Positions 1-40,888 of a stretch of DNA of 40,888 nt are shown here, in pieces. The stretch spans positions 1 to 40,888 of the forward strand of contig CAYGDK010000002.1 of assembly GCA_964348645.1 (NCBI GenBank). The letters are read 5' to 3'. The position numbers and the translations under genes were made by a program. The notes under the pieces were generated by a model. That model was not told the origin of the DNA, ran no database searches, and saw only the letters and a list, made by a program, of their open reading frames with translations. How positions within the stretch are numbered: the first letter of the stretch is position 1; every line of letters begins with the position of its first letter. This DNA is from an uncultured Candidatus Saccharibacteria bacterium (lineage in GTDB: Bacteria > Patescibacteriota > UBA1384 > 2-12-FULL-50-11).

Positions 1-55
1 ATAACATCAACTGATGGCCTTTGTGTAGCAACTACAAGGTGTATACCTACTGCTC
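1..55. repeat. Terminal overlap, copy 1 (identical to 40834-40888)
   Basis: ATAACATCAACTGATGGCCTTTGTGTAGCAACTACAAGGTGTATACCTACTGCTC is present at both ends; an ORF reads in frame across the junction. Confidence 0.95.
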
Positions 56-1730
56 TTGCTTTTTGTGCAAGTCTTACAATAGAGTTTTCAATACTTACAC
101 TCAACAGTTCTCCATCTTCGTTTTTAACACGATTAAGCATTAAGTCTGCAAGTTCATCAATAACTACTACTATGTATGGCATTGTTTTGTTTACGCTTGA
201 ATTGTAATCATCAATTGTTTTAACTCTGGCGGTTTTTAGTGTTGTGTATCTACTTTGCATTTCTTCAACAAGCCATCTTAATGAAGCTTCCGCGTCTTCT
301 GTCTCGGTTATAACCCTGTCAATTAAATGTGGTAGATTCTCATAATCCATAAATTCAGTTTGTTTTGGATCAATAAGTAATACTTGTAAATGTTCTGGGG
401 TCATTGCTTCTGTCAATGTTTTAATAACCACGTTCATAAATACTGACTTACCAGATCCAGTTGTACCACCAATTAATAAATGAGGTGCTTTGTTTAAACT
501 TATCTTTTGTGCTTTGCCGTAAACATTAACCCCTACTGGTATTTCAAGTTTTTCTTTTTCTACCAAAGACTTTGACCAATCTATTGTTCCCTGTTTTTTG
601 TTTGATACTTCTACTCCAACAAGTCCACTTTCTGGGATAGGTGCTTGGATTCTTACGCTTTTAGATTCAAGAGCAAGTGATAAATCTGGTTCGTATGCTT
701 TGAACTGGCTCATCTTAACACCCCTTGATGGCTTCATTGTGTAAAGTGTGACGTTTTGGCCTACAAATGTTTCTTTCATTTCTACTGCAACCCCAAACTC
801 TTGTAGTTTAATTCTAATTTTCTCTTCGTCTGATAGGTTAGTATTTGCCTCAATTTCACTATTAACATATTCAACTGATCTCATCTTTGTTAATGTTGTT
901 TTGTGCGAAACCTGTGGAATTGCTTTAAAGTCTATAACATCAGCCACAAAATCTTTCCAAGCTTCTTTGCCGTTCATGTAGTCACCAAAATTTGGTAGAT
1001 ACTTTTTCTCTGGGTTTGCGATTTCAGTTAATACCTCAGTATAGATTTTATACATATACTTTTTGTACTCTGGGTGTTTATCAAAAACAATCTCGTATGG
1101 TTGAATCTGTGGCTCTCCGCTTTTATTCTCAGATAATTTAACTTCTAAAAATGTCATTGAATATGGATCTCTACCAAACTTTGCTCTAATTGTAATGAAG
1201 TTCCACATTGCTTGGAGAATGTAATCTGGCTGTTCGTCGTCTTTGTCTGTGTGAAATCCTACAAACTTATAATCCCACATTTTTAAAAGATTATCTTTTT
1301 CACTAACAACGTCGGTTATTGCCTTAAGTGGAATAGGTAAAATCTCGTCTTCAAGTCCTTTGTCTGTTGTTACCATAACCTCAACACCTAAAACATTACC
1401 AAGATTTGGTTCTTCTTTTCTATAGTTGTTTACGCCTTTTGTATAATTTTTAAGCATTTGCTCACGAGTTCCAGTTTTTCCGTAATCAATATCAGCGTCT
1501 TTTAAAGTGTTTAAATAAGCAAGACCGACCTCTACACCCTTTTCAAAGTTTCCTGTCTTGTAATAGTGTTCCAATGCTTTGTGACACGCTTTACCTACTG
1601 TAGCTGTTGGAGAGTTCTTGTAATCAAAGATACCTAAAATATAGTTCTTGAAGAACTGTTGTTGGTTTGAACAAAATAAGCGTACTGATGAGTAGCTTAA
1701 ATGATCTAATGGTAATACAATATCAGTCAT
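1..1730 (-). CDS. PD-(D/E)XK (RecB/Cas4-like) exonuclease fused to an FtsK/SpoIIIE-type ATPase. This is the 5' part of a 636-aa ORF that leaves the left edge and resumes at 40833
   Basis: Absent from the ORF track because there is no stop in the window. Hand translation from ATG 1730-1728 gives MTDIVLPLDHLSYSSVRLF..GKACHKALEHYY..GVEVMV..ITDVV..MWDYKF..QAMWNF, then LLIGGTTGSGKS (Walker A), YIVVVIDELADL (Walker B) and VATQRPS. The start overlaps the recT stop (ATGACTGA). Confidence 0.85.
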   Translation of the reverse strand, partial: MTDIVLPLDHLSYSSVRLFCSNQQQFFKNYILGIFDYKNSPTATVGKACHKALEHYYKTGNFEKGVEVGLAYLNTLKDADIDYGKTGTREQMLKNYTKGVNNYRKEEPNLGNVLGVEVMVTTDKGLEDEILPIPLKAITDVVSEKDNLLKMWDYKFVGFHTDKDDEQPDYILQAMWNFITIRAKFGRDPYSMTFLEVKLSENKSGEPQIQPYEIVFDKHPEYKKYMYKIYTEVLTEIANPEKKYLPNFGDYMNGKEAWKDFVADVIDFKAIPQVSHKTTLTKMRSVEYVNSEIEANTNLSDEEKIRIKLQEFGVAVEMKETFVGQNVTLYTMKPSRGVKMSQFKAYEPDLSLALESKSVRIQAPIPESGLVGVEVSNKKQGTIDWSKSLVEKEKLEIPVGVNVYGKAQKISLNKAPHLLIGGTTGSGKSVFMNVVIKTLTEAMTPEHLQVLLIDPKQTEFMDYENLPHLIDRVITETEDAEASLRWLVEEMQSRYTTLKTARVKTIDDYNSSVNKTMPYIVVVIDELADLMLNRVKNEDGELLSVSIENSIVRLAQKARAVGIHLVVATQRPSVDV

Positions 1731-2475
1731 GTTTGGCAGTTTCTATAATTCCATCTTCGCCCTCTAAAATAGATTTCTCTTTTTTAACCTTTGGCTCGGT
1801 TGTTATTATATTCTTTTTGATTTTGTCTTTTTTAAGAAACTCGGATAATGATTTTTTTCTGTCTACTACTGGATCAACCAATACCGTGCCAGATTCTACT
1901 TTTTTAGTTTCCTCTTCAATTACTGGATAGTCTTCTGCGACTTCTTGTATGTCTGAGGCACTACCCATAACTTCTGGGATATAAGTCTTAATAAGTTTTG
2001 ATAATGCTAGGTATCTGAGTTTTAATTGTCTATTAACTCCCTCTCTCCAGCCAACTTTTAATTGACCAGTACTTGTTTTTGTATAACCAGATTTCTCAGC
2101 AGAATCAAACGAGGCGGTGTCTTCGTATTTCTCTTTATCTTTTCTAACTATTGCAGTTACGCTTCCACCACGATCAACTGATTCTTTGTATTCAATTCTC
2201 CAACCATGCTCTCTCACTCTTCTGGCCAGTGCTTGACCCCAGATATTTATCTGACCATTTACGATATAAAGTGATTTGACAGATTCAAGAGGTTTCATTC
2301 CCATTTCATAACCTGACTGCATTATCATTATTGCTTGTTGTGCGTTTGCAATGTTTTGAGGTAAAGCCTTTGATTCTATAAATGTTGTGGCCATATCTTT
2401 CATTTGACCCCAGACTTCTGGTGAAAAATATGTATCTTTAATTGTTGTTATTTCCGTAGATTTCGTAGCGTTCAT
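1723..2475 (-). CDS. recT: RecT/Redbeta-type single-strand annealing protein
   Basis: 250-aa ORF. ..GYEMGMKPLESVKSLYIVNGQINIWGQAL.. and ..RQLKLRYLALSKLIKTYIPEV.. resemble RecT-family motifs. Lies immediately upstream of the exonuclease domain. Confidence 0.75.
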   Translation of the reverse strand: MNATKSTEITTIKDTYFSPEVWGQMKDMATTFIESKALPQNIANAQQAIMIMQSGYEMGMKPLESVKSLYIVNGQINIWGQALARRVREHGWRIEYKESVDRGGSVTAIVRKDKEKYEDTASFDSAEKSGYTKTSTGQLKVGWREGVNRQLKLRYLALSKLIKTYIPEVMGSASDIQEVAEDYPVIEEETKKVESGTVLVDPVVDRKKSLSEFLKKDKIKKNIITTEPKVKKEKSILEGEDGIIETAKHD

Positions 2476-2479
2476 ATTT

Positions 2480-2647
2480 TTATCTTCCTAATTTCTTCAT
2501 TCTTCCAACTAAATAATAGATTCTTCCAACTGATAGATCATACTTTTGCATAATGTCTATCATTTCCATTTTGCCCTGTTGAAACAATTTATAGTCTTGA
2601 AACAATTCAAGATTTCTTTCTTTTTTCTCTCTGTCTATATCTCCCAT
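2480..2647 (-). CDS. Small helix-turn-helix-like protein (55 aa), possible regulator
   Basis: The track ORF 2480-2677 was trimmed to the internal ATG at 2647, because a TTGACA-16-TATAAT promoter lies inside the longer version. MEMIDIMQKYDLSVGRIYYLVGRM looks HTH-like. Confidence 0.5.
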   Translation of the reverse strand: MGDIDREKKERNLELFQDYKLFQQGKMEMIDIMQKYDLSVGRIYYLVGRMKKLGR

Positions 2648-2654
2648 GCTTTCA

Positions 2655-2682
2655 ATTATAGGCGTTATATACCCCATGTCAA
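2655..2682 (-). promoter_or_regulatory. Early promoter, family copy 1: TTGACA-N16-TATAAT, 7 nt from ATG 2647
   Basis: Minus strand reads CAGTTGACATGGGGTATATAACGCCTATAATTGAAAGCATG. About 50 nt are shared with the copies at 36844 and 39106. Confidence 0.55.
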
Positions 2683-2688
2683 CTGGTA

Positions 2689-2712
2689 TTTGCTATATCA
2701 AACACTAGCAAA
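2689..2712. promoter_or_regulatory. Inverted repeat TTTGCTA-N10-TAGCAAA between two divergent -35 boxes (operator candidate)
   Basis: 7-bp perfect arms at 2689-2695 and 2706-2712, flanked by the -35 boxes at 2677-2682 (minus) and 2714-2719 (plus). Confidence 0.3.
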
Positions 2713-2713
2713 A

Positions 2714-2742
2714 TTGCAGTAAACGGCCAAATACTCTATTAT
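2714..2742 (+). promoter_or_regulatory. Plus-strand promoter TTGCAG-N17-TATTAT upstream of tRNA-Thr
   Basis: -35 at 2714-2719, -10 at 2737-2742, about 15 nt before the tRNA 5' end. Same TTGCAG -35 as the tRNA-Asn promoter. Confidence 0.5.
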
Positions 2743-2757
2743 TAATATAGATTAAAC

Positions 2758-2830
2758 GCCTATTTAGCTCAGTTGGTAGAGCGTCAAATTTGTAATTTGA
2801 ATGTCGTGGGTTCAAACCCTACAATAGGCT
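2758..2830 (+). tRNA. tRNA-Thr(UGU): tRNA-Thr (anticodon TGT)
   Basis: Hand-folded cloverleaf: GCCTATT-TA-GCTC-AGTTGGTA-GAGC-G-TCAAA-TTTGTAA-TTTGA-ATGTC-GTGGG-TTCAAAC-CCTAC-AATAGGC-T. Confidence 0.9.
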
Positions 2831-2852
2831 CAAAGAAAACGGGGTGTAATTT

Positions 2853-3152
2853 ATGAATAACGAAGAATACAGACTATACATAGGTAATTTAGAATACAAT
2901 ACTACATCTTCCGACCTTACAACTTATTTGGAGGAAGCAGGAAAAGTGTTTAAGGTTGATATTATTCGCGATGGTCAAACAGGGAGAGCAAAAGGTTTTG
3001 CATTTGTTAACATGGAAAACAAAGAAAGTATAGACAAAGCAATTGAACTGTTTCACTTAAAAGAATTTCGCGGACGAAAACTTGTAGTATCAGAAGCAAA
3101 GACAAGAACTACTAATTATATTCCAAGTCCATCAAGAACTACTTTTAGGTAA
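2853..3152 (+). CDS. Single-RRM RNA-binding protein (99 aa)
   Basis: RNP-2 LYIGNL and RNP-1 KGFAFVNM at canonical spacing. GGGGTG SD-like box 8 nt upstream of the ATG. Confidence 0.9.
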   Translation: MNNEEYRLYIGNLEYNTTSSDLTTYLEEAGKVFKVDIIRDGQTGRAKGFAFVNMENKESIDKAIELFHLKEFRGRKLVVSEAKTRTTNYIPSPSRTTFR

Positions 3153-3317
3153 TTAACCAACAAACATTTGTTGACCCTCTGTGTAAACGACTGGAGGTTG
3201 AGAAAATTTTTTTTCGCGTTTAGACATGAAGACAGGAATATAGGAAAGTAAAGCTTTTGTTATTTCTTCTCCTGTACCATTTTTAATAATTTTTTTAATT
3301 TTTTTCTTTGTTATCAT
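3153..3317 (-). CDS. Possible 54-aa ORF (MITKKKIKKIIKNGTGEEIT..MFVG)
   Basis: Hand-translated and below the track cutoff. No motif. May be noise in the AT-rich spacer. Confidence 0.2.
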   Translation of the reverse strand: MITKKKIKKIIKNGTGEEITKALLSYIPVFMSKREKKFSQPPVVYTEGQQMFVG

Positions 3318-3319
3318 AT

Positions 3320-3646
3320 TGTTTTAAGTTGATCCCTATTGGGACTACGCACCTAACCCTAAAGGAAGAGTTAGTCTATGTTTTATAAACGGCAATCAAA
3401 TTTTTGTAAAGTGTCTTTTCTTTGCGTCGAGTACCACTAATACCAGCTACGGTTTTGATTGAAACCTTGAACTATCCCCATAGGGAAACGCCCATTGCCC
3501 TGCTCCCACCATCGGTTTTTCATGCAACGGAGATTTCCGTTGCTTGGCTTTCCGTTTGCCGTTTTATACTGGTCTGGTGGATCTGCCGATAAGGTAACCA
3601 GTTGCTTTGAAGTTGATAGATGTATATAATAGATTTTGCATATCTA
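3320..3646 (+). ncRNA. Candidate structured RNA (unclassified)
   Basis: No ORF of 60 aa or more in any frame across about 390 nt. About 48% GC over 3421-3600 by hand count. Helices: long-range TATAAACGGCA(3384-3394)/TGCCGTTTTATA(3557-3568); hairpins 3451-3466, 3525-3542 and 3568-3573/3597-3602. Followed by a plus-strand terminator. Confidence 0.45.
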
Positions 3647-3677
3647 ATACGGAGAATAAACCCTCCGTATTTTTTTT
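3647..3677 (+). terminator. Rho-independent terminator (plus strand)
   Basis: ATACGGAG-AATAAACC-CTCCGTAT followed by a T8 run. Confidence 0.7.
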
Positions 3678-3706
3678 GCAACTAAATCTTTAAACATCAA
3701 AACATA

Positions 3707-4234
3707 TCACTTCTTATGTTTGTTAATGTAAATCCAACCTTTAGAAACTGCATTTTGGGTTCGTTCTACTGCGGTTTCTTTCATTTCAACATCATGTTCT
3801 GTACTCCAGTAAATCTCCCCACGTTCTTTTAGGGGTGCACGTTTAATCATAACTTCTGCAATAGCATTTTTATTTCCTTTGCGATATTGTTTAAATCCAG
3901 CAACCATGTCTGGGTGAATAACAAAAGCCGAGTTGTCGTCAATTAAAGTTCCATCACATCTTTTGCCAACATGCTCACATTCAAAGACTGTTATTAAGTT
4001 TTCTGCGTCGTTACTTCCACCATTACCGTTTGGGTCAACACGATGAACTTGAAGCTTTGGGGCTCTCAACTTACTTATGCAACCGTCGCAGTTTCCACCA
4101 GTATAAAAACCTTTCTCTTCTGAATAGTGTCTCATTTGTGAAGTGTGGTTGTCTCTCTCTATTATCTTTTGTCGTTGCGTTGAGGTTAATCGCTCCACAC
4201 TATCCAGTTTGACAGCACGAGATTTTACAAACAA
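3707..4234 (-). CDS. HNH endonuclease
   Basis: LQVHRVDPNGNGGSNDAENLITVFECEH matches the H-N-H core. TTG start as given by the track. Confidence 0.8.
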   Translation of the reverse strand: MFVKSRAVKLDSVERLTSTQRQKIIERDNHTSQMRHYSEEKGFYTGGNCDGCISKLRAPKLQVHRVDPNGNGGSNDAENLITVFECEHVGKRCDGTLIDDNSAFVIHPDMVAGFKQYRKGNKNAIAEVMIKRAPLKERGEIYWSTEHDVEMKETAVERTQNAVSKGWIYINKHKK

Positions 4235-4309
4235 CTAGATATTAATGTATCATTATTCCACAGTAGACTTGATGAAACACCCAGCCGTGTCAATCTCGTC
4301 TACTTTTTT

Positions 4310-4435
4310 TTAGTTTAGTATTCCAAAACCTACTAACAGTAAAAGTATTCCTACTATTAATGTTACGGCCTTGTTTCCAATTCCTAACGTAGTTAGTATT
4401 ACTCCTGCCAAAACTATATTATTTAAATTCATCAT
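4310..4435 (-). CDS. 41-aa two-TM micro-protein at the end of the lysis cassette
   Basis: Hand translation MMNLNNIVLAGVILTTLGIGNKAVTLIVGILLLLVGFGILN. Confidence 0.4.
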   Translation of the reverse strand: MMNLNNIVLAGVILTTLGIGNKAVTLIVGILLLLVGFGILN

Positions 4436-4542
4436 ATCTCACCGCCTCTCAGAAATCCCCACTCCACACTTGGGTAGTGGAAGACTTGGATTGAAAAACC
4501 CTAGTTCCTAGCCTCCCAAAGTGCAGGGCGAGAAAAAAGAAC

Positions 4543-4776
4543 TTACAAACCAGTCAAACCGTTATTGTTTATAATACCCGTGTCTAGTTTGTGCAACATT
4601 TTGTCTATACCTGAAAGCAAAGCAATAACAAAAGCCATTGCCCACACTTGCCAAGTAAACTTTTGAGATTGTAAATCAAGAATAACTGTTGGAATTACAG
4701 CCATAATTGAAGTTCTTAAAAGCTCTTTTAATCCCTCCATAACTGCTGTTTTATTAAATTTTGTCATAATTCTCAC
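4543..4776 (-). CDS. Holin-like small membrane protein
   Basis: 77 aa with two hydrophobic segments. GTGA overlap with the M23 peptidase stop (alternative ATG at 4767). Confidence 0.55.
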   Translation of the reverse strand: MRIMTKFNKTAVMEGLKELLRTSIMAVIPTVILDLQSQKFTWQVWAMAFVIALLSGIDKMLHKLDTGIINNNGLTGL

Positions 4777-5687
4777 GCCCTCTCTGTAATTATTACCAAA
4801 CCACCAAAAGAAAGAACCTTAACATAGTCTTTATCTTGGTATTTGTATACAACTTTAATTTGTGAAGCGTCGATTGCTTCTTTAAGCTTTACCATCAATC
4901 CCTGAGCCTTACCCACAAGCTCTTCATTACTTGATCCGATGGTAACACCTAAAATTTCCTTTAAGGAATAAAGAGTATTTTTGTATTCCTCAATAGTTCT
5001 CTCCATAGCAACGTCGTTATCTTCTGCGTTCCAAGCTTCCAACCACTTAACTTTAGATCTACTATCGTTTTTAAGAAGATCATTAATCAAGTCAACTGTA
5101 TTTTCGTTCTTTTGAAGTCTAGCTTTTTTCTCATCATTGTTTGGATACTCGCCAGTTATTGCTTTGTAGGCGTCTATTATAATTTGTTCTTTGTTGTTTT
5201 CCATAGGTTTTGGTATTATCGGTTCTGTCTGATCCACAAATTCAACAACCAGCTTAACTTCTTTTTCGTCTCTATATTCAGTATGGCCATGAGCACCTGT
5301 GGAATTACCCGTACTTCCCATTTGTGCAACCGTCTGACCAGCCGAGACTTCTGTTCCAACAGGTAAAACCGATCCCTGTTTAAAGTGTGAACCCAATTGA
5401 TAAATAGTTTTTCCATCTACAGTTCCTTTGATTTTAATATAGTTTCCATAATCTGCTGTTAATAATGCTCTCGGTTTTATTTTACCTTTTGAATCTAATA
5501 CTTTGTAAGGGTCACTTTCTGTGTTGGCCAACCAGTTTCTAGTTTCGCTATTTTTAGATTGTACGACTTTACCAAAAATAGAAGATTTGTAATTTGTATC
5601 TGGCACGTCGTCGTGATCATAAGCATTGTACCCATGTGACTTTGGAGTACCTGTCTGCTTATTATTTGTAGGTTTTAATACCTTCAT
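4773..5687 (-). CDS. M23 (LytM-type) peptidase, probable endolysin
   Basis: GSTGNSTGAHGHTEY is the M23 HxH signature. Flanked by TM proteins. Confidence 0.85.
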   Translation of the reverse strand: MKVLKPTNNKQTGTPKSHGYNAYDHDDVPDTNYKSSIFGKVVQSKNSETRNWLANTESDPYKVLDSKGKIKPRALLTADYGNYIKIKGTVDGKTIYQLGSHFKQGSVLPVGTEVSAGQTVAQMGSTGNSTGAHGHTEYRDEKEVKLVVEFVDQTEPIIPKPMENNKEQIIIDAYKAITGEYPNNDEKKARLQKNENTVDLINDLLKNDSRSKVKWLEAWNAEDNDVAMERTIEEYKNTLYSLKEILGVTIGSSNEELVGKAQGLMVKLKEAIDASQIKVVYKYQDKDYVKVLSFGGLVIITERA

Positions 5688-6043
5688 GATCTATTTTCTT
5701 TGTTCTTTTTCATTATACTCTTGTCTGGCAACTCCATTGATTGCTTCCTCAAGCTTTCGCTTCTGAAAGTTCTAGTTGTTAGTCCAACTGGTATAAGTAT
5801 AAGCGGTAGCCAAGAAACTGCAAGTTTGTGAGCCAACGGGTCTGTTTCTAAAACTACTGGTAAAAATGCCAAGACAAAGAAGAAGATAGACATTGATAAA
5901 AACATCGTTTGTAGAGCCTTTATGATAGGCGTAGGCTTGTTATTCTTGTATCCCATGAGGTAGAGATAAGCTAGATTGGAGAACTCAATCCCTATCCAAA
6001 GATAGGTTACAACTCGTAACAGGGTTATCAAATTTAAAGTCAT
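5684..6043 (-). CDS. Multi-pass membrane protein (holin/pinholin candidate)
   Basis: 119 aa with three hydrophobic segments. ATGA overlaps on both sides. Confidence 0.6.
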   Translation of the reverse strand: MTLNLITLLRVVTYLWIGIEFSNLAYLYLMGYKNNKPTPIIKALQTMFLSMSIFFFVLAFLPVVLETDPLAHKLAVSWLPLILIPVGLTTRTFRSESLRKQSMELPDKSIMKKNKENRS

Positions 6044-6339
6044 GGTAGTGGTATAAATTTTAATGCTTTTTCAGCTCCAGCCAATATGACTAAAGCGGAA
6101 ATTGATATTAAAATTATATACGTCACTATCTTGTAAAACTTCTCGTTTCCATCTACGAGCTTTTTAATCACCTCTGCTCTGGCGTCGTCCTTGTTCATAT
6201 GAAGAACGTTTTGATCATTTATGTTGTTTAGGGCGTCTTTGACACCATTAAACGCTTCTGTATTCTTTAAAACCTGATCTGAAATTAATTTTTGGTTTTC
6301 AAAAACAAGGTCTAGTAGTCTTTCGTTTGTGTACTTCAT
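6040..6339 (-). CDS. C-terminally membrane-anchored protein (lysis accessory candidate)
   Basis: 99 aa with a single C-terminal TM segment, IVTYIILISISALVILAGA. Confidence 0.6.
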   Translation of the reverse strand: MKYTNERLLDLVFENQKLISDQVLKNTEAFNGVKDALNNINDQNVLHMNKDDARAEVIKKLVDGNEKFYKIVTYIILISISALVILAGAEKALKFIPLP

Positions 6340-6352
6340 ATGTCTATATCTA

Positions 6353-6361
6353 ACTATAGCA
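6353..6361 (-). promoter_or_regulatory. Extended -10 TGCTATAGT upstream of the lysis cassette
   Basis: Minus strand reads TTGCCA-N15-TGCTATAGT, 13 nt before ATG 6339. Confidence 0.35.
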
Positions 6362-6474
6362 CACTCACATATTTGGCAACCAGTACCTAGTTGAATTTGG
6401 GGCGAATACTGCTAGAAGAATTACTATTTTGAATATGAACTCTAACATTTCGGCAGTAAAGTCTATAATCTTGT

Positions 6475-9400
6475 TCATTTTAATGCAACTAATTTTTGCC
6501 TGACTACAGCCCATTGCTCTGCTCCCCAATTATCGTAGAGAAGTTTTGCAAACTTTGTGTTCTTTTCTGGATCAAGCATTGCGTCCCAAGCTTTTTGAAC
6601 CTCGTCATTATCAAGTCCATCTTTGTTTAAATACGGTTTGTCGATAATTCCAGCTTCATACATCATGGCTCTTTCCTTTTTACCATTAAGCCAAGTGTAG
6701 TATGTAATGTTGTTTATTCTGAACAATCCGCGATCAATTGAATCAACCTCTTCTTTATTAACAGGATTAATACCTTTTTTAATTGGGGCGTCGTCACTCC
6801 ACATTCCAGTCTTTGGATCAATTCTATTTGCAATATCAATTTCAGCTCCAGTTTTTCTCTCGGCATTTTCCTTTGTTAATATAATCTTTGCGTTTTCTGA
6901 CTGATCTCCCCAGATCTTATCAATAACATCATCGTGTTGTTTTGCTCCAAGCTTAACTTCACCACTAACAACATCAACATTTTCTGGTTTCTTTTCTGCC
7001 TTTTTGTATTCGTCCATTTGATAATTCCAGTCTGGTGCATTATCTGGCCACTTTTGACCTGTCATTTCTACATAGTTGTTTTGCCAACCTTGCAAGTATT
7101 GTGCTTGTTCCTTACCCTCTTTGACATCAATTTTTACACCGTTTGGTAAAACAATTCTAACCATGTCGTCTGCAAAAGAAGATTCTAGCCTATATGGAAA
7201 CTTACGCTCTACAGCTGGATCTTCCTTTTTAAGTAACTTTCTAAAACCAGATTTCAATATGTCTTTTGCTTTCTCTTGCCAAGTTTTCTCTTCTACTGGA
7301 GAGATAGGCAAACCATAATTAAACATCTGGTCTTCGTCAAAAGCTTTGACCTCACTAACGAGACTAAACTTTGACTTCATAAAAATATCTGCAACTAGTT
7401 TTTCGCCAATTTTTAACTCGGATAGATTGTCTTTGACTTTGTTAAACTCTTTTTCTACATCTCTTGATATAACATCTTCTTTTTTAGATAGGTCGTAAAT
7501 CTCGTTAAACTCAGATTCACTCATTCTCTTTTTCATTTCTTTTAGAAGCTCAACCTTTTCTGCGTTTGAGGTTGCGTCAATTAAGCTGTTAACGTTTGGG
7601 TCGCCCTGACCGCGAACAATGCCAAGCCTAAACTTTTTAAGAGTATTTGTTTTGGTTCTTCTTTCGTCCTCTCCAACTGGCGATTCGTGACCTAAAACAT
7701 CGGTTATTAATTGCTTTTCTACTTCATACTTGTTGGTCATGCTTGGGTCTTTTTGATATAGTTTAATAGCGTTATCAACCTTGTTTCTAATTTCTAATGA
7801 CTTTACAGCAGAAGCTTTTCCAGATCCCTTTAGAATATCCCTGTTCATGTCTTTTTGACCCTGATCGCTTACCTTAATCCATCTACCTAGAATGTTACTT
7901 ACAATTGGTAAGTCTAATGTTTTTTGATACCAAGTCTTGTCTGTTTGCTCTGTAATATAAGTTTTAAAGAATGTCCCACCCCCAAGTTGATTAAATACCC
8001 AAGTTGCAAATGGTTTAAATGCGTATTTTCCACCAGCTTCAAACTCAAGATCGTTAATAACATTTCTACCTCTAAAGAAATCATACGGATTTTGACCTGC
8101 CAAAAACTGTGATATTCCAAAGATCGTTGTTAATGTTGGTGATAAGCTTGGTACTTGGCCTCCAGTAAAGCTTAAAAGATCCTGAGCGTCTTTTGCAATG
8201 CTTTGCTCGTTATTTCCTGCCCTTAATACTTTCCACAAAATACCACCCAAAAGCCTACCTGTTTCGTCCTGTGGCATACGGATATAAGTTGTTTGATTAT
8301 TTTTTCTACCAATTGGGATTATTATATAATTGGTTTTGTCATACTCTGAAATGTCCTCAAACATTTTTCTTAATGCGTCTCCAAATAGTCCAGCCAACGC
8401 ACCAAACATCAAAAGCTTTGGGGTAAATGTAACCTTTGCGGTCTTCCACCAATAACCAGATCTTGTTGTCGGATTAACAAAAGCAACGTTTAAGTCTGAC
8501 CTAACACCCTCTTTAATGGCGTTTGCAAATAAAAACACCTCGTTATACCAAGCACTACCAGCACCGCGTCTCAAGAAGTCTGGCGACCCTATGGAGGTTC
8601 TTATGAATGACCCTAGCTGTTTGTTTGGTAATTTACCATTTAGCTCGTTATAACCTGAAACTTTTGGTAATGTTTCAATAAAGTTACCAGATTTTTCAAT
8701 AGTGTCTAAAATTCCATTTAATACTTTGTAAACTTTAGTCTTGTAAATAAAACCTTTCTTTTCGTTTGTTAGTGAACTTAATCCAACTTTAGCCATGACA
8801 TAATCAAGTTGTTTTTCGTCCTCGCTCATACCACTTACAATATCATTGTAGGTAACACCCAACATTTTGCCCTTTTCCATCTTGGCTATGGTTTCATCAA
8901 AACCACCCCATGCTCTGGCTTTTGCCGATGGTAGAGCTTCTTTGTATCTAACAAGGGCTCTCCAAAGCGTCATGTTTGGTGTATTTTTGTAAAGTCTTAA
9001 AAAGTCTTTAAATAAGTTAAATCCTTGAAACCCTAAATTAAATGTAATAAATAGTGGCCTGTAGAGTTTACTGTTAAAGAACTTAATAACACCTAATACA
9101 GCGTTTGCTTCACCTGTTCCTGAGTATTCCATTGTACTTGCAATGTATGGGTCAATGTAATAACCCTTAAATACTCCATTTTCCATGACCGTAAACAATG
9201 CTAGATTTTTATCCTTTGGTTCAACTGGCATTTGAGTTTTGCCATTAAATACTGTCTTTGCGTCAATTATCTCTTCTGAGTAGTTTGTCTTTAAAAAGTT
9301 AACAATTGATGTCTTAACCTTGTTTCTCTCAATTGCACGAATCATACTAATTGTTTTTACAAGTGTTGATGTAGCTGGGTTTGCAATCTCTTTTAAAGTA

Positions 9401-12400
9401 CCAACCTGTTGCTTAATGGAAGCAGAGATGTTTGTATCCATGTAATCTAATACTTGATAGGTTGCGTATGCTGGGTTTGCTTTCATTTCTGCAATTAATG
9501 ATTCTTTGTAAAACCCTGCTTCTTGTGCTTCGTCCAAAACACTTTTGATTGCTTCACGATATTTAGGTAGCAATTTTTCTACTATAGCGAACTTGTCGCC
9601 TAGATTCTTCTTTAAAAAATCAAGTTGTGTTTGTGCGGTTTCAACATTAAAACCAAGTGGGTTTGCCAGTCCTTTAGGTAATAAGCTTTCAACTTCGCTG
9701 TAAAGTGACTTACCATCTGCACTCTTTAGTTTTGAGAGCTCTTTTTTCATTACTTCAATTTGTTTACCTGCCCCCATTTCCTCAATATCCTGTGGCAGTT
9801 CACTAATAATGTTGTTGTAAAGATCTGGGTTTAATCCTTTAATTTGTAGAATAGGACTTTTGACAGCCCCTCTTTCTTTAACTACTCTCTCCAAAAATAG
9901 TATTTCTCCCAAATCTTCCCAATTAACATTGTTTTTGTTTAGCTCTTCGTAAATTGGTTGTATGTTTTCTTCAACAAAGTTTTTAACTAATCCTCCAACA
10001 TAGTTGTGCTCTTCAAGCATGTAGACTGGATTAAGTTCGTCTGCAACAAATATCCCCTGTTTTTTTAATTGTGCGACCTTATCAATTAGTCTTTGGTTTT
10101 TATCTATCAATTCATATTTAAGTCTAAAAGAATAATCTTTGCTCTTTTGTTTTTTCTCTTCAAGTAATACTTTGAATTTGTCCTCACCCTTAACAAACAT
10201 GTTTCTGATGTCTTGTTCCCTTTGAGAAAGTATGGCGTCTTCACCTTTGACCAATAAGTCCCAAGTTTTAAAGAACTCATCTTTGATTGCTGGTTTCCTG
10301 TCAATGTGTTCAAAGAATCCGTTCCAGAATGTTGGGGCAGTTTCTTTAAGTAGTGCTGGGTCATTAAACAAAACGCTTACTGCGTCTGCGTATAATTCTG
10401 GTGTTGAATATCTATATTTTGTAAAGCTTGGATTTTCGTTTTCGTCAAAAGGTTTCCAGATTTGTGTTAACTTTTTAAGCTCTGTTGTTACAACCGAGTT
10501 TCTTAATTTAATTGTTTTGTGAATAGCATTTAACTTTTTAGTTATTCCCTTAATCTCTTTAAGTAAAGACAAGTTCAATGATCTATTACCCTCTGTAACA
10601 GCTCTTTTTCTTTGCAATCTCAATGATCTTCTTTGACCTAATAAAATATCAGTTTCGGCCTCAACCTTTACTCCACTAAACTTTTCTCTCAAGAATCTAT
10701 TTAAACTTGCGATTCTTCCAATTATGTTTCCACGAGCCATTGTTTTGTCTGGGAAGTAATCGGCCAAATGCCCCATCTCGTGAGCCAATGTTTTTGAAGC
10801 TTGAGCTTCGTCTCTAAATATCTCTCTGTTTAAGGCAATCTTGCCGTCACCAGTTGGTACAAAAAATCCGTTTGGTCTTCCACCACCCAAAGACGGTCTA
10901 GGTCTTGGTAAAACAACTGATGGAAAACTGCCTGTTAATTCTCTAACCATTCTCACAAGCTCTGGAAACTCAATAACCTTAATTTGTGTATCTAACTTTT
11001 TACTTAAGTTTTTAAGATCTGCAAATTTTCCAGCAGAAGCGTAAGCCTTACCAGCTTTATATACTCTAGTTTGTTGAACCGTACCTTTGGCTGTTTTAAA
11101 TGCTTCTACATCAACATTTATTTTATCTCCAATTTTTAGATTGTCTGAGTTTAACTGCATTGCTTCTGGAATTAAAGCAAATCTTGATTTTTTACCTTTA
11201 AATACCAACACTTTATCTGGAGTGGATTCTTTATTGTATATGTCTTTTATCGGTTTACCTGCCTCAACTTCCAATACTGGATTGTCCATAAACTCTTTAT
11301 TATTTGCAATCAATGTTTTAATATCAGTTTTTCCTATTTTTGGTCTGGTGTATTCTTGTTCTCCTTTTGAGTTTGTTTTTGCTACCAAGAAAGCGTTTGA
11401 AACTCCAGTATTTCCATCAAACCCAACTCTATTAATTTCGTCTACCAATTCTTTAACCTTAACCACTTTAGATGGTGCAAGTACCAACCCCTCTTTTTTA
11501 GATTCCACTTTAGGCTTTGCTTCAACTTTATCTTTGGTATATGTAATTGGAATACCACCGACTGTTTCTGTTGGTAGATTTTTCTTTTTGACCTCTTCTT
11601 TTGAAACAATCTCTTTTGTATCCACTTTTGATATAGTTTGATCTACTTTCTCTATTGCTTGGTTATAGAAATCTTTTAATACATCAATATCACTAATTTT
11701 ATTTTCTGCGTAAAGTTTTTGATACTGCGGTGCTTGTGCAAATGAAACAAAAGCATTAAGTAAATCGCTACTTTCTTTTGGTATGTTTGTATCTCCAAAA
11801 ACATAATTAGTTTTGTTTGTAAATGCCTGAATAAATTCCTCTGCTGTCTTATACTTTTTAGCCTCTTCTACTAATGGTGTTGGATCTGTTTTGTTAACAT
11901 TTAAACTTGTTACCCCCACGTCGTCTCTTTGTTGGTTTATAACTGGTTGTCCGTTTTCTTGGGTCAATGCCTGTTTAATAACATCTGGCACATTTTTGTC
12001 TGGCTCTTCGTCTTCTGTTTTTCCTTGCAAAACCTGTTCTTTGTCTGCAATTATATTAATTACTTTTGCTTCTGAGGCTGTTTGATCTCTTGCGTCACTT
12101 CCTGCGTCAAAACCGCTCAATGATCCACCGATAATTGCACCAATGATTCCACTTTCAAGCATACCGTCTGTTGCCTCTTTCCCAGTATTTACATTTGAAA
12201 TTGCGGATTGTATAGCTTCTTGGCCACCCTCAAAGAAAGCAGAAGCAAATAATCTTTTAAGTGCTGTTTTGTTTTCTCCAAAGATACCAAGTTTGTTTGA
12301 TATTCCTATTGTAAAAGCGTTTGCCCAGAATGTCGCACTCGCCTTTTTTGAGGATTCTTCTTTGTCTTTACCCTGTTTAAGATTATCATCATATACAGAT

Positions 12401-13344
12401 CCAGCCTCACTCATGGCTTCAAGAGCTGTTGCTGATGAACTGGCAAAGAATAAAGCAACACGGGGGGATACCTGAGCCAATACTGATGTAAGCTTTCCTG
12501 CTCCAATTGATGGTACAAAAAATGTTAAAGCAGAACCCACACCCTCTGCCAATTGATCTGTAAATGTTGGCATTTCTGGCCTCAACTCGTCTGCCCAAAG
12601 CTTCAACTTTCCTGATACTTTGTCGCTACCCTTGCCTAAAACATCTGCTTTTTTTCTTTGTATGTCTTTTATAAACTGTGGCACAAGCGGATTCTTTTCA
12701 TAATTTTTGGCGTTTAATTCACTTGCCCAAGTTACTGCGTCTGCCATAGAGGCTGTACTTTCCAATACTCCAGCACCAATTGATTTTTTGGTTTGTTTGT
12801 TTGATAGTTTGACTACAGTATTGTTTCTTTTAATAATACTTCCAATACTTCCTGAGTTGTCGGCAACAATACTTTCAAGGTCTTGGATCTCTTTTTGTCT
12901 CTTCTCGCTATACTTTTTGTTTTGCTCGTCGTTTAATTCCTTAATCTTTAATTGAATTGGTGGAATTGTAGACATTCTATGATAATCGTTATAGCTTATC
13001 TTTCCCTGTGCGAAGTCTGTGGCGTTTTGTTTTTGAACATTAAACTCAGTAACAAAGTTATTTTTAATAACTTCTGCCTCTTTTTGAAATGCTGGTTTGA
13101 TTTTGTCGTTAAAGGTATTCTTAATAAAGTCACCTGCCTTTTCTAAAAATCCTTTTTTCTTTTGCTCAACTTGTGCAACCTGAGATGGTTTCTCTGTTAC
13201 AACTGGCTTGGTGGCATTTAATATAGAATCTCGTCTCTTTTGGAAGTCTGAATCATTTGACGTAACATTACTAGGCTTACTTGATGAGGTATCTTGTATT
13301 CCTAAAACTTTATTTCTTCTCTTTTTAAATTCATCGTCATACAT
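6475..13344 (-). CDS. 2289-aa polyvalent virion/ejection protein with a zincin HExxH motif and a lysozyme-like C-terminal domain
   Basis: Uninterrupted ORF. AHEMGHL is encoded at 10768-10782. C-terminal SIDRGLFRINNITYYTW (about 6717-6736) resembles the lysozyme D-x-G-[IL]-F-Q-I-N-x(3)-W motif. Confidence 0.85.
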   Translation of the reverse strand: MYDDEFKKRRNKVLGIQDTSSSKPSNVTSNDSDFQKRRDSILNATKPVVTEKPSQVAQVEQKKKGFLEKAGDFIKNTFNDKIKPAFQKEAEVIKNNFVTEFNVQKQNATDFAQGKISYNDYHRMSTIPPIQLKIKELNDEQNKKYSEKRQKEIQDLESIVADNSGSIGSIIKRNNTVVKLSNKQTKKSIGAGVLESTASMADAVTWASELNAKNYEKNPLVPQFIKDIQRKKADVLGKGSDKVSGKLKLWADELRPEMPTFTDQLAEGVGSALTFFVPSIGAGKLTSVLAQVSPRVALFFASSSATALEAMSEAGSVYDDNLKQGKDKEESSKKASATFWANAFTIGISNKLGIFGENKTALKRLFASAFFEGGQEAIQSAISNVNTGKEATDGMLESGIIGAIIGGSLSGFDAGSDARDQTASEAKVINIIADKEQVLQGKTEDEEPDKNVPDVIKQALTQENGQPVINQQRDDVGVTSLNVNKTDPTPLVEEAKKYKTAEEFIQAFTNKTNYVFGDTNIPKESSDLLNAFVSFAQAPQYQKLYAENKISDIDVLKDFYNQAIEKVDQTISKVDTKEIVSKEEVKKKNLPTETVGGIPITYTKDKVEAKPKVESKKEGLVLAPSKVVKVKELVDEINRVGFDGNTGVSNAFLVAKTNSKGEQEYTRPKIGKTDIKTLIANNKEFMDNPVLEVEAGKPIKDIYNKESTPDKVLVFKGKKSRFALIPEAMQLNSDNLKIGDKINVDVEAFKTAKGTVQQTRVYKAGKAYASAGKFADLKNLSKKLDTQIKVIEFPELVRMVRELTGSFPSVVLPRPRPSLGGGRPNGFFVPTGDGKIALNREIFRDEAQASKTLAHEMGHLADYFPDKTMARGNIIGRIASLNRFLREKFSGVKVEAETDILLGQRRSLRLQRKRAVTEGNRSLNLSLLKEIKGITKKLNAIHKTIKLRNSVVTTELKKLTQIWKPFDENENPSFTKYRYSTPELYADAVSVLFNDPALLKETAPTFWNGFFEHIDRKPAIKDEFFKTWDLLVKGEDAILSQREQDIRNMFVKGEDKFKVLLEEKKQKSKDYSFRLKYELIDKNQRLIDKVAQLKKQGIFVADELNPVYMLEEHNYVGGLVKNFVEENIQPIYEELNKNNVNWEDLGEILFLERVVKERGAVKSPILQIKGLNPDLYNNIISELPQDIEEMGAGKQIEVMKKELSKLKSADGKSLYSEVESLLPKGLANPLGFNVETAQTQLDFLKKNLGDKFAIVEKLLPKYREAIKSVLDEAQEAGFYKESLIAEMKANPAYATYQVLDYMDTNISASIKQQVGTLKEIANPATSTLVKTISMIRAIERNKVKTSIVNFLKTNYSEEIIDAKTVFNGKTQMPVEPKDKNLALFTVMENGVFKGYYIDPYIASTMEYSGTGEANAVLGVIKFFNSKLYRPLFITFNLGFQGFNLFKDFLRLYKNTPNMTLWRALVRYKEALPSAKARAWGGFDETIAKMEKGKMLGVTYNDIVSGMSEDEKQLDYVMAKVGLSSLTNEKKGFIYKTKVYKVLNGILDTIEKSGNFIETLPKVSGYNELNGKLPNKQLGSFIRTSIGSPDFLRRGAGSAWYNEVFLFANAIKEGVRSDLNVAFVNPTTRSGYWWKTAKVTFTPKLLMFGALAGLFGDALRKMFEDISEYDKTNYIIIPIGRKNNQTTYIRMPQDETGRLLGGILWKVLRAGNNEQSIAKDAQDLLSFTGGQVPSLSPTLTTIFGISQFLAGQNPYDFFRGRNVINDLEFEAGGKYAFKPFATWVFNQLGGGTFFKTYITEQTDKTWYQKTLDLPIVSNILGRWIKVSDQGQKDMNRDILKGSGKASAVKSLEIRNKVDNAIKLYQKDPSMTNKYEVEKQLITDVLGHESPVGEDERRTKTNTLKKFRLGIVRGQGDPNVNSLIDATSNAEKVELLKEMKKRMSESEFNEIYDLSKKEDVISRDVEKEFNKVKDNLSELKIGEKLVADIFMKSKFSLVSEVKAFDEDQMFNYGLPISPVEEKTWQEKAKDILKSGFRKLLKKEDPAVERKFPYRLESSFADDMVRIVLPNGVKIDVKEGKEQAQYLQGWQNNYVEMTGQKWPDNAPDWNYQMDEYKKAEKKPENVDVVSGEVKLGAKQHDDVIDKIWGDQSENAKIILTKENAERKTGAEIDIANRIDPKTGMWSDDAPIKKGINPVNKEEVDSIDRGLFRINNITYYTWLNGKKERAMMYEAGIIDKPYLNKDGLDNDEVQKAWDAMLDPEKNTKFAKLLYDNWGAEQWAVVRQKLVALK

Positions 13345-13345
13345 A

Positions 13346-14599
13346 TTATTGATTCACGATAGGTTTTATACCAAACTTTGCTAGTTCCTCTGGAGTTTCT
13401 TTGGCACTTCCATATCTACTGTTGGTATTATATAAATTATAAATATCTGTTGGTTCTAGGTATCCAGCATAGATTTTAAGCATGTCTTTTAAGGTTACAC
13501 CGCTACTTGCGTCTTCAACGGCACTATTTGTGTAAGATCTCTTTTTGTCTGTTTCACTTCCACCACCAGTTGGTGTTCCATAACTTTTAACAGAAACCGT
13601 TCCGTCTGCATTTTTAAATCCAACCTGAGTGACACCGTTATTTGTATTACTAAAGATAATGTTTGCGTTGGCGTCTGCTTTTAGAGAAGCTGTAAATCCA
13701 ACTGGCAAACCAGATTGAACTTCAAGCTTTGAGATCATTGCCTGAGTAGATGGGTCAAGAGAAGCAAAGCTGGTATTTCCTTTTATAATACTGTTTTGCA
13801 TAATTTGTAGGTTTGCTCGGGCGGCGTCTCGTGCGTCGTTCTTCTCTGTTTGAATAAGTCCATAGATTTGAATGTTACGGTTAAAGTCTGATGTATATTT
13901 ATCAACGGCGTCGTTGTAATCAAGACCAGCAAAATTAATCATTGTTTGAACAACTGAGTATTTTGTGGTTAATTCATCATTAATTGTTTGAATCTGTCTA
14001 TTAACGAAGTCTAGCTTTTCATTTTCCTGTCTGGTTATTTCACTTACTCTTCCACCAATAACACCAAGTGGTACGGCTTTGCCCTCTTCATTTTTGCTTC
14101 TTTCTCTTTGACTTGCTTGAATCGTCCTAGCTTCTGTCTTTAAATCATTAAGCGAAGTTTCAAGGTCTCCGATGTTATATTTTGTTCTCAATTCGTCAAA
14201 CATTAAAGTTCTATTAAGTAGTTCTGGTTCTCCCCCTGCTGGTGCAAGACTATTTTTTAAAGTATCAACCCTACTAGTTCCATCTGCTGGATTTGTTGAA
14301 TCGTCATACATTGATGTCTGCAAGTTTTGAAGATAATTAGTAGCCTCGTCTGTTGAGCCAACTTTAGGTACGCCACCACTTGGAGTTGCTGGTTGATCTA
14401 CAAACTTTTGAATTGTGCCCGTTGGCAATCCCTGTGCCTTGTCTGACTGTGCGTTTACTTCCGCCGATACTTTTACCCCTGCATTTGAACCTATTGATTC
14501 GACCCCTTTCGCCTGAGAGAAACCCTTACCATCGTATTGATAGCCATCATACCAACCTCCAATTTTAAATCCCCCTGCTGGTGCTTTCGGTGTTGCCAT
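13346..14599 (-). CDS. Virion structural protein (417 aa), function unknown
   Basis: Track ORF in the tail block. N-terminal GGWYDGYQYDG, central coiled-coil-like region. Confidence 0.7.
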   Translation of the reverse strand: MATPKAPAGGFKIGGWYDGYQYDGKGFSQAKGVESIGSNAGVKVSAEVNAQSDKAQGLPTGTIQKFVDQPATPSGGVPKVGSTDEATNYLQNLQTSMYDDSTNPADGTSRVDTLKNSLAPAGGEPELLNRTLMFDELRTKYNIGDLETSLNDLKTEARTIQASQRERSKNEEGKAVPLGVIGGRVSEITRQENEKLDFVNRQIQTINDELTTKYSVVQTMINFAGLDYNDAVDKYTSDFNRNIQIYGLIQTEKNDARDAARANLQIMQNSIIKGNTSFASLDPSTQAMISKLEVQSGLPVGFTASLKADANANIIFSNTNNGVTQVGFKNADGTVSVKSYGTPTGGGSETDKKRSYTNSAVEDASSGVTLKDMLKIYAGYLEPTDIYNLYNTNSRYGSAKETPEELAKFGIKPIVNQ

Positions 14600-14605
14600 A
14601 CATTC

Positions 14606-14614
14606 AGTATATCA
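14606..14614 (-). promoter_or_regulatory. Extended -10 TGATATACT, 6 nt from ATG 14599
   Basis: Minus strand reads GTGATATACTGAATGTATG. Confidence 0.4.
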
Positions 14615-14617
14615 CTA

Positions 14618-15526
14618 CTAAAGTTCTATATCATCAATAAAAATGTAATAGTAAAGATCCCCTGCTTCGGATTGAACAGTAAGCACAGTATCACTCATTC
14701 CAGCGTACCCTTGAACGTTGGAACTAAAGAGTGATGGTAGCTTTCCACGAACGCCACCTGTTGGTTGAAAATATGCCAAAAATGCTCCTTTGTAGCCTAG
14801 AGTGTGGGCTATTTCTACTGGGTTAAAATCGGCGACGGATAAATTACCAAACTGTTCAGACTTTAAAACTGGCCAATTGGTATTAAATGTCTGTTGTTTG
14901 TGTGTTGAGTTTAAGACATCTACCCCAAACCTAGCAATTTTTATTCCAATACTCTTAACATTGCTTGTCATTTCTGGAGCATTAACAGTTGTTGATGTTG
15001 GATAAAAGTTTGGACGAGTAACTAATAAAACATCAAGTGTGCACCCTGTTGTAGCACCAGAAAACCAAACATCAGTTGGCGAACCATCATTGTAAAACTT
15101 AAATGCCATAGCATTACCAGAAGACCAACCGCTTCGTGCTAGTATCTCATTCATTGAACTTGCAACGTTAATGGCTACCCCCTCCCCTACTGGAGGTAAG
15201 CTGTATTGTGCCCTCGTTTCTGCCGAAGTAGGGGATCGTGTCAACGGATTTGTTGATCCAAAGTCCTCAATGTTGTCTTCGTCAATTCCAAATAAAACAT
15301 ATTTTAAGTTACCAGAACCGCTACCTTTTAATCCAACTCTCAAGTTTAGTGTCCCTGATAATACGGTTGTATTTTTTGCAATGGTTACATTTCTAAATCT
15401 AACTGCACCCTCACGGTCAACACCACCCTCATTTCCACAAGTATAGATTCCAGTTACGCCATATCCGCCATAACTCCAGAACATGTCGTTGTCGTCTACT
15501 ATTTGCCATACATATTCATTTGCCAT
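14618..15526 (-). CDS. Tail/receptor-binding candidate (302 aa), paralogous domain with the next gene
   Basis: IAHTLGYKGAFLAYF motif shared with 15531-16454. Confidence 0.7.
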   Translation of the reverse strand: MANEYVWQIVDDNDMFWSYGGYGVTGIYTCGNEGGVDREGAVRFRNVTIAKNTTVLSGTLNLRVGLKGSGSGNLKYVLFGIDEDNIEDFGSTNPLTRSPTSAETRAQYSLPPVGEGVAINVASSMNEILARSGWSSGNAMAFKFYNDGSPTDVWFSGATTGCTLDVLLVTRPNFYPTSTTVNAPEMTSNVKSIGIKIARFGVDVLNSTHKQQTFNTNWPVLKSEQFGNLSVADFNPVEIAHTLGYKGAFLAYFQPTGGVRGKLPSLFSSNVQGYAGMSDTVLTVQSEAGDLYYYIFIDDIEL

Positions 15527-15530
15527 ATTA

Positions 15531-16454
15531 TTATGTTACATCAGATAAGTCCTCATCAAAAATTAGATATTTTATATTTATTGTCTCTGCCGTTAATGTC
15601 TCGTTTGATCCAGCAAAATAACTGGCTCTTCTGAAAAATGTTATTCTTATTTTGGTTGCGTCTACAAAAGAGGAAACTTCATAGAATGGGTGGCCAATAT
15701 CTGTTAACGGAAAACCAACCCCAACCTCCAAAGCGTCACTAAAAGTACTACCTGTAAAGTATGCCAGAAAGAATGGGGGATAGCCAAGACCATGATTAAT
15801 GTCAACAAAAACCGCCTCTTCTGCTGTTTGATCTGCAAAAGAACTAAAGATTAAGGGTAGTGTCAAACTAGTTGTACTTGATTTCTCTGGTATGTATTTA
15901 AGAGATCTGAAACGGGTAGAGAATCCCATTTTAAAAGGTTTCTCAGAATCTAAAACGTCATTGCCAGACTGTGATATTTTAATACCAACATCTTGATTTC
16001 CAAGTATTGAGGATTCATTAAAGCTCTGTGCAAGATCTGAAAATATAAAGTACATAAAATCGTATGTGGTGTTTGCAGTAGCACTAATCGCCTGAATATA
16101 AAGATAGGTAGAATCTGAATACACCTCAAAAAGATCTGACTTTGACACCCAACTGTTCCACATTCCTGTAGCTGGGAAGTAAGAGTTTGTGTGTGTTATG
16201 TTATATGGGCTTCCTACACTTTCGTTTTGCCACGTTGCAGTTCCTTTTCTATAAACATAAAAGGCTGGGGCATATCCCAAGTTGTGTGCAATTTGTGTTG
16301 TACCATTACCAGAGCCGTTTGTTGATACTGTTGTAGTATTTTTGGCCAAAACTTTTAAAGTGTTGTATTTTGAAGAAAATATCAAGTTTTGAGGATCAGT
16401 ATTTAATAATACATTTATATCTTTTTTAGCTGTACTGAATCCAAAATCGCCCAT
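15531..16454 (-). CDS. Tail/receptor-binding candidate (307 aa) with two copies of the H-x-LGY-x-P-x-F module
   Basis: IAHNLGYAPAFYVY and INHGLGYPPFFLAYF. Confidence 0.7.
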   Translation of the reverse strand: MGDFGFSTAKKDINVLLNTDPQNLIFSSKYNTLKVLAKNTTTVSTNGSGNGTTQIAHNLGYAPAFYVYRKGTATWQNESVGSPYNITHTNSYFPATGMWNSWVSKSDLFEVYSDSTYLYIQAISATANTTYDFMYFIFSDLAQSFNESSILGNQDVGIKISQSGNDVLDSEKPFKMGFSTRFRSLKYIPEKSSTTSLTLPLIFSSFADQTAEEAVFVDINHGLGYPPFFLAYFTGSTFSDALEVGVGFPLTDIGHPFYEVSSFVDATKIRITFFRRASYFAGSNETLTAETINIKYLIFDEDLSDVT

Positions 16455-16459
16455 AACCT

Positions 16460-16465
16460 ATTATA
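16460..16465 (-). promoter_or_regulatory. -10 hexamer TATAAT, 5 nt from ATG 16454
   Basis: Minus strand reads GTATATAATAGGTTATG. Confidence 0.35.
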
Positions 16466-16468
16466 TAC

Positions 16469-16678
16469 TCAATACCCATTTTTTTGATATCCCATGACCA
16501 TGACAGGTACGTTGTTTTCGTCCATGACAATTAGTCTTTTGATAGCAGTACCTATTCTAATTTCGCCTTTAAGCTCGTTTGACTTCTCCAAACTCATAGC
16601 ACTTGATTGTTGGTCAAGTGGTATCTCTGCAATGTTTGTTGTGTACTCAATTAGTTTTGTGTCTTCCATGTTAGTCAA
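16469..16678 (-). CDS. Hypothetical protein (69 aa)
   Basis: Track ORF with an 8-nt overlap with the upstream gene. Confidence 0.55.
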   Translation of the reverse strand: MTNMEDTKLIEYTTNIAEIPLDQQSSAMSLEKSNELKGEIRIGTAIKRLIVMDENNVPVMVMGYQKNGY

Positions 16679-18761
16679 CTAAAACGCTCATACTTTCAAA
16701 TGTTGGGGCGTCGTTAGTTGCAACCGTAAAGCCAACCTTTAATTGAAGAACGTTAGCGTCAATTTGCATTTCTGCTCTATAAATCTTTCTGTCTGTGTCT
16801 GGCACAAGCTCAGTTACAGCAACAAAAGCCGTATAACTTCCAGTATGATTTCTGTCATAGTTTAGAGTGTATCCCGTACTTGCTGGTAGATTTTCGTATG
16901 CAATTACAAAGTCGTGGAAGTTTTGTTGCACACCTCTAAATGGTACTAATAGTCTTGTTTCCATTGAGGCCAACTCTAATTTGTTTGAATAATCTAATTT
17001 GTCTACTCCACAATTTGTGGCGGTATGTGTTCCTGATTGAGAACCAGAAGTATCAACTCTTCCCGTTGCACCACCTGAAATTGCATGTGCTGAGGTGTCA
17101 TATAAGTTTAAAGTGTTTGTTCCTGTTGATTTTGCGTAATAAACAGTTCCAGCAGTAACTCCTGTAGGCAAAGCACCTGTCGTTGTAAATGATATAGGAG
17201 TGCCGTCTGATAATCCATGCCCCGTGTAGGTCACTACAGCAGGTGTAGCGATTGTCATAGTTACTGTAGAGGATCTTTTGTATGAAGCCCACATATCAAG
17301 ACCTGATACTAAAATTGAGCCTATTTCAACACCTGATGTAACAAGGGCACTACTGACACGCTCGGATATAGGAAAAGATAAATCAACAACAAAAGGATAG
17401 TTTCTTGTATGCCTACCAAGTACGTAAACCCCCTGATCTGCTGGGTTTCCAAGTCCGTTTGAGAATCCAAAAACAATTAATCCTCCCAAGTTTCCCCAAG
17501 CATTTGGGTGCACAGTTCCATATTTAGTAGGGGAGTAGTCACCTTTAATTTTTCTGTAAATCTCTAGGGTATGAGCAGAAGTAATATAATACATGTTTCC
17601 TGATATTCCAGCTTGAACAAAGATTGTATTATCTCCAATAATGAAAGCATTTATACCCACTTCGTCAACCTCGTCAAACTCTGAAAATGATACGCTCCAA
17701 GTATTCCACCAATAAACTTTGGCTTTTGCGATTGTTGCGTTGACGATTGTACCTATTATTAAATCAACACCCATTTTACCAAGAGTTTTAACCCTATCTG
17801 GTTTTTGAATGTCTAGGGCTTCACGACTAAATAAATGTGAACCATCGCTTTGCTCTTCTACTTGATGAATAAAGTGTTTGTCTCCAATATAAAGAATCAA
17901 GTTTTGTGTCTGCATTGGGTGGTATTCTGAATCTGATGTTGTATAAAGCTTGATGTTTCCACCCTCTAAATCAGAAGCAACACTACTTACTACCGTTGGT
18001 GTTCCAGTTGTTGAGCTTCCATATACATGAACGTGGTATGAAGAGCCAAGAGTTGGATACCATGTTGAGGCAAGAGAAAAGATATTAAATGCACTTGCGG
18101 TTACACTCGCATTGGCCAAAGTACCACTAGCAACCTCTGTATTTGCTGAATCGTGAATCTTAATTGTCCAGTCGGTTGAAGTTCCTTTTGCCCCAACATT
18201 TATACCAATTGCCTCAATTGGAGAATTAACAGGTGTAAATGTTTGTCTGTGTGTTGCGGTTTCACTTACTGATGTTGTTAATGAATATGTTTGACCAGTT
18301 CCGCCAATAGCTGTTTGATCTAGGTTCAACTCTGCCCAATCTTCCTCCGCGTTAGTTGCCCAATCAGAAGTTCCAGATACTCTAATTCTATGTAGTCTCT
18401 TTTCTGTTGCCCAATAAACAAAGCCGTTATACTCCCAAGCTCCAAGACAACTTGCACCACCAGCGTTTGGTGTTGTTGTGTGGGTTAGTGTCCAAACATT
18501 TGAGGCATCTTTAAATACTTTTCCGCTTGTAGATGAAAACCAATACTTGTTACCGTCTGAACAGTCAACGGATACCTTACAAAGAGATTCTACGATTGCA
18601 CCACTAGCTTTTGTTAACTTTTGTCTTACCTTAACAAGACCTGCTGTTGAATGTAAATCAACACCAATAAGTCTATTCCATGAACCTTTTGAGCCTGAAT
18701 ACTTTGAATCAGATTCACCACCCAAGTTTACATTATCAAGTGCTATCATTTGTGTTTTCAT
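16671..18761 (-). CDS. Large tail structural protein (696 aa)
   Basis: Track ORF in the tail block. No motif recognised. Confidence 0.75.
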   Translation of the reverse strand: MKTQMIALDNVNLGGESDSKYSGSKGSWNRLIGVDLHSTAGLVKVRQKLTKASGAIVESLCKVSVDCSDGNKYWFSSTSGKVFKDASNVWTLTHTTTPNAGGASCLGAWEYNGFVYWATEKRLHRIRVSGTSDWATNAEEDWAELNLDQTAIGGTGQTYSLTTSVSETATHRQTFTPVNSPIEAIGINVGAKGTSTDWTIKIHDSANTEVASGTLANASVTASAFNIFSLASTWYPTLGSSYHVHVYGSSTTGTPTVVSSVASDLEGGNIKLYTTSDSEYHPMQTQNLILYIGDKHFIHQVEEQSDGSHLFSREALDIQKPDRVKTLGKMGVDLIIGTIVNATIAKAKVYWWNTWSVSFSEFDEVDEVGINAFIIGDNTIFVQAGISGNMYYITSAHTLEIYRKIKGDYSPTKYGTVHPNAWGNLGGLIVFGFSNGLGNPADQGVYVLGRHTRNYPFVVDLSFPISERVSSALVTSGVEIGSILVSGLDMWASYKRSSTVTMTIATPAVVTYTGHGLSDGTPISFTTTGALPTGVTAGTVYYAKSTGTNTLNLYDTSAHAISGGATGRVDTSGSQSGTHTATNCGVDKLDYSNKLELASMETRLLVPFRGVQQNFHDFVIAYENLPASTGYTLNYDRNHTGSYTAFVAVTELVPDTDRKIYRAEMQIDANVLQLKVGFTVATNDAPTFESMSVLVD

Positions 18762-18762
18762 T

Positions 18763-20262
18763 TTATGTGTTTGGCCTTTCTTCTTTTGTCCATACGCTTG
18801 TTGATTCCTTTACAACTTTTGTCCAAATACTAGTTGCCTCTTTAGCTATTTTAGTCCATAAAGTGATCAATAGTCCATTGAGAGTTCTAATGAGGTTGTC
18901 TGATATAGTTATTCCATCGTCCAAATTCTTTGCCTTAACCGATGTCTGTGTGTCTGTTAAATTAACATCTTCACTAAATGTTTTAGTATATCCAAAGATC
19001 TTTGAGAAAGCGTCACTAGCATTTATTGTGTCTGAGAATGATTTCCCTAAAGTACTAATCATTGTGTCAATTGCTACTACAACATCTGCAAGTACTCTTG
19101 TTGTCGCCTTAACAATGTTGTCTGAGACTAAAGTTTCGTCGGATAAATTTCTAGTTATATCTTTTGTGGTATTATCTGTTGGAATTATTGTATCGTCAAA
19201 ACCGAGACCTTTACCCCTCAAGTCTTCGTAATTATCTGTCAATGTTATTTCTGTTTCCGTAAAAGAGGTAACATAGCCGTGAGCTTTAGAATATACCTCA
19301 CTCAATATAATTCCTGTTTCTGAAAAAACTCTTGTTGAGGCTCTAACTATATTATCAGACAAATTAACAACACTGTCGGTTATCGATCTTGTAACAGCTT
19401 TTATTATTGAATCTGAAATAACAATGTTGTCTGTGAGATCTTTGGTATAAGCGGTTGAATCTGGAAAATCGCTTGTTAAATATCTAACAATAACAACGCC
19501 CAAACCTCCAGCACCACCACTTCCAAAGCCTGTATTATAACCACCACCCCCACCTCCACCTCCGAGATTTGCAGTTCCAGCACCACCTGTTCCGTCTGCC
19601 ACACCATTACCACCACCTCCAGATCCACCAGTTCCACCAGTTGATCCAGTTCCTCTATCGTCCCAACCTCCACCACCACCTCCAGCGTAAGTAACAGAAG
19701 AACCAGTAATTGAATTTGCAGTACCAGCCCCTCCGTTAGCACCATTTGTTGTTGCATTTGATCCATTAGCTCCAGCTCCACCACCACCTCCACCAGCCCT
19801 GTTTACTCCCGTGTCTCCCGTTCCAGTTCCACCGTTACCACCCTGACTTCCAGTTCCACCACCTGTTGTTCCAGCAGATTCTTTCATTCCTCCACCTCCA
19901 CCAGATCCTCCGTTTCCAGCTGTTCCAATATTGAAACCTCCACCAGATCCTCCACCGTTTGCCGTGACCAAAGAACCAAAAGAAGAGTTGCTACCAGTTG
20001 ATCCGCTACTTCCTCCAGTTCCACCAGCACCACCAGCACCGACAGTTATTGTATATCCTTGTGCCGTGACGGCCTGAGAAGCGGTATATTGATAGCCACC
20101 AGCACCTCCACCCCCACCGTATGAGCCACCTCCACCTCCACCACCAATTGCCAAAATTGCTACATTTCCAGAATTTGAAACTGTAAAAGTTCCACTAGAA
20201 GTAAATTTGTGGACTGTATAAGATCCATCTGTTGTGATTGTTCCTCCTGTTGGTGCTGGCAT
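18763..20262 (-). CDS. Glycine-rich tail-fibre-like protein (499 aa)
   Basis: N-terminal PAPTGGTITTDGSYTVHKFTSSGTFTV, then about 240 aa of G/S/T/A/N low complexity, then a C-terminal half with repeated SDNIV(K/R)A(S/T)TRV units. Confidence 0.8.
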   Translation of the reverse strand: MPAPTGGTITTDGSYTVHKFTSSGTFTVSNSGNVAILAIGGGGGGGSYGGGGGAGGYQYTASQAVTAQGYTITVGAGGAGGTGGSSGSTGSNSSFGSLVTANGGGSGGGFNIGTAGNGGSGGGGGMKESAGTTGGGTGSQGGNGGTGTGDTGVNRAGGGGGGAGANGSNATTNGANGGAGTANSITGSSVTYAGGGGGGWDDRGTGSTGGTGGSGGGGNGVADGTGGAGTANLGGGGGGGGYNTGFGSGGAGGLGVVIVRYLTSDFPDSTAYTKDLTDNIVISDSIIKAVTRSITDSVVNLSDNIVRASTRVFSETGIILSEVYSKAHGYVTSFTETEITLTDNYEDLRGKGLGFDDTIIPTDNTTKDITRNLSDETLVSDNIVKATTRVLADVVVAIDTMISTLGKSFSDTINASDAFSKIFGYTKTFSEDVNLTDTQTSVKAKNLDDGITISDNLIRTLNGLLITLWTKIAKEATSIWTKVVKESTSVWTKEERPNT

Positions 20263-20269
20263 ATTTTTA

Positions 20270-20506
20270 TTATCTTTCTATTTTAATTGTCTGATCTATA
20301 CACTTTAAAAACAATGTGTCCTTTTTGATATTTTGTTCGTTAATGACAATACTGTTTCTTGCGTCTACCATTTCTTGAGAAGTCTTTTTGTATTTTTTAA
20401 TAGCTTCGTAGAAGTAAATTATATTTACCCTTGCCTCAATTATTCTTCTTGAGACCATGTTTCTGATATTGAACAGGTGCTGTTTGTTTGTAAGAATTTC
20501 GTCCAT
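20270..20506 (-). CDS. Hypothetical protein (78 aa)
   Basis: Track ORF. Confidence 0.6.
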   Translation of the reverse strand: MDEILTNKQHLFNIRNMVSRRIIEARVNIIYFYEAIKKYKKTSQEMVDARNSIVINEQNIKKDTLFLKCIDQTIKIER

Positions 20507-20512
20507 ACAATC

Positions 20513-20518
20513 ATTATA
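20513..20518 (-). promoter_or_regulatory. -10 hexamer TATAAT, 6 nt from ATG 20506
   Basis: Minus strand reads TCTATAATGATTGTATG. Confidence 0.35.
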
Positions 20519-20543
20519 GACTAATTAATGGGGTTAGTTAAGC

Positions 20544-21104
20544 TTATGCTTGGTTGTAAACCACGTTGTGGGTCACTTGAAGTGTATCTGTGTTAACTAC
20601 GTTAACTGCTGAAAATGTTTGAGAAGCCAACATGTTTCCGCCTGATGTATTATTGTCGAATAATCCCTCTTCTGTTAATGCAAGAGAACCTGTAAATGTA
20701 AATGTTTTAACCCATCTTGCTGTATCACCTGTTGATGTTGTTGTCTGATTTGAACAAGTGGCCGCACCCCTTGAGCCTCCGTTTGTTGTTGATTCTGAAC
20801 CTAAAGCGGTTGTTGATGGTGTTCCAACTCCAAGTGCAATAGCTGTAACTGGTGCTGTTGTAACTCCGTTTACTTGTTTTGCTGAAAGCAATAGTCCTAC
20901 GTCAGTAATTGTATTGTGTCTTATAACTTCAAGTGTGAAGAAACCTGTAACAAAAGGTATAACTGCGTCTACTCCAAAGTTCTTTTTAAGAAACTTCCAA
21001 AGAAAGTTACCACTAAACATTGGCTTTCTATTGCCGTTTTTGTCAAACAAAGCCATCTCTGTCCAACCTCTTGCACCTGCTTTTGAAAACATACTTTTAT
21101 TCAT
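20544..21104 (-). CDS. Virion structural protein (186 aa), Thr/Gly/Ser-rich
   Basis: Track ORF in the structural block. Confidence 0.65.
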   Translation of the reverse strand: MNKSMFSKAGARGWTEMALFDKNGNRKPMFSGNFLWKFLKKNFGVDAVIPFVTGFFTLEVIRHNTITDVGLLLSAKQVNGVTTAPVTAIALGVGTPSTTALGSESTTNGGSRGAATCSNQTTTSTGDTARWVKTFTFTGSLALTEEGLFDNNTSGGNMLASQTFSAVNVVNTDTLQVTHNVVYNQA

Positions 21105-21294
21105 CTTTAAGTCCTTTCAATTCTTTTTCTCCGTAATGACTAATTCCCTCGACCAATTCTTTTTTAACCATGTCTACTTCTTTTGAGCTTACTTTATAAA
21201 CAAAACCTCTTTCTGAATCAAATGAGAACGCCAAGACTACATGAATATCACCATCTGAGGACTTTACTTTTTGACCGACTTTGAACTTATTCAT
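21097..21294 (-). CDS. Hypothetical protein (65 aa)
   Basis: Track ORF preceded by a TTGACA-17-TAAACT promoter. Confidence 0.6.
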   Translation of the reverse strand: MNKFKVGQKVKSSDGDIHVVLAFSFDSERGFVYKVSSKEVDMVKKELVEGISHYGEKELKGLKDE

Positions 21295-21300
21295 ACATTA

Positions 21301-21329
21301 AGTTTATGCTTTTAAAAATGGCGTGTCAA
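21301..21329 (-). promoter_or_regulatory. Promoter TTGACA-N17-TAAACT, 6 nt from ATG 21294
   Basis: Minus strand reads CTATTGACACGCCATTTTTAAAAGCATAAACTTAATGTATG. Confidence 0.45.
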
Positions 21330-21335
21330 TAGATA

Positions 21336-22058
21336 TTATCTACCTTGCAACCTAGTATCATCTGCCAACTCCGCCGTTATCTTTCTATCTGTGTTTTGTT
21401 GTGTGTATGCACTCATTAATTCTTCAAAGTCTTGTTCAACTTTTAACTCTAACTGATTAAGTGGTAATGGTTTTTCTCTTGTAGATTTCCAAACAATAGA
21501 GATTCTTCTTGCCCAAATCTCGTGAAACAACATTGGGATTGCAACACTTGTTGTAGATTCTGGCGTGGCTAGATCATCACTTGATGTGATACTTGCTGTT
21601 GATAAGTCTTGAGGAAACGCGTTGTAGTAAAGTTTAAGACCATCTGTAACACTAGCAATAGTACCACTATACAAGTAGATTGAATTACGCCTTAAATCGT
21701 ATTTGGCATGGCCTTTTTCGTTTGAGAAGTGTGAGGTTACGATTGATTCCTGATCAGAATCATTATATGTGTTTCTATCAATCTCATCTAGTTTAAGATA
21801 GTCATTGCCCGTTGCAAACTTGGCTTCTACTCTTGTGATACCATTTAAAACATCTGATGGAAAACCATACTCTCTTTGGTTTGCAACCAAACTTCTTGTG
21901 GCTGGAATCTCAAATGCGTCTTCTTTTGATAGTGAAATCTTGGCGGATAATGAGGGAAGAATGGCGTTACCCAAAAGAACAATCTGTGCGTCTGTTAAAA
22001 CGGTTGAATTGGTTTTTGTATACAACCTAACTGTACTTGCAAAGTCTGTTCCTATCAT
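21336..22058 (-). CDS. Head-tail adaptor/connector candidate (240 aa)
   Basis: Assigned by position after the capsid block. N-terminus ..LTDAQIVLLGNAILP.. is reminiscent of gp6-like connectors (weak). Confidence 0.6.
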   Translation of the reverse strand: MIGTDFASTVRLYTKTNSTVLTDAQIVLLGNAILPSLSAKISLSKEDAFEIPATRSLVANQREYGFPSDVLNGITRVEAKFATGNDYLKLDEIDRNTYNDSDQESIVTSHFSNEKGHAKYDLRRNSIYLYSGTIASVTDGLKLYYNAFPQDLSTASITSSDDLATPESTTSVAIPMLFHEIWARRISIVWKSTREKPLPLNQLELKVEQDFEELMSAYTQQNTDRKITAELADDTRLQGR

Positions 22059-22064
22059 ACAATA

Positions 22065-22073
22065 AGTATAGCA
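22065..22073 (-). promoter_or_regulatory. Extended -10 TGCTATACT, 6 nt from ATG 22058
   Basis: Minus strand reads AGTGCTATACTTATTGTATG. Confidence 0.4.
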
Positions 22074-22208
22074 CTATTGAGACTTACCACAAATGGTACA
22101 ATCTTGATTTCTCTCGTCTGGGTGGAAGCCGTACTTGGTTAATTTGCCACCACAAAATCTACATTTACCGTTTAAATACCAGATGAATGACTGAATGAAG
22201 TGGGGCAT
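22074..22208 (-). CDS. 44-aa Zn-ribbon micro-protein
   Basis: Hand translation MPHFIQSFIWYLNGKCRFCGGKLTKYGFHPDERNQDCTICGKSQ (CxxC..CxxC). TAATG overlap with the upstream stop. Confidence 0.4.
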   Translation of the reverse strand: MPHFIQSFIWYLNGKCRFCGGKLTKYGFHPDERNQDCTICGKSQ

Positions 22209-22780
22209 TATCCCTCTAGGGCTGTCAAAACTGTTTTGTTATCTTTTTTGTCGTCTGTAATTTCAAACTCGTTGTGTAAAGCTTCATCTGTTGCGGTTTG
22301 ATAGTTCTTAATAACGTCTGCAACCTGTTGTGGTACATCTACATAAACACCTTTTGGAATGTTAAGCCTATAACCATTTAATATAACGGTTTCAATTGAC
22401 TTACCTCTGACTTCTTTACCCTCAAGATTAACCATAATTCTAACTGTTGGTTGACTTAATAGGTTAGTTTTCATTCTTTCTGCTTTGGTTTGATGAAGTT
22501 TTTCGTCTTCTTTGGTTGTATTACTTGCCAAAAATTGTTTTTCGTCAACCTTTGCGTCTGTTTTGTTAAGCTTCTCTTGTAATTCAAGAATCTGCTTTTG
22601 CATAGCAAGGATTAAACTTGTTACGTCTACATCGCCTTGTAATTTAACTTCTTTTTTGACAGTCTTTTTAACTTCTGGTGTTGTTGGATTAGGAATAGTA
22701 GGGGTTACCTCTGGAGGTATACCTGTCTGTTGATCAGATGTAGGTTCGATTTTAGTATGTTTCGTTGCCATATGATTCAT
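22208..22780 (-). CDS. Hypothetical head-associated protein (190 aa)
   Basis: Track ORF. Pro/Thr-rich N-terminus and a coiled-coil segment. Confidence 0.65.
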   Translation of the reverse strand: MNHMATKHTKIEPTSDQQTGIPPEVTPTIPNPTTPEVKKTVKKEVKLQGDVDVTSLILAMQKQILELQEKLNKTDAKVDEKQFLASNTTKEDEKLHQTKAERMKTNLLSQPTVRIMVNLEGKEVRGKSIETVILNGYRLNIPKGVYVDVPQQVADVIKNYQTATDEALHNEFEITDDKKDNKTVLTALEG

Positions 22781-22789
22781 TATTAACTA

Positions 22790-22975
22790 TTAACTAGTTG
22801 TTGTCAAGCTAGTAACTTCTGCGTAATCAGTATCACTTACTCCGCCGTCTGCATTTAATTGAGAAACAGCCAAATTAAAAGCTGTCCTTAAATTTGTGAT
22901 GTCAGTTAAAAGAGAATCTAGGACTTGGCCTAATGCCTCGTTTCCATTAGTAACGTTTTGGTTAATTTGTGCCAT
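22790..22975 (-). CDS. Small capsid-associated protein, paralogue B (61 aa)
   Basis: AFNLAVSQLNADGGVSDTDYAEVTSLTT is shared with the neighbouring gene. Confidence 0.65.
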   Translation of the reverse strand: MAQINQNVTNGNEALGQVLDSLLTDITNLRTAFNLAVSQLNADGGVSDTDYAEVTSLTTTS

Positions 22976-22980
22976 AGTGA

Positions 22981-23235
22981 TTAGTCAACTGTTGTGGTTA
23001 GAGCTGTAACTACTGCTGTTGTCAAAGCTGTAAGTGCGGCATAATCTGTGTCTGAAACTCCACCATCTGCATTAAGTTTAGATACTGCTACGTTTACGCC
23101 AGTTCTGATCATTGCAAGATCTGATACTGCAAGGTTAACTTTTGCTCTTATTGCTGTCATGTCTGCAACTATTGCGTCCAAGACTGCGTTTGTGTCTGCT
23201 CTGTATAGTGATGTAGTTATATTTACTTCTGCCAT
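22981..23235 (-). CDS. Small capsid-associated protein, paralogue A (84 aa)
   Basis: GVNVAVSKLNADGGVSDTDYAALTALTT, with an internal repeat AIRAKVNLAVSDL / MIRTGVNVAVSKL. Confidence 0.65.
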   Translation of the reverse strand: MAEVNITTSLYRADTNAVLDAIVADMTAIRAKVNLAVSDLAMIRTGVNVAVSKLNADGGVSDTDYAALTALTTAVVTALTTTVD

Positions 23236-23239
23236 GTTA

Positions 23240-24205
23240 TTATTGTGTTGCTCCTGATACTAATATAACACCAAATGCGTTGTTCAAGATTTTAGTAATA
23301 AATGTTGCTTTCCAACCAGATGTTGATCTTTGATCAAGTGCGTCTGATGTTCCAGCAGAACCTAATGGTTTGATTATATTCTTTAATGCTTGTCCTGAGA
23401 TTCTAGTTATACCGTAGAAATCTTTACCAAAGATAGGTGATTTGTATACTTTTGCTGAGCTAGATCCCTCTGCAACTTCGTATGAGTTTTCTGAAAGTAA
23501 GAATCTTACATTTCCAAGTGCTCCGACTTCATCTTCCATAACCTTTGCTTGAGATGGGTACTTTTGTACTGGGATAAAGTTTGTGTCTCCCTCAAGATCT
23601 CTTAATACTTTAGGATGGATTATTCCGATAAATGCTCTTCCAACTGGAATTGTGTTAAATGCGTCCATTGGGTCGATCATCTCTGTGATCATTTTTGCGT
23701 GATTTGTTCTTAATGTTAAGACTGCTTCTTTAACTTCTGTTGCGTTTACAACCATTGAAGCTGTAATGTCTGATACTTGAGAAGCTGTACTTGCATATTG
23801 AATTGTTGTACCAGCTACTAAAACGTTTCTACAAAGTGTGTCTAATGTTTCACCTGCTTGGTCACCAAGAACGTTTGCTGTTTCAACTAAAAGTGGATCA
23901 AGTGTTGAGAATTGTAATACGTCTGAAAGAGTTACATAATCTCCATATTGTAAAACTGTTGCTGTAACGTCTGTGATTGACAATGCTGAACCTGCTGGTG
24001 TTACACCCTCTGTAAGTGCTGTTGTTGCGGCGGTCAAGTTACCATATCTCCTGAATTTAATTACCATTCCGTTACCTTCTGGTATATCTCTTACTTGTCC
24101 AAATCTTGTAAAGATGAAATTAGAAACTGCTCTGGTTAATAGAACTGGAGAATACCAATTGTCTGTTGCTTGTGTTACTTCTGCTGATGTTGTTATTGTA
24201 TCCAT
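23240..24205 (-). CDS. Major capsid protein (HK97-fold type)
   Basis: 321 aa, directly after the acidic scaffold gene. ..YGDYVTLSDVLQFSTLDPLLVETANVLGDQAGETLD.. is typical of caudoviral MCPs. Confidence 0.8.
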   Translation of the reverse strand: MDTITTSAEVTQATDNWYSPVLLTRAVSNFIFTRFGQVRDIPEGNGMVIKFRRYGNLTAATTALTEGVTPAGSALSITDVTATVLQYGDYVTLSDVLQFSTLDPLLVETANVLGDQAGETLDTLCRNVLVAGTTIQYASTASQVSDITASMVVNATEVKEAVLTLRTNHAKMITEMIDPMDAFNTIPVGRAFIGIIHPKVLRDLEGDTNFIPVQKYPSQAKVMEDEVGALGNVRFLLSENSYEVAEGSSSAKVYKSPIFGKDFYGITRISGQALKNIIKPLGSAGTSDALDQRSTSGWKATFITKILNNAFGVILVSGATQ

Positions 24206-24224
24206 GTTTTTATGTTTTTAAACC

Positions 24225-24250
24225 AAAAAAAAACTCCCCTCTTCGGGAAG
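24225..24250 (-). terminator. Rho-independent terminator between scaffold and capsid genes
   Basis: Minus strand reads CTTCCC-GAAGA-GGGGAG followed by T9. The G-U pair works only in the minus-strand RNA. Confidence 0.65.
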
Positions 24251-24285
24251 CTCCTTTGTTAGGTTTGCTTTTTTGATCTATATAA

Positions 24286-24314
24286 AGAATATACCTTTAT
24301 AAAAATCGTGTCAA
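24286..24314 (-). promoter_or_regulatory. Promoter TTGACA-N17-TATTCT (or N15-TATATT) upstream of the terminator and MCP
   Basis: Minus strand reads CCCCTATTGACACGATTTTTATAAAGGTATATTCT. Confidence 0.4.
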
Positions 24315-24345
24315 TAGGGGAAAATGGAGCAAAATAGCCTCCAGC

Positions 24346-25092
24346 CTATCTTTCCCTATAAGTTCCTGCTCGTCTCATGTCTGCAATTTTCTTTTGAATG
24401 TCTGCACCAGATAATCCTTTAAAGCTACCAACACCTGAGTTGTTTACTCCCTTGTCTCCAAGATCGTCATTATTTCTTCCTCCACCACCACCATTGTTTT
24501 TGTCTTTGTCTGCGTCTACGTCTGCTGTTCTCGCTCTCTTTGCACCAATTTTAACGAAAATGTCTAGTCCAGCAACATCAACAATAGCTTGGTTAATTGA
24601 CTTTCCTTTATATGATGGGTGATTAGCATACCTCAATATCTTTGTTTCAAACTTTGCTAGTTCTGGGAATGATGAGAATGTTTTCTCCCATTCGCTTTTA
24701 ACACGAGCTATCTCGTTAGCTTTCATAATAGGCTCAAGTGCCTGTTCTGCTACTTTCTGAGCGGTCTTTGCAATAACGCTTTTGTCTTTGTCGTCTAAAT
24801 CGTCGTCGTCGAGGTCGTCATCATCTCCCAAATCGTTATCGTCCTTTTTAATAACCTTTTTGTTTTTCTTGTCGTCCAAGTCTGGAGGGGATTGATTGTC
24901 GTCTTCAAAGTTAAAACCATCATCATCGCCACCGTCGTCGTCTTTATTACCAAAAAATCCACCGTAAGTTTTCTTTTGTTCATCGTTGAGTTTGTCTTGA
25001 TTATCTTTTAAGAAGTTTTTGTGGTCGTCGTTAAGCTGGTCTACTGGTAAGGCCGTTACTGTTTCAATTGTTAATTCGTTATTATCTGCCAT
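24346..25092 (-). CDS. Scaffolding protein (acidic, 248 aa)
   Basis: Track ORF trimmed to MADNNELT. Asp-rich runs (DDDGGDDDGFNFEDD, DDDDLDDDDLDD). Lies between portal and MCP. Confidence 0.75.
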   Translation of the reverse strand: MADNNELTIETVTALPVDQLNDDHKNFLKDNQDKLNDEQKKTYGGFFGNKDDDGGDDDGFNFEDDNQSPPDLDDKKNKKVIKKDDNDLGDDDDLDDDDLDDKDKSVIAKTAQKVAEQALEPIMKANEIARVKSEWEKTFSSFPELAKFETKILRYANHPSYKGKSINQAIVDVAGLDIFVKIGAKRARTADVDADKDKNNGGGGGRNNDDLGDKGVNNSGVGSFKGLSGADIQKKIADMRRAGTYRER

Positions 25093-25131
25093 TTTAGTAT
25101 TTGCTTTCCGTCTTTGGTTTAAGCTATATAC

Positions 25132-25161
25132 AGTATATGTACTGTTATACCTCTTTGTCAA
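25132..25161 (-). promoter_or_regulatory. Possible promoter TTGACA-N18-TATACT for scaffold/MCP
   Basis: The -35 lies within the last codons of the upstream ORF. Confidence 0.3.
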
Positions 25162-25495
25162 CTAGTTCAATCTTTTTGTTTTCGTAAGGATCAAGATTAA
25201 CATCTGGCAACTTTGTGGTTCTATTAATTGAGCCTATTAATATGTCTGGTGCATTTCTAAACCACAGACAAAGATCTCTTCTGTCTCTCTCCCTGTTTAA
25301 TTCTTCGCCCTGAATATCACTATCTAATATAGAAGCTTCGTATTTTTGAATCTTTACATCAAGTGCGTCAACAAGTCTTTTCCAACCTGCACGATTCTTG
25401 AGGTCTGAAAACTCCTCCATGATTGTTTCTGGCTTTTCATTATCTATAACTTCTTGAGTTAATTCGTCAACTGCTGTGTTTTTTCGTTTCTTCAT
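25145..25495 (-). CDS. Hypothetical protein (116 aa)
   Basis: Track ORF between portal and scaffold. Confidence 0.65.
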   Translation of the reverse strand: MKKRKNTAVDELTQEVIDNEKPETIMEEFSDLKNRAGWKRLVDALDVKIQKYEASILDSDIQGEELNRERDRRDLCLWFRNAPDILIGSINRTTKLPDVNLDPYENKKIELVDKEV

Positions 25496-25496
25496 T

Positions 25497-27449
25497 TTAA
25501 GCTTGGTTCATAGCCGATACTTGAGATGGTTGTCCACCACCGAGAGCTTTCATTACATCAACTGGCTGTCCCTGTTGAGTTGGTTCTGGCTGTGGAAATA
25601 GTTCTGGTTGATTCCTTTGAATACTCATTGCTTGTAAATGAGCTTCCATGTGAGCAAGTTTAGCTTCCGTTTCAGAAGCCTTTGAGTGAATCTCCCAATG
25701 TGTCTTGTGATCATCTTGTGCTGTAATTGGTGGCAAGTTGTTTTTGTTGATGATGTCGTTTTCTTTTTCCGCCCTGATCTCTTCCACAGTTGGAGGGAAT
25801 AACCTATCAATCTCATCTCTTTGCATACCGAACAGTTTGGCCAATTTCTTTTGGAAATACCTTTTGTTTGATGTTGGGTCTGCGTTGACGAAGTTACCAA
25901 ACTGAGTAAGTAAGGTTCTTTGTTTAAAGTTGTTGGCTTCTGAGATGATAGCTGATTCAATAACAACATCTGGATCAACTGAGGCTACGATGTTTTCTCT
26001 TGTTAATGGTCTCCATTTTGCACCAAACGCTCCATTAAGTCTGATGATCTTTTCATCAATCTTGTCTTTGAAGTTTTTCTTGTATAGACCATACCACCTT
26101 TGCCAAAAAGCCTCTTCTGACCAACCAAATATACGAGTTGCAAGTGCAAACCTTTTGTCTACTCTTGAGGCTACTAGATTCAATTCCCCAAGTGTTCTCT
26201 CTTGTTTAGATAGCTGTCCCTGTTGAATGTCTGGGTTTGCTGTTGCTCTTTGTGCAGAAGCGTCAAGAGAATCTAATACAAACTGTAATAATTGCATGTT
26301 TGGAGAAGCTTTATTGATAGGACTAATGGCTGTCTGTGCGTTTGACTTTCCCTTTAATGGTACAAATCTGTTGAAATCTTTATTAATGTTGGCTAGGTCT
26401 GCTGGGTTTTTAACCGCTTTCTCGTCATAAGCATATGCTGGGTATAGATCAGACTTAAGTATTTTAATACCCAAGTTAAGTGCAACTGATTTTTGGCGTT
26501 GTTTATCCTCTGTTAAATCTGGGATTGAAATACCATTCCAAGTATGTGCTGTTGGATATAATGGTCTATCTATAAGTGGCCAGTCGTCCTTTGTTGATCC
26601 AAGATCCTCAAATCTGTTAACCGTCTTCATGTTGTTTGACAAAACAAGTGATACCTTTCTACCTTTAAAGTTAGTTAACCATTCAAGCATGTTGTAATCG
26701 GCATTACCATATAAACTTGCTTCTTGTGCAAACCCTTTACCTAAAACATCTTCTAACCCCTGAGCATTAAATCTTTCTCTTTGTGCATTTTCTAATAATG
26801 AGTTGAGTTTACCTGATGTTCTAACTTCACCAATGTTAATAAAGTTTCCGTTATCTTTCATTCTTTGCTTGGTCATTGAGATTTCGCGACCTCCAAACTT
26901 CATCTCTCCGTTCTTTTCAATGTCTCCGTTAACTGATATTGCAAATGGATCATGTAAGAATGTCATTGAATCCCAAACAACTGGCTTTGGGCACATCAAA
27001 CGTCTATCAAACTCTTTCATGTAAACAAAGCCTCTACCAAAAAAACAAGCGTCCCAAATCCATTCATAATCAATCTGAGCCTTTTTCATTAACTTGTAGT
27101 CATACTTACCAAGTGAGTTTAGATTTTCTTCTGTGTCTTGATCTCCCTCTTCTTTAGCTTCAAAGTTTGCAGTCATTGTGTCGTCATAAAGTGCGGCCAA
27201 AGTACCCTGCAATATACCAAACATTAAAGGTTCGCCGACCAAATCTTTGTCTAGTTTTTGATTGTTGTATAACTTAAGTCTGGTTAGATTTTCTTGAAGT
27301 CTTGCACTTTGGGAAATGTAAGCAATTGCATACTCGGTTTGAACCTGTTTAATAAGATCGGCAAAGCTTGTTTGGTCGTACTTATCCATCGCTCTTTGCA
27401 AGTGACGGGATACATACTCATCTTGTGGTTTTTCCATTGGTTCTGCCAT
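25497..27449 (-). CDS. Portal protein
   Basis: 650 aa. Assigned by size and by position between the terminase block and scaffold/MCP. Confidence 0.75.
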   Translation of the reverse strand: MAEPMEKPQDEYVSRHLQRAMDKYDQTSFADLIKQVQTEYAIAYISQSARLQENLTRLKLYNNQKLDKDLVGEPLMFGILQGTLAALYDDTMTANFEAKEEGDQDTEENLNSLGKYDYKLMKKAQIDYEWIWDACFFGRGFVYMKEFDRRLMCPKPVVWDSMTFLHDPFAISVNGDIEKNGEMKFGGREISMTKQRMKDNGNFINIGEVRTSGKLNSLLENAQRERFNAQGLEDVLGKGFAQEASLYGNADYNMLEWLTNFKGRKVSLVLSNNMKTVNRFEDLGSTKDDWPLIDRPLYPTAHTWNGISIPDLTEDKQRQKSVALNLGIKILKSDLYPAYAYDEKAVKNPADLANINKDFNRFVPLKGKSNAQTAISPINKASPNMQLLQFVLDSLDASAQRATANPDIQQGQLSKQERTLGELNLVASRVDKRFALATRIFGWSEEAFWQRWYGLYKKNFKDKIDEKIIRLNGAFGAKWRPLTRENIVASVDPDVVIESAIISEANNFKQRTLLTQFGNFVNADPTSNKRYFQKKLAKLFGMQRDEIDRLFPPTVEEIRAEKENDIINKNNLPPITAQDDHKTHWEIHSKASETEAKLAHMEAHLQAMSIQRNQPELFPQPEPTQQGQPVDVMKALGGGQPSQVSAMNQA

Positions 27450-27484
27450 ACCTTAATAATAGACCAAAACGGCGTAGTATACAA

Positions 27485-27829
27485 TTACTCTTTAATTACG
27501 GCTGTCTTTTCTAGGTTCATTGAAGTGAGAATGGCGTCAGTCTTTGACTGTTTCTTTGCTTTCGCCAATAACTTTGGATCATCAATCATGTCACATAGTC
27601 CCTGTGCGAGTATCATCATGTAGGCGTTTGCTCTCTTTAATTCCTTTTCACCAAATGAATGTTGTTTTTTGGCGTATTTAATAAAGACGTTGTTTTGATA
27701 GAACTTGCCATCTTTGAACATTATGGTTTGGAAAGTATCGCCAGTCTCTCGTTGGATACTTTGTACCAATATCCAGAAGCCTTTGTACTGTTGTGGAATA
27801 CCAATAGTTGTAATTCGTTGCTCGTTCAT
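27485..27829 (-). CDS. Hypothetical protein (114 aa)
   Basis: Track ORF. Confidence 0.6.
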   Translation of the reverse strand: MNEQRITTIGIPQQYKGFWILVQSIQRETGDTFQTIMFKDGKFYQNNVFIKYAKKQHSFGEKELKRANAYMMILAQGLCDMIDDPKLLAKAKKQSKTDAILTSMNLEKTAVIKE

Positions 27830-27830
27830 T

Positions 27831-28094
27831 TTATTTAATCGTAATGTTCTTCATCTCACTATTCATGTAGTCTTTGTGATCTTTCAAGTTCATTTTAGAT
27901 GGTTCTTTTTCTTCCTCTTTAATTGAGACTAATTTAAATCCTGCGTTGACGCCGTTAATACTTTCGTCTTTGTTTAACATTTTAAGAGAAATCTCGACCT
28001 TATATGTTTTGCCAACTTCCCAAGTTTTAATAACTGGAAACTTTTTACCATTTAGATAAAAGTCTGAGTATTCCCTGTCTACCATGTCCATCAT
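27831..28094 (-). CDS. Hypothetical protein (87 aa)
   Basis: Track ORF. Confidence 0.6.
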   Translation of the reverse strand: MMDMVDREYSDFYLNGKKFPVIKTWEVGKTYKVEISLKMLNKDESINGVNAGFKLVSIKEEEKEPSKMNLKDHKDYMNSEMKNITIK

Positions 28095-28100
28095 AAATAA

Positions 28101-28109
28101 AGTATAGCA
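28101..28109 (-). promoter_or_regulatory. Extended -10 TGCTATACT, 6 nt from ATG 28094
   Basis: Minus strand reads AGTGCTATACTTTATTTATG. Confidence 0.4.
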
Positions 28110-28114
28110 CTAAA

Positions 28115-29293
28115 CTACTTCATGTTAAACCATGCTTCTGGATCTTTAGTTTTAGATACATATTTAATGAACTTATAGAGATAATCAAACCATTCTGCAT
28201 ACAGTAATCGCACGTTACTGGTTAAATACTTTTTGTCTGCGTTCTCTTTTATCTCCTGTCTTATACTTACCTCTCCAGATCTTTTAATACACCACATCGC
28301 GTCTCTCACAAAGTCTTCAAATGTATTTGACCTGAAACTATGCTTGTTGTCTATTGTCTCTGGAAACACGCCAAAGTCTGTTGTAAGCGATGGAGTACCA
28401 CAAAGCTGTGCTTCAACGCTTGTACCAGCAAACGGCTCAAGATATGTTGATGGAGTGAATACTGCAATCGCTTTGGCCATTAACTCTGCTTTTACCTTTG
28501 GATCGTTAATAACACCCAAGTATTCTGCACCCTCTAAATCAAAACCCTCTGTTAATTGACCAACAATTTTAAGTTTCTTCTTTAATCTCTGTGATACTCT
28601 TTGAGCTATTTTGATACCTTTCTTTGGAATTGTGCGACCAATGTATAAAAAGTAATCTTCTTTTGGTAACTCAAGTAAACTATTTGGGAAGTCTTTATCA
28701 AACCAGTAGTTTGGAATGACACGATCAGTCATTTTGCCATCATAATTGACATTCTTGTTCTTGCCATATTCCATACCGTGTATAAAGCTTCTGACGCTGT
28801 TACTCTCAAATGCTCTAAATCTTGCGTGTGTTTCGTGATAGCCAATGCCTGTCTCACAAGTTGCTGGTATATTAACTGCGTCTGAGATTGCTTTCCAACT
28901 CTTGCCACCTTGAGGTTGTAACAAGAAGTCTCCCTCTTTTTTGCGTTTGTTGATTTCAATAATGGTGTTTGTTATCCATTTCTTGTGAACTGCTGATAAT
29001 GGTTCTACTTCATCAAATCTAAATGTTTTACCCTTTGTCCAATCGTATCCAATAGCAAAGCGATTATCTCCATCTCCATATGACTGCCTAATATCTTCAA
29101 GTGTGTGTGTTATTACAATCTCGTCTGCTTCAATAACGCTTCCCTCTGCACCGTAGAATATAACTGTGTGGCCTAGAGACTTGAGCATTGACGCCAACTT
29201 TACAATCTTTTGAGTAAATGCACACGGCAAATACTTCTCACTTGCTGGTAAGTGATATAGACCAACCATGTGGAATGTGTATTTATTGTTCAT
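28115..29293 (-). CDS. Glycosyltransferase (GT-B, GT4-like)
   Basis: C-terminal ..STYLEPFAGTSVEAQLCGTPSLTTDFGVFPETI.. matches the E-x-F-G..EA..G-x-P motif. Confidence 0.8.
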   Translation of the reverse strand: MNNKYTFHMVGLYHLPASEKYLPCAFTQKIVKLASMLKSLGHTVIFYGAEGSVIEADEIVITHTLEDIRQSYGDGDNRFAIGYDWTKGKTFRFDEVEPLSAVHKKWITNTIIEINKRKKEGDFLLQPQGGKSWKAISDAVNIPATCETGIGYHETHARFRAFESNSVRSFIHGMEYGKNKNVNYDGKMTDRVIPNYWFDKDFPNSLLELPKEDYFLYIGRTIPKKGIKIAQRVSQRLKKKLKIVGQLTEGFDLEGAEYLGVINDPKVKAELMAKAIAVFTPSTYLEPFAGTSVEAQLCGTPSLTTDFGVFPETIDNKHSFRSNTFEDFVRDAMWCIKRSGEVSIRQEIKENADKKYLTSNVRLLYAEWFDYLYKFIKYVSKTKDPEAWFNMK

Positions 29294-29477
29294 CTAATTT
29301 TTTATTTATCTTTCTACTTTTACTTTGATAGTATTTAGGCGTCTGCCATGCTATCTCTCGGTTTGTTGTCTTGCTTGGTTTCTTTCTTTTAAACTTCATA
29401 AAACTAATTTGCACCTTTCGCAATAAGTAATGATACCGCTTGTTAGCCGTACATGACCAAACAACTTACAGATTAAA

Positions 29478-30104
29478 CTATTTATCCATCTTTTTACCAT
29501 AATGTTTTGTTGGGAATACGCCGTAATATGACTTGTTGTAACCGTCCCAAGTCTCTGGATCTAGTTCTTCTACTCTACCCTCGCCCCCTAGCCACTTGTC
29601 TAAATCCTTTTGTCTTAATGTCTGTGGGTGGCCATCGTGTGGTGGAGTATCAAGCCACTCAAAGATTCTAATTAACTTTGCATGTTTCTTGGCATTTTCA
29701 ATGATAGCCTTTGGATCTTGTGTATGTTGAAGTACGTTATAAATCCAGATCTCATCATAAATACCAGTTAGCTTTACTGTCTCTGCTGGTTCAACAATGA
29801 CATTTAATCCTACTTGTAAATATCTCATGTAACCCCAACCAACAAGTGGCATTGGTTCAACAATTGCACCAAACGATAGATTCTTGGCCTTTAAAAGAAG
29901 AGATACTATTCCGCCCCCAATATCACAAACTGATTGATTATGGCAGTCAATGACCTTTCCTTGACCATAATTAAGAACATCAAGCCCCATTTTCTTTGCG
30001 TAGAATAATTGTTTTACTTCTTCTCCAAAAGTATTTCTTGAGGTAGTCCACCAAGCTTTCTCAAACTCTTGTGCTTTGTCCCATTCTGTCTTCGTTATTT
30101 TCAT
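29478..30104 (-). CDS. Class I SAM-dependent methyltransferase
   Basis: Motif I VCDIGGGIVSLL, 208 aa. Confidence 0.75.
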   Translation of the reverse strand: MKITKTEWDKAQEFEKAWWTTSRNTFGEEVKQLFYAKKMGLDVLNYGQGKVIDCHNQSVCDIGGGIVSLLLKAKNLSFGAIVEPMPLVGWGYMRYLQVGLNVIVEPAETVKLTGIYDEIWIYNVLQHTQDPKAIIENAKKHAKLIRIFEWLDTPPHDGHPQTLRQKDLDKWLGGEGRVEELDPETWDGYNKSYYGVFPTKHYGKKMDK

Positions 30105-30364
30105 GGCTGTTTCGTAAGTTTCGCTATTTCCTTTAATAGATCAATGTCTTGCGTTGGATCAGTAGCATATGACGCCCCCAAAGTATAACGAAGTGGCATA
30201 CCGTTGACAAGATGAATTGTAAATTGTCCAAAGTCATACTTTCTTAAAGACTTGATAATAACTATTTCAAATGGGGATAGTGGAAAGTCTATACGCTGGG
30301 CGTTTAGCTTCATTCTTTGTTCGTTAGTAAGTGGTAAACCTTGATGGTTTTGTTCGTCAATCAT
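30101..30364 (-). CDS. Hypothetical protein (87 aa)
   Basis: Track ORF with an ATGA overlap with the methyltransferase. Confidence 0.6.
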   Translation of the reverse strand: MIDEQNHQGLPLTNEQRMKLNAQRIDFPLSPFEIVIIKSLRKYDFGQFTIHLVNGMPLRYTLGASYATDPTQDIDLLKEIAKLTKQP

Positions 30365-30374
30365 AGCTATTTTA

Positions 30375-30383
30375 ATTGTAGCA
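30375..30383 (-). promoter_or_regulatory. Extended -10-like TGCTACAAT, 10 nt from ATG 30364
   Basis: Minus strand reads TGTGCTACAATTAAAATAGCTATG. Confidence 0.3.
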
Positions 30384-30385
30384 CA

Positions 30386-31903
30386 TTAACTATACGGATC
30401 TAGGTTTGGCGTGTCTTGTGTCGCTTTGGGACTATCAAACAACGGGTGATATTTCCTTACAGGTGGAGGGCTATATGGTACAAATCCAGTATCATTTATA
30501 AGTCCTCTACCCAAGTTCTCCATCATGTGGTCGTCTTTGTCTTGAGGTTTCTCGCTTTGATCCTTTTTGTCTGCACTTCTACCTTGCCACTCGTTATATT
30601 GCCAATGCTCCATTTCATAGATAGTTCTCACACAAGTGTCAAAGACATAGAGTTGTGGAGGTTTAATAAACTCTCCATTAATCTGTTGATAATCCAATGC
30701 GTCTTTGGTAAGCCTAATACCCATCTGACGCTCTTTAGAGGCTGGTATGTAGTCCAAACCATTGTTTTGAAGCGTTTCTGCAAGTGATTGTGTCTCTTCA
30801 CCACTAACTGATCTGTGCTGGTCTTTATTCCATGCCAAGCGGTCTGCTCGTCTTTCAACAATCCTGTATTGTCCAGCAATCTTTTTAATCCTTTGAATGA
30901 GTTCGCCTATTGATTCCGTGTTCTCATATAGTTCATCAATAACAAACTTCCTACCGTACTTATCAGTTGCCAACCACATCAACGCGTCTGGGTTTCTAGG
31001 GTGTGGATCTAGTAGTTCTATAACTGAATAGTCCTGTGGCGTAATTACAAACGGTCTAATGACATGAACCTTGCGATCCCACTTCTTATATACCAATCCA
31101 GTTAAATGTTGGAACAATCCAAAGATACGAGCCTGTTTGTCTTCTTCTGAATACTGAGCAATTTGTTTTTCTATATTCTCGTGATCAAGAAATCCCCTTA
31201 CTCCATGCTCTTCACACGCGTCTTCAACGTTTGCAGTAACAAAAGCTCTGTGTTCTGCTTCATTGTTTTGGTTAGTTATTATCTCGTCGTACATCCATGC
31301 CGAGCCAGTCAATGGTGTAGCAGTAATCCAACAGCCACCACCTAGTCTAAAACGAGCGATAGTGGCTTTGTAAATAGGTTCTGGTGGCGGTTCATCAAAC
31401 CAAGTCCAACCAAGTGTTGCGGATTCAAACTCTTTGGGATCTTGCTCGTAGGTCATAATGTCAAACTCCCAACCCGTGTCTGTCTTCCATGATGATTCAA
31501 AATGCTTACCATCTCTTGTCGCCGTGTATTTAGTTGAATATCTGCCCTTTGGAAATACAGCCTTTAATGTAGGTATAATCGTTTTTGTTACAGTTGTTGG
31601 GTCTGATACTATTCTCCCTCTCTTTGGGTATGGATAGTTTTTAAAGAATGGATTTTGAAAGTATTCATTATCTGTAGGCCACAATAAATTGGCCAACATG
31701 TTAGCCCCTGCAAAAGTTTTTCCAATTCCGTTAGCGGCCGAAAGTAAAACAACAATGTTAGTACCCTCTGCAACCAAATTAATAAACTCTTCTACTTTAC
31801 CAATGGGAACATAGTATCTATGCGGTTCGTTAGTTAATCTGTGGGCTTTCATCATTTTAGCCTCTTCTAACATTTTTAGTTCTTTTTCTAGTTGATTATC
31901 CAT
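30386..31903 (-). CDS. Terminase large subunit
   Basis: 505 aa. Walker-A-like LLSAANGIGKTF. Follows the small subunit. Confidence 0.85.
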   Translation of the reverse strand: MDNQLEKELKMLEEAKMMKAHRLTNEPHRYYVPIGKVEEFINLVAEGTNIVVLLSAANGIGKTFAGANMLANLLWPTDNEYFQNPFFKNYPYPKRGRIVSDPTTVTKTIIPTLKAVFPKGRYSTKYTATRDGKHFESSWKTDTGWEFDIMTYEQDPKEFESATLGWTWFDEPPPEPIYKATIARFRLGGGCWITATPLTGSAWMYDEIITNQNNEAEHRAFVTANVEDACEEHGVRGFLDHENIEKQIAQYSEEDKQARIFGLFQHLTGLVYKKWDRKVHVIRPFVITPQDYSVIELLDPHPRNPDALMWLATDKYGRKFVIDELYENTESIGELIQRIKKIAGQYRIVERRADRLAWNKDQHRSVSGEETQSLAETLQNNGLDYIPASKERQMGIRLTKDALDYQQINGEFIKPPQLYVFDTCVRTIYEMEHWQYNEWQGRSADKKDQSEKPQDKDDHMMENLGRGLINDTGFVPYSPPPVRKYHPLFDSPKATQDTPNLDPYS

Positions 31904-31990
31904 ATTGTGCGTATTCTTCGTTACTTGTGCCTAAAACGACCCCGTAGAATCAATTTTAAGGCCATTCAAAAATGAAAGTTAACTACTACA

Positions 31991-32479
31991 TCATTTCTTT
32001 TTGAACTTTTTATATCTTGAAACATTTGATTCAAGCTCTTTGATCTTTTGGTCTAGTTCATCATCTGATAGACTTTCAAACTGACTAACAACTCTGATTT
32101 TCTCTCCAGCGTATTTATCTTTTAGTTTATACATCATGTCGATTGCGTCTTTCTTAACTCTCAAGTTGTCGTTCTGATTAAGAATGAAGAGGTGTTGTTT
32201 AAAAACATTATCGTCATTTAGTCCAAACTCTTCAAACTTCATGTTTATATAATTGAAGATATTAGGAAGTCGTAAGAACTCTGAGGCCATAGCAGAAGCC
32301 ACCTTGCGATTTTTAACTTGGTATCCTGCTTTAATAATTGCGTCTACTCCATTTGCTTTGAAGTCCAAATAATAAGTACAAAACTTCTTTTGTTGAATAG
32401 TCATTGAATACTTAACGCCGTCCTCTGCAATATACTTGAAGACTTTACTTTCCGATAATCTTTTCTTTACTTTTGGCAT
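31991..32479 (-). CDS. Terminase small subunit
   Basis: ..MTIQQKKFCTYYLDFKANGVDAIIKAGYQVKNRKVASAMASEFLRLPNI.. fits the Terminase_2-type pattern. Confidence 0.8.
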   Translation of the reverse strand: MPKVKKRLSESKVFKYIAEDGVKYSMTIQQKKFCTYYLDFKANGVDAIIKAGYQVKNRKVASAMASEFLRLPNIFNYINMKFEEFGLNDDNVFKQHLFILNQNDNLRVKKDAIDMMYKLKDKYAGEKIRVVSQFESLSDDELDQKIKELESNVSRYKKFKKK

Positions 32480-32517
32480 ATTATAATTGTACTTCCTTTC
32501 TCGGTTAGTACAATTTC

Positions 32518-32526
32518 AGTATAGCA
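32518..32526 (-). promoter_or_regulatory. Extended -10 TGCTATACT upstream of the terminase genes
   Basis: Minus strand reads AAATGCTATACTGAAATTG, 39 nt before ATG 32479. Confidence 0.35.
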
Positions 32527-32567
32527 TTTGATATAGATGTTGTGCAAAATATGCACTAGTTCTCTTG

Positions 32568-32638
32568 CTCCGTTGGAGGGAATCGAACCCCCATTAATTG
32601 ATTAACAGTCAATCGCTTTGCCTTTAAGCTACAACGAA
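32568..32638 (-). tRNA. tRNA-Asn(GUU): tRNA-Asn (anticodon GTT)
   Basis: Hand fold: TTCGTTG-TA-GCTT-AAAGGCA-AAGC-G-ATTGA-CTGTTAA-TCAAT-TAAT-GGGGG-TTCGATT-CCCTC-CAACGGA-G. Confidence 0.8.
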
Positions 32639-32659
32639 AAGTATTAAAATGTAACGAAA

Positions 32660-32687
32660 ATGATACTTTTTTGCGAGTTTTCTGCAA
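32660..32687 (-). promoter_or_regulatory. Promoter TTGCAG-N16-TATCAT upstream of tRNA-Asn
   Basis: Part of a 12-nt direct repeat AAGTATCATTTT (32657-32668 and 32708-32719). Confidence 0.4.
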
Positions 32688-32728
32688 AAAACGCATAAAT
32701 AGAACCAAAAATGATACTTGTTTGTTTG

Positions 32729-32799
32729 CTCCGCAACATGGATTTGCACCACAATTAGTTGATTCAAAGTCAACTGTCCTGCTGTTAGACGATTGCGAA
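32729..32799 (-). tRNA. tRNA-Gln(UUG): tRNA-Gln (anticodon TTG)
   Basis: Hand fold: TTCGCAA-TC-GTCT-AACAGCA-GGAC-A-GTTGA-CTTTGAA-TCAAC-TAAT-TGTGG-TGCAAAT-CCATG-TTGCGGA-G. The T stem is weak. Confidence 0.75.
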
Positions 32800-32803
32800 T
32801 TAG

Positions 32804-32874
32804 TCAGGAATGGAAGAGTTGAACTTCCGCCTCGTGTACCCAAGACACGCACACTACCGCTATGCAAATTCCTG
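32804..32874 (-). tRNA. tRNA-Pro(UGG): tRNA-Pro (anticodon TGG)
   Basis: Hand fold: CAGGAAT-TT-GCAT..GTGT-G-CGTGT-CTTGGGT-ACACG-AGGC-GGAAG-TTCAACT-CTTCC-ATTCCTG-A. Confidence 0.8.
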
Positions 32875-32884
32875 TGATGTTGTG

Positions 32885-32955
32885 CGAGGTTGAGAAGAGT
32901 TGAACTTCTGTTTAAAGTTTTGGAGACTTTTGGTAAACCACTAGCCTACAACCCC
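32885..32955 (-). tRNA. tRNA-Trp(CCA): tRNA-Trp (anticodon CCA), weak D stem
   Basis: Hand fold: GGGGTTG-TA-GGCT-AGTGGTT-TACC-A-AAAGT-CTCCAAA-ACTTT-AAAC-AGAAG-TTCAACT-CTTCT-CAACCTC-G. Only 2 of 4 D-stem pairs form. Confidence 0.65.
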
Positions 32956-33009
32956 GAAGAGTACGGGTTGATTCTGTGGATTTTGTTGCCATTTAGTTAC
33001 CATGATTTT

Positions 33010-33018
33010 ATTATAACA
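33010..33018 (-). promoter_or_regulatory. Extended -10 TGTTATAAT inside the tRNA array
   Basis: Immediately downstream of tRNA-Asp and upstream of tRNA-Trp. Confidence 0.35.
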
Positions 33019-33023
33019 CAATG

Positions 33024-33094
33024 CGGACGATGAGAGAATCGGACTCTCGCTCTCGCCTTGACAAGGCGACATTCTACCATTAAATTAATCGTCC
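33024..33094 (-). tRNA. tRNA-Asp(GUC): tRNA-Asp (anticodon GTC)
   Basis: Hand fold: GGACGAT-TA-ATTT-AATGGTA-GAAT-G-TCGCC-TTGTCAA-GGCGA-GAGC-GAGAG-TCCGATT-CTCTC-ATCGTCC-G. Confidence 0.85.
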
Positions 33095-33098
33095 TTTG

Positions 33099-33229
33099 AG
33101 ACGGGTCTAGGATTTGAACCTATATGACTTTATAGTTTTACAACTGATGGATAAATACGGATCAATGCACAATCCCATTCTAACTCTAGTCTTACAGTTA
33201 TTAGCGTCTACCAATTCCGCCACCCCGTC
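33099..33229 (-). tRNA. Class-II tRNA (Tyr-GUA-like) interrupted by about 47 nt after position 37
   Basis: 5' end GACGGGG-TG-GCG-GAATTGGTAGA-CGC-T-AATAA-CTGTAA. 3' end G-TTGTA-AA-ACT-ATAA-AGT-CAT-ATAGG-TTCAAAT-CCTAG-ACCCGTC-T. 131 nt in total against about 85 expected. Confidence 0.45.
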
Positions 33230-33247
33230 TTGTATAAATTAAAAAGC

Positions 33248-33328
33248 TTTAGGAGAGTGAGCAAGGACTTGCACCCTGCATTTAACCGATTCTTGGCCTC
33301 CAGATTTAGGCAACCTCACTCCCCTAAA
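33248..33328 (-). ncRNA. tRNA-like element with a T arm and a 14-bp terminal stem but no canonical anticodon arm
   Basis: TTTAGGGGAGTGAG pairs with CTCACTCTCCTAAA. D-like hairpin GCCT-AAATCTGG-AGGC. T arm CAGGG-TGCAAGT-CCTTG. No 5-7-5 anticodon stem-loop was found by exhaustive hand check. Confidence 0.35.
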
Positions 33329-33330
33329 AC

Positions 33331-33456
33331 CTTTTAGCTTCTAATTGTGGGGGTCGACCTCATAAGTCGACCAAGCATGGCTCGGTGTTTTTAGAATCAT
33401 GCGATTATTTCAACTGCCCGAAGAATAATAGTATGAAACACCCCTACGATTAAAAG
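33331..33456 (-). ncRNA. Hairpin-dense leader preceding the tRNA-like elements
   Basis: GGTGTTT/AAACACC long-range helix; ATTATT-CTTCGG..-AATAAT; CCGAG-CCATG-CTTGG; perfect GGTCGAC-TTATGAG-GTCGACC. No ORF. Confidence 0.25.
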
Positions 33457-33759
33457 TTAAACAATCATATCTTCACCATAACTATTTCTAATTAAGGCTC
33501 TAAATGATTCTGCTTGACTTTCCTCTACCTCAAGAGCGTTTGCTTCAACAACTACTTCTCTTTTGATAGGTTCGCTTTTAACTTCAACCCTATTGATAGT
33601 AAAGCTTACTGGTTCTTTAACAAAGATTAAGACTTTCTTAACCTCTTTGGCTTTAACCTTTTTCTCTGGTTTTGCCGAAACAACAGCTTTAACTAATTTT
33701 TTTGCTGGTTTTACTACTACTTTTTTATTTGCTTTTTTTGCGTTTTTGTTTTTAGACAT
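33457..33759 (-). CDS. Lys-rich histone-H1-like/nucleic-acid-binding protein (100 aa)
   Basis: The N-terminal 45 aa are K/A/V-rich (KKANKKVVVKPAKKLVKAVVSAKPEKKVKAKEVKK). TAGAAT and a GGGGTGAG SD-like box lie upstream. Confidence 0.65.
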   Translation of the reverse strand: MSKNKNAKKANKKVVVKPAKKLVKAVVSAKPEKKVKAKEVKKVLIFVKEPVSFTINRVEVKSEPIKREVVVEANALEVEESQAESFRALIRNSYGEDMIV

Positions 33760-33789
33760 ATTTAACTCACCCCGATTCTATATTTAATT

Positions 33790-34578
33790 CTACTCTAAAA
33801 TGAAATGGCTAGTCAAAATCTTGTAGCCGTCTTTCATTATCTCAACCATGTGTTCAAACATGACCGAGTTTTTACCGTCTCTTGTCTTAATAGTCCAGCC
33901 GTCATTATCAAGTTTACCTATCCAGTCTTTATAACTAACATGTGGTTCAATACAGACAACTTGGCCAACTTTAAATACTGGAACAACTGCACCTTTCTTA
34001 AGTCTTGATTCAGTATCAAACATTGGGATCTTTGGGGATAGGTGCATTTCCTTACCTATTGTGTGACCTAGTAAAGCTTTGTTAACCATAAATCCGTTCT
34101 GGCGTAAATAAAGTTCAATAGCAATTCCAACCTCTGAGATTTTAACCCCAGCCTTTATTTTATCTATTCCAACATAGATTGCTCGTTTGGCATATCTAAT
34201 TAATCTTTCATCTCTTGAGCTTATATTACCAATACCAACTGTCAAAGCCGAATCTGCACAGTATCCTTTATACTTAATACCCACATCAATTTTTAATAGA
34301 TCTCCGTCTTTTAGCTTGTAATCACGTGGTATGCCGTGTGTTATCTGGTCATTTACTGATAAACACAAGACGTTAGGATATGGCTTTTGTGCCCACTCTG
34401 GTTTGTAGCCTTTATTTACAGAAGTTGCTTTGTGTTCTTTTAAAAATGATTCTGCGTAAGCCTCCAGATCCAAAAGATTATTGCCAACTTTGGCCATGTC
34501 TGCAAGTTCTCTTAATAACTTTGATACTAGGTCTGCGGATTCTTGCATAGTTTTTGGTTTTTTTGCGTAGGTTTGCAT
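33790..34578 (-). CDS. map: Type I methionine aminopeptidase (M24A)
   Basis: All five metal ligands sit in context: KIDVGIKYKGYCADSA (D,D), LGHTIG (H), CIEPH (E), MFEHMV (E). Trimmed to ATG 34578 (262 aa). Confidence 0.85.
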   Translation of the reverse strand: MQTYAKKPKTMQESADLVSKLLRELADMAKVGNNLLDLEAYAESFLKEHKATSVNKGYKPEWAQKPYPNVLCLSVNDQITHGIPRDYKLKDGDLLKIDVGIKYKGYCADSALTVGIGNISSRDERLIRYAKRAIYVGIDKIKAGVKISEVGIAIELYLRQNGFMVNKALLGHTIGKEMHLSPKIPMFDTESRLKKGAVVPVFKVGQVVCIEPHVSYKDWIGKLDNDGWTIKTRDGKNSVMFEHMVEIMKDGYKILTSHFILE

Positions 34579-34582
34579 AGGT

Positions 34583-34771
34583 TTAGTAGTTTGTATTATT
34601 AATATCAACCTCTTTGTTTAGTTGATCGTAACACCCTTTTGTATAGGCTTTTCTTATTTCGTCCTTAATAAAATCTAACAACTCAACCCTTTTTGTGCCA
34701 ACAATTCTGGATTGGTTGCCAAAACCCATGTATTCAAATTTTTCTCTCCAACTGATTTCTTTTGCTTTCAT
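34583..34771 (-). CDS. Hypothetical protein (62 aa)
   Basis: Track ORF with an ATGA overlap. Confidence 0.55.
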   Translation of the reverse strand: MKAKEISWREKFEYMGFGNQSRIVGTKRVELLDFIKDEIRKAYTKGCYDQLNKEVDINNTNY

Positions 34772-35229
34772 TTTAGTTTTTCTATTACAAATTTTTTAAA
34801 GTCGTCGGTCATAAACGATTTGTTTGTTTTGTCATGTACTGCAAACCACAATTCTATTATATCCTCTAATCTATCAATTAAGTCTTTTTTAATACTGATA
34901 GATAATGAGACTACTTCTATTTCTCTAACCATTCCAATTATTTTACTGGCAACATCAATTGTATTGTCTCTGTTGTCGTACCACTTCCATATTTCCATTT
35001 GAATTAACTGGCTCAAATTAGCTTGTTCTACTGCCTTTATTACTACTTCCTCACTTGGAAGCGATGGCTTTGCGTCTTTAGTTTCTATCTCCGTTTTCTC
35101 TGGATCGTATACTTCACCATCTTTAAACTCAACACCATAGTGATGTGATCCAAAGTAATCATCACGCCAAGTTGCATACTCCCATTTTCCGTTTTTGGGA
35201 TTCTTGGACATTTTCATATAAGTACTCAT
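34768..35229 (-). CDS. Hypothetical protein (153 aa)
   Basis: Track ORF. Confidence 0.65.
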   Translation of the reverse strand: MSTYMKMSKNPKNGKWEYATWRDDYFGSHHYGVEFKDGEVYDPEKTEIETKDAKPSLPSEEVVIKAVEQANLSQLIQMEIWKWYDNRDNTIDVASKIIGMVREIEVVSLSISIKKDLIDRLEDIIELWFAVHDKTNKSFMTDDFKKFVIEKLK

Positions 35230-35678
35230 TCCACAACCCCCTCTTCTAGTTGAAACCCTTTATTATCCATGACCTCAAAAAATGTTTTACCGTTTCTATC
35301 TACAGCGTATGGCAAAAATACCTCTTCTACTTTTACTTGCTCAGTATCAATAAGTGCCATTTGTGCGTCTAACCAGTCACGGATATTAGCCCAAGCTGTC
35401 CTGTATGCTTGATCTTTTTGGTCTTGAGTTAAGGGTGTAGGTTTTTGCCAATCATAGCGTGGTTTTTTATTGGCCAAAAATAGTTGCTCAACTTTTTCAA
35501 TTCTGGCAGGTAGTTGGAAAACTACATTGTTACCTTTAACTTCTAGTATGAAGCTCAAACTTTTTATTCTACCCTGCTCATCATAATCAAATAAAATAGA
35601 TTTTGCTTTGTGTGCAATTAAAATCTTCTGAATCTTTTCAAAAGTGGTGCTTGAGTTGCTTGTGTAATTCTTAATCAT
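35226..35678 (-). CDS. Hypothetical protein (150 aa)
   Basis: Track ORF. Confidence 0.65.
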   Translation of the reverse strand: MIKNYTSNSSTTFEKIQKILIAHKAKSILFDYDEQGRIKSLSFILEVKGNNVVFQLPARIEKVEQLFLANKKPRYDWQKPTPLTQDQKDQAYRTAWANIRDWLDAQMALIDTEQVKVEEVFLPYAVDRNGKTFFEVMDNKGFQLEEGVVE

Positions 35679-36013
35679 TTCGTTAATAGGCTATATCCTG
35701 TCTCTGGGTGAAACACACCAGCATTTGGTTTGTAACTGCAAATTTCTTTTTTAGGTATGTTTCTTTCAAAGTCTTCTTCTGAGCTGTTAATGTCATACAT
35801 TAAACAGACACATCTTTTCTCTTGAAATTCGTCGGAACTTCTTAAGTCCTGTTCAAGTCTTTTGACATCACCCTCAAACTTATCTGCTATTTTAGATTTT
35901 TCTTGATAGGCCGTATTATATTTATTTAAAGTCAAAACCAAGATTTTGTAGTTTAACAGCGTAAACAAACTTAAAATCATAACAAGTAGTATTGTCTGTG
36001 TAGTATTTCTCAT
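35675..36013 (-). CDS. N-terminally membrane-anchored protein (112 aa)
   Basis: Track ORF trimmed to the ATG at 36013, which forms an ATGA overlap. Confidence 0.6.
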   Translation of the reverse strand: MRNTTQTILLVMILSLFTLLNYKILVLTLNKYNTAYQEKSKIADKFEGDVKRLEQDLRSSDEFQEKRCVCLMYDINSSEEDFERNIPKKEICSYKPNAGVFHPETGYSLLTK

Positions 36014-36219
36014 TTTGATCTTTTCCATTGAACCTCTTCCTCGTAACTAAAAAGTAAAATTTCATCTCTACATCTGGCTTGGATCGCTCCATATTGATAA
36101 TCCCTAAATGTATAATATAGACACTCTTTTGGTTTGGAGTTTAATTTAAAAATTAAGACACCAACTAAAACTGTGAGCATTATCACAAGTACTAAAAGAT
36201 AATTGTTTATATTTCTCAT
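36010..36219 (-). CDS. Small membrane protein (69 aa)
   Basis: Track ORF with an N-terminal TM segment. Confidence 0.55.
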   Translation of the reverse strand: MRNINNYLLVLVIMLTVLVGVLIFKLNSKPKECLYYTFRDYQYGAIQARCRDEILLFSYEEEVQWKRSK

Positions 36220-36395
36220 TTATCAAGTTCTTTCCATATCTCTATTAATAAAAAGGTTATAAACATTGGCCAAAAGAAAACACCCAAAAGAACATTCCTA
36301 AACATTTCCCACCTTGTGTCTTTTTCAAACTCTTCTGCCATTGAGAGATAAAAGCCGAGTGTAACCATTACACCTATTACAATATAGATAATCAT
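36216..36395 (-). CDS. Small two-TM protein (59 aa)
   Basis: Hand translation MIIYIVIGVMVTLGFYLSMAEEFEKDTRWEMFRNVLLGVFFWPMFITFLLIEIWKELDK. ATGA overlaps at both ends. Confidence 0.5.
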   Translation of the reverse strand: MIIYIVIGVMVTLGFYLSMAEEFEKDTRWEMFRNVLLGVFFWPMFITFLLIEIWKELDK

Positions 36396-36706
36396 TTCTT
36401 TGATCCTTTCTTTACTTTAAGCTTGGAGTATCTTCTAAACTTAATCGTTTTTTCTTTTTTGTCGTTTTCTCTTTCAATTATTTCTTTGTATTTAGAGTCT
36501 CCACATCTTTTGCACTCGTGAGTTTTAATTTCGTTTTGTCTACCAAACATTGAAAACGTATAATAGTGATCTAAAAAGTTATTTGATTTTTCTTTGTATT
36601 CAACCCAGACGTGACCCTTTCTTTCACAAGTCCATTCATTGAAGAGTTGACGTAAGTCTCTGAGACCCCTTGCCAAATTGAATTTGAAAACAAATTTTAT
36701 TATCAT
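36392..36706 (-). CDS. Hypothetical Cys/His-containing protein (104 aa)
   Basis: Track ORF with ..HECKRCGDSKY.. Confidence 0.6.
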   Translation of the reverse strand: MIIKFVFKFNLARGLRDLRQLFNEWTCERKGHVWVEYKEKSNNFLDHYYTFSMFGRQNEIKTHECKRCGDSKYKEIIERENDKKEKTIKFRRYSKLKVKKGSKK

Positions 36707-36837
36707 AGCATTATTCTAACACCTATCATCAAGCCCAATAAAAATCCAAGAATCATTACACCTTTGTGGTTTCTAACTTCGTTTCTAAATTGTCTACCTA
36801 GTACCTTTAATTCAAGTGATTCGTTTCGATATGTCAT
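36703..36837 (-). CDS. 44-aa single-TM micro-protein
   Basis: Hand translation MTYRNESLELKVLGRQFRNEVRNHKGVMILGFLLGLMIGVRIML. The ATG is 6 nt from the TAGAAT -10. Confidence 0.45.
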   Translation of the reverse strand: MTYRNESLELKVLGRQFRNEVRNHKGVMILGFLLGLMIGVRIML

Positions 36838-36843
36838 AATTTA

Positions 36844-36871
36844 ATTCTAGTGCATTTATCCCCCTAGTCAA
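36844..36871 (-). promoter_or_regulatory. Early promoter, family copy 2: TTGACT-N16-TAGAAT
   Basis: Minus strand reads TTTGATATACAAAGATAGAGTTGACTAGGGGGATAAATGCACTAGAATTAAATTATG. Confidence 0.55.
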
Positions 36872-36896
36872 CTCTATCTTTGTATATCAAATATGG

Positions 36897-37085
36897 TCAT
36901 TTAATAACAGGATACTTTTGCCCGTATATTATAGTAGTCCCAGCTTCTAAAATTCTTCTGGCGGTTTCATCATTATGTTTTGTCACACACTCAATAGCTT
37001 GAAACCTACGCTCGTATCTAGTTAAACAACCAGTACAAAGCCATCTCTTCTCAACCAATTTAACTTTTACCTGTTTAACTCTCAT
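36897..37085 (-). CDS. Zn-binding micro-protein (62 aa)
   Basis: Track ORF trimmed to MRVKQVK. Contains CTGC..ECVTKH. Confidence 0.5.
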   Translation of the reverse strand: MRVKQVKVKLVEKRWLCTGCLTRYERRFQAIECVTKHNDETARRILEAGTTIIYGQKYPVIK

Positions 37086-37275
37086 ATCTACCCTCCCAAA
37101 TAAAGTCACCTATTTTGTTTACTTTTAAAGACCTGTCTTTATATACAAGTTCGGATATAAAGTTGACAACCAACATGACAACTTCCATTGCGGAGTTCAC
37201 AACCTTAAATCTAGCCACCCAAAAGAACCTGTGTGTTTTTCTAAAAAACCCGCGTTCTTGATAGGTTGATTTCAT
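37075..37275 (-). CDS. Hypothetical protein (66 aa)
   Basis: Track ORF. Confidence 0.5.
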   Translation of the reverse strand: MKSTYQERGFFRKTHRFFWVARFKVVNSAMEVVMLVVNFISELVYKDRSLKVNKIGDFIWEGRYES

Positions 37276-37448
37276 TTTATTTTAAAAAACATCTCGTCTT
37301 CACCATTGTATCTAACTGCCATGTCGTCCCCAGAGACAACATTTTTTAAAACACTTGCCATCAATCTGGCATCTCTTTGCGAAATTTCTATTATTGTCGT
37401 CCTAAAATATCCAAAAAATCTTGCAAACCTGTAAAAAAGTATTTTCAT
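37272..37448 (-). CDS. 58-aa micro-protein
   Basis: Hand translation MKILFYRFARFFGYFRTTIIEISQRDARLMASVLKNVVSGDDMAVRYNGEDEMFFKIK. ATGA overlaps at both ends. Confidence 0.45.
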   Translation of the reverse strand: MKILFYRFARFFGYFRTTIIEISQRDARLMASVLKNVVSGDDMAVRYNGEDEMFFKIK

Positions 37449-37579
37449 TTTTTATTAATTATAGCTTTCTCTCTTTTTGCTCTGCACTTAACACATTCCT
37501 TGAGTTCTTTTAATTTCATAAAGTCCGCTTCTGTTTGTCTTAAGTCTTCTTTGCAGTTAGGGCAAAATGGTTTTGGCAT
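37445..37579 (-). CDS. 44-aa Zn-ribbon micro-protein
   Basis: Hand translation MPKPFCPNCKEDLRQTEADFMKLKELKECVKCRAKREKAIINKK. Confidence 0.45.
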   Translation of the reverse strand: MPKPFCPNCKEDLRQTEADFMKLKELKECVKCRAKREKAIINKK

Positions 37580-37580
37580 A

Positions 37581-37718
37581 TTATAAATCTCTAATTCCTA
37601 GATACAAAAGAAATAGTGTAATTGCTATCATGGCCACAAAGAATGTGGAAACTACCATCGCAACTAAAATTAGTTGGCCTGTTGCTATTAATTTTTCTGC
37701 TAGAATTATTTCGTTCAT
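37581..37718 (-). CDS. 45-aa single-TM micro-protein
   Basis: Hand translation MNEIILAEKLIATGQLILVAMVVSTFFVAMIAITLFLLYLGIRDL. ATGA overlap with the upstream stop. Confidence 0.45.
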   Translation of the reverse strand: MNEIILAEKLIATGQLILVAMVVSTFFVAMIAITLFLLYLGIRDL

Positions 37719-38155
37719 AATAGTGTTTTTTGTGTTGGTGTAAATACATCATAGTCAAAATTCTGTTCCCAGTAAACTGCGTCTCTCATAACTTCTGTTA
37801 TATTAATATCCTCTTCTGAGTGGCCTACAACATGATTTCTAAAGGTTTGAACTCTTGTTGGTACTCTTGCACCCTTAAGAAAACTTGCACCTTTTTGCGT
37901 AATCAACCAGTAACCCCTTTGAACTTCACCCTCTTCTTTAACTTTGGCTATCATTCCATGAAATCGTAATTTAGTCATGTTCATGTGTTCTACTGTGGTT
38001 AATTGCAATTCGTGGTATGGATTAATTGAGTTTTCTTTTTTGTCGGATATTCCTTTGTAGATTTTAATCAAGGTTCTAACAAGCCCCTGAGATAGGCCGT
38101 GCCAGTATTTTTTGCACCTAGCACCACAAGCTTCGCAGTATACTTCGTTATTCAT
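37715..38155 (-). CDS. Putative DNA-binding protein (N-terminal CxxC, winged-helix-like), 146 aa
   Basis: Track ORF. CEACGARC, then a basic helical region. Function is inferred only weakly. Confidence 0.6.
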   Translation of the reverse strand: MNNEVYCEACGARCKKYWHGLSQGLVRTLIKIYKGISDKKENSINPYHELQLTTVEHMNMTKLRFHGMIAKVKEEGEVQRGYWLITQKGASFLKGARVPTRVQTFRNHVVGHSEEDINITEVMRDAVYWEQNFDYDVFTPTQKTLL

Positions 38156-38733
38156 TTTTGTAATTCTCCTTTTTCGTCTGTTGTCTGTGGCATTAGTATT
38201 GATGTTATCTCTTCATCAAAGTTTTTAAACTTAATAGGATTTTTACTTCCGCTCATGTGAACACTAACATCGCTATAACCAAGCTTTATGTGCGATCTGG
38301 CAATACTCATTAATAACTTTGCAGATACTTTTACTATGTATTCTGGATCTTTTATATTACTTATGGCTTTTTTGTAATCTGGAAACTCGCCGTGATCTGG
38401 AGAACCGACCTTAATAGTAGCACCAAAAGTTCTGTAAAATATCTCGTCGTTTATTTTTTCAACTGTTACAAATTCAGAATCCCTTTTAAGATAGAGCTTT
38501 GCAATGTTTAAATCTTCGTATGAAAAATAGAAACTAAATGTATCTTTTTCTGTCAACTCAACCTCAATACTTCCTAAAACAAAACCGCTTGTGGCGACTA
38601 ATCTCGCAAATCTTTTACCCTCAAATTCTCTGAGAGTGTCTAAATCTAAATATAGTTGCTCCAAAACAGGTCTTGCTGGATCGTCTGTTATATAAGACTT
38701 AAAAAATTCAATTTGTTTTTTTGTAATAATCAT
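38152..38733 (-). CDS. Short DnaN (beta sliding clamp)-like protein (193 aa)
   Basis: RLVATSGFVLG (compare ATDGHRLA), GEFPDYKKAI (compare GRFPDYRRVLP) about 70 aa later, and a C-terminal ILMP (compare VVMPMRL). Confidence 0.6.
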   Translation of the reverse strand: MIITKKQIEFFKSYITDDPARPVLEQLYLDLDTLREFEGKRFARLVATSGFVLGSIEVELTEKDTFSFYFSYEDLNIAKLYLKRDSEFVTVEKINDEIFYRTFGATIKVGSPDHGEFPDYKKAISNIKDPEYIVKVSAKLLMSIARSHIKLGYSDVSVHMSGSKNPIKFKNFDEEITSILMPQTTDEKGELQK

Positions 38734-38903
38734 TTTTTTGTTTTTTCTTCCGAGTATTCAACTGATACTGCGTCAACGTTTCCAATGCTATCATTCCAAA
38801 TTAAAAGCTTTCTTATTCTCTCGCCCCCAAAGTAAATCGTTCTTATGGCTTTATTCCTAAACCTTTTGCTTGTATCTATTGTAAAATCAATTCTTTTTGA
38901 CAT
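38730..38903 (-). CDS. 57-aa micro-protein
   Basis: Hand translation MSKRIDFTIDTSKRFRNKAIRTIYFGGERIRKLLIWNDSIGNVDAVSVEYSEEKTKK. ATGA overlap. Confidence 0.45.
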   Translation of the reverse strand: MSKRIDFTIDTSKRFRNKAIRTIYFGGERIRKLLIWNDSIGNVDAVSVEYSEEKTKK

Positions 38904-39027
38904 TTTTATTCTTTTTAACCTTTTTAACTAGCTCCAAATTGTCATGTTCAAAATCTGCAATATCATCATCTAATAACATAAAGTTCTCTGGGTGATAATG
39001 TTTTTCTAATTCGTAATCGTAATTCAT
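38887..39027 (-). CDS. 46-aa acidic micro-protein
   Basis: Hand translation MNYDYELEKHYHPENFMLLDDDIADFEHDNLELVKKVKKNKNVKKN. Confidence 0.4.
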   Translation of the reverse strand: MNYDYELEKHYHPENFMLLDDDIADFEHDNLELVKKVKKNKNVKKN

Positions 39028-39105
39028 ATCAAGTCCTCCATTTTGTAATTATCTTCCTCTAACCAACTAATTAATAATTTGTAAAACTTTTGCATATCTA
39101 GTTTT

Positions 39106-39133
39106 AGTATACCCCATTACTACCCCATGTCAA
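39106..39133 (-). promoter_or_regulatory. Early promoter, family copy 3: TTGACA-N16-TATACT
   Basis: Minus strand reads AAAGATACAGTTGACATGGGGTAGTAATGGGGTATACT. A second TTGACA lies 19 nt upstream. Confidence 0.55.
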
Positions 39134-39143
39134 CTGTATCTTT

Positions 39144-39350
39144 CTATGTCAATTTAGGATTGTATGTTTTCTTGTTATAAAAACCACCACGATACACTCC
39201 CTCTATAAAGTCTTTAAATTGTCTTTTAGATCCCTCAAAAACAAACTCTGGTATTTCATATGTTGCGTTACCTCTTTCAACCATTGCCTCGCTCTTTGTT
39301 TTAAATGGCGTCCAACCTACTGAATAAGCTGTATAAAATTTAAATTTCAT
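39144..39350 (-). CDS. Hypothetical protein (68 aa)
   Basis: Track ORF. Confidence 0.55.
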   Translation of the reverse strand: MKFKFYTAYSVGWTPFKTKSEAMVERGNATYEIPEFVFEGSKRQFKDFIEGVYRGGFYNKKTYNPKLT

Positions 39351-39756
39351 TTTTGGGTATCATTTTAACAGCCTCTTTAATTGGAAAAAACTTTACATCA
39401 GTAAGCCAATTCATAAATCCGTTCTGGGTTACTTTGTATGGTGAATAATAAATTGGAGGCCACAACAACATGTAACTATGGAATCCTGTTAACGGATATG
39501 ATTCAAAGTATTCATCGTTTGGATCTTTTTTGCCTATCTTCTGCCACCAATGAAGTTTTTCAAATTTGTCTATTTTTCTGTCGTGGGCTTTTTTTGCTTT
39601 TTCGTATCTCTCTTTGCGAGACAGTTCTAATTTTTCCAACTTCTTTCGTTGGTCAATAAAGTCTTTAAAGTCCTTTCGATATTTCTCTGTGTAGGGTTTG
39701 TTTTGTTCTTCAACCCACATTCTATATTGTCCCCACAGTTTTGCTTGTTCTTCCAT
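39340..39756 (-). CDS. Hypothetical protein (138 aa)
   Basis: Track ORF. Confidence 0.65.
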   Translation of the reverse strand: MEEQAKLWGQYRMWVEEQNKPYTEKYRKDFKDFIDQRKKLEKLELSRKERYEKAKKAHDRKIDKFEKLHWWQKIGKKDPNDEYFESYPLTGFHSYMLLWPPIYYSPYKVTQNGFMNWLTDVKFFPIKEAVKMIPKNEI

Positions 39757-39758
39757 AT

Positions 39759-39941
39759 TTATTTTAAAAGTAAATACTCCCCAGATTCTTTTATCTTATA
39801 TTTGGCCAAGATCTTTACACCGTGCAGTTCTCCAATAGGCATATAAACTGTTTTTGAATCAGTATATCTAGCCGAGATAAAGCTTGGATCTCCCAGATCG
39901 TTTTGTATCTGTTTTCTTGTATGTATTTCTACTTTTTTCAT
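39759..39941 (-). CDS. Hypothetical protein (60 aa)
   Basis: Track ORF. Confidence 0.5.
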   Translation of the reverse strand: MKKVEIHTRKQIQNDLGDPSFISARYTDSKTVYMPIGELHGVKILAKYKIKESGEYLLLK

Positions 39942-40078
39942 TTTTTAAATGGGTTAATTTTTGATGGTATTCCTTTTGGTACTTTGTAAAACTTACCAAA
40001 GCAAATTCCACACCAGTTGCCACTAATTCGCCCCGTAATTATATTTGATGTTTTTCCACATTTGTCGCATTTGTGCAT
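39938..40078 (-). CDS. 46-aa Zn-ribbon micro-protein
   Basis: Hand translation MHKCDKCGKTSNIITGRISGNWCGICFGKFYKVPKGIPSKINPFKK. ATGA overlap with the next gene. Confidence 0.45.
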   Translation of the reverse strand: MHKCDKCGKTSNIITGRISGNWCGICFGKFYKVPKGIPSKINPFKK

Positions 40079-40081
40079 ATT

Positions 40082-40651
40082 TTAAAGGTTTTTGCTTCCG
40101 TTAGATTCTCTATAGTTAAACTTTCTGTGGGGAAGAACTTTATTAAGAACAAAAAAACAATCCTCATCACTATAAAATTTGAGAAAATCGTCCTGTAATT
40201 CTTTAACACTCTTTCTCAGTCCTTTGTAGTTTTGACACCTATCACTAATTAAACCTTTTAAATCTTCACTCCACAATATCTCCATTACCTTATTAATTGA
40301 TAATCTCCACTCTACTTTTTGATCCTCAAATACCCATTCGCGACCATTTTCTAAATCTTCCACCGCATGAAGTCCAACAGCCACCCCCATATTTCTTAAC
40401 TTCGCAATTTTACTTACTGGGGCGACTATATACATTTTAGTAAAAAGGCCTATTGCGTTTGAAATTTGAGATGGTAATCTTGAAAAATTATCTTTGTCTG
40501 TTTTTATTTCATAATAATAGAAGTAGTTATCTCCAAGAATAACAAAGTCCCTCCGCGAAGAACCACCAGAACTATTAAACTCTGTTTGTTGGAAGTTCCC
40601 AACACCCTTAAACTTATCCTTTAACATTTGCTTGATTGATTCCTCTGTCAT
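40082..40651 (-). CDS. MmcB-like PD-(D/E)XK nuclease-fold protein (189 aa)
   Basis: RRDFVILGDNYFYYYEIKTDKDNF gives a D..E-x-K arrangement like the MmcB/DUF1052 family. Confidence 0.55.
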   Translation of the reverse strand: MTEESIKQMLKDKFKGVGNFQQTEFNSSGGSSRRDFVILGDNYFYYYEIKTDKDNFSRLPSQISNAIGLFTKMYIVAPVSKIAKLRNMGVAVGLHAVEDLENGREWVFEDQKVEWRLSINKVMEILWSEDLKGLISDRCQNYKGLRKSVKELQDDFLKFYSDEDCFFVLNKVLPHRKFNYRESNGSKNL

Positions 40652-40652
40652 A

Positions 40653-40888
40653 TTATTTTATATAATATCCCTGTAACCTTTGTAAACCTTGTTCTCTAGG
40701 ATTCATGTATAAAAGATCTCCACTACCGATTAACTTTTCTGCTCCCACTTCGTCCAAAATTACTTGGCTATCTATTTTTGTACTAACCATAAACGATACC
40801 CTTGTTGGTATGTTTGCTTTGATTAAGCCTGTTATAACATCAACTGATGGCCTTTGTGTAGCAACTACAAGGTGTATACCTACTGCTC
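40653..40888 (-). CDS. 3' end of the same exonuclease-FtsK ORF
   Basis: Hand translation: ..[70 protein letters not shown], stop TAA at 40653-40655. 1730 + 181 unique nt = 1911 nt = 637 codons. Confidence 0.85.
40834..40888. repeat. Terminal overlap, copy 2 (identical to 1-55)
   Basis: Direct comparison with bases 1-55. Confidence 0.95.

Follow-up and report, generated by a model that had tools for sequence, protein, structure and literature searches.

The locus analysed here raises the question of what function may be served by a protein that joins a nuclease in frame to an FtsK-type motor, and whose gene adjoins that of a RecT-like annealase. Results of our analysis of the whole 40,888-nucleotide stretch of DNA, further referred to as the window, lead us to propose, with moderate confidence, that this 636-aa fusion is a putative ATP-driven end-resection partner of the annealase. 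In the ORF list the fusion appears as a minus-strand ORF that runs from the ATG at 1730 down to base 1 and encodes 576 aa. As an exact repeat of 55 bases stands at both ends of the window, the contig is either a circle or a molecule with redundant termini, and the frame resumes at 40833..40653, which adds 60 aa and a TAA stop and brings the total to 636 aa. An open-ended ORF at 40653..40886 repeats 17 residues of the fusion. The features relevant to the locus are as follows:

1..1730, minus strand: fusion gene, codons 1-576 (ORF list, Pfam, AlphaFold2)
915-1730, minus strand: nuclease domain, aa 1-272 (Pfam, AlphaFold2)
858-914, minus strand: disordered linker, aa 273-291 (AlphaFold2)
600-857, minus strand: FtsK alpha domain, aa 292-377 (Pfam)
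563 downwards, minus strand: FtsK beta domain (RecA-fold ATPase), from aa 390 (Pfam)
1723..2475, minus strand: RecT-like single-strand annealing protein, 250 aa (PHROG, Atlas, orthologues)
2480..2677, minus strand: small ORF of 65 aa at the operon head, weakly Mor/HTH-like (Pfam Mor E 0.008, below cut-off)
2655..2682, minus strand: predicted sigma-70 promoter TTGACA-16-TATAAT, 12/12 (consensus match only)
40082..40651, minus strand: sce7726-family protein, 189 aa (NCBIfam NF033832, Atlas PF26915)
40653..40833, minus strand: fusion codons 577-636 and TAA, end of FtsK beta (open-ended ORF, terminal repeat, database protein P0001)
40834..40888, no strand: assembly overlap, exact copy of bases 1-55 (contig self-closing)

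The single 636-aa ORF described in the earlier note is real; it lies on the minus strand and crosses the artificial ends of the contig. The span 1-2475 given for it there contains the fusion, but takes in the RecT-like gene (1723-2475) as well. The position of the ORF across the contig ends is what could speak for an assembly or frameshift artefact fusing two genes, but an identical 636-aa protein (100% identity to P0001) is recorded on two contigs, the longer of 40,974 bases, and the same architecture recurs in independent assemblies, where it is shared by over 120 independent clusters and by some 65 full-length loci, so that this explanation is already refuted and retains practically no probability. 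The clusters, derived from JGI, ENA, Logan, and NCBI assemblies, are 40-59% identical and comprise proteins of 620-680 aa, nearly all of them with the three domains at full coverage; the full-length loci come from IMG/VR (47 of them) and GTDB genomes. The AlphaFold2 model of the fusion has a pLDDT of 90.7, and only residues 274-288 fall below 50. Both halves were upheld by profile and fold searches (Pfam, Foldseek) as the PD-(D/E)XK nuclease and the FtsK motor that the earlier note had recognized, and every motif quoted there is present in the translation.

The match of the N-terminal half to PDDEXK_1 (PF12705) of Pfam covers aa 10-226 (E 9e-11, 42.6 bits vs. the cut-off of 22). The nuclease motifs E117, D140, D153-Y-K155, and Q173 follow each other in this order, Q173 being located on the helix after D153-Y-K155, and none of E117, D140, D153, K155, and Q173 varies among 26 N-domains of 24-53% identity. 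In the model of this half (pLDDT 92.8), residues 1-272 form a soluble PD-(D/E)XK fold, for which the best match identified with VIA-align is the putative exonuclease 3l0a (Z 16.9, 220 aligned residues, rmsd 3.5), followed by AdnA (Z 16.4), RecE (Z 15.2), Cas4 (Z 13.7), AddB (Z 12.1), and lambda Exo (Z 9.0). MGME1 and Dna2 are likewise among the matches, and the Foldseek list agrees with that of VIA-align; the named matches are all DNA-end-processing enzymes. The term RecB/Cas4-like, proposed previously for this half, is appropriate with respect to the Cas4 likeness of the fold, but not with respect to the four-cysteine Fe-S cluster of Cas4, which is absent, as no cysteine column is conserved in the nuclease alignment and C20 and C49 of the window protein are not shared.

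Relatives of this nuclease family exist also in a stand-alone form of about 250-340 aa, which accounts for 57 of the 150 best representatives. Some of them nest among the fusions in the N-domain tree, and the gene of one (locus L116) is separated by about 1.2 kb from a Bet-like annealase gene on its upstream side, in a neighbourhood that lacks FtsK. A profile of the stand-alone clade matched exclusively fusions in IMG/VR, at no more than 30% identity. The label fused or free changes 8 times on the N-domain tree, vs. 38 times when shuffled; as support for this FastTree phylogeny is weak, with 50 of its 111 forks open, we refrain from proposing that the fusion arose only once.

The C-terminal half comprises the domains FtsK_alpha (PF17854; aa 292-377, E 1.4e-17) and FtsK_SpoIIIE (PF01580; aa 390-574, E 3.3e-49), which are common to the fusion and to cellular FtsK/SpoIIIE proteins. 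Its profile matches the PDB with E 2e-109, and Foldseek aligns it with FtsK structures 2ius and 6t8b (E 1e-34, TM by target 0.75-0.79, 38-40% identity). Walker A (G422-T-G-S-G-K428-S429), Walker B (D525-E526), and R559 do not vary among 45 sequences; R559 corresponds to the arginine finger R620 of PaFtsK (via the 2iuu alignment, with an offset of 245 from the loop residues). In DNA loop II (R632/S634/G640/K643 in PaFtsK), G579 and K582 show no variation, and conservation of R571 and S573 is at least 90%. The fusion differs from cellular FtsK/SpoIIIE in the absence of the N-terminal membrane anchor and the long linker, in place of which it carries the nuclease domain, and of the gamma domain: in agreement with the earlier note, no match to FtsK_gamma (PF09397; KOPS reading, XerD activation) was found, and the protein ends a few residues past beta. 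The identity of 38-40% to hexameric FtsK suggests that the fusion would assemble into a hexameric ring and translocate along duplex DNA in an ATP-driven manner, and the sequences indicate that both the nuclease and the motor activities are under purifying selection.

The annealase gene that precedes the fusion is translationally coupled to it through an 8-nt overlap of the annealase stop with the fusion start (ATGACTGA), as in two-component phage recombinases. The earlier note had placed the fusion next to RecT; its neighbour is indeed RecT-like according to PHROG 4171 (E 3e-8), PHROG 561 (E 8.5e-8), and Atlas RecT clusters (0.95-0.96), but it is divergent, falls below Pfam RecT, has no profile-level resemblance to the canonical RecT group (hhalign probability 0.3), and has no match in a profile search of the PDB. 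Its orthologues are located 5' of the fusion in loci L003-L010 and L013. In 45 of the 47 full-length IMG/VR loci, an annealase gene on the same strand ends within 860 nt upstream of the called start of the fusion, and in most cases the two genes adjoin or overlap; the other two loci have no upstream DNA. MAGs provided 15 more fusion loci, and in 14 of these an annealase gene is likewise adjacent, while the upstream flank of the exception is limited to about 60 bases; two MAG loci have the annealase gene downstream of the fusion. Three PHROG groups are represented among the annealases, 561/4171, 148 (true RecT, with a 7ub2 match of E 9e-60), and 252/2780 (Bet-like). The adjacency to three annealase families and the lack of conservation of genes downstream of the fusion constitute a pattern typical of exonuclease-annealase pairs.

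The C-terminal tail of the window annealase is disordered, rich in Lys and Glu, and contains a K-x-x-L-x-x-F-L motif. Another tail motif, L-K-M-G-N-L, occurs in annealases of two families that accompany one fusion subclade (9 of 62 annealase tails vs. 3 of 5560 background ORF tails), and may be regarded as an indirect hint of contact between the annealases and the fusion. The predicted complex of the full fusion with the RecT-like protein (score 0.11, mark 0.32) speaks neither for nor against binding. Tentatively, one may picture an FtsK-type pump that was recruited to drive a viral resection exonuclease, and on which unrelated annealases dock via short convergent C-tails.

The operon of annealase and fusion is preceded by the predicted sigma-70 promoter, and the Mor/HTH-like label of the 65-aa ORF at its head is tentative. 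The gene at the other end had been described as that of an MmcB-like nuclease immediately upstream. This description has to be abandoned: the gene begins 1 nt after the fusion stop, that is, downstream in transcription, and its 189-aa product has no Pfam match at E<=1; it matches sce7726_fam of NCBIfam (NF033832, E 6.4e-18) with 65.3 bits vs. the cut-off of 70, and Atlas PF26915 clusters at 0.96. Its homologue is found downstream of the fusion in none of the 47 full-length IMG/VR loci, and thus it is outside the conserved module.

The fusion is encoded by many uncultured phage contigs and by integrated prophages of Saccharibacteria-sized genomes (0.6-0.9 Mb), which also keep a separate ftsK gene (740-758 aa). 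The capsid protein of the window is absent from five such genomes, whose prophages carry other structural modules; its nearest cultured relatives are encoded by the Bacillus phage Page group. Among 50,697 GenBank phage records, none matched the nuclease half in a tblastn search and none covers at least 80% of the fusion. A text search of the literature found no description of a nuclease-FtsK fusion, although the figures of one survey of the FtsK-HerA superfamily (Iyer et al. 2004) might show this architecture. The GC content of the window is 36.5% vs. 51% in the rest of its bin (G000), the tetranucleotide correlation is 0.16, and there are no short exact matches between the window and other contigs of the bin, so that the host is not established by the bin.

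The preferred reading is that the fusion represents the exonuclease of a two-gene phage module of annealase and nuclease, and probably replaces the simple exonuclease of Red/RecET-type systems by an ATP-driven one. It would combine a RecE/RecB-type 5'-end-processing nuclease with an FtsK alpha-beta duplex pump, six subunits of which would encircle a double-strand end as an FtsK-like ring. ATP hydrolysis would drive the duplex in at the beta face and out at the alpha face, where six nuclease domains on flexible linkers of about 20 residues would degrade one strand of the emerging DNA, presumably with 5'-to-3' polarity. The RecT-like annealase would then coat the 3' single strand and anneal it to a homologous partner. 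Possibly, such a reaction would be used in recombination-dependent replication, in repair, or in concatemer formation before headful packaging. The arrangement of domains is consistent with this scheme: in FtsK, DNA runs from beta to alpha and leaves through the alpha ring (PMC7321959), and in the fusion the nuclease is tethered N-terminally to the alpha domain by the disordered linker, i.e., at the FtsK DNA-exit side. Several points count against end resection. The DNA-contacting loop I residues K657/R661 of FtsK correspond to K596/Q600, which are variable within the family, and a duplex pump surrounded by six nucleases could cleave both strands. The divergence of the window annealase from canonical RecT and the stand-alone FtsK-like gene of the Page group also count against it.

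Known systems resemble the proposed one in part. In lambda Exo and Red-beta, in Rac RecE and RecT, and in phage RecB/Cas4-like pairs, an annealase gene likewise adjoins the gene of a PD-(D/E)XK exonuclease, and in two-component phage recombinases, as in the fusion loci, annealases of different families can take the same place without loss of the pairing. However, exonucleases of the lambda Exo/RecE type are motor-less and processive as toroidal trimers or tetramers, while the fusion is joined to the FtsK alpha-beta pump and presumably forms a hexamer. In AddAB, AdnAB, and RecBCD, a RecB-type nuclease also acts behind a motor in the processing of DNA ends, but these motors are SF1 helicases that track along a single strand and unwind DNA, whereas the FtsK motor tracks along intact duplex, with no known unwinding. 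HerA-NurA of archaea and Deinococcus likewise couples a hexameric duplex translocase of the FtsK-HerA superfamily to a DNA-end nuclease, and HerA structures (4d2i, 9x1m) are among the fold matches of the motor. It differs from the fusion in that it consists of two polypeptides, that the fold of NurA is different from PD-(D/E)XK, that HerA has no FtsK alpha domain, and that its partners are Mre11-Rad50 and not an annealase. A resection role of the fusion would in principle be comparable to that of AddAB/AdnAB or HerA-NurA; it should be added that HerA-NurA has been recently reported to cut both strands, and that the authors doubt its role in resection (PMC12977600).

Cleavage of both strands is central to the alternative that the hexamer is a motor-driven enzyme destroying host or competitor DNA, in host takeover, nucleotide salvage, or exclusion of rival elements, and that the annealase is a mere neighbour in a module of DNA metabolism. 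Six nuclease domains around the duplex exit would suit such a role, and complexes of PD-(D/E)XK nucleases with HerA are known as DNA-degrading defence systems (PMC11291478). The anti-phage complexes DUF4297-HerA and Sir2-HerA (8zir, 8xav, 8woc) are among the fold matches of the motor, the former represented by 8zir and 8xav; in both, a HerA/FtsK-superfamily ring carries an effector, a nuclease in the case of DUF4297-HerA (PMC11291478). However, these are two-protein host defence systems, while the fusion is a phage-encoded single chain of the FtsK and not the HerA clade, and is linked to annealases; its PADLOC matches are the FtsK-like parts of SspH and, weakly, HerA, with no others. Annealases of three families are adjacent wherever the flank suffices, including the two loci of reversed order, the downstream neighbours are not conserved, and a stand-alone relative of the nuclease is also encoded near an annealase gene. 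Moreover, an unregulated destructive enzyme would be costly in integrated prophages of 0.6-0.9 Mb genomes, and we regard this alternative as rather unlikely.

Another possibility is that the motor moves along intermediates of phage replication, with the nuclease cleaving branches or junctions or assisting the start of replication, so that DNA is cleared or resolved before packaging and ends are not resected. The ORFs scanned against PHROGs and Pfam include no DNA polymerase, helicase, or primase, and a half-size clamp-like protein is the sole replication match of this kind among them. FtsK itself acts at late segregation and resolution steps (PMC7321959). The fusion belongs to the same PHROG family (1358) as stand-alone FtsK-like proteins of phages, such as gp26 of Bacillus phage Page and proteins of Mycobacterium cluster J phages, to which its motor is 27% and about 41% identical, respectively. 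To our knowledge, no function of these proteins has been reported. In phage Page, the FtsK-like gene is directly 5' of a replication-initiation gene and apart from the RecT module, which suggests that phage FtsK motors may have had another ancestral role; in Thermobifida phage P1312, FtsK and PDDEXK are likewise encoded by separate genes. On the other hand, the nuclease fold is that of end-processing exonucleases (RecE, AdnA, AddB, Cas4) and not of junction resolvases, no replication-initiator gene is conserved beside the fusion, and the downstream gene of the window has no similarity to Page gp27. We consider this explanation quite improbable. The earlier note had left the choice between translocase-coupled end resection and replication initiation; the strict linkage to annealases of three families favours the former and makes the latter less attractive.

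The role of a packaging or DNA-transfer ATPase, similar to FtsK/HerA-class motors of membrane-containing phages or to conjugative coupling proteins, is very improbable, since the weak match to the terminase large subunit family phrog_2666 (E 9e-8) and the position of TcpA as the next-best fold after FtsK are opposed by the presence of TerS, TerL, portal, and HK97-type capsid genes elsewhere in the same genome, as the earlier note had rightly argued from the TerS/TerL pair, by the lack of a membrane segment, and by the closest similarity of the motor, alpha domain included, to chromosomal FtsK.

As far as we know, the exonucleases in described phage annealase-exonuclease pairs are motor-less, and no link between FtsK motors and recombination has been made so far. 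If the end-resection reading is true, the FtsK-fused exonuclease would be a third design of a resection machine, beside SF1 helicase-nucleases and HerA-NurA, and, should annealases dock on it as pictured above, a new mechanistic class in which a duplex translocase and a nuclease act without a helicase. It raises the question of how a non-unwinding duplex pump passes one strand to the nuclease, and provides a testable lead for many phage FtsK-like proteins of unassigned role. In that case it would also be a main recombination system of CPR-infecting phages, including those of Saccharibacteria and probably of code-25 lineages. As some members of the family reside in Saccharibacteria prophages, the pair of annealase and fusion is a candidate for recombineering in CPR bacteria, for which there are currently no genetic tools.

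The window is a contig of 40,888 bases. Its first 55 bases are repeated exactly at its end, and the contig therefore closes on itself. Nearly all of its genes lie on the minus strand, and one of them, joined across the contig ends, encodes 636 aa in a single frame with three Pfam domains. This confirms the nuclease-FtsK fusion proposed in the earlier note, as well as its lack of a gamma domain, none being found in the Pfam scan. The interval 1-2475 assigned to it there covers the fusion but also includes the RecT-like gene upstream of it (1723-2475); the stop of that gene and the fusion start overlap by 8 nt. The joined product is identical to the database protein P0001, recorded from two contigs, the longer of 40,974 bases.

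1730 to 1, minus strand: fusion gene, first part (ATG at 1730, 576 aa)
40833 to 40653, minus strand: fusion gene, remainder (TAA stop at 40653-40655)
Fusion residues 10-226: PDDEXK_1 (Pfam E 9e-11)
Fusion residues 292-377: FtsK_alpha (Pfam E 1.4e-17)
Fusion residues 390-574: FtsK_SpoIIIE (Pfam E 3.3e-49)

The fusion is not an artefact. When 5.8 billion proteins were searched with a word index, more than 120 similar clusters (40-59% identity, 620-680 aa) emerged, almost all of which have the three Pfam domains of the fusion. Their sources are JGI, ENA, Logan and NCBI assemblies, and their contigs mostly measure 30-45 kb. Full-length homologues occur in at least 47 IMG/VR loci, with identity down to 29%, and 18 further loci were found in GTDB species genomes. 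None of the GenBank phage records covers 80% or more of the fusion protein, and its nuclease half has no match whatever among them. Two homologues, in loci L115 (IMGVR_UViG_3300020049_006509, 4609-5574) and L077 (IMGVR_UViG_3300028534_000005, 5917-7923), are broken solely by in-frame TGA. Three of the five TGA codons in L115 fall at columns that are mostly Gly in relatives, the GKTG motif included, a pattern indicative of genetic code 25 (Gracilibacteria/Absconditabacteria). When TGA is translated as sense, the ORFs become longer throughout both L115 and L077.

In alignments of 45 full-length fusions and 26 N-terminal domains (down to 24% identity), the nuclease core residues E117, D140, D153-x-K155 and Q173 are invariant. 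Neither alignment contains a conserved cysteine column, and therefore the Fe-S cluster of Cas4 is absent from the fusion nuclease. The motor matches FtsK structures in Foldseek with E 1e-34 and 38-40% identity (profile-to-PDB E-value 2e-109). When its residues are mapped with the 2iuu alignment and the residues listed by Jean et al. (PMC7321959), the arginine finger R620 of FtsK corresponds to the invariant R559 of the fusion, and loop II residues R632/S634/G640/K643 correspond to R571/S573/G579/K582, all conserved. The alpha-ring K377 is K339 in the fusion, K or R in most members, while loop I K657/R661 are represented by the variable K596/Q600. Because of the conserved residues in both halves, the nuclease and motor activities look intact and under selection.

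In the AlphaFold2 model of the full-length fusion (mean pLDDT 90.7), a disordered linker, residues 274-288, connects two confidently predicted modules. The model of the N-terminal domain (pLDDT 92.8) is the most similar in fold to the putative exonuclease 3l0a (Z 16.9), followed by the AdnA nuclease domain (Z 16.4), RecE (Z 15.2) and Cas4 (Z 13.7), with further matches to MGME1, Dna2 and AddB; the Foldseek list agrees. DNA-end processing is common to AdnA, RecE, Cas4, MGME1, Dna2 and AddB. Both halves of the fusion are supported by fold as well as by profile comparisons.

Searched against 1.84 billion representatives, the profile of the nuclease domain gave 200 clusters at E<=1e-30, and the best 150 of them include about 65 fusions (600-720 aa) and 57 stand-alone proteins (about 250-340 aa) that span the whole domain. 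On a weakly supported FastTree tree, the fused or free label changes 8 times, versus 38 with shuffled labels. In locus L116, the gene of one stand-alone relative follows a Bet-like annealase gene at a distance of about 1.2 kb on the downstream side, without an FtsK gene. Taken together, these relationships make the fusion look like an ordinary annealase-partner exonuclease that gained a motor. Many stand-alone relatives (P0200, P0201, P0205, P0223, P0231, P0249, P0265 and others) have short acidic C-termini, such as ...ALDL, ...EGIDL, ...AVDL and ...DDLDF; these are similar to the tips of SSB-type proteins and may be peptides that bind a partner.

Of the 47 IMG/VR loci, 45 have an annealase gene upstream of the fusion on the same strand, which ends at most 860 nt ahead of the called start of the fusion and mostly abuts or overlaps it; in the other two, the upstream DNA is too short. 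An adjoining annealase is also present in 14 of the 15 fusion loci of the genome collection, the fifteenth having about 60 bases of upstream flank, and in L171 and L174 of these the order is reversed, with the annealase downstream. The annealases belong to three PHROG groups.

Group 561/4171: the type of the window (PHROG)
Group 148: true RecT (profile to PDB 7ub2, E 9e-60)
Group 252/2780/10056: Bet-like (PHROG)

Such a swap of annealase family with the pairing kept is the pattern known from exonuclease-annealase modules. The annealase of the window is divergent in sequence: it has a PHROG match with E 3e-8 and matches Atlas RecT clusters (0.95-0.96), with no RecT match in the Pfam scan, no match in the PDB profile search and no profile similarity to the canonical RecT group. 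Annealases of two families, six RecT-type and three Bet-like, share the tail motif L-K-M-G-N-L, and all of them adjoin the divergent fusion subclade; the motif counts are 9 in 62 unique annealase tails and 3 in 5560 background ORF tails. A weaker motif, K-x-x-L-x-x-F/K-I/L, is present in the annealase tails of the window subclade. The shared tail motif is an indirect hint at a docking peptide.

No conserved neighbour was found downstream of the fusion in the loci compared. The 189-aa gene at 40082-40651, taken in the earlier note for an upstream MmcB-like nuclease, is in fact downstream. It has no MmcB match in Pfam and belongs to the sce7726 family (NF033832 E 6.4e-18; Atlas PF26915); it is not a conserved partner in the loci compared. 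A perfect predicted promoter, TTGACA-16-TATAAT (2655-2682, minus strand), overlaps the first codons of a 65-aa ORF, and an internal ATG at 2647 is approximately at the expected transcription start. The first gene may therefore lack a leader or be shorter than its called ORF. On the plus strand, a single clear gene was seen (2853-3152), for an RNA-binding protein of 99 aa with one RRM (Pfam RRM_1 E 2.5e-19).

The window also encodes head and packaging proteins.

31991-32479: TerS
30386-31903: TerL
25497-27449: portal
23240-24205: major head

Podophages of Bacillus megaterium that belong to the Page group have capsid proteins with 34% identity to that of the window. In Page, the FtsK-like gp26 (27% identical to the fusion motor) is a stand-alone protein whose gene adjoins a replication-initiation gene, and an SbcC-like/RecT/hydrolase module is separate. 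Other minus-strand genes of the window encode a 2289-aa tail-region product (6475-13344; 1679-aa counterpart in Page), a glycosyltransferase between the terminase and portal genes (28115-29293; PHROG 3408 E 2e-56), a methionine-aminopeptidase-like Peptidase_M24 protein in the early region (33790-34608; Pfam E 3.4e-37) and a clamp-like protein of 193 aa (38152-38733). The latter matches the PHROG 947 sliding clamp only at profile positions 138-296 of 368 and looks like a half-size clamp; in L018, a 200-aa relative is encoded between RecT and the fusion.

The GC content of the window is 36.5% versus 51% in the rest of its genome bin, a composition gap so strong that the host cannot be read from the bin. 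Several other large contigs (C3, C5, C7 and C10) also lie off the bulk of the bin (tetranucleotide correlation 0.01-0.66, GC 42-64%), which is therefore heterogeneous. Other fusion members do indicate a host, many of them being found in Saccharibacteria MAGs (L160-L174). Five copies come from genomes of 0.6-0.9 Mb (G001-G005; for example G004:C11, 103487-105556 and 40484-41545), where their contigs measure 87-370 kb; they are integrated elements, probably prophages, of Saccharibacteria and thus of CPR bacteria. These genomes also carry a separate normal cellular ftsK, once on the contig of the fusion itself.

FtsK takes in DNA at its beta face and releases it through the alpha ring (PMC7321959). 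Since the nuclease of the fusion is N-terminal to the alpha domain on a flexible linker, six nucleases would be placed where the DNA exits from a hexamer. Such a ring would load on a DNA end with its beta face toward the duplex and push the DNA into its nucleases, the junction remaining at the enzyme. Hexamer formation, nuclease polarity and ATP dependence are properties that we infer. In AddAB, AdnAB and RecBCD, the nuclease domains process DNA already translocated by the motors, and the proposed fusion mechanism resembles them in that the nuclease acts on DNA delivered by a motor. HerA-NurA is similar in principle, and its recently demonstrated degradation of both strands (PMC12977600) is the precedent that makes a DNA shredder the main rival reading of the fusion.

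In the literature covered, which did not include the 2004 FtsK-HerA survey, we found no account of an annealase-partnered PD-(D/E)XK-FtsK fusion. From sequence, we rate the fusion and its annealase as a putative two-component recombinase whose exonuclease bears an FtsK motor; the system would be of a known kind, and the motor would be its new element.

Follow-up and report, generated by a model that had tools for sequence, protein, structure and literature searches.

The only plus-strand unit in this uncultured phage genome of ~40.8 kb, which opposes the direction of everything else, is probably, to judge from the sequence, a short opposite-facing operon set at an early regulatory hub. The regulatory layout is real and mostly ordinary; one of its cargo genes, encoding an RRM protein, is unusual, and one variable spacer is unexplained. 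Across the whole genome (the window, which is the entire stretch of 40,888 nucleotides that was analysed) the minus strand carries all other tiling ORFs, all other called genes and five further tRNAs, and the sequence-only reading, in which one plus-strand unit starts from a hub of divergent promoters, is supported on this point. Nearly all of the features that it listed (both promoters, the inverted repeat, the tRNA-Thr, the RRM gene and the hairpin with its T8 tract) lie where it had placed them. The G+C content of the genome is 36.5%, that of the tRNA–RRM unit is the same, and all three stop codons are in use. The features of the region are as follows:

2480 to 2647, minus strand: 55-aa Mor/C-like helix-turn-helix protein, the first gene of the early operon, with Pfam Mor as its best match
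2655 to 2682, minus strand (read 2682 to 2655): early promoter TTGACA-16-TATAAT, 12/12 consensus, both hexamers invariant in relatives
2689 to 2712, no strand: inverted repeat TTTGCTA-N10-TAGCAAA between the -35 boxes, a candidate operator or activator site
2714 to 2742, plus strand: predicted promoter TTGCAG-17-TATTAT (-35 at 2714-2719, -10 at 2737-2742), its -10 good but its -35 poor
2758 to 2831, plus strand: tRNA-Thr, anticodon UGU, found by ARAGORN and Rfam (71.1 bits)
2841 to 2846, plus strand: Shine-Dalgarno-like GGGGTG, 6 nt (2847-2852) ahead of the RRM start codon
2853 to 3152, plus strand: 99-aa single-domain RRM protein, Pfam RRM_1 (PF00076), E=2.5e-19
3153 to 3317, minus strand: conserved 54-aa lysine-rich protein, orthologues 63-68% identical, its gene convergent with and abutting the RRM gene
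3318 to 3706, no strand: G+C-rich spacer without coding function that separates the 54-aa and HNH genes and differs between lineages, its variable core being 3336-3685
3524 to 3543, plus strand: hairpin GCAACGGA-GATT-TCCGTTGC with a T-rich tail, dG -14.6, z -3.7, the first terminator-like site on this strand
3646 to 3679, plus strand: intrinsic terminator, 9-bp stem plus T8 (hairpin 3646-3671), dG -11.7, z -4.8
3707 to 4234, minus strand: HNH endonuclease, the last late-operon gene, with a weak Pfam HNH match in the window (E=0.021)

The sequence-only reading had proposed a comparison with related genomes, in which these elements might prove to be scattered. They are not scattered: in four lineages on six contigs (the window itself; L004; L005/L025; L006/L107), hub, tRNA-Thr(UGU) and RRM gene follow one another in unchanged order and orientation. 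Beyond these, IMG/VR yielded no close relatives, JGI metagenome contigs carried RRM genes that were only 33-46% identical, INPHARED gave tRNA matches only, and the GTDB genomes held no prophage and no relative above 52% identity.

Two hexamer pairs in the hub have a sigma-70-type spacing of 16-18 nt. Both were confirmed as the divergent pair that had been reported, with 31 nt between the two -35 boxes (2683-2713; ~21 nt in L006/L107). The minus-strand pair is the sole 12/12 consensus match genome-wide. The plus-strand pair scores only 8/12, which is under the scan threshold, and taken alone is therefore no better than chance. All of the otherwise diverged relatives nonetheless keep the -10 block, CTAT(T/G)ATTAA, and in L006/L107 the promoter becomes TTGAAT-17-TATTAT, which has a better -35 than that of the window and which the scan picks up in L107. 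The plus-strand pair is the only possible transcription source for the tRNA and RRM genes. The inverted repeat, also correctly read beforehand, occurs once in the genome, and its right arm stops 1 nt ahead of the weak plus-strand -35. Perfect 7-bp inverted repeats with spacers of 4-14 nt number 29 in the 40.9 kb, and ~0.01 would be expected in this gap. It is clear in the window only: L005 has an approximate form and L004 a degenerate one, while L006/L107 have none. Other operons contain no second copy of either the repeat or the plus promoter.

The 55-aa gene is leaderless, its ATG lying at 2647, 7 nt past the -10 hexamer of the early promoter. Pfam Mor (PF08765) is the top match for all four orthologues of its product (best E=1.2e-5). 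The window protein itself scores 17.2 bits against this model, below the curated cutoff of 24.9, over profile positions 57-98 of 107, and spans only the C-terminal helix-turn-helix, DNA-binding part. Additionally, a profile built from the orthologues weakly matches the Mu late activator C in PDB (E=0.35). The earlier suggestion that this small helix-turn-helix protein is a candidate regulator is thus credible. We infer that a Mor/C-like protein of this kind would fit activation of a promoter with a poor -35 by way of the adjacent inverted repeat. The hub itself is compact, and is a candidate for modelling how Mor-type activation works in phages that are not Mu-like.

The tRNA-Thr begins ~8 nt past the predicted start site. 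It scores well above the RF00005 cutoff (71.1 vs 29 bits), ARAGORN places the anticodon, tgt, at position 34, and the CCA end is not encoded. Every relative has a Thr(UGU) tRNA at the same position, and the copy in the window differs in sequence; the retention of anticodon and position by a different tRNA argues for selection on function. Of all Thr codons in the phage, 54% are ACA (38.2 per 1000 codons).

The RRM protein matches RRM_1 with 69.3 bits (cutoff 20.7) over profile positions 1-69 of 70, and PDB RRM matches reach 1.8e-22. Its RNP2 (LYIGNL, residues 8-13) and RNP1 (KGFAFVNM, residues 47-54) are conserved in all homologues. The AlphaFold2 model (mean pLDDT 82.6) has beta-alpha-beta-beta-alpha-beta topology, made up of E7-11, H19-26, E32-39, E46-54, H57-67 and E78-81, so that RNP2 lies on the first strand and RNP1 on the third, and its structural matches are RRM proteins. 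Across L004, L005/L025, L006 and L107 the protein is 76-88% identical, the relatives keep GGGGTG, GAGGTGG or GGTGGTG ahead of the gene, and a comparison with L004 gives 35 synonymous vs 12 non-synonymous codon changes. These substitutions point to strong purifying selection on the gene.

No RNA binders are commoner in eukaryotes than the classical RRM proteins. In bacteria, RRM proteins have lately been recognised as global regulators, e.g. RbpB in Bacteroides (PMC11697453). The closest cellular genes to the one described here come from Anaerolineales, Patescibacteria and Planctomycetota (41-52% identical). Some cellular RRM genes also adjoin tRNA genes, and this adjacency recurs in Patescibacteria genomes. 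In phage, an RRM protein is very rare and almost undocumented: a search of 50,697 phage records gave three weak matches, there is no PHROG family for the protein, and RRM matches among the predicted viral structures of BFVD come from giant viruses only. In the Microcystis phage MaAM05, no tRNA is annotated beside the RRM gene. The clade keeps its RRM gene beside the main early promoter and joined to a tRNA, which offers a testable entry point into the role of such a protein during infection.

Downstream of the RRM gene the picture changes. The 54-aa minus-strand gene, which lies within the supposed plus unit, is real and, from its pattern of change, protein-coding: orthologues in L004, L005 and L025 carry in-frame indels, and differences fall 10/5/21 by codon position. 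It is called by the source gene callers and lacks a Shine-Dalgarno sequence. The protein has no Pfam or PHROG match, and its structure model is helical, with low confidence. The segment beyond it had been described as part of the plus unit, a description that is not supported: this antisense gene intervenes, conservation of the RRM gene does not extend to the segment, and no promoter belongs to the segment itself.

That segment, the spacer at 3318-3706, is ORF-free, with stops filling all six frames, and its G+C content rises to 50% vs 36.5% for the genome. The unit had been summarised as a tRNA-Thr, an RRM gene and an ORF-free structured segment; the tRNA, the RRM gene and the lack of ORFs all stand, whereas "structured" does not. 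The spacer folds only marginally better than shuffled sequence (z about -1 to -3.6, partly owing to the terminator hairpin). Nothing in 3153-3706 matches Rfam 15 at gathering score, the core from 3318 to 3575 has no match even at E<=10, and the loci of the relatives match for tRNA only. The far-below-threshold matches that do appear are on the minus strand, at the end with the terminator and the HNH stop codon (sraA, 3638-3729; Diantho_3_UTR, 3576-3722). Homology to L004 by blastn stops exactly at 3335 and 3686. The spacer cannot be aligned in L004 or L025, and L006/L107 have three ORFs in its place.

Several other accounts of this sequence were considered and set aside. A pseudogene remnant would be suggested by a 19-nt exact match in IMG/VR (L230), in a gene whose product appears, from its motifs, to be malate-synthase-like; only 10 aa are covered, with E=0.057, and the match is therefore put down to chance. 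A hidden ORF or recoding was rejected on the stops throughout the six frames, in a genome that uses all three stop codons. A CRISPR-repeat-like tag, ATTGAAAC, occurs as often as chance predicts. An exact 20-mer from the spacer has no match in IMG/VR, a gapped two-anchor pattern gave chance matches only, in unrelated coding regions, and blastn of the spacer against all fetched loci gave nothing.

The clean terminator facing the HNH gene was recovered as described. It lies 28 nt ahead of the HNH stop codon, no minus-strand T-run follows the hairpin, and, of the two clean terminators genome-wide, it is the only one on the plus strand. Its sequence is not conserved in relatives. A hairpin in plus orientation, with T-rich sequence after it, is nevertheless present in the spacers of both L004 and L025, that of L025 folding no better than shuffles (z -0.43). 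L006/L107 lack the spacer, and termination there must therefore work differently. The HNH gene itself is better supported in L004 (Pfam E=1.1e-4), its orthologues are 57-68% identical, and the start chosen by the source gene callers, at 4135, yields a product of 142 aa.

Taken together, these features suggest how the hub might work. The consensus, host-type promoter would drive the minus-strand early operon, whose first product would be the leaderless Mor/C-like DNA-binding protein. The opposite promoter would give the tRNA-Thr(UGU) and then, ~20 nt on, the RRM gene with its own ribosome-binding site, and RNase P and 3'-end processing could free the tRNA from the transcript, leaving an RRM mRNA. 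The Mor-like protein may bind the inverted repeat abutting the weak -35, switching on or tuning the plus promoter, and possibly auto-regulates its own. Since the RRM gene abuts the convergent 54-aa gene, the plus transcript must cross the latter antisense, and would then stop in the spacer, at the hairpin with its T-rich tail and at the hairpin with T8 just before the late operon; the spacer would therefore act at least as an insulator between convergent units. The tRNA may supply ACA decoding for ACA-rich phage genes, and the RRM protein may be a single-stranded-RNA binder or chaperone acting on phage or host RNAs. If its function is routine RNA chaperoning together with codon supply, the arrangement is a tidy and ordinary piece of phage genome organisation.

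Another way to view the spacer is as a cis element of DNA, such as a genome end (a terminal repeat, or a cos or pac site, beside the packaging-type HNH gene) or an origin; its hairpins, its raised G+C and its short CCGTT/AACGG repeats would then be protein-binding sites rather than RNA structure. The spacer lies precisely where the late genes, of which HNH is the last, give way to the early region, and in many terminal-repeat phages the genome ends lie between the late and early regions. It diverges far faster than its flanks, holds CCGTT three times direct and once inverted in 3527-3565, with TTCCGTT twice within 20 nt, and one fragmentary assembly, L010, breaks off at position 3633 of the window. 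However, the TerS and TerL genes are ~26-28 kb away, TTCCGTT is not enriched genome-wide (9 found vs 5.4 expected), and the three spacers share no k-mer beyond a weak TATAAAC. Tandem and dispersed repeats and iterons gave nothing significant. The assemblies are circular with unrelated break points, which neither support nor exclude a terminus. We consider a cis element of this kind unlikely.

Less probable still is that the spacer (~3336-3685) encodes a lineage-specific, structured plus-strand ncRNA that partners the RRM protein in an RNA-protein particle, made either as the 3' part of the tRNA–RRM transcript or on its own. Its raised G+C content, its lack of ORFs and the canonical plus-strand terminator at its end speak for such an RNA, and two short helices appear to stay in register, with changes that compensate each other, when the window is set against L025 or L004. 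This covariation comes from only two to three sequences and depends on the alignment. Against the ncRNA, moreover, stand the lack of any sigma-70-like plus promoter inside the spacer, the weak folding, the absence of Rfam matches noted above, the failure of the spacer to align in L004 despite RRM proteins that are 88% identical, and the retention of the RRM gene in L006/L107 without any spacer.

We regard as similarly doubtful the broader proposal that the early tRNA-Thr(UGU)–RRM operon is an RNA-level module of host takeover or counter-defence. The RRM protein would then bind or shield tRNA or the mRNAs of the phage, or else tie up host RNAs, with the phage supplying its own tRNA-Thr; the repeated swapping of tRNA and spacer would reflect an arms race with RNA-targeting defences of the host, and an RNA partner or decoy specific to the lineage could be encoded in the spacer. 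If true, the RRM–tRNA adjacency in Patescibacteria would suggest that RRM proteins in bacteria have a role linked to tRNA, one that the phage has copied. No defence system targeting tRNA-Thr was identified here, and a PARIS-type link was dropped, as a mention of tRNA-Thr was not found in PMC11464382.

Least probable of all, and in our view very improbable, is that the plus unit is a moron, a recent, self-contained and dispensable cassette with its own promoter and terminator, as its orientation against all other genes, its predicted signals, its modular content (one or three tRNAs, a swapped tRNA-Thr, leader hairpins present or absent) and its distance from cellular RRM genes, some beside tRNAs and compatible with ancient host capture, might suggest; but the unit is always at the same position, with no presence/absence polymorphism (in a small sample of four lineages), the RRM gene is under purifying selection, the G+C content is that of the genome, and the promoter is interlocked with the early one. 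A promoter and a terminator on either side of the tRNA–RRM cargo are both predicted, the terminator lying 500 nt beyond it, past the antisense gene, and not being conserved. The moron-like label of the sequence-only reading is therefore dropped: recurring at the same position in four lineages, the unit is better read as a conserved accessory operon of the clade.

Lambdoid morons do offer a partial likeness to this conserved operon, having their own promoter and terminator (here predicted), non-structural cargo and a position at an operon junction. They differ in that the unit here is not variably present: every relative carries it at one and the same site, interlocked with the early promoter, and its composition does not depart from that of the genome. 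A second partial likeness is to VIPR, a phage RAMP protein with an RRM-like core, together with a GGY/NN repeat RNA, the vrRNA, of 9-16 tandem YNNGG units (bioRxiv 10.64898/2026.04.26.720920). In both cases a phage-encoded protein of RRM fold lies next to non-coding DNA. The protein here is, however, a classical RRM_1 with RNP motifs and not a RAMP protein, and identity with VIPR is ruled out, as there is no run of >=3 GGYNN units on either strand in the whole window.

The hub can also be compared with Mu. At the Pm promoter, the inverted repeats to which Mor dimers bind have their centre at -43.5 (PMC4390567), and the related C activator serves late promoters that have a recognisable -10 and no typical -35 (PMC2582627). 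Likewise, the 55-aa protein is a small, early-made phage helix-turn-helix protein, and the plus promoter has a good -10, a poor -35 and a dyad just upstream that abuts the -35. By contrast with Mor, the dyad at 2689-2712 is centred near -48.5 from the predicted start and has 7-bp arms with a 10-nt spacer where the Mor element is 16 bp, while the protein has 55 aa vs the 107 positions of the Mor model and falls below the Pfam cutoff; unlike in Mu, one related lineage (L006/L107) is missing the site.

The RRM protein resembles the single-domain RRM proteins of bacteria (cyanobacterial Rbp; Bacteroides RbpB, PMC11697453) in its length of ~100 aa, its one RRM with RNP2 and RNP1, and its predicted topology. 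It differs from them in being phage-encoded, directly downstream of a tRNA in one predicted operon, and in having a short tail that is Ser/Thr/Pro-rich and not glycine-rich. Finally, phage-encoded tRNAs serve in codon supply or in escape from tRNA-targeting defences (PMC10264068, PMC11464382, PMC11555353). The tRNA-Thr(UGU) described here is like them a bona fide tRNA in a lytic-type phage, matches the phage's most used Thr codon and has in one lineage been swapped for another sequence with the same anticodon. Unlike them, it stands alone at an early hub, on the opposite strand to the main five-tRNA cluster, and is predicted to be co-transcribed with an RNA-binding protein.

The RRM gene is the sole gene off the minus strand in the stored calls of the public contigs identical to the window (L008-L011), as the proposal of a lone plus-strand unit would have it. 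Because the ends of the window overlap by exactly 55 nt (1-55 and 40834-40888 are identical), the assembly is circular, with a true genome length of ~40,833 bp, and is laid out as follows.

Across the window origin: PDDEXK/FtsK-like gene, 636 aa
1723-2475, minus: RecT-like gene, early block
2480-2647, minus: Mor-like gene, 55 aa, early block
2682 to 2655, minus: promoter TTGACA-16-TATAAT, 12/12 consensus match
2689-2712: inverted repeat TTTGCTA-N10-TAGCAAA, unique in the genome
2714-2719 and 2737-2742, plus: promoter TTGCAG-17-TATTAT, 8/12 match
2758-2831, plus: tRNA-Thr(UGU), confirmed
2853-3152, plus: RRM_1 ORF, Pfam score above cutoff
3153-3317, minus: 54-aa lysine-rich ORF, with the RRM stop codon (3152) on one side and the spacer on the other
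3318-3706: non-coding spacer, ORF-free in six frames
3524-3543, plus: hairpin and T site
3646-3679, plus: hairpin and T8 terminator, 28 nt before the HNH stop codon
3707-4234, minus: HNH gene, end of the late operon
4780-5674, minus: M23 endolysin gene
24227-24257, minus: the other clean intrinsic terminator (13-bp stem and T-run), directly following the major head protein gene
32567-33094, minus: five-tRNA cluster (Asp, Trp, Pro, Gln, Asn), just upstream of the TerS gene
Minus, after the early block in gene order: many small ORFs
Minus, after the tRNA cluster: TerS, TerL, portal and major head protein genes, in that order

The five-tRNA cluster lies apart from tRNA-Thr and on the opposite strand. 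The minus strand also holds a glycosyltransferase-like gene between the terminase and portal genes (28115-29293; phrog_3408, E=2e-56) and a single ORF of 2289 aa (6475-13344), to which no family is assigned here. No close relatives were found in INPHARED, IMG/VR or GTDB genomes; for the major head protein, identity to its counterparts in ~40-kb Bacillus megaterium phages and gut phage contigs is ~34-37%.

The divergent promoter hub, with both promoters and the inverted repeat, is present where the sequence-only reading had placed it. Its minus-strand promoter is the one 12/12 match in 40.9 kb. Read from the sequence, the ATG of the Mor-like gene at 2647 lies 7 nt past the -10 hexamer, with like geometry in the related phage contig L004; this fixes the start, so that the 55-aa version of the divergent first gene is right and its mRNA leaderless. 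The plus-strand promoter falls under the scan threshold, and matches of its quality are common by chance. It becomes more credible because the block CTAT(T/G)ATTAA is a conserved island amid otherwise diverged relatives, because TTGAAT-17-TATTAT stands at the equivalent place in the L006/L107 lineage, and because no other promoter could serve the tRNA and RRM gene. The genome contains 29 perfect 7-bp inverted repeats with 4-14 nt spacers, so ~0.01 would be expected within the gap, 31 nt in the window, between the two -35 boxes. L005 has the repeat in approximate form and L004 in degenerate form. It is missing from L006/L107, which have a better -35 and ~21 nt between the two -35 boxes.

Hub, tRNA-Thr(UGU) and RRM gene keep their order and orientation, rather than being scattered, in all four lineages (the window, L004, L005/L025 and L006/L107), the unit everywhere pointing away from the RecT and Mor-like genes and converging with the late operon at its end. 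In L006/L107 it carries tRNA-Pro, Thr and Ala. Since every relative found has the unit, and its composition is that of the genome, there is no support for calling it a moron in the strict sense; "conserved accessory operon with modular content" is the better description. Between the window and L004, a genome pair otherwise 78-88% identical, we found three sharp, non-homologous cassette replacements.

2745-2828: tRNA-Thr and leader
3335-3686: non-coding spacer
4780-5674: endolysin, an M23 peptidase in the window and CHAP in L004

The region that separates the late-operon end from the RRM gene is a hot spot for cargo (L025 3-500; L107 5937-7198), holding a DNA-methyltransferase-like gene (phrog_757) in L025, three ORFs including a DUF6291 protein in L107, and just the spacer and 54-aa gene in the window and L004.

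The window's tRNA-Thr differs in sequence from that of its relatives (acceptor stem GCCTATT vs GCTAGTT) with an identical anticodon loop, and it lacks the hairpin-bearing leader of 45-90 nt that all relatives have. Those leaders, which lie between the plus promoter and the first tRNA and have a strong hairpin (L004 2853-2928; L005 1187-1272; L006 2530-2582; L107 7702-7748), are mutually unrelated in sequence. Retention of tRNA-Thr(UGU) through sequence replacement argues that its function is under selection; the phage encodes Thr mainly with ACA (38.2 per 1000 codons, 54% of Thr codons).

The phage protein is a canonical RRM, with conserved RNP2 (LYIGNL) and RNP1 (KGFAFVNM), a predicted beta-alpha-beta-beta-alpha-beta topology (pLDDT 82.6) and top PDB matches to RRMs of poly(A)-binding protein, chloroplast cS22 and hnRNP A1/A2 and to a 97-aa "RNA-binding protein". 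Identities of 76-88% among lineages, and 35 synonymous vs 12 non-synonymous codon changes between the window and L004, indicate strong purifying selection. RRM proteins are rare in phages: tblastn against 50,697 phage records gave three matches, all weak, there is no PHROG family for the protein, and BFVD structural matches at E<=1e-3 were to giant eukaryotic viruses only. Among 1.84 billion cluster representatives the phage clade's RRM forms one 50% cluster, whose next single-domain relative is 52% identical, and a word-indexed search found five 90% clusters and no more. L007, a possibly viral 3.9-kb contig made up of small ORFs that bear no annotation, has another RRM gene at 1070-1324; this one is more distant (44% identical), runs in the same direction as its neighbours and has no tRNA nearby.

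The nearest cellular RRM genes (41-52% identical) belong to Anaerolineales, Saccharibacteria and other Patescibacteria, and Planctomycetota. A tRNA lies within 500 nt of the RRM gene in 10 of 80 such loci (5 of 22 in Patescibacteria; loci L026-L105, e.g. L029 3484-4237 and L028 4001-4474), counts that carry no background rate; one Saccharibacteria genome has tRNA-Lys, tRNA-Glu and RRM all on one strand. This adjacency is a lead, hinting at the group of the host and at an RRM-tRNA linkage of older date. In many cases the neighbouring tRNA in cellular loci is a co-oriented tRNA-Ile(GAU) a short way downstream.

As for the content of the unit, tRNA-Thr and the RRM gene were read correctly, but a minus-strand gene that separates the RRM gene from the supposed structured segment had been missed. 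The convergent 54-aa ORF abuts the RRM gene, overlapping it by 8 nt in L004. On the evidence of its orthologues in L004, L005 and L025 (63-68% identical, indels in-frame), differences from L004 that fall mostly at third codon positions (10/5/21) and the source gene callers, which call it, we judge it a real gene. Its product matched nothing in Pfam or PHROG and is modelled as helical at low confidence. The gene lacks a Shine-Dalgarno sequence, and the motif TTAAAACA(A/T)TATG precedes its start in all lineages. Because the two genes abut, no terminator is possible between them, and the plus transcript must therefore run antisense across the 54-aa gene. The plus-only terminator predicted at 3646-3679, converging on the HNH gene as first described, is indirect evidence that plus-strand transcription would get this far; it and the minus-strand site at 24227-24257 are the only clean intrinsic terminators genome-wide.

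The spacer is a real, unusual and lineage-variable non-coding stretch. Its flanks are 78-88% identical between the window and L004, with homology breaking at 3335 and returning at 3686; L025 has a 254-nt spacer beside a methyltransferase-like gene in place of the HNH gene; and L006/L107 lack both spacer and 54-aa gene, having three ORFs between the HNH and RRM genes. Direct repeats TTTTAAGTTGAT (3322-3333) and TTTGAAGTTGAT (3606-3617), 11/12 identical, flank 272 nt (3334-3605) of G+C-rich core; the left copy marks the point where L004 homology ends, and no terminal inverted repeats were seen.

An insulator is the candidate role contained in our preferred mechanism. A lineage-specific RNA is another. 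G+C reaches 50% vs 36.5% for the genome, folding energy is only 1-3.6 sd better than dinucleotide shuffles, and two short helices appear to keep their register through compensatory changes (window TGCT-CCCACCA...TGGTGGA-TCTGCCGAT vs L025 TGCT-CCCAGA...TCTGGG-TCTGCCGAT; window TTTATAC-TGGT...ACCA-GTT vs L004 TTTATAC-TCG...CGA-GTT, five pairs, two compensatory), conservation that is anecdotal, since the sequences number two or three and the reading depends on their alignment. The folding windows that score best owe part of their signal to the terminator hairpin, no Rfam family matched at gathering score, and the two minus-strand matches at E<=10 are far below threshold and at the terminator end. 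The segment is indeed ORF-free, but it is not established as a structured RNA of the RRM unit. The spacer might also serve as the 5' region of the 54-aa gene or as a genome terminus or pac site. We found no promoter-like site in it on either strand, and it contains no tandem or GGY/NN repeats.

The earlier observation was largely correct, the layout being real and conserved, and its interpretation partly right: unit, hub and candidate regulator hold, moron and established structured RNA do not. The most likely mechanism, judged from sequence, would be regulated early expression of a tRNA-Thr-RRM operon, with the transcript terminating inside a spacer that acts as insulator.

As for the regulator, Mor is the top Pfam match for all four orthologues of the 55-aa protein (best E=1.2e-5). 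The window's protein reaches 17.2 bits where the cutoff is 24.9, coverage being limited to the C-terminal helix-turn-helix part, and the four-orthologue profile weakly matches Mu late activator C in PDB (E=0.35). The right arm of the dyad stops 1 nt ahead of the weak plus-strand -35, so that activation of the plus promoter through the dyad by the Mor-like protein would be the most economical model. In the Pm promoter, the inverted repeats recognised by Mor dimers have their centre at -43.5 (PMC4390567), whereas the dyad here is centred near -48.5; its geometry differs from that of Mor's element and it is not kept in all lineages. These points weaken the model, and for that reason we claim no membership of the Mor/C family, proposing only that the protein may work like Mor/C; the related C activator acts at late promoters with a recognisable -10 and no typical -35 (PMC2582627). 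What is new here is a classical RRM gene in a phage, welded to a tRNA; all else is of known kinds.

Follow-up and report, generated by a model that had tools for sequence, protein, structure and literature searches.

The window analysed here is a 40,888-nt stretch of DNA from an uncultured Candidatus Saccharibacteria bacterium. Its two ends share an exact terminal overlap of 55 nt, which indicates that the window is a complete circular phage genome of ~40.83 kb, and Pfam searches identified a portal protein of the SU10 type, an adaptor and a capsid protein. Upstream of the genes for the small and large terminase lies a co-oriented cluster of phage tRNA genes. The first gene of this cluster is a minus-strand tRNA-like element that has its 5′ end at 33229 and extends to 33099, and it is followed by five canonical tRNA genes, for tRNA-Asp, -Trp, -Pro, -Gln and -Asn (33094-32567). 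The tRNA-Asp gene starts 4 nt downstream of the element, and no promoter-like site was found near the element on the same strand, the nearest one being located at 33816-33787. The short gap and the absence of a close promoter-like site suggest that the element is co-transcribed with the cluster.

In an initial annotation the element had been described as a tyrosine (GUA) class-II tRNA gene, interrupted by 47 nt immediately after position 37. All the sequence strings quoted in support are present at 33099-33229, on the minus strand, and the more general view that this is a tRNA-derived gene with class-II features was borne out. The element reads GACGGGG-TG-GCGGAATTGGTAGACGC, followed by an 80-nt middle and by ATAGG-TTCAAAT-CCTAG-ACCCGTC-T. 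Thus, the acceptor stem (6 of 7 pairs), the D arm and the T arm (4 of 5 stem pairs) follow each other in cloverleaf order, and the counted length of the middle confirms that it is far too long for a normal tRNA. The acceptor-stem mismatch G7-A66 that had been noted is real; adjacent to it is a second mismatch that had not been flagged, A49-G65, in the outer pair of the T stem. The D stem has 3 bp and carries a leucine-type loop, and the T loop is TTCAAAT. By comparison with bacterial tRNA sequences the D arm is of the leucine and not of the tyrosine type, which argues against a tyrosine identity. The search pattern built from this D arm also recovered real tRNA-Leu genes. The parts of the element are listed in Table 1.

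Table 1. Parts of the tRNA-like element, in 5′ to 3′ order along the RNA.
Part	Window coordinates	Strand	Remarks
Acceptor stem, 5′ strand GACGGGG (nt 1-7)	33223..33229	-	Pairs with 33100-33106 at 6 of 7 positions; mismatch G7-A66
U8-G9	33221..33222	-	198 of 199 family members have TG here
Leucine-type D arm GCGGAATTGGTAGACGC	33204..33220	-	Rfam tRNA model aligns its D arm here
Linker UAAUAACUGUAA (U26-A-A, 5 nt, GUAA)	33192..33203	-	Fits the subfamily consensus T-A-A, N0-10, GTAA
Arm-closing helix, 5′ strand GACU	33188..33191	-	Pairs with AGUC at 33126-33129
Variable arm interior, 58 nt	33130..33187	-	Constrained folds; prediction only
Arm-closing helix, 3′ strand AGUC	33126..33129	-	Subfamily comparison and constrained folds
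A-U junction; U equivalent to U48	33124..33125	-	198 of 199 members have T directly ahead of the T stem
T arm ATAGG-TTCAAAT-CCTAG	33107..33123	-	4 pairs plus A49-G65 mismatch
Acceptor stem, 3′ strand ACCCGTC, and discriminator U73	33099..33106	-	No CCA encoded

The Rfam tRNA model (RF00005) aligns to the element from end to end with a score of 21.4 bits (E = 0.13), which is below the gathering score of 29 bits that marks a canonical tRNA. The element is accordingly absent from the Rfam hits at the gathering threshold; both this search and ARAGORN with default settings found the five neighbouring tRNA genes and not the element. The end-to-end alignment, the position within a tRNA cluster and the presence of the same covarying ends in about 200 relatives (see below) together indicate that the tRNA likeness goes beyond chance. 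The initial annotation, ARAGORN and Rfam concur on the ends of the element and differ in the anticodon stem and the anticodon. The Rfam model places 38 nt into the anticodon loop and 23 nt into the variable region. When intron search was enabled, ARAGORN did call an intron-bearing tRNA; the call was however a tRNA-Asn(GUU) whose 36-nt intron lies at 36/37 and whose variable arm is long and pairs poorly, and not a tRNA-Tyr(GUA) with a 47-nt insert. The 3′ half of the anticodon stem is TTGTA in the initial annotation and TTATC according to ARAGORN and Rfam, and each of these forms only four of five pairs. This disagreement renders the anticodon-arm part of the original observation ambiguous. The calculated free energies of the family model described below (-25.8 kcal/mol), the fold of the initial annotation (-26.7 kcal/mol), the ARAGORN/Rfam fold (-20.2 kcal/mol) and the unconstrained fold of the core (-29.2 kcal/mol) do not discriminate between the models, and the fold of the whole element has a z-score of -1.1.

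A scan of viral contigs for the D-arm string and the T-loop string separated by a gap of 62-92 nt gave 36 stretches, all having complementary 7-nt ends of many different sequences and middles that were mutually dissimilar. Wider D-arm/T-loop patterns with a long spacer matched at least 120 viral stretches, as well as 101 stretches in species-representative genomes (mostly MAGs, some isolates), among them genomes of Bacteroidota, Proteobacteria, lineages of the candidate phyla radiation and Chlorobi. A pattern for one subfamily gave 27 stretches in metagenomes. Canonical tRNA-Leu genes, which have a middle of 31-34 nt, and a few partial duplications were left out of the final set; the latter are long "middles" in genome contigs that proved to be real tRNA-Leu genes after partial 5′ duplications. 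The resulting family contains at least 199 distinct elements with 139 distinct acceptor stems, mostly from viral contigs and prophages. In these elements a middle of 43-170 nt (median 60) replaces the anticodon and variable arms, and the middles could not be aligned between subfamilies. Searches of family members against Rfam returned the tRNA model only, at 36-40 bits, and no other family.

The ends of the family members covary. Among 94 distinct cores, all seven acceptor pairs and three T-stem pairs change on both sides, and 99.2% of the cells pair, versus 35-49% with slid partners. This alignment was filtered for pairing; without this filter 123 of 134 distinct matches have at least six of the seven acceptor pairs and at least four of the five T-stem pairs. 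The covarying T-stem pairs are the three that the search pattern did not fix. Thirteen D-arm bases, AATTGGTAGACGC, were fixed by the pattern, and since the patterns define the D arm and the T loop, conservation of these parts is not independent evidence. The independent observations are the acceptor stem, U8-G9, U48, A73 and the arm. Both U8-G9 and the U directly before the T stem occur in 198 of the 199 elements. The discriminator base is A in 109 of the 139 distinct acceptor stems (~80%), a proportion also found among acceptor stems that mutually differ at four or more of their seven positions, and CCA is encoded by 17 of the 199 elements. The element in the window shares U8-G9, the leucine-type D arm, the T arm, the acceptor stem and a middle of at least 43 nt, and has an A-U before ATAGG, the U of which is equivalent to U48. 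Its U73 is atypical, and it is the only one among the 199 listed members in which the acceptor stem and the T stem are both imperfect.

Within the family, a subfamily is defined by the motif GTAAGA. Of the 203 elements whose middle measures 43 nt or more, 22 carry the motif in the initial 24 nt of this part (1.7 expected from shuffles). These 22 members have the order C25-U26-A-A, 0-10 variable nt, GUAA, a helix that opens with G-A and closes with U-C, R-U and the T stem. In 13 of them GUAA is directly followed by a contiguous helix of 4-7 bp, from the end of which exactly 2 nt remain to the T stem, and three further members have 7 bp with a 4-nt offset; when the partners were slid by one to three positions mostly 0-2 pairs were left. 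The helices themselves vary (GAATAG/CTATTC, GATTGA/TCAATC, GAGTGA/TCACTC, GAGAC/GTCTC), although all of them open with G-A and close with U-C. The window carries the subfamily signature, TAATAACT-GTAA-GACT..AGTC-AT, and its RNA would read UAAUAACU-GUAA-GACU, 58 nt, AGUC-AU and the T stem. Its closing helix is only 4 bp, compared to 5-7 bp in 12 other subfamily members. Constrained folds predict two hairpins in the interior of the arm, AUGGG..UCCAU (33178-33147), which encloses the hairpin GGAUU-GUGCAUU-GAUCC of the initial annotation, and AGUU-GUAA-AACU (33145-33134). The arm interiors could not be aligned across the subfamily. In the family as a whole, a helix of at least 5 bp adjoins the T stem in 71% of the elements versus 46% in shuffles, which is a moderate enrichment only.

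The comparison within the subfamily bears directly on the supposed anticodon arm. The linker of the element occupies the place of the 5′ half of the anticodon arm and includes the string CUGUAA, which had been taken as the start of a C32-U33-GUA-A37 loop. Fewer than 8 nt precede GUAA in 9 of the 22 members, too short a stretch to accommodate nt 26, a 5-nt stem and positions 32-33. The dinucleotide ahead of GUAA differs between members (GT, AA, CG, AG, CT, TC and others). Because GUAA is conserved as part of the linker and GA as the opening of the helix, CUGUAA is better explained as the end of the linker followed by the GUAA of the GUAAGA motif. Similarly, the conserved boundaries of the middle are nt 26 and U48 and not the 37/38 site at which a 47-nt intervening sequence had been placed. 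The variable arm ACT-ATAA-AGT proposed initially overlaps AGUC, the 3′ strand of the comparatively supported helix. As for the suggested pairing of CTG in the anticodon loop with CAG, the linker-interior pairing that contains it was equalled or exceeded by 24% of shuffled linkers and is not repeated in relatives; in no subfamily member did pseudoknots between linker and arm interior rise above shuffles.

A conserved anticodon stem of 5 bp that closes a 7-nt loop (U33, purine 37) was found neither in the element nor in its homologues. By inspection, even the shortest middles of the family (43-47 nt) do not contain a recognisable anticodon arm, and no relative yields one after deletion of any single insert. 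These comparisons show that the family members do not have an anticodon stem-loop and that they keep the top half and the core of a tRNA. From the position of the helix between linker and T stem we infer that the hairpin arm of the subfamily, to which a single-stranded linker (UAA, a few nt, GUAA) leads from the D stem, sits at the position of the variable arm. Together the results provide good evidence, to which we assign a probability of roughly three in four, that the locus is a member of a large phage-borne family derived from class-II tRNA-Leu and that it is neither a decoding tRNA gene nor one with an intron. Of the options raised in the initial annotation, that of a tRNA mimic agrees with this comparison. 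We found no description of such a family in Rfam 15 or in the full-text literature; as most subscription journals are outside the coverage of that search, novelty is not thereby proven.

Variation at the locus itself was sought in related phages. Three contigs that encode identical proteins (two sample accessions) are identical at the locus of the element and hence offer no variation to compare. Searches with the large terminase gave a single close relative, L001, at 89% identity. All five tRNA genes are present there too, and the element is lacking altogether, with a different structured stretch at the site. Thus, the proposed comparison of related phages did not reveal a gene free of the insert, and the absence of the whole gene from the closest relative indicates that the element is dispensable. 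An exact 31-nt string of the window had no match in viral contigs. BLAST of the tRNA region of the window against GenBank phages returned only a fragment of tRNA-Asn, and with one family member as query nothing was found at E 1e-3 and only generic pieces of tRNA-Leu and tRNA-Gln at E 10; these searches therefore gave no member of the family in a cultured phage.

Some family loci belong to a tRNA cluster and others stand apart from any tRNA gene. A conserved protein neighbour was not found across 37 family loci, and the RRM protein encoded in the window was not found near other members. In the isolates Bacteroides sp. KFT8 and Parabacteroides segnis, the family copies are located among genes of phage recombination and replication, for Erf, an exonuclease, SSB, a helicase and a primase. 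Several genomes contain multiple paralogs that share the acceptor stem and the T arm and have different middles; one of them, the phage contig L046, contains five, next to an intron-containing tRNA-Leu gene. In some members the D loop contains an extra insertion. In another subfamily (L028, L081 and L174), three nested helices of the arm show compensatory changes when the sequences are read by eye. A Bacteroides prophage with two family members also contains a 69-nt tRNA-like gene with an anticodon loop of only 3 nt. This gene fits, and suggests, a deliberate loss of decoding with the body of the tRNA being kept.

The sequence features retained by the family point to a possible partner. Biochemical work on tRNA-Leu identified A73, U8-A14, A15-U48, G18-U55, G19-C56 and the way in which the variable arm is oriented as critical for leucyl-tRNA synthetase (LeuRS) (PMC2377443). 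In the same study, deletion of the entire anticodon stem-loop lowered the affinity of LeuRS only 2.5-fold and the tRNA-Leu was still leucylated, and an A73U change decreased leucylation 45-fold in Aquifex aeolicus (PMC2377443). As judged from its sequences, the family retains this published bacterial LeuRS identity set, and the element in the window has all of its sequence elements except A73. It could be that A73 in part reflects inheritance from tRNA-Leu and not selection. With its U73 and two adjacent mismatches, the window copy is probably a poor LeuRS substrate, and it may be a divergent or decaying member of the family.

These considerations lead us to a tentative model. The RNA would share a transcript with the tRNAs downstream of it, RNase P of the host and trimming at the 3′ side would release it, and CCA would be added as on a tRNA. 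Lacking an anticodon arm it cannot decode, and its tRNA body would act as a non-decoding mimic. It would be bound or charged by LeuRS of the host, or by a different protein recognising the acceptor end, the elbow and the variable-arm side of class-II tRNAs, and the variable arm would add a function specific to each lineage. Since the LeuRS set is kept and the anticodon arm that was lost is dispensable for leucylation, such a partner appears the likeliest one; the mechanism centred on LeuRS is nevertheless a possibility that we put well short of even odds. In its general form the model, which we offer with the same reserve, proposes that phages of many bacterial phyla encode anticodon-less mimics of tRNA-Leu, often in multiple copies, that may be matured by the host, bound or leucylated by LeuRS, and have a role other than decoding, such as that of decoys or cofactors in conflicts between phage and host, with the hypervariable arm providing specificity.

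Alternatively, the tRNA body might serve only as a scaffold for processing or stability, the functional part being the variable arm, which would work as an aptamer, as an antisense loop or as a small regulatory RNA. Precedents for such a use are engineered tRNA scaffolds and, in murine gammaherpesvirus 68, the tRNA-like units placed ahead of the miRNAs. The divergence of arm interiors between subfamilies and between paralogs of the same phage, as opposed to the conserved core, would be expected in this case, and the compensatory changes that maintain arms within subfamilies and the D-loop insertions of some members agree with it. However, the arms of 203 elements with a long middle share with their own loci only 12-mers at chance level, internal palindromes and matches to paralogs, and no antisense target of the window arm was found in its own phage genome. 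In addition, A73 and U48 are conserved and would not be needed by a pure scaffold. We therefore regard this explanation as unlikely.

The possibility that the copy in the window is a decaying, non-functional one, a pseudogene of the family or of tRNA-Leu carried along in the tRNA cluster, is suggested by the coincidence of mismatches in its acceptor and T stems that sets it apart among the 199 listed members, by U73 where ~80% have A, by a score below the Rfam tRNA threshold when other members reach 36-40 bits, and by the absence of the gene from L001. Yet the two mismatches involve adjacent bases of the 3′ strand (G65-A49 and A66-G7) across the stack of acceptor and T stems, and may be tolerated there. 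The copy has kept the full subfamily signature (UAA, GUAA, the GA/UC helix and A-U48), three contigs from two sample accessions do not differ at the locus, and the gap to tRNA-Asp is the one expected of a gene processed with its cluster. On balance, decay seems to us quite improbable.

Equally doubtful is a role as decoy for anti-phage proteins of the host that attack tRNAs away from the anticodon. Such attackers include toxins of the nucleotidyltransferase or acetyltransferase kind directed at the acceptor end, and nucleases with the variable loops of class-II tRNAs as cleavage site. A decoy would account for a gene that is phage-borne, accessory, often multicopy and without a conserved protein partner, and the tRNA-like gene with a 3-nt anticodon loop is carried by the same Bacteroides prophage as two family members. 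A precedent is Septu, which is reported to cleave the variable loop of tRNA-Tyr (PMC13096335). This proposal is however entirely inferential, with no defence system linked to the family loci, and the variability of the arm speaks against mimicry of one particular variable arm.

The intron reading (Tyr-GUA with 47 nt after position 37, or Asn-GUU with 36 nt at 36/37) would call for an unknown splicing activity. It draws on the string C-U-G-U-A-A after a possible 5-nt stem, on the ARAGORN model, on the 38-nt insertion that Rfam sets in the anticodon loop and on a fold that is energetically equal to the others. Against it stand the conflict between tools on the 3′ stem and on the anticodon (Tyr or Asn), the four-of-five pairing of either stem, the location of GUA inside the conserved GUAAGA with no space for an anticodon stem in 9 of 22 relatives, the shortest middles without an anticodon arm and the leucine-type D arm. 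A group I intron, already dismissed in the initial annotation, is not present either: Intron_gpI (RF00028) did not match the window at any E value up to 10, while the group I intron in the tRNA-Leu(UAA) gene of L046, used as positive control, scored 61 bits. A degenerate group I intron was rejected as well, given the lack of a core match and a middle that is far too small. Pfam searches of the 40 ORFs of the complete phage genome, most of which had no Pfam match at all, identified no splicing endonuclease and no RNA ligase; the family relatives come mostly from bacterial genomes and MAGs. We therefore reject the intron reading of this locus as extremely improbable.

A family of non-decoding tRNA-Leu derivatives has consequences for annotation, as tRNA finders overlook these genes or call them intron-bearing tRNAs, and several of them score above the Rfam tRNA threshold; such miscalls affect tRNA counts of phages and arguments based on codon usage. 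That about 200 or more sequences keep features for LeuRS and tRNA processing and drop the part that is read by the ribosome points to a use of the tRNA shape by phages outside translation. Members from Bacteroidales are available in the cultured lysogens Bacteroides sp. KFT8 and Parabacteroides segnis BX2, and the family provides a comparative handle on stable non-tRNA RNAs of phage tRNA clusters, such as the species 1 RNA of phage T4.

This T4 RNA (rnaC) resembles the family in being a phage RNA of ~140 nt that is encoded in a tRNA gene cluster, has a T arm and an acceptor-like helix, and has no decoding function. It differs in that it has no sequence similarity to the family and no leucine-type D arm, its weak match being tRNA-Sec-like only (17.5 bits, over the 3′ 93 nt). 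The likeness is one of analogy and not of homology.

Archaeal and eukaryotic tRNA genes with a protein-spliced intron at 37/38 are like the element in the window in that a gene of tRNA shape carries a short insertion in its anticodon region. In contrast to these, the relatives of the element lack a conserved mature anticodon arm, and the phage has no recognisable endonuclease or ligase. The cyanobacterial and plastid tRNA-Leu(UAA) genes with a group I intron share with the family the leucine-type D arm and an interruption in the middle of a tRNA-Leu gene. The intron of this kind in L046 is however ~190 nt long and is inserted after U34 and before A35 in an anticodon arm that is intact, unlike the middle of the element.

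The tRNA-like domain of tmRNA consists of the top half of a tRNA without an anticodon arm, from the core of which a long helix departs. The missing anticodon arm and the helix leaving the core are likenesses to the family. Unlike tmRNA, the element has no G3-U70 (positions 3 and 70 are C-G), its D stem is intact and its middle is only 80 nt, and the family members, of ~115-140 nt, contain neither an mRNA-like reading frame nor pseudoknots. ARAGORN with default settings did not find a tmRNA in the window; a tmRNA call at relaxed threshold was a spurious 490-nt permuted model.

Finally, bacterial class-II tRNA-Leu has in common with the family the acceptor stem, U8-G9, the D arm GCGGAAUUGGUAGACGC, A15-U48, the T arm and an arm on the variable-arm side, and with most of its members A73. 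The family differs from tRNA-Leu in having a linker of 7-15 nt in place of the anticodon stem-loop, an arm that is much longer and more variable than the variable arm of tRNA-Leu, and a gene that is phage-encoded and non-decoding. In lacking the anticodon stem-loop the family resembles the engineered tRNA-Leu from which this part was removed and which is still leucylated (PMC2377443).

Directly upstream of the tRNA-like gene, the window contains a strongly structured RNA (minimum free energy -42 kcal/mol, z = -4.5). It forms a three-way junction, which has a T-arm-like hairpin (GCAGGG-UGCAAGU-CCUUGC) as one of its parts and is closed by a helix of ~20 bp. When this RNA was compared with Rfam, the overlapping matches were weak and at chance level only. 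The tRNA-Gln of the phage has the T loop UGCAAAU, in which position 55 is G and not U, and this unusual T-loop type is also present in the structured RNA. At the equivalent site of L001, the closest relative of the window phage, another structured stretch (ACGGCACT...AGTGCCGT) is present. A hairpin (GGTCGAC..GGTCGACC) followed by CACAATTAGAAG is common to both phages upstream. The site looks like a hotspot where small RNA genes swap.

The two ends of the window overlap exactly over 55 nt, and the whole stretch represents one complete, circular genome (~40.83 kb). It carries a plus-strand module in which a tRNA-Thr is followed by the gene for an RRM_1 RNA-binding protein of 99 aa (E = 2.5e-19), unlike the annotated genes elsewhere in the genome, which are located on the minus strand. 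No homologues of the RRM_1 protein were found flanking other loci of the family of anticodon-arm-less tRNA-Leu-like RNAs.

Positions of the features in the window and in contig stretches retrieved as relatives of the phage or of the RNA
Feature	Stretch	Position (strand)
Structured RNA	window	33242-33335 (-)
Hairpin common with L001	window	33345-33392
Other structured stretch	L001	~575-710
tRNA-Gln	window	32728-32799 (-)
Terminal overlap	window	1-55 = 40834-40888
RRM_1 protein	window	2758-3152 (+)
Extra D-loop insertion	L037	from 550
Extra D-loop insertion	L105	
Extra D-loop insertion	L168	
Extra D-loop insertion	L175	
Composite tRNA-like gene	L135	offset 2117 (-)
Composite tRNA-like gene	L237	from 536
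69-nt tRNA-like RNA	L237	1811-1879
Second long Leu-like element	L237	2477-2603
Family member	L237	2694-2791
Intron-split tRNA-Leu(UAA)	L046	3160-3445
Five Leu-like paralogs	L046	4188-5493

Some family members contain 20-70 nt extra in the D loop, inserted between GCGGAA(U) and UGGUAGAC. Composite tRNA-like genes were also observed: an outer tRNA-like gene encloses, between its 5' half and its 3' half, an additional T arm and an additional D arm. In the Bacteroides sp. KFT8 prophage stretch (L237), the family member is adjoined by two further genes, one encoding a 69-nt tRNA-like RNA whose anticodon arm (CAUGU-UUU-ACAUG) has a loop of 3 nt, and the other a second long Leu-like element with a variant D arm.

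Four genome contigs (L264, L276, L274 and L204) contain real tRNA-Leu genes whose own 5' part is partially duplicated upstream, and under a length filter these duplications pass as long middles. Such partial duplications could be genuine or could have arisen in the assembly.

Finally, in the 129-kb viral contig L046 a group I intron, scoring 61 bits in Rfam, interrupts a tRNA-Leu(UAA), and this tRNA gene is followed by five anticodon-less Leu-like paralogs. These paralogs have the acceptor stem (one with a single-base difference) and the T arm in common, and differ in their middles.
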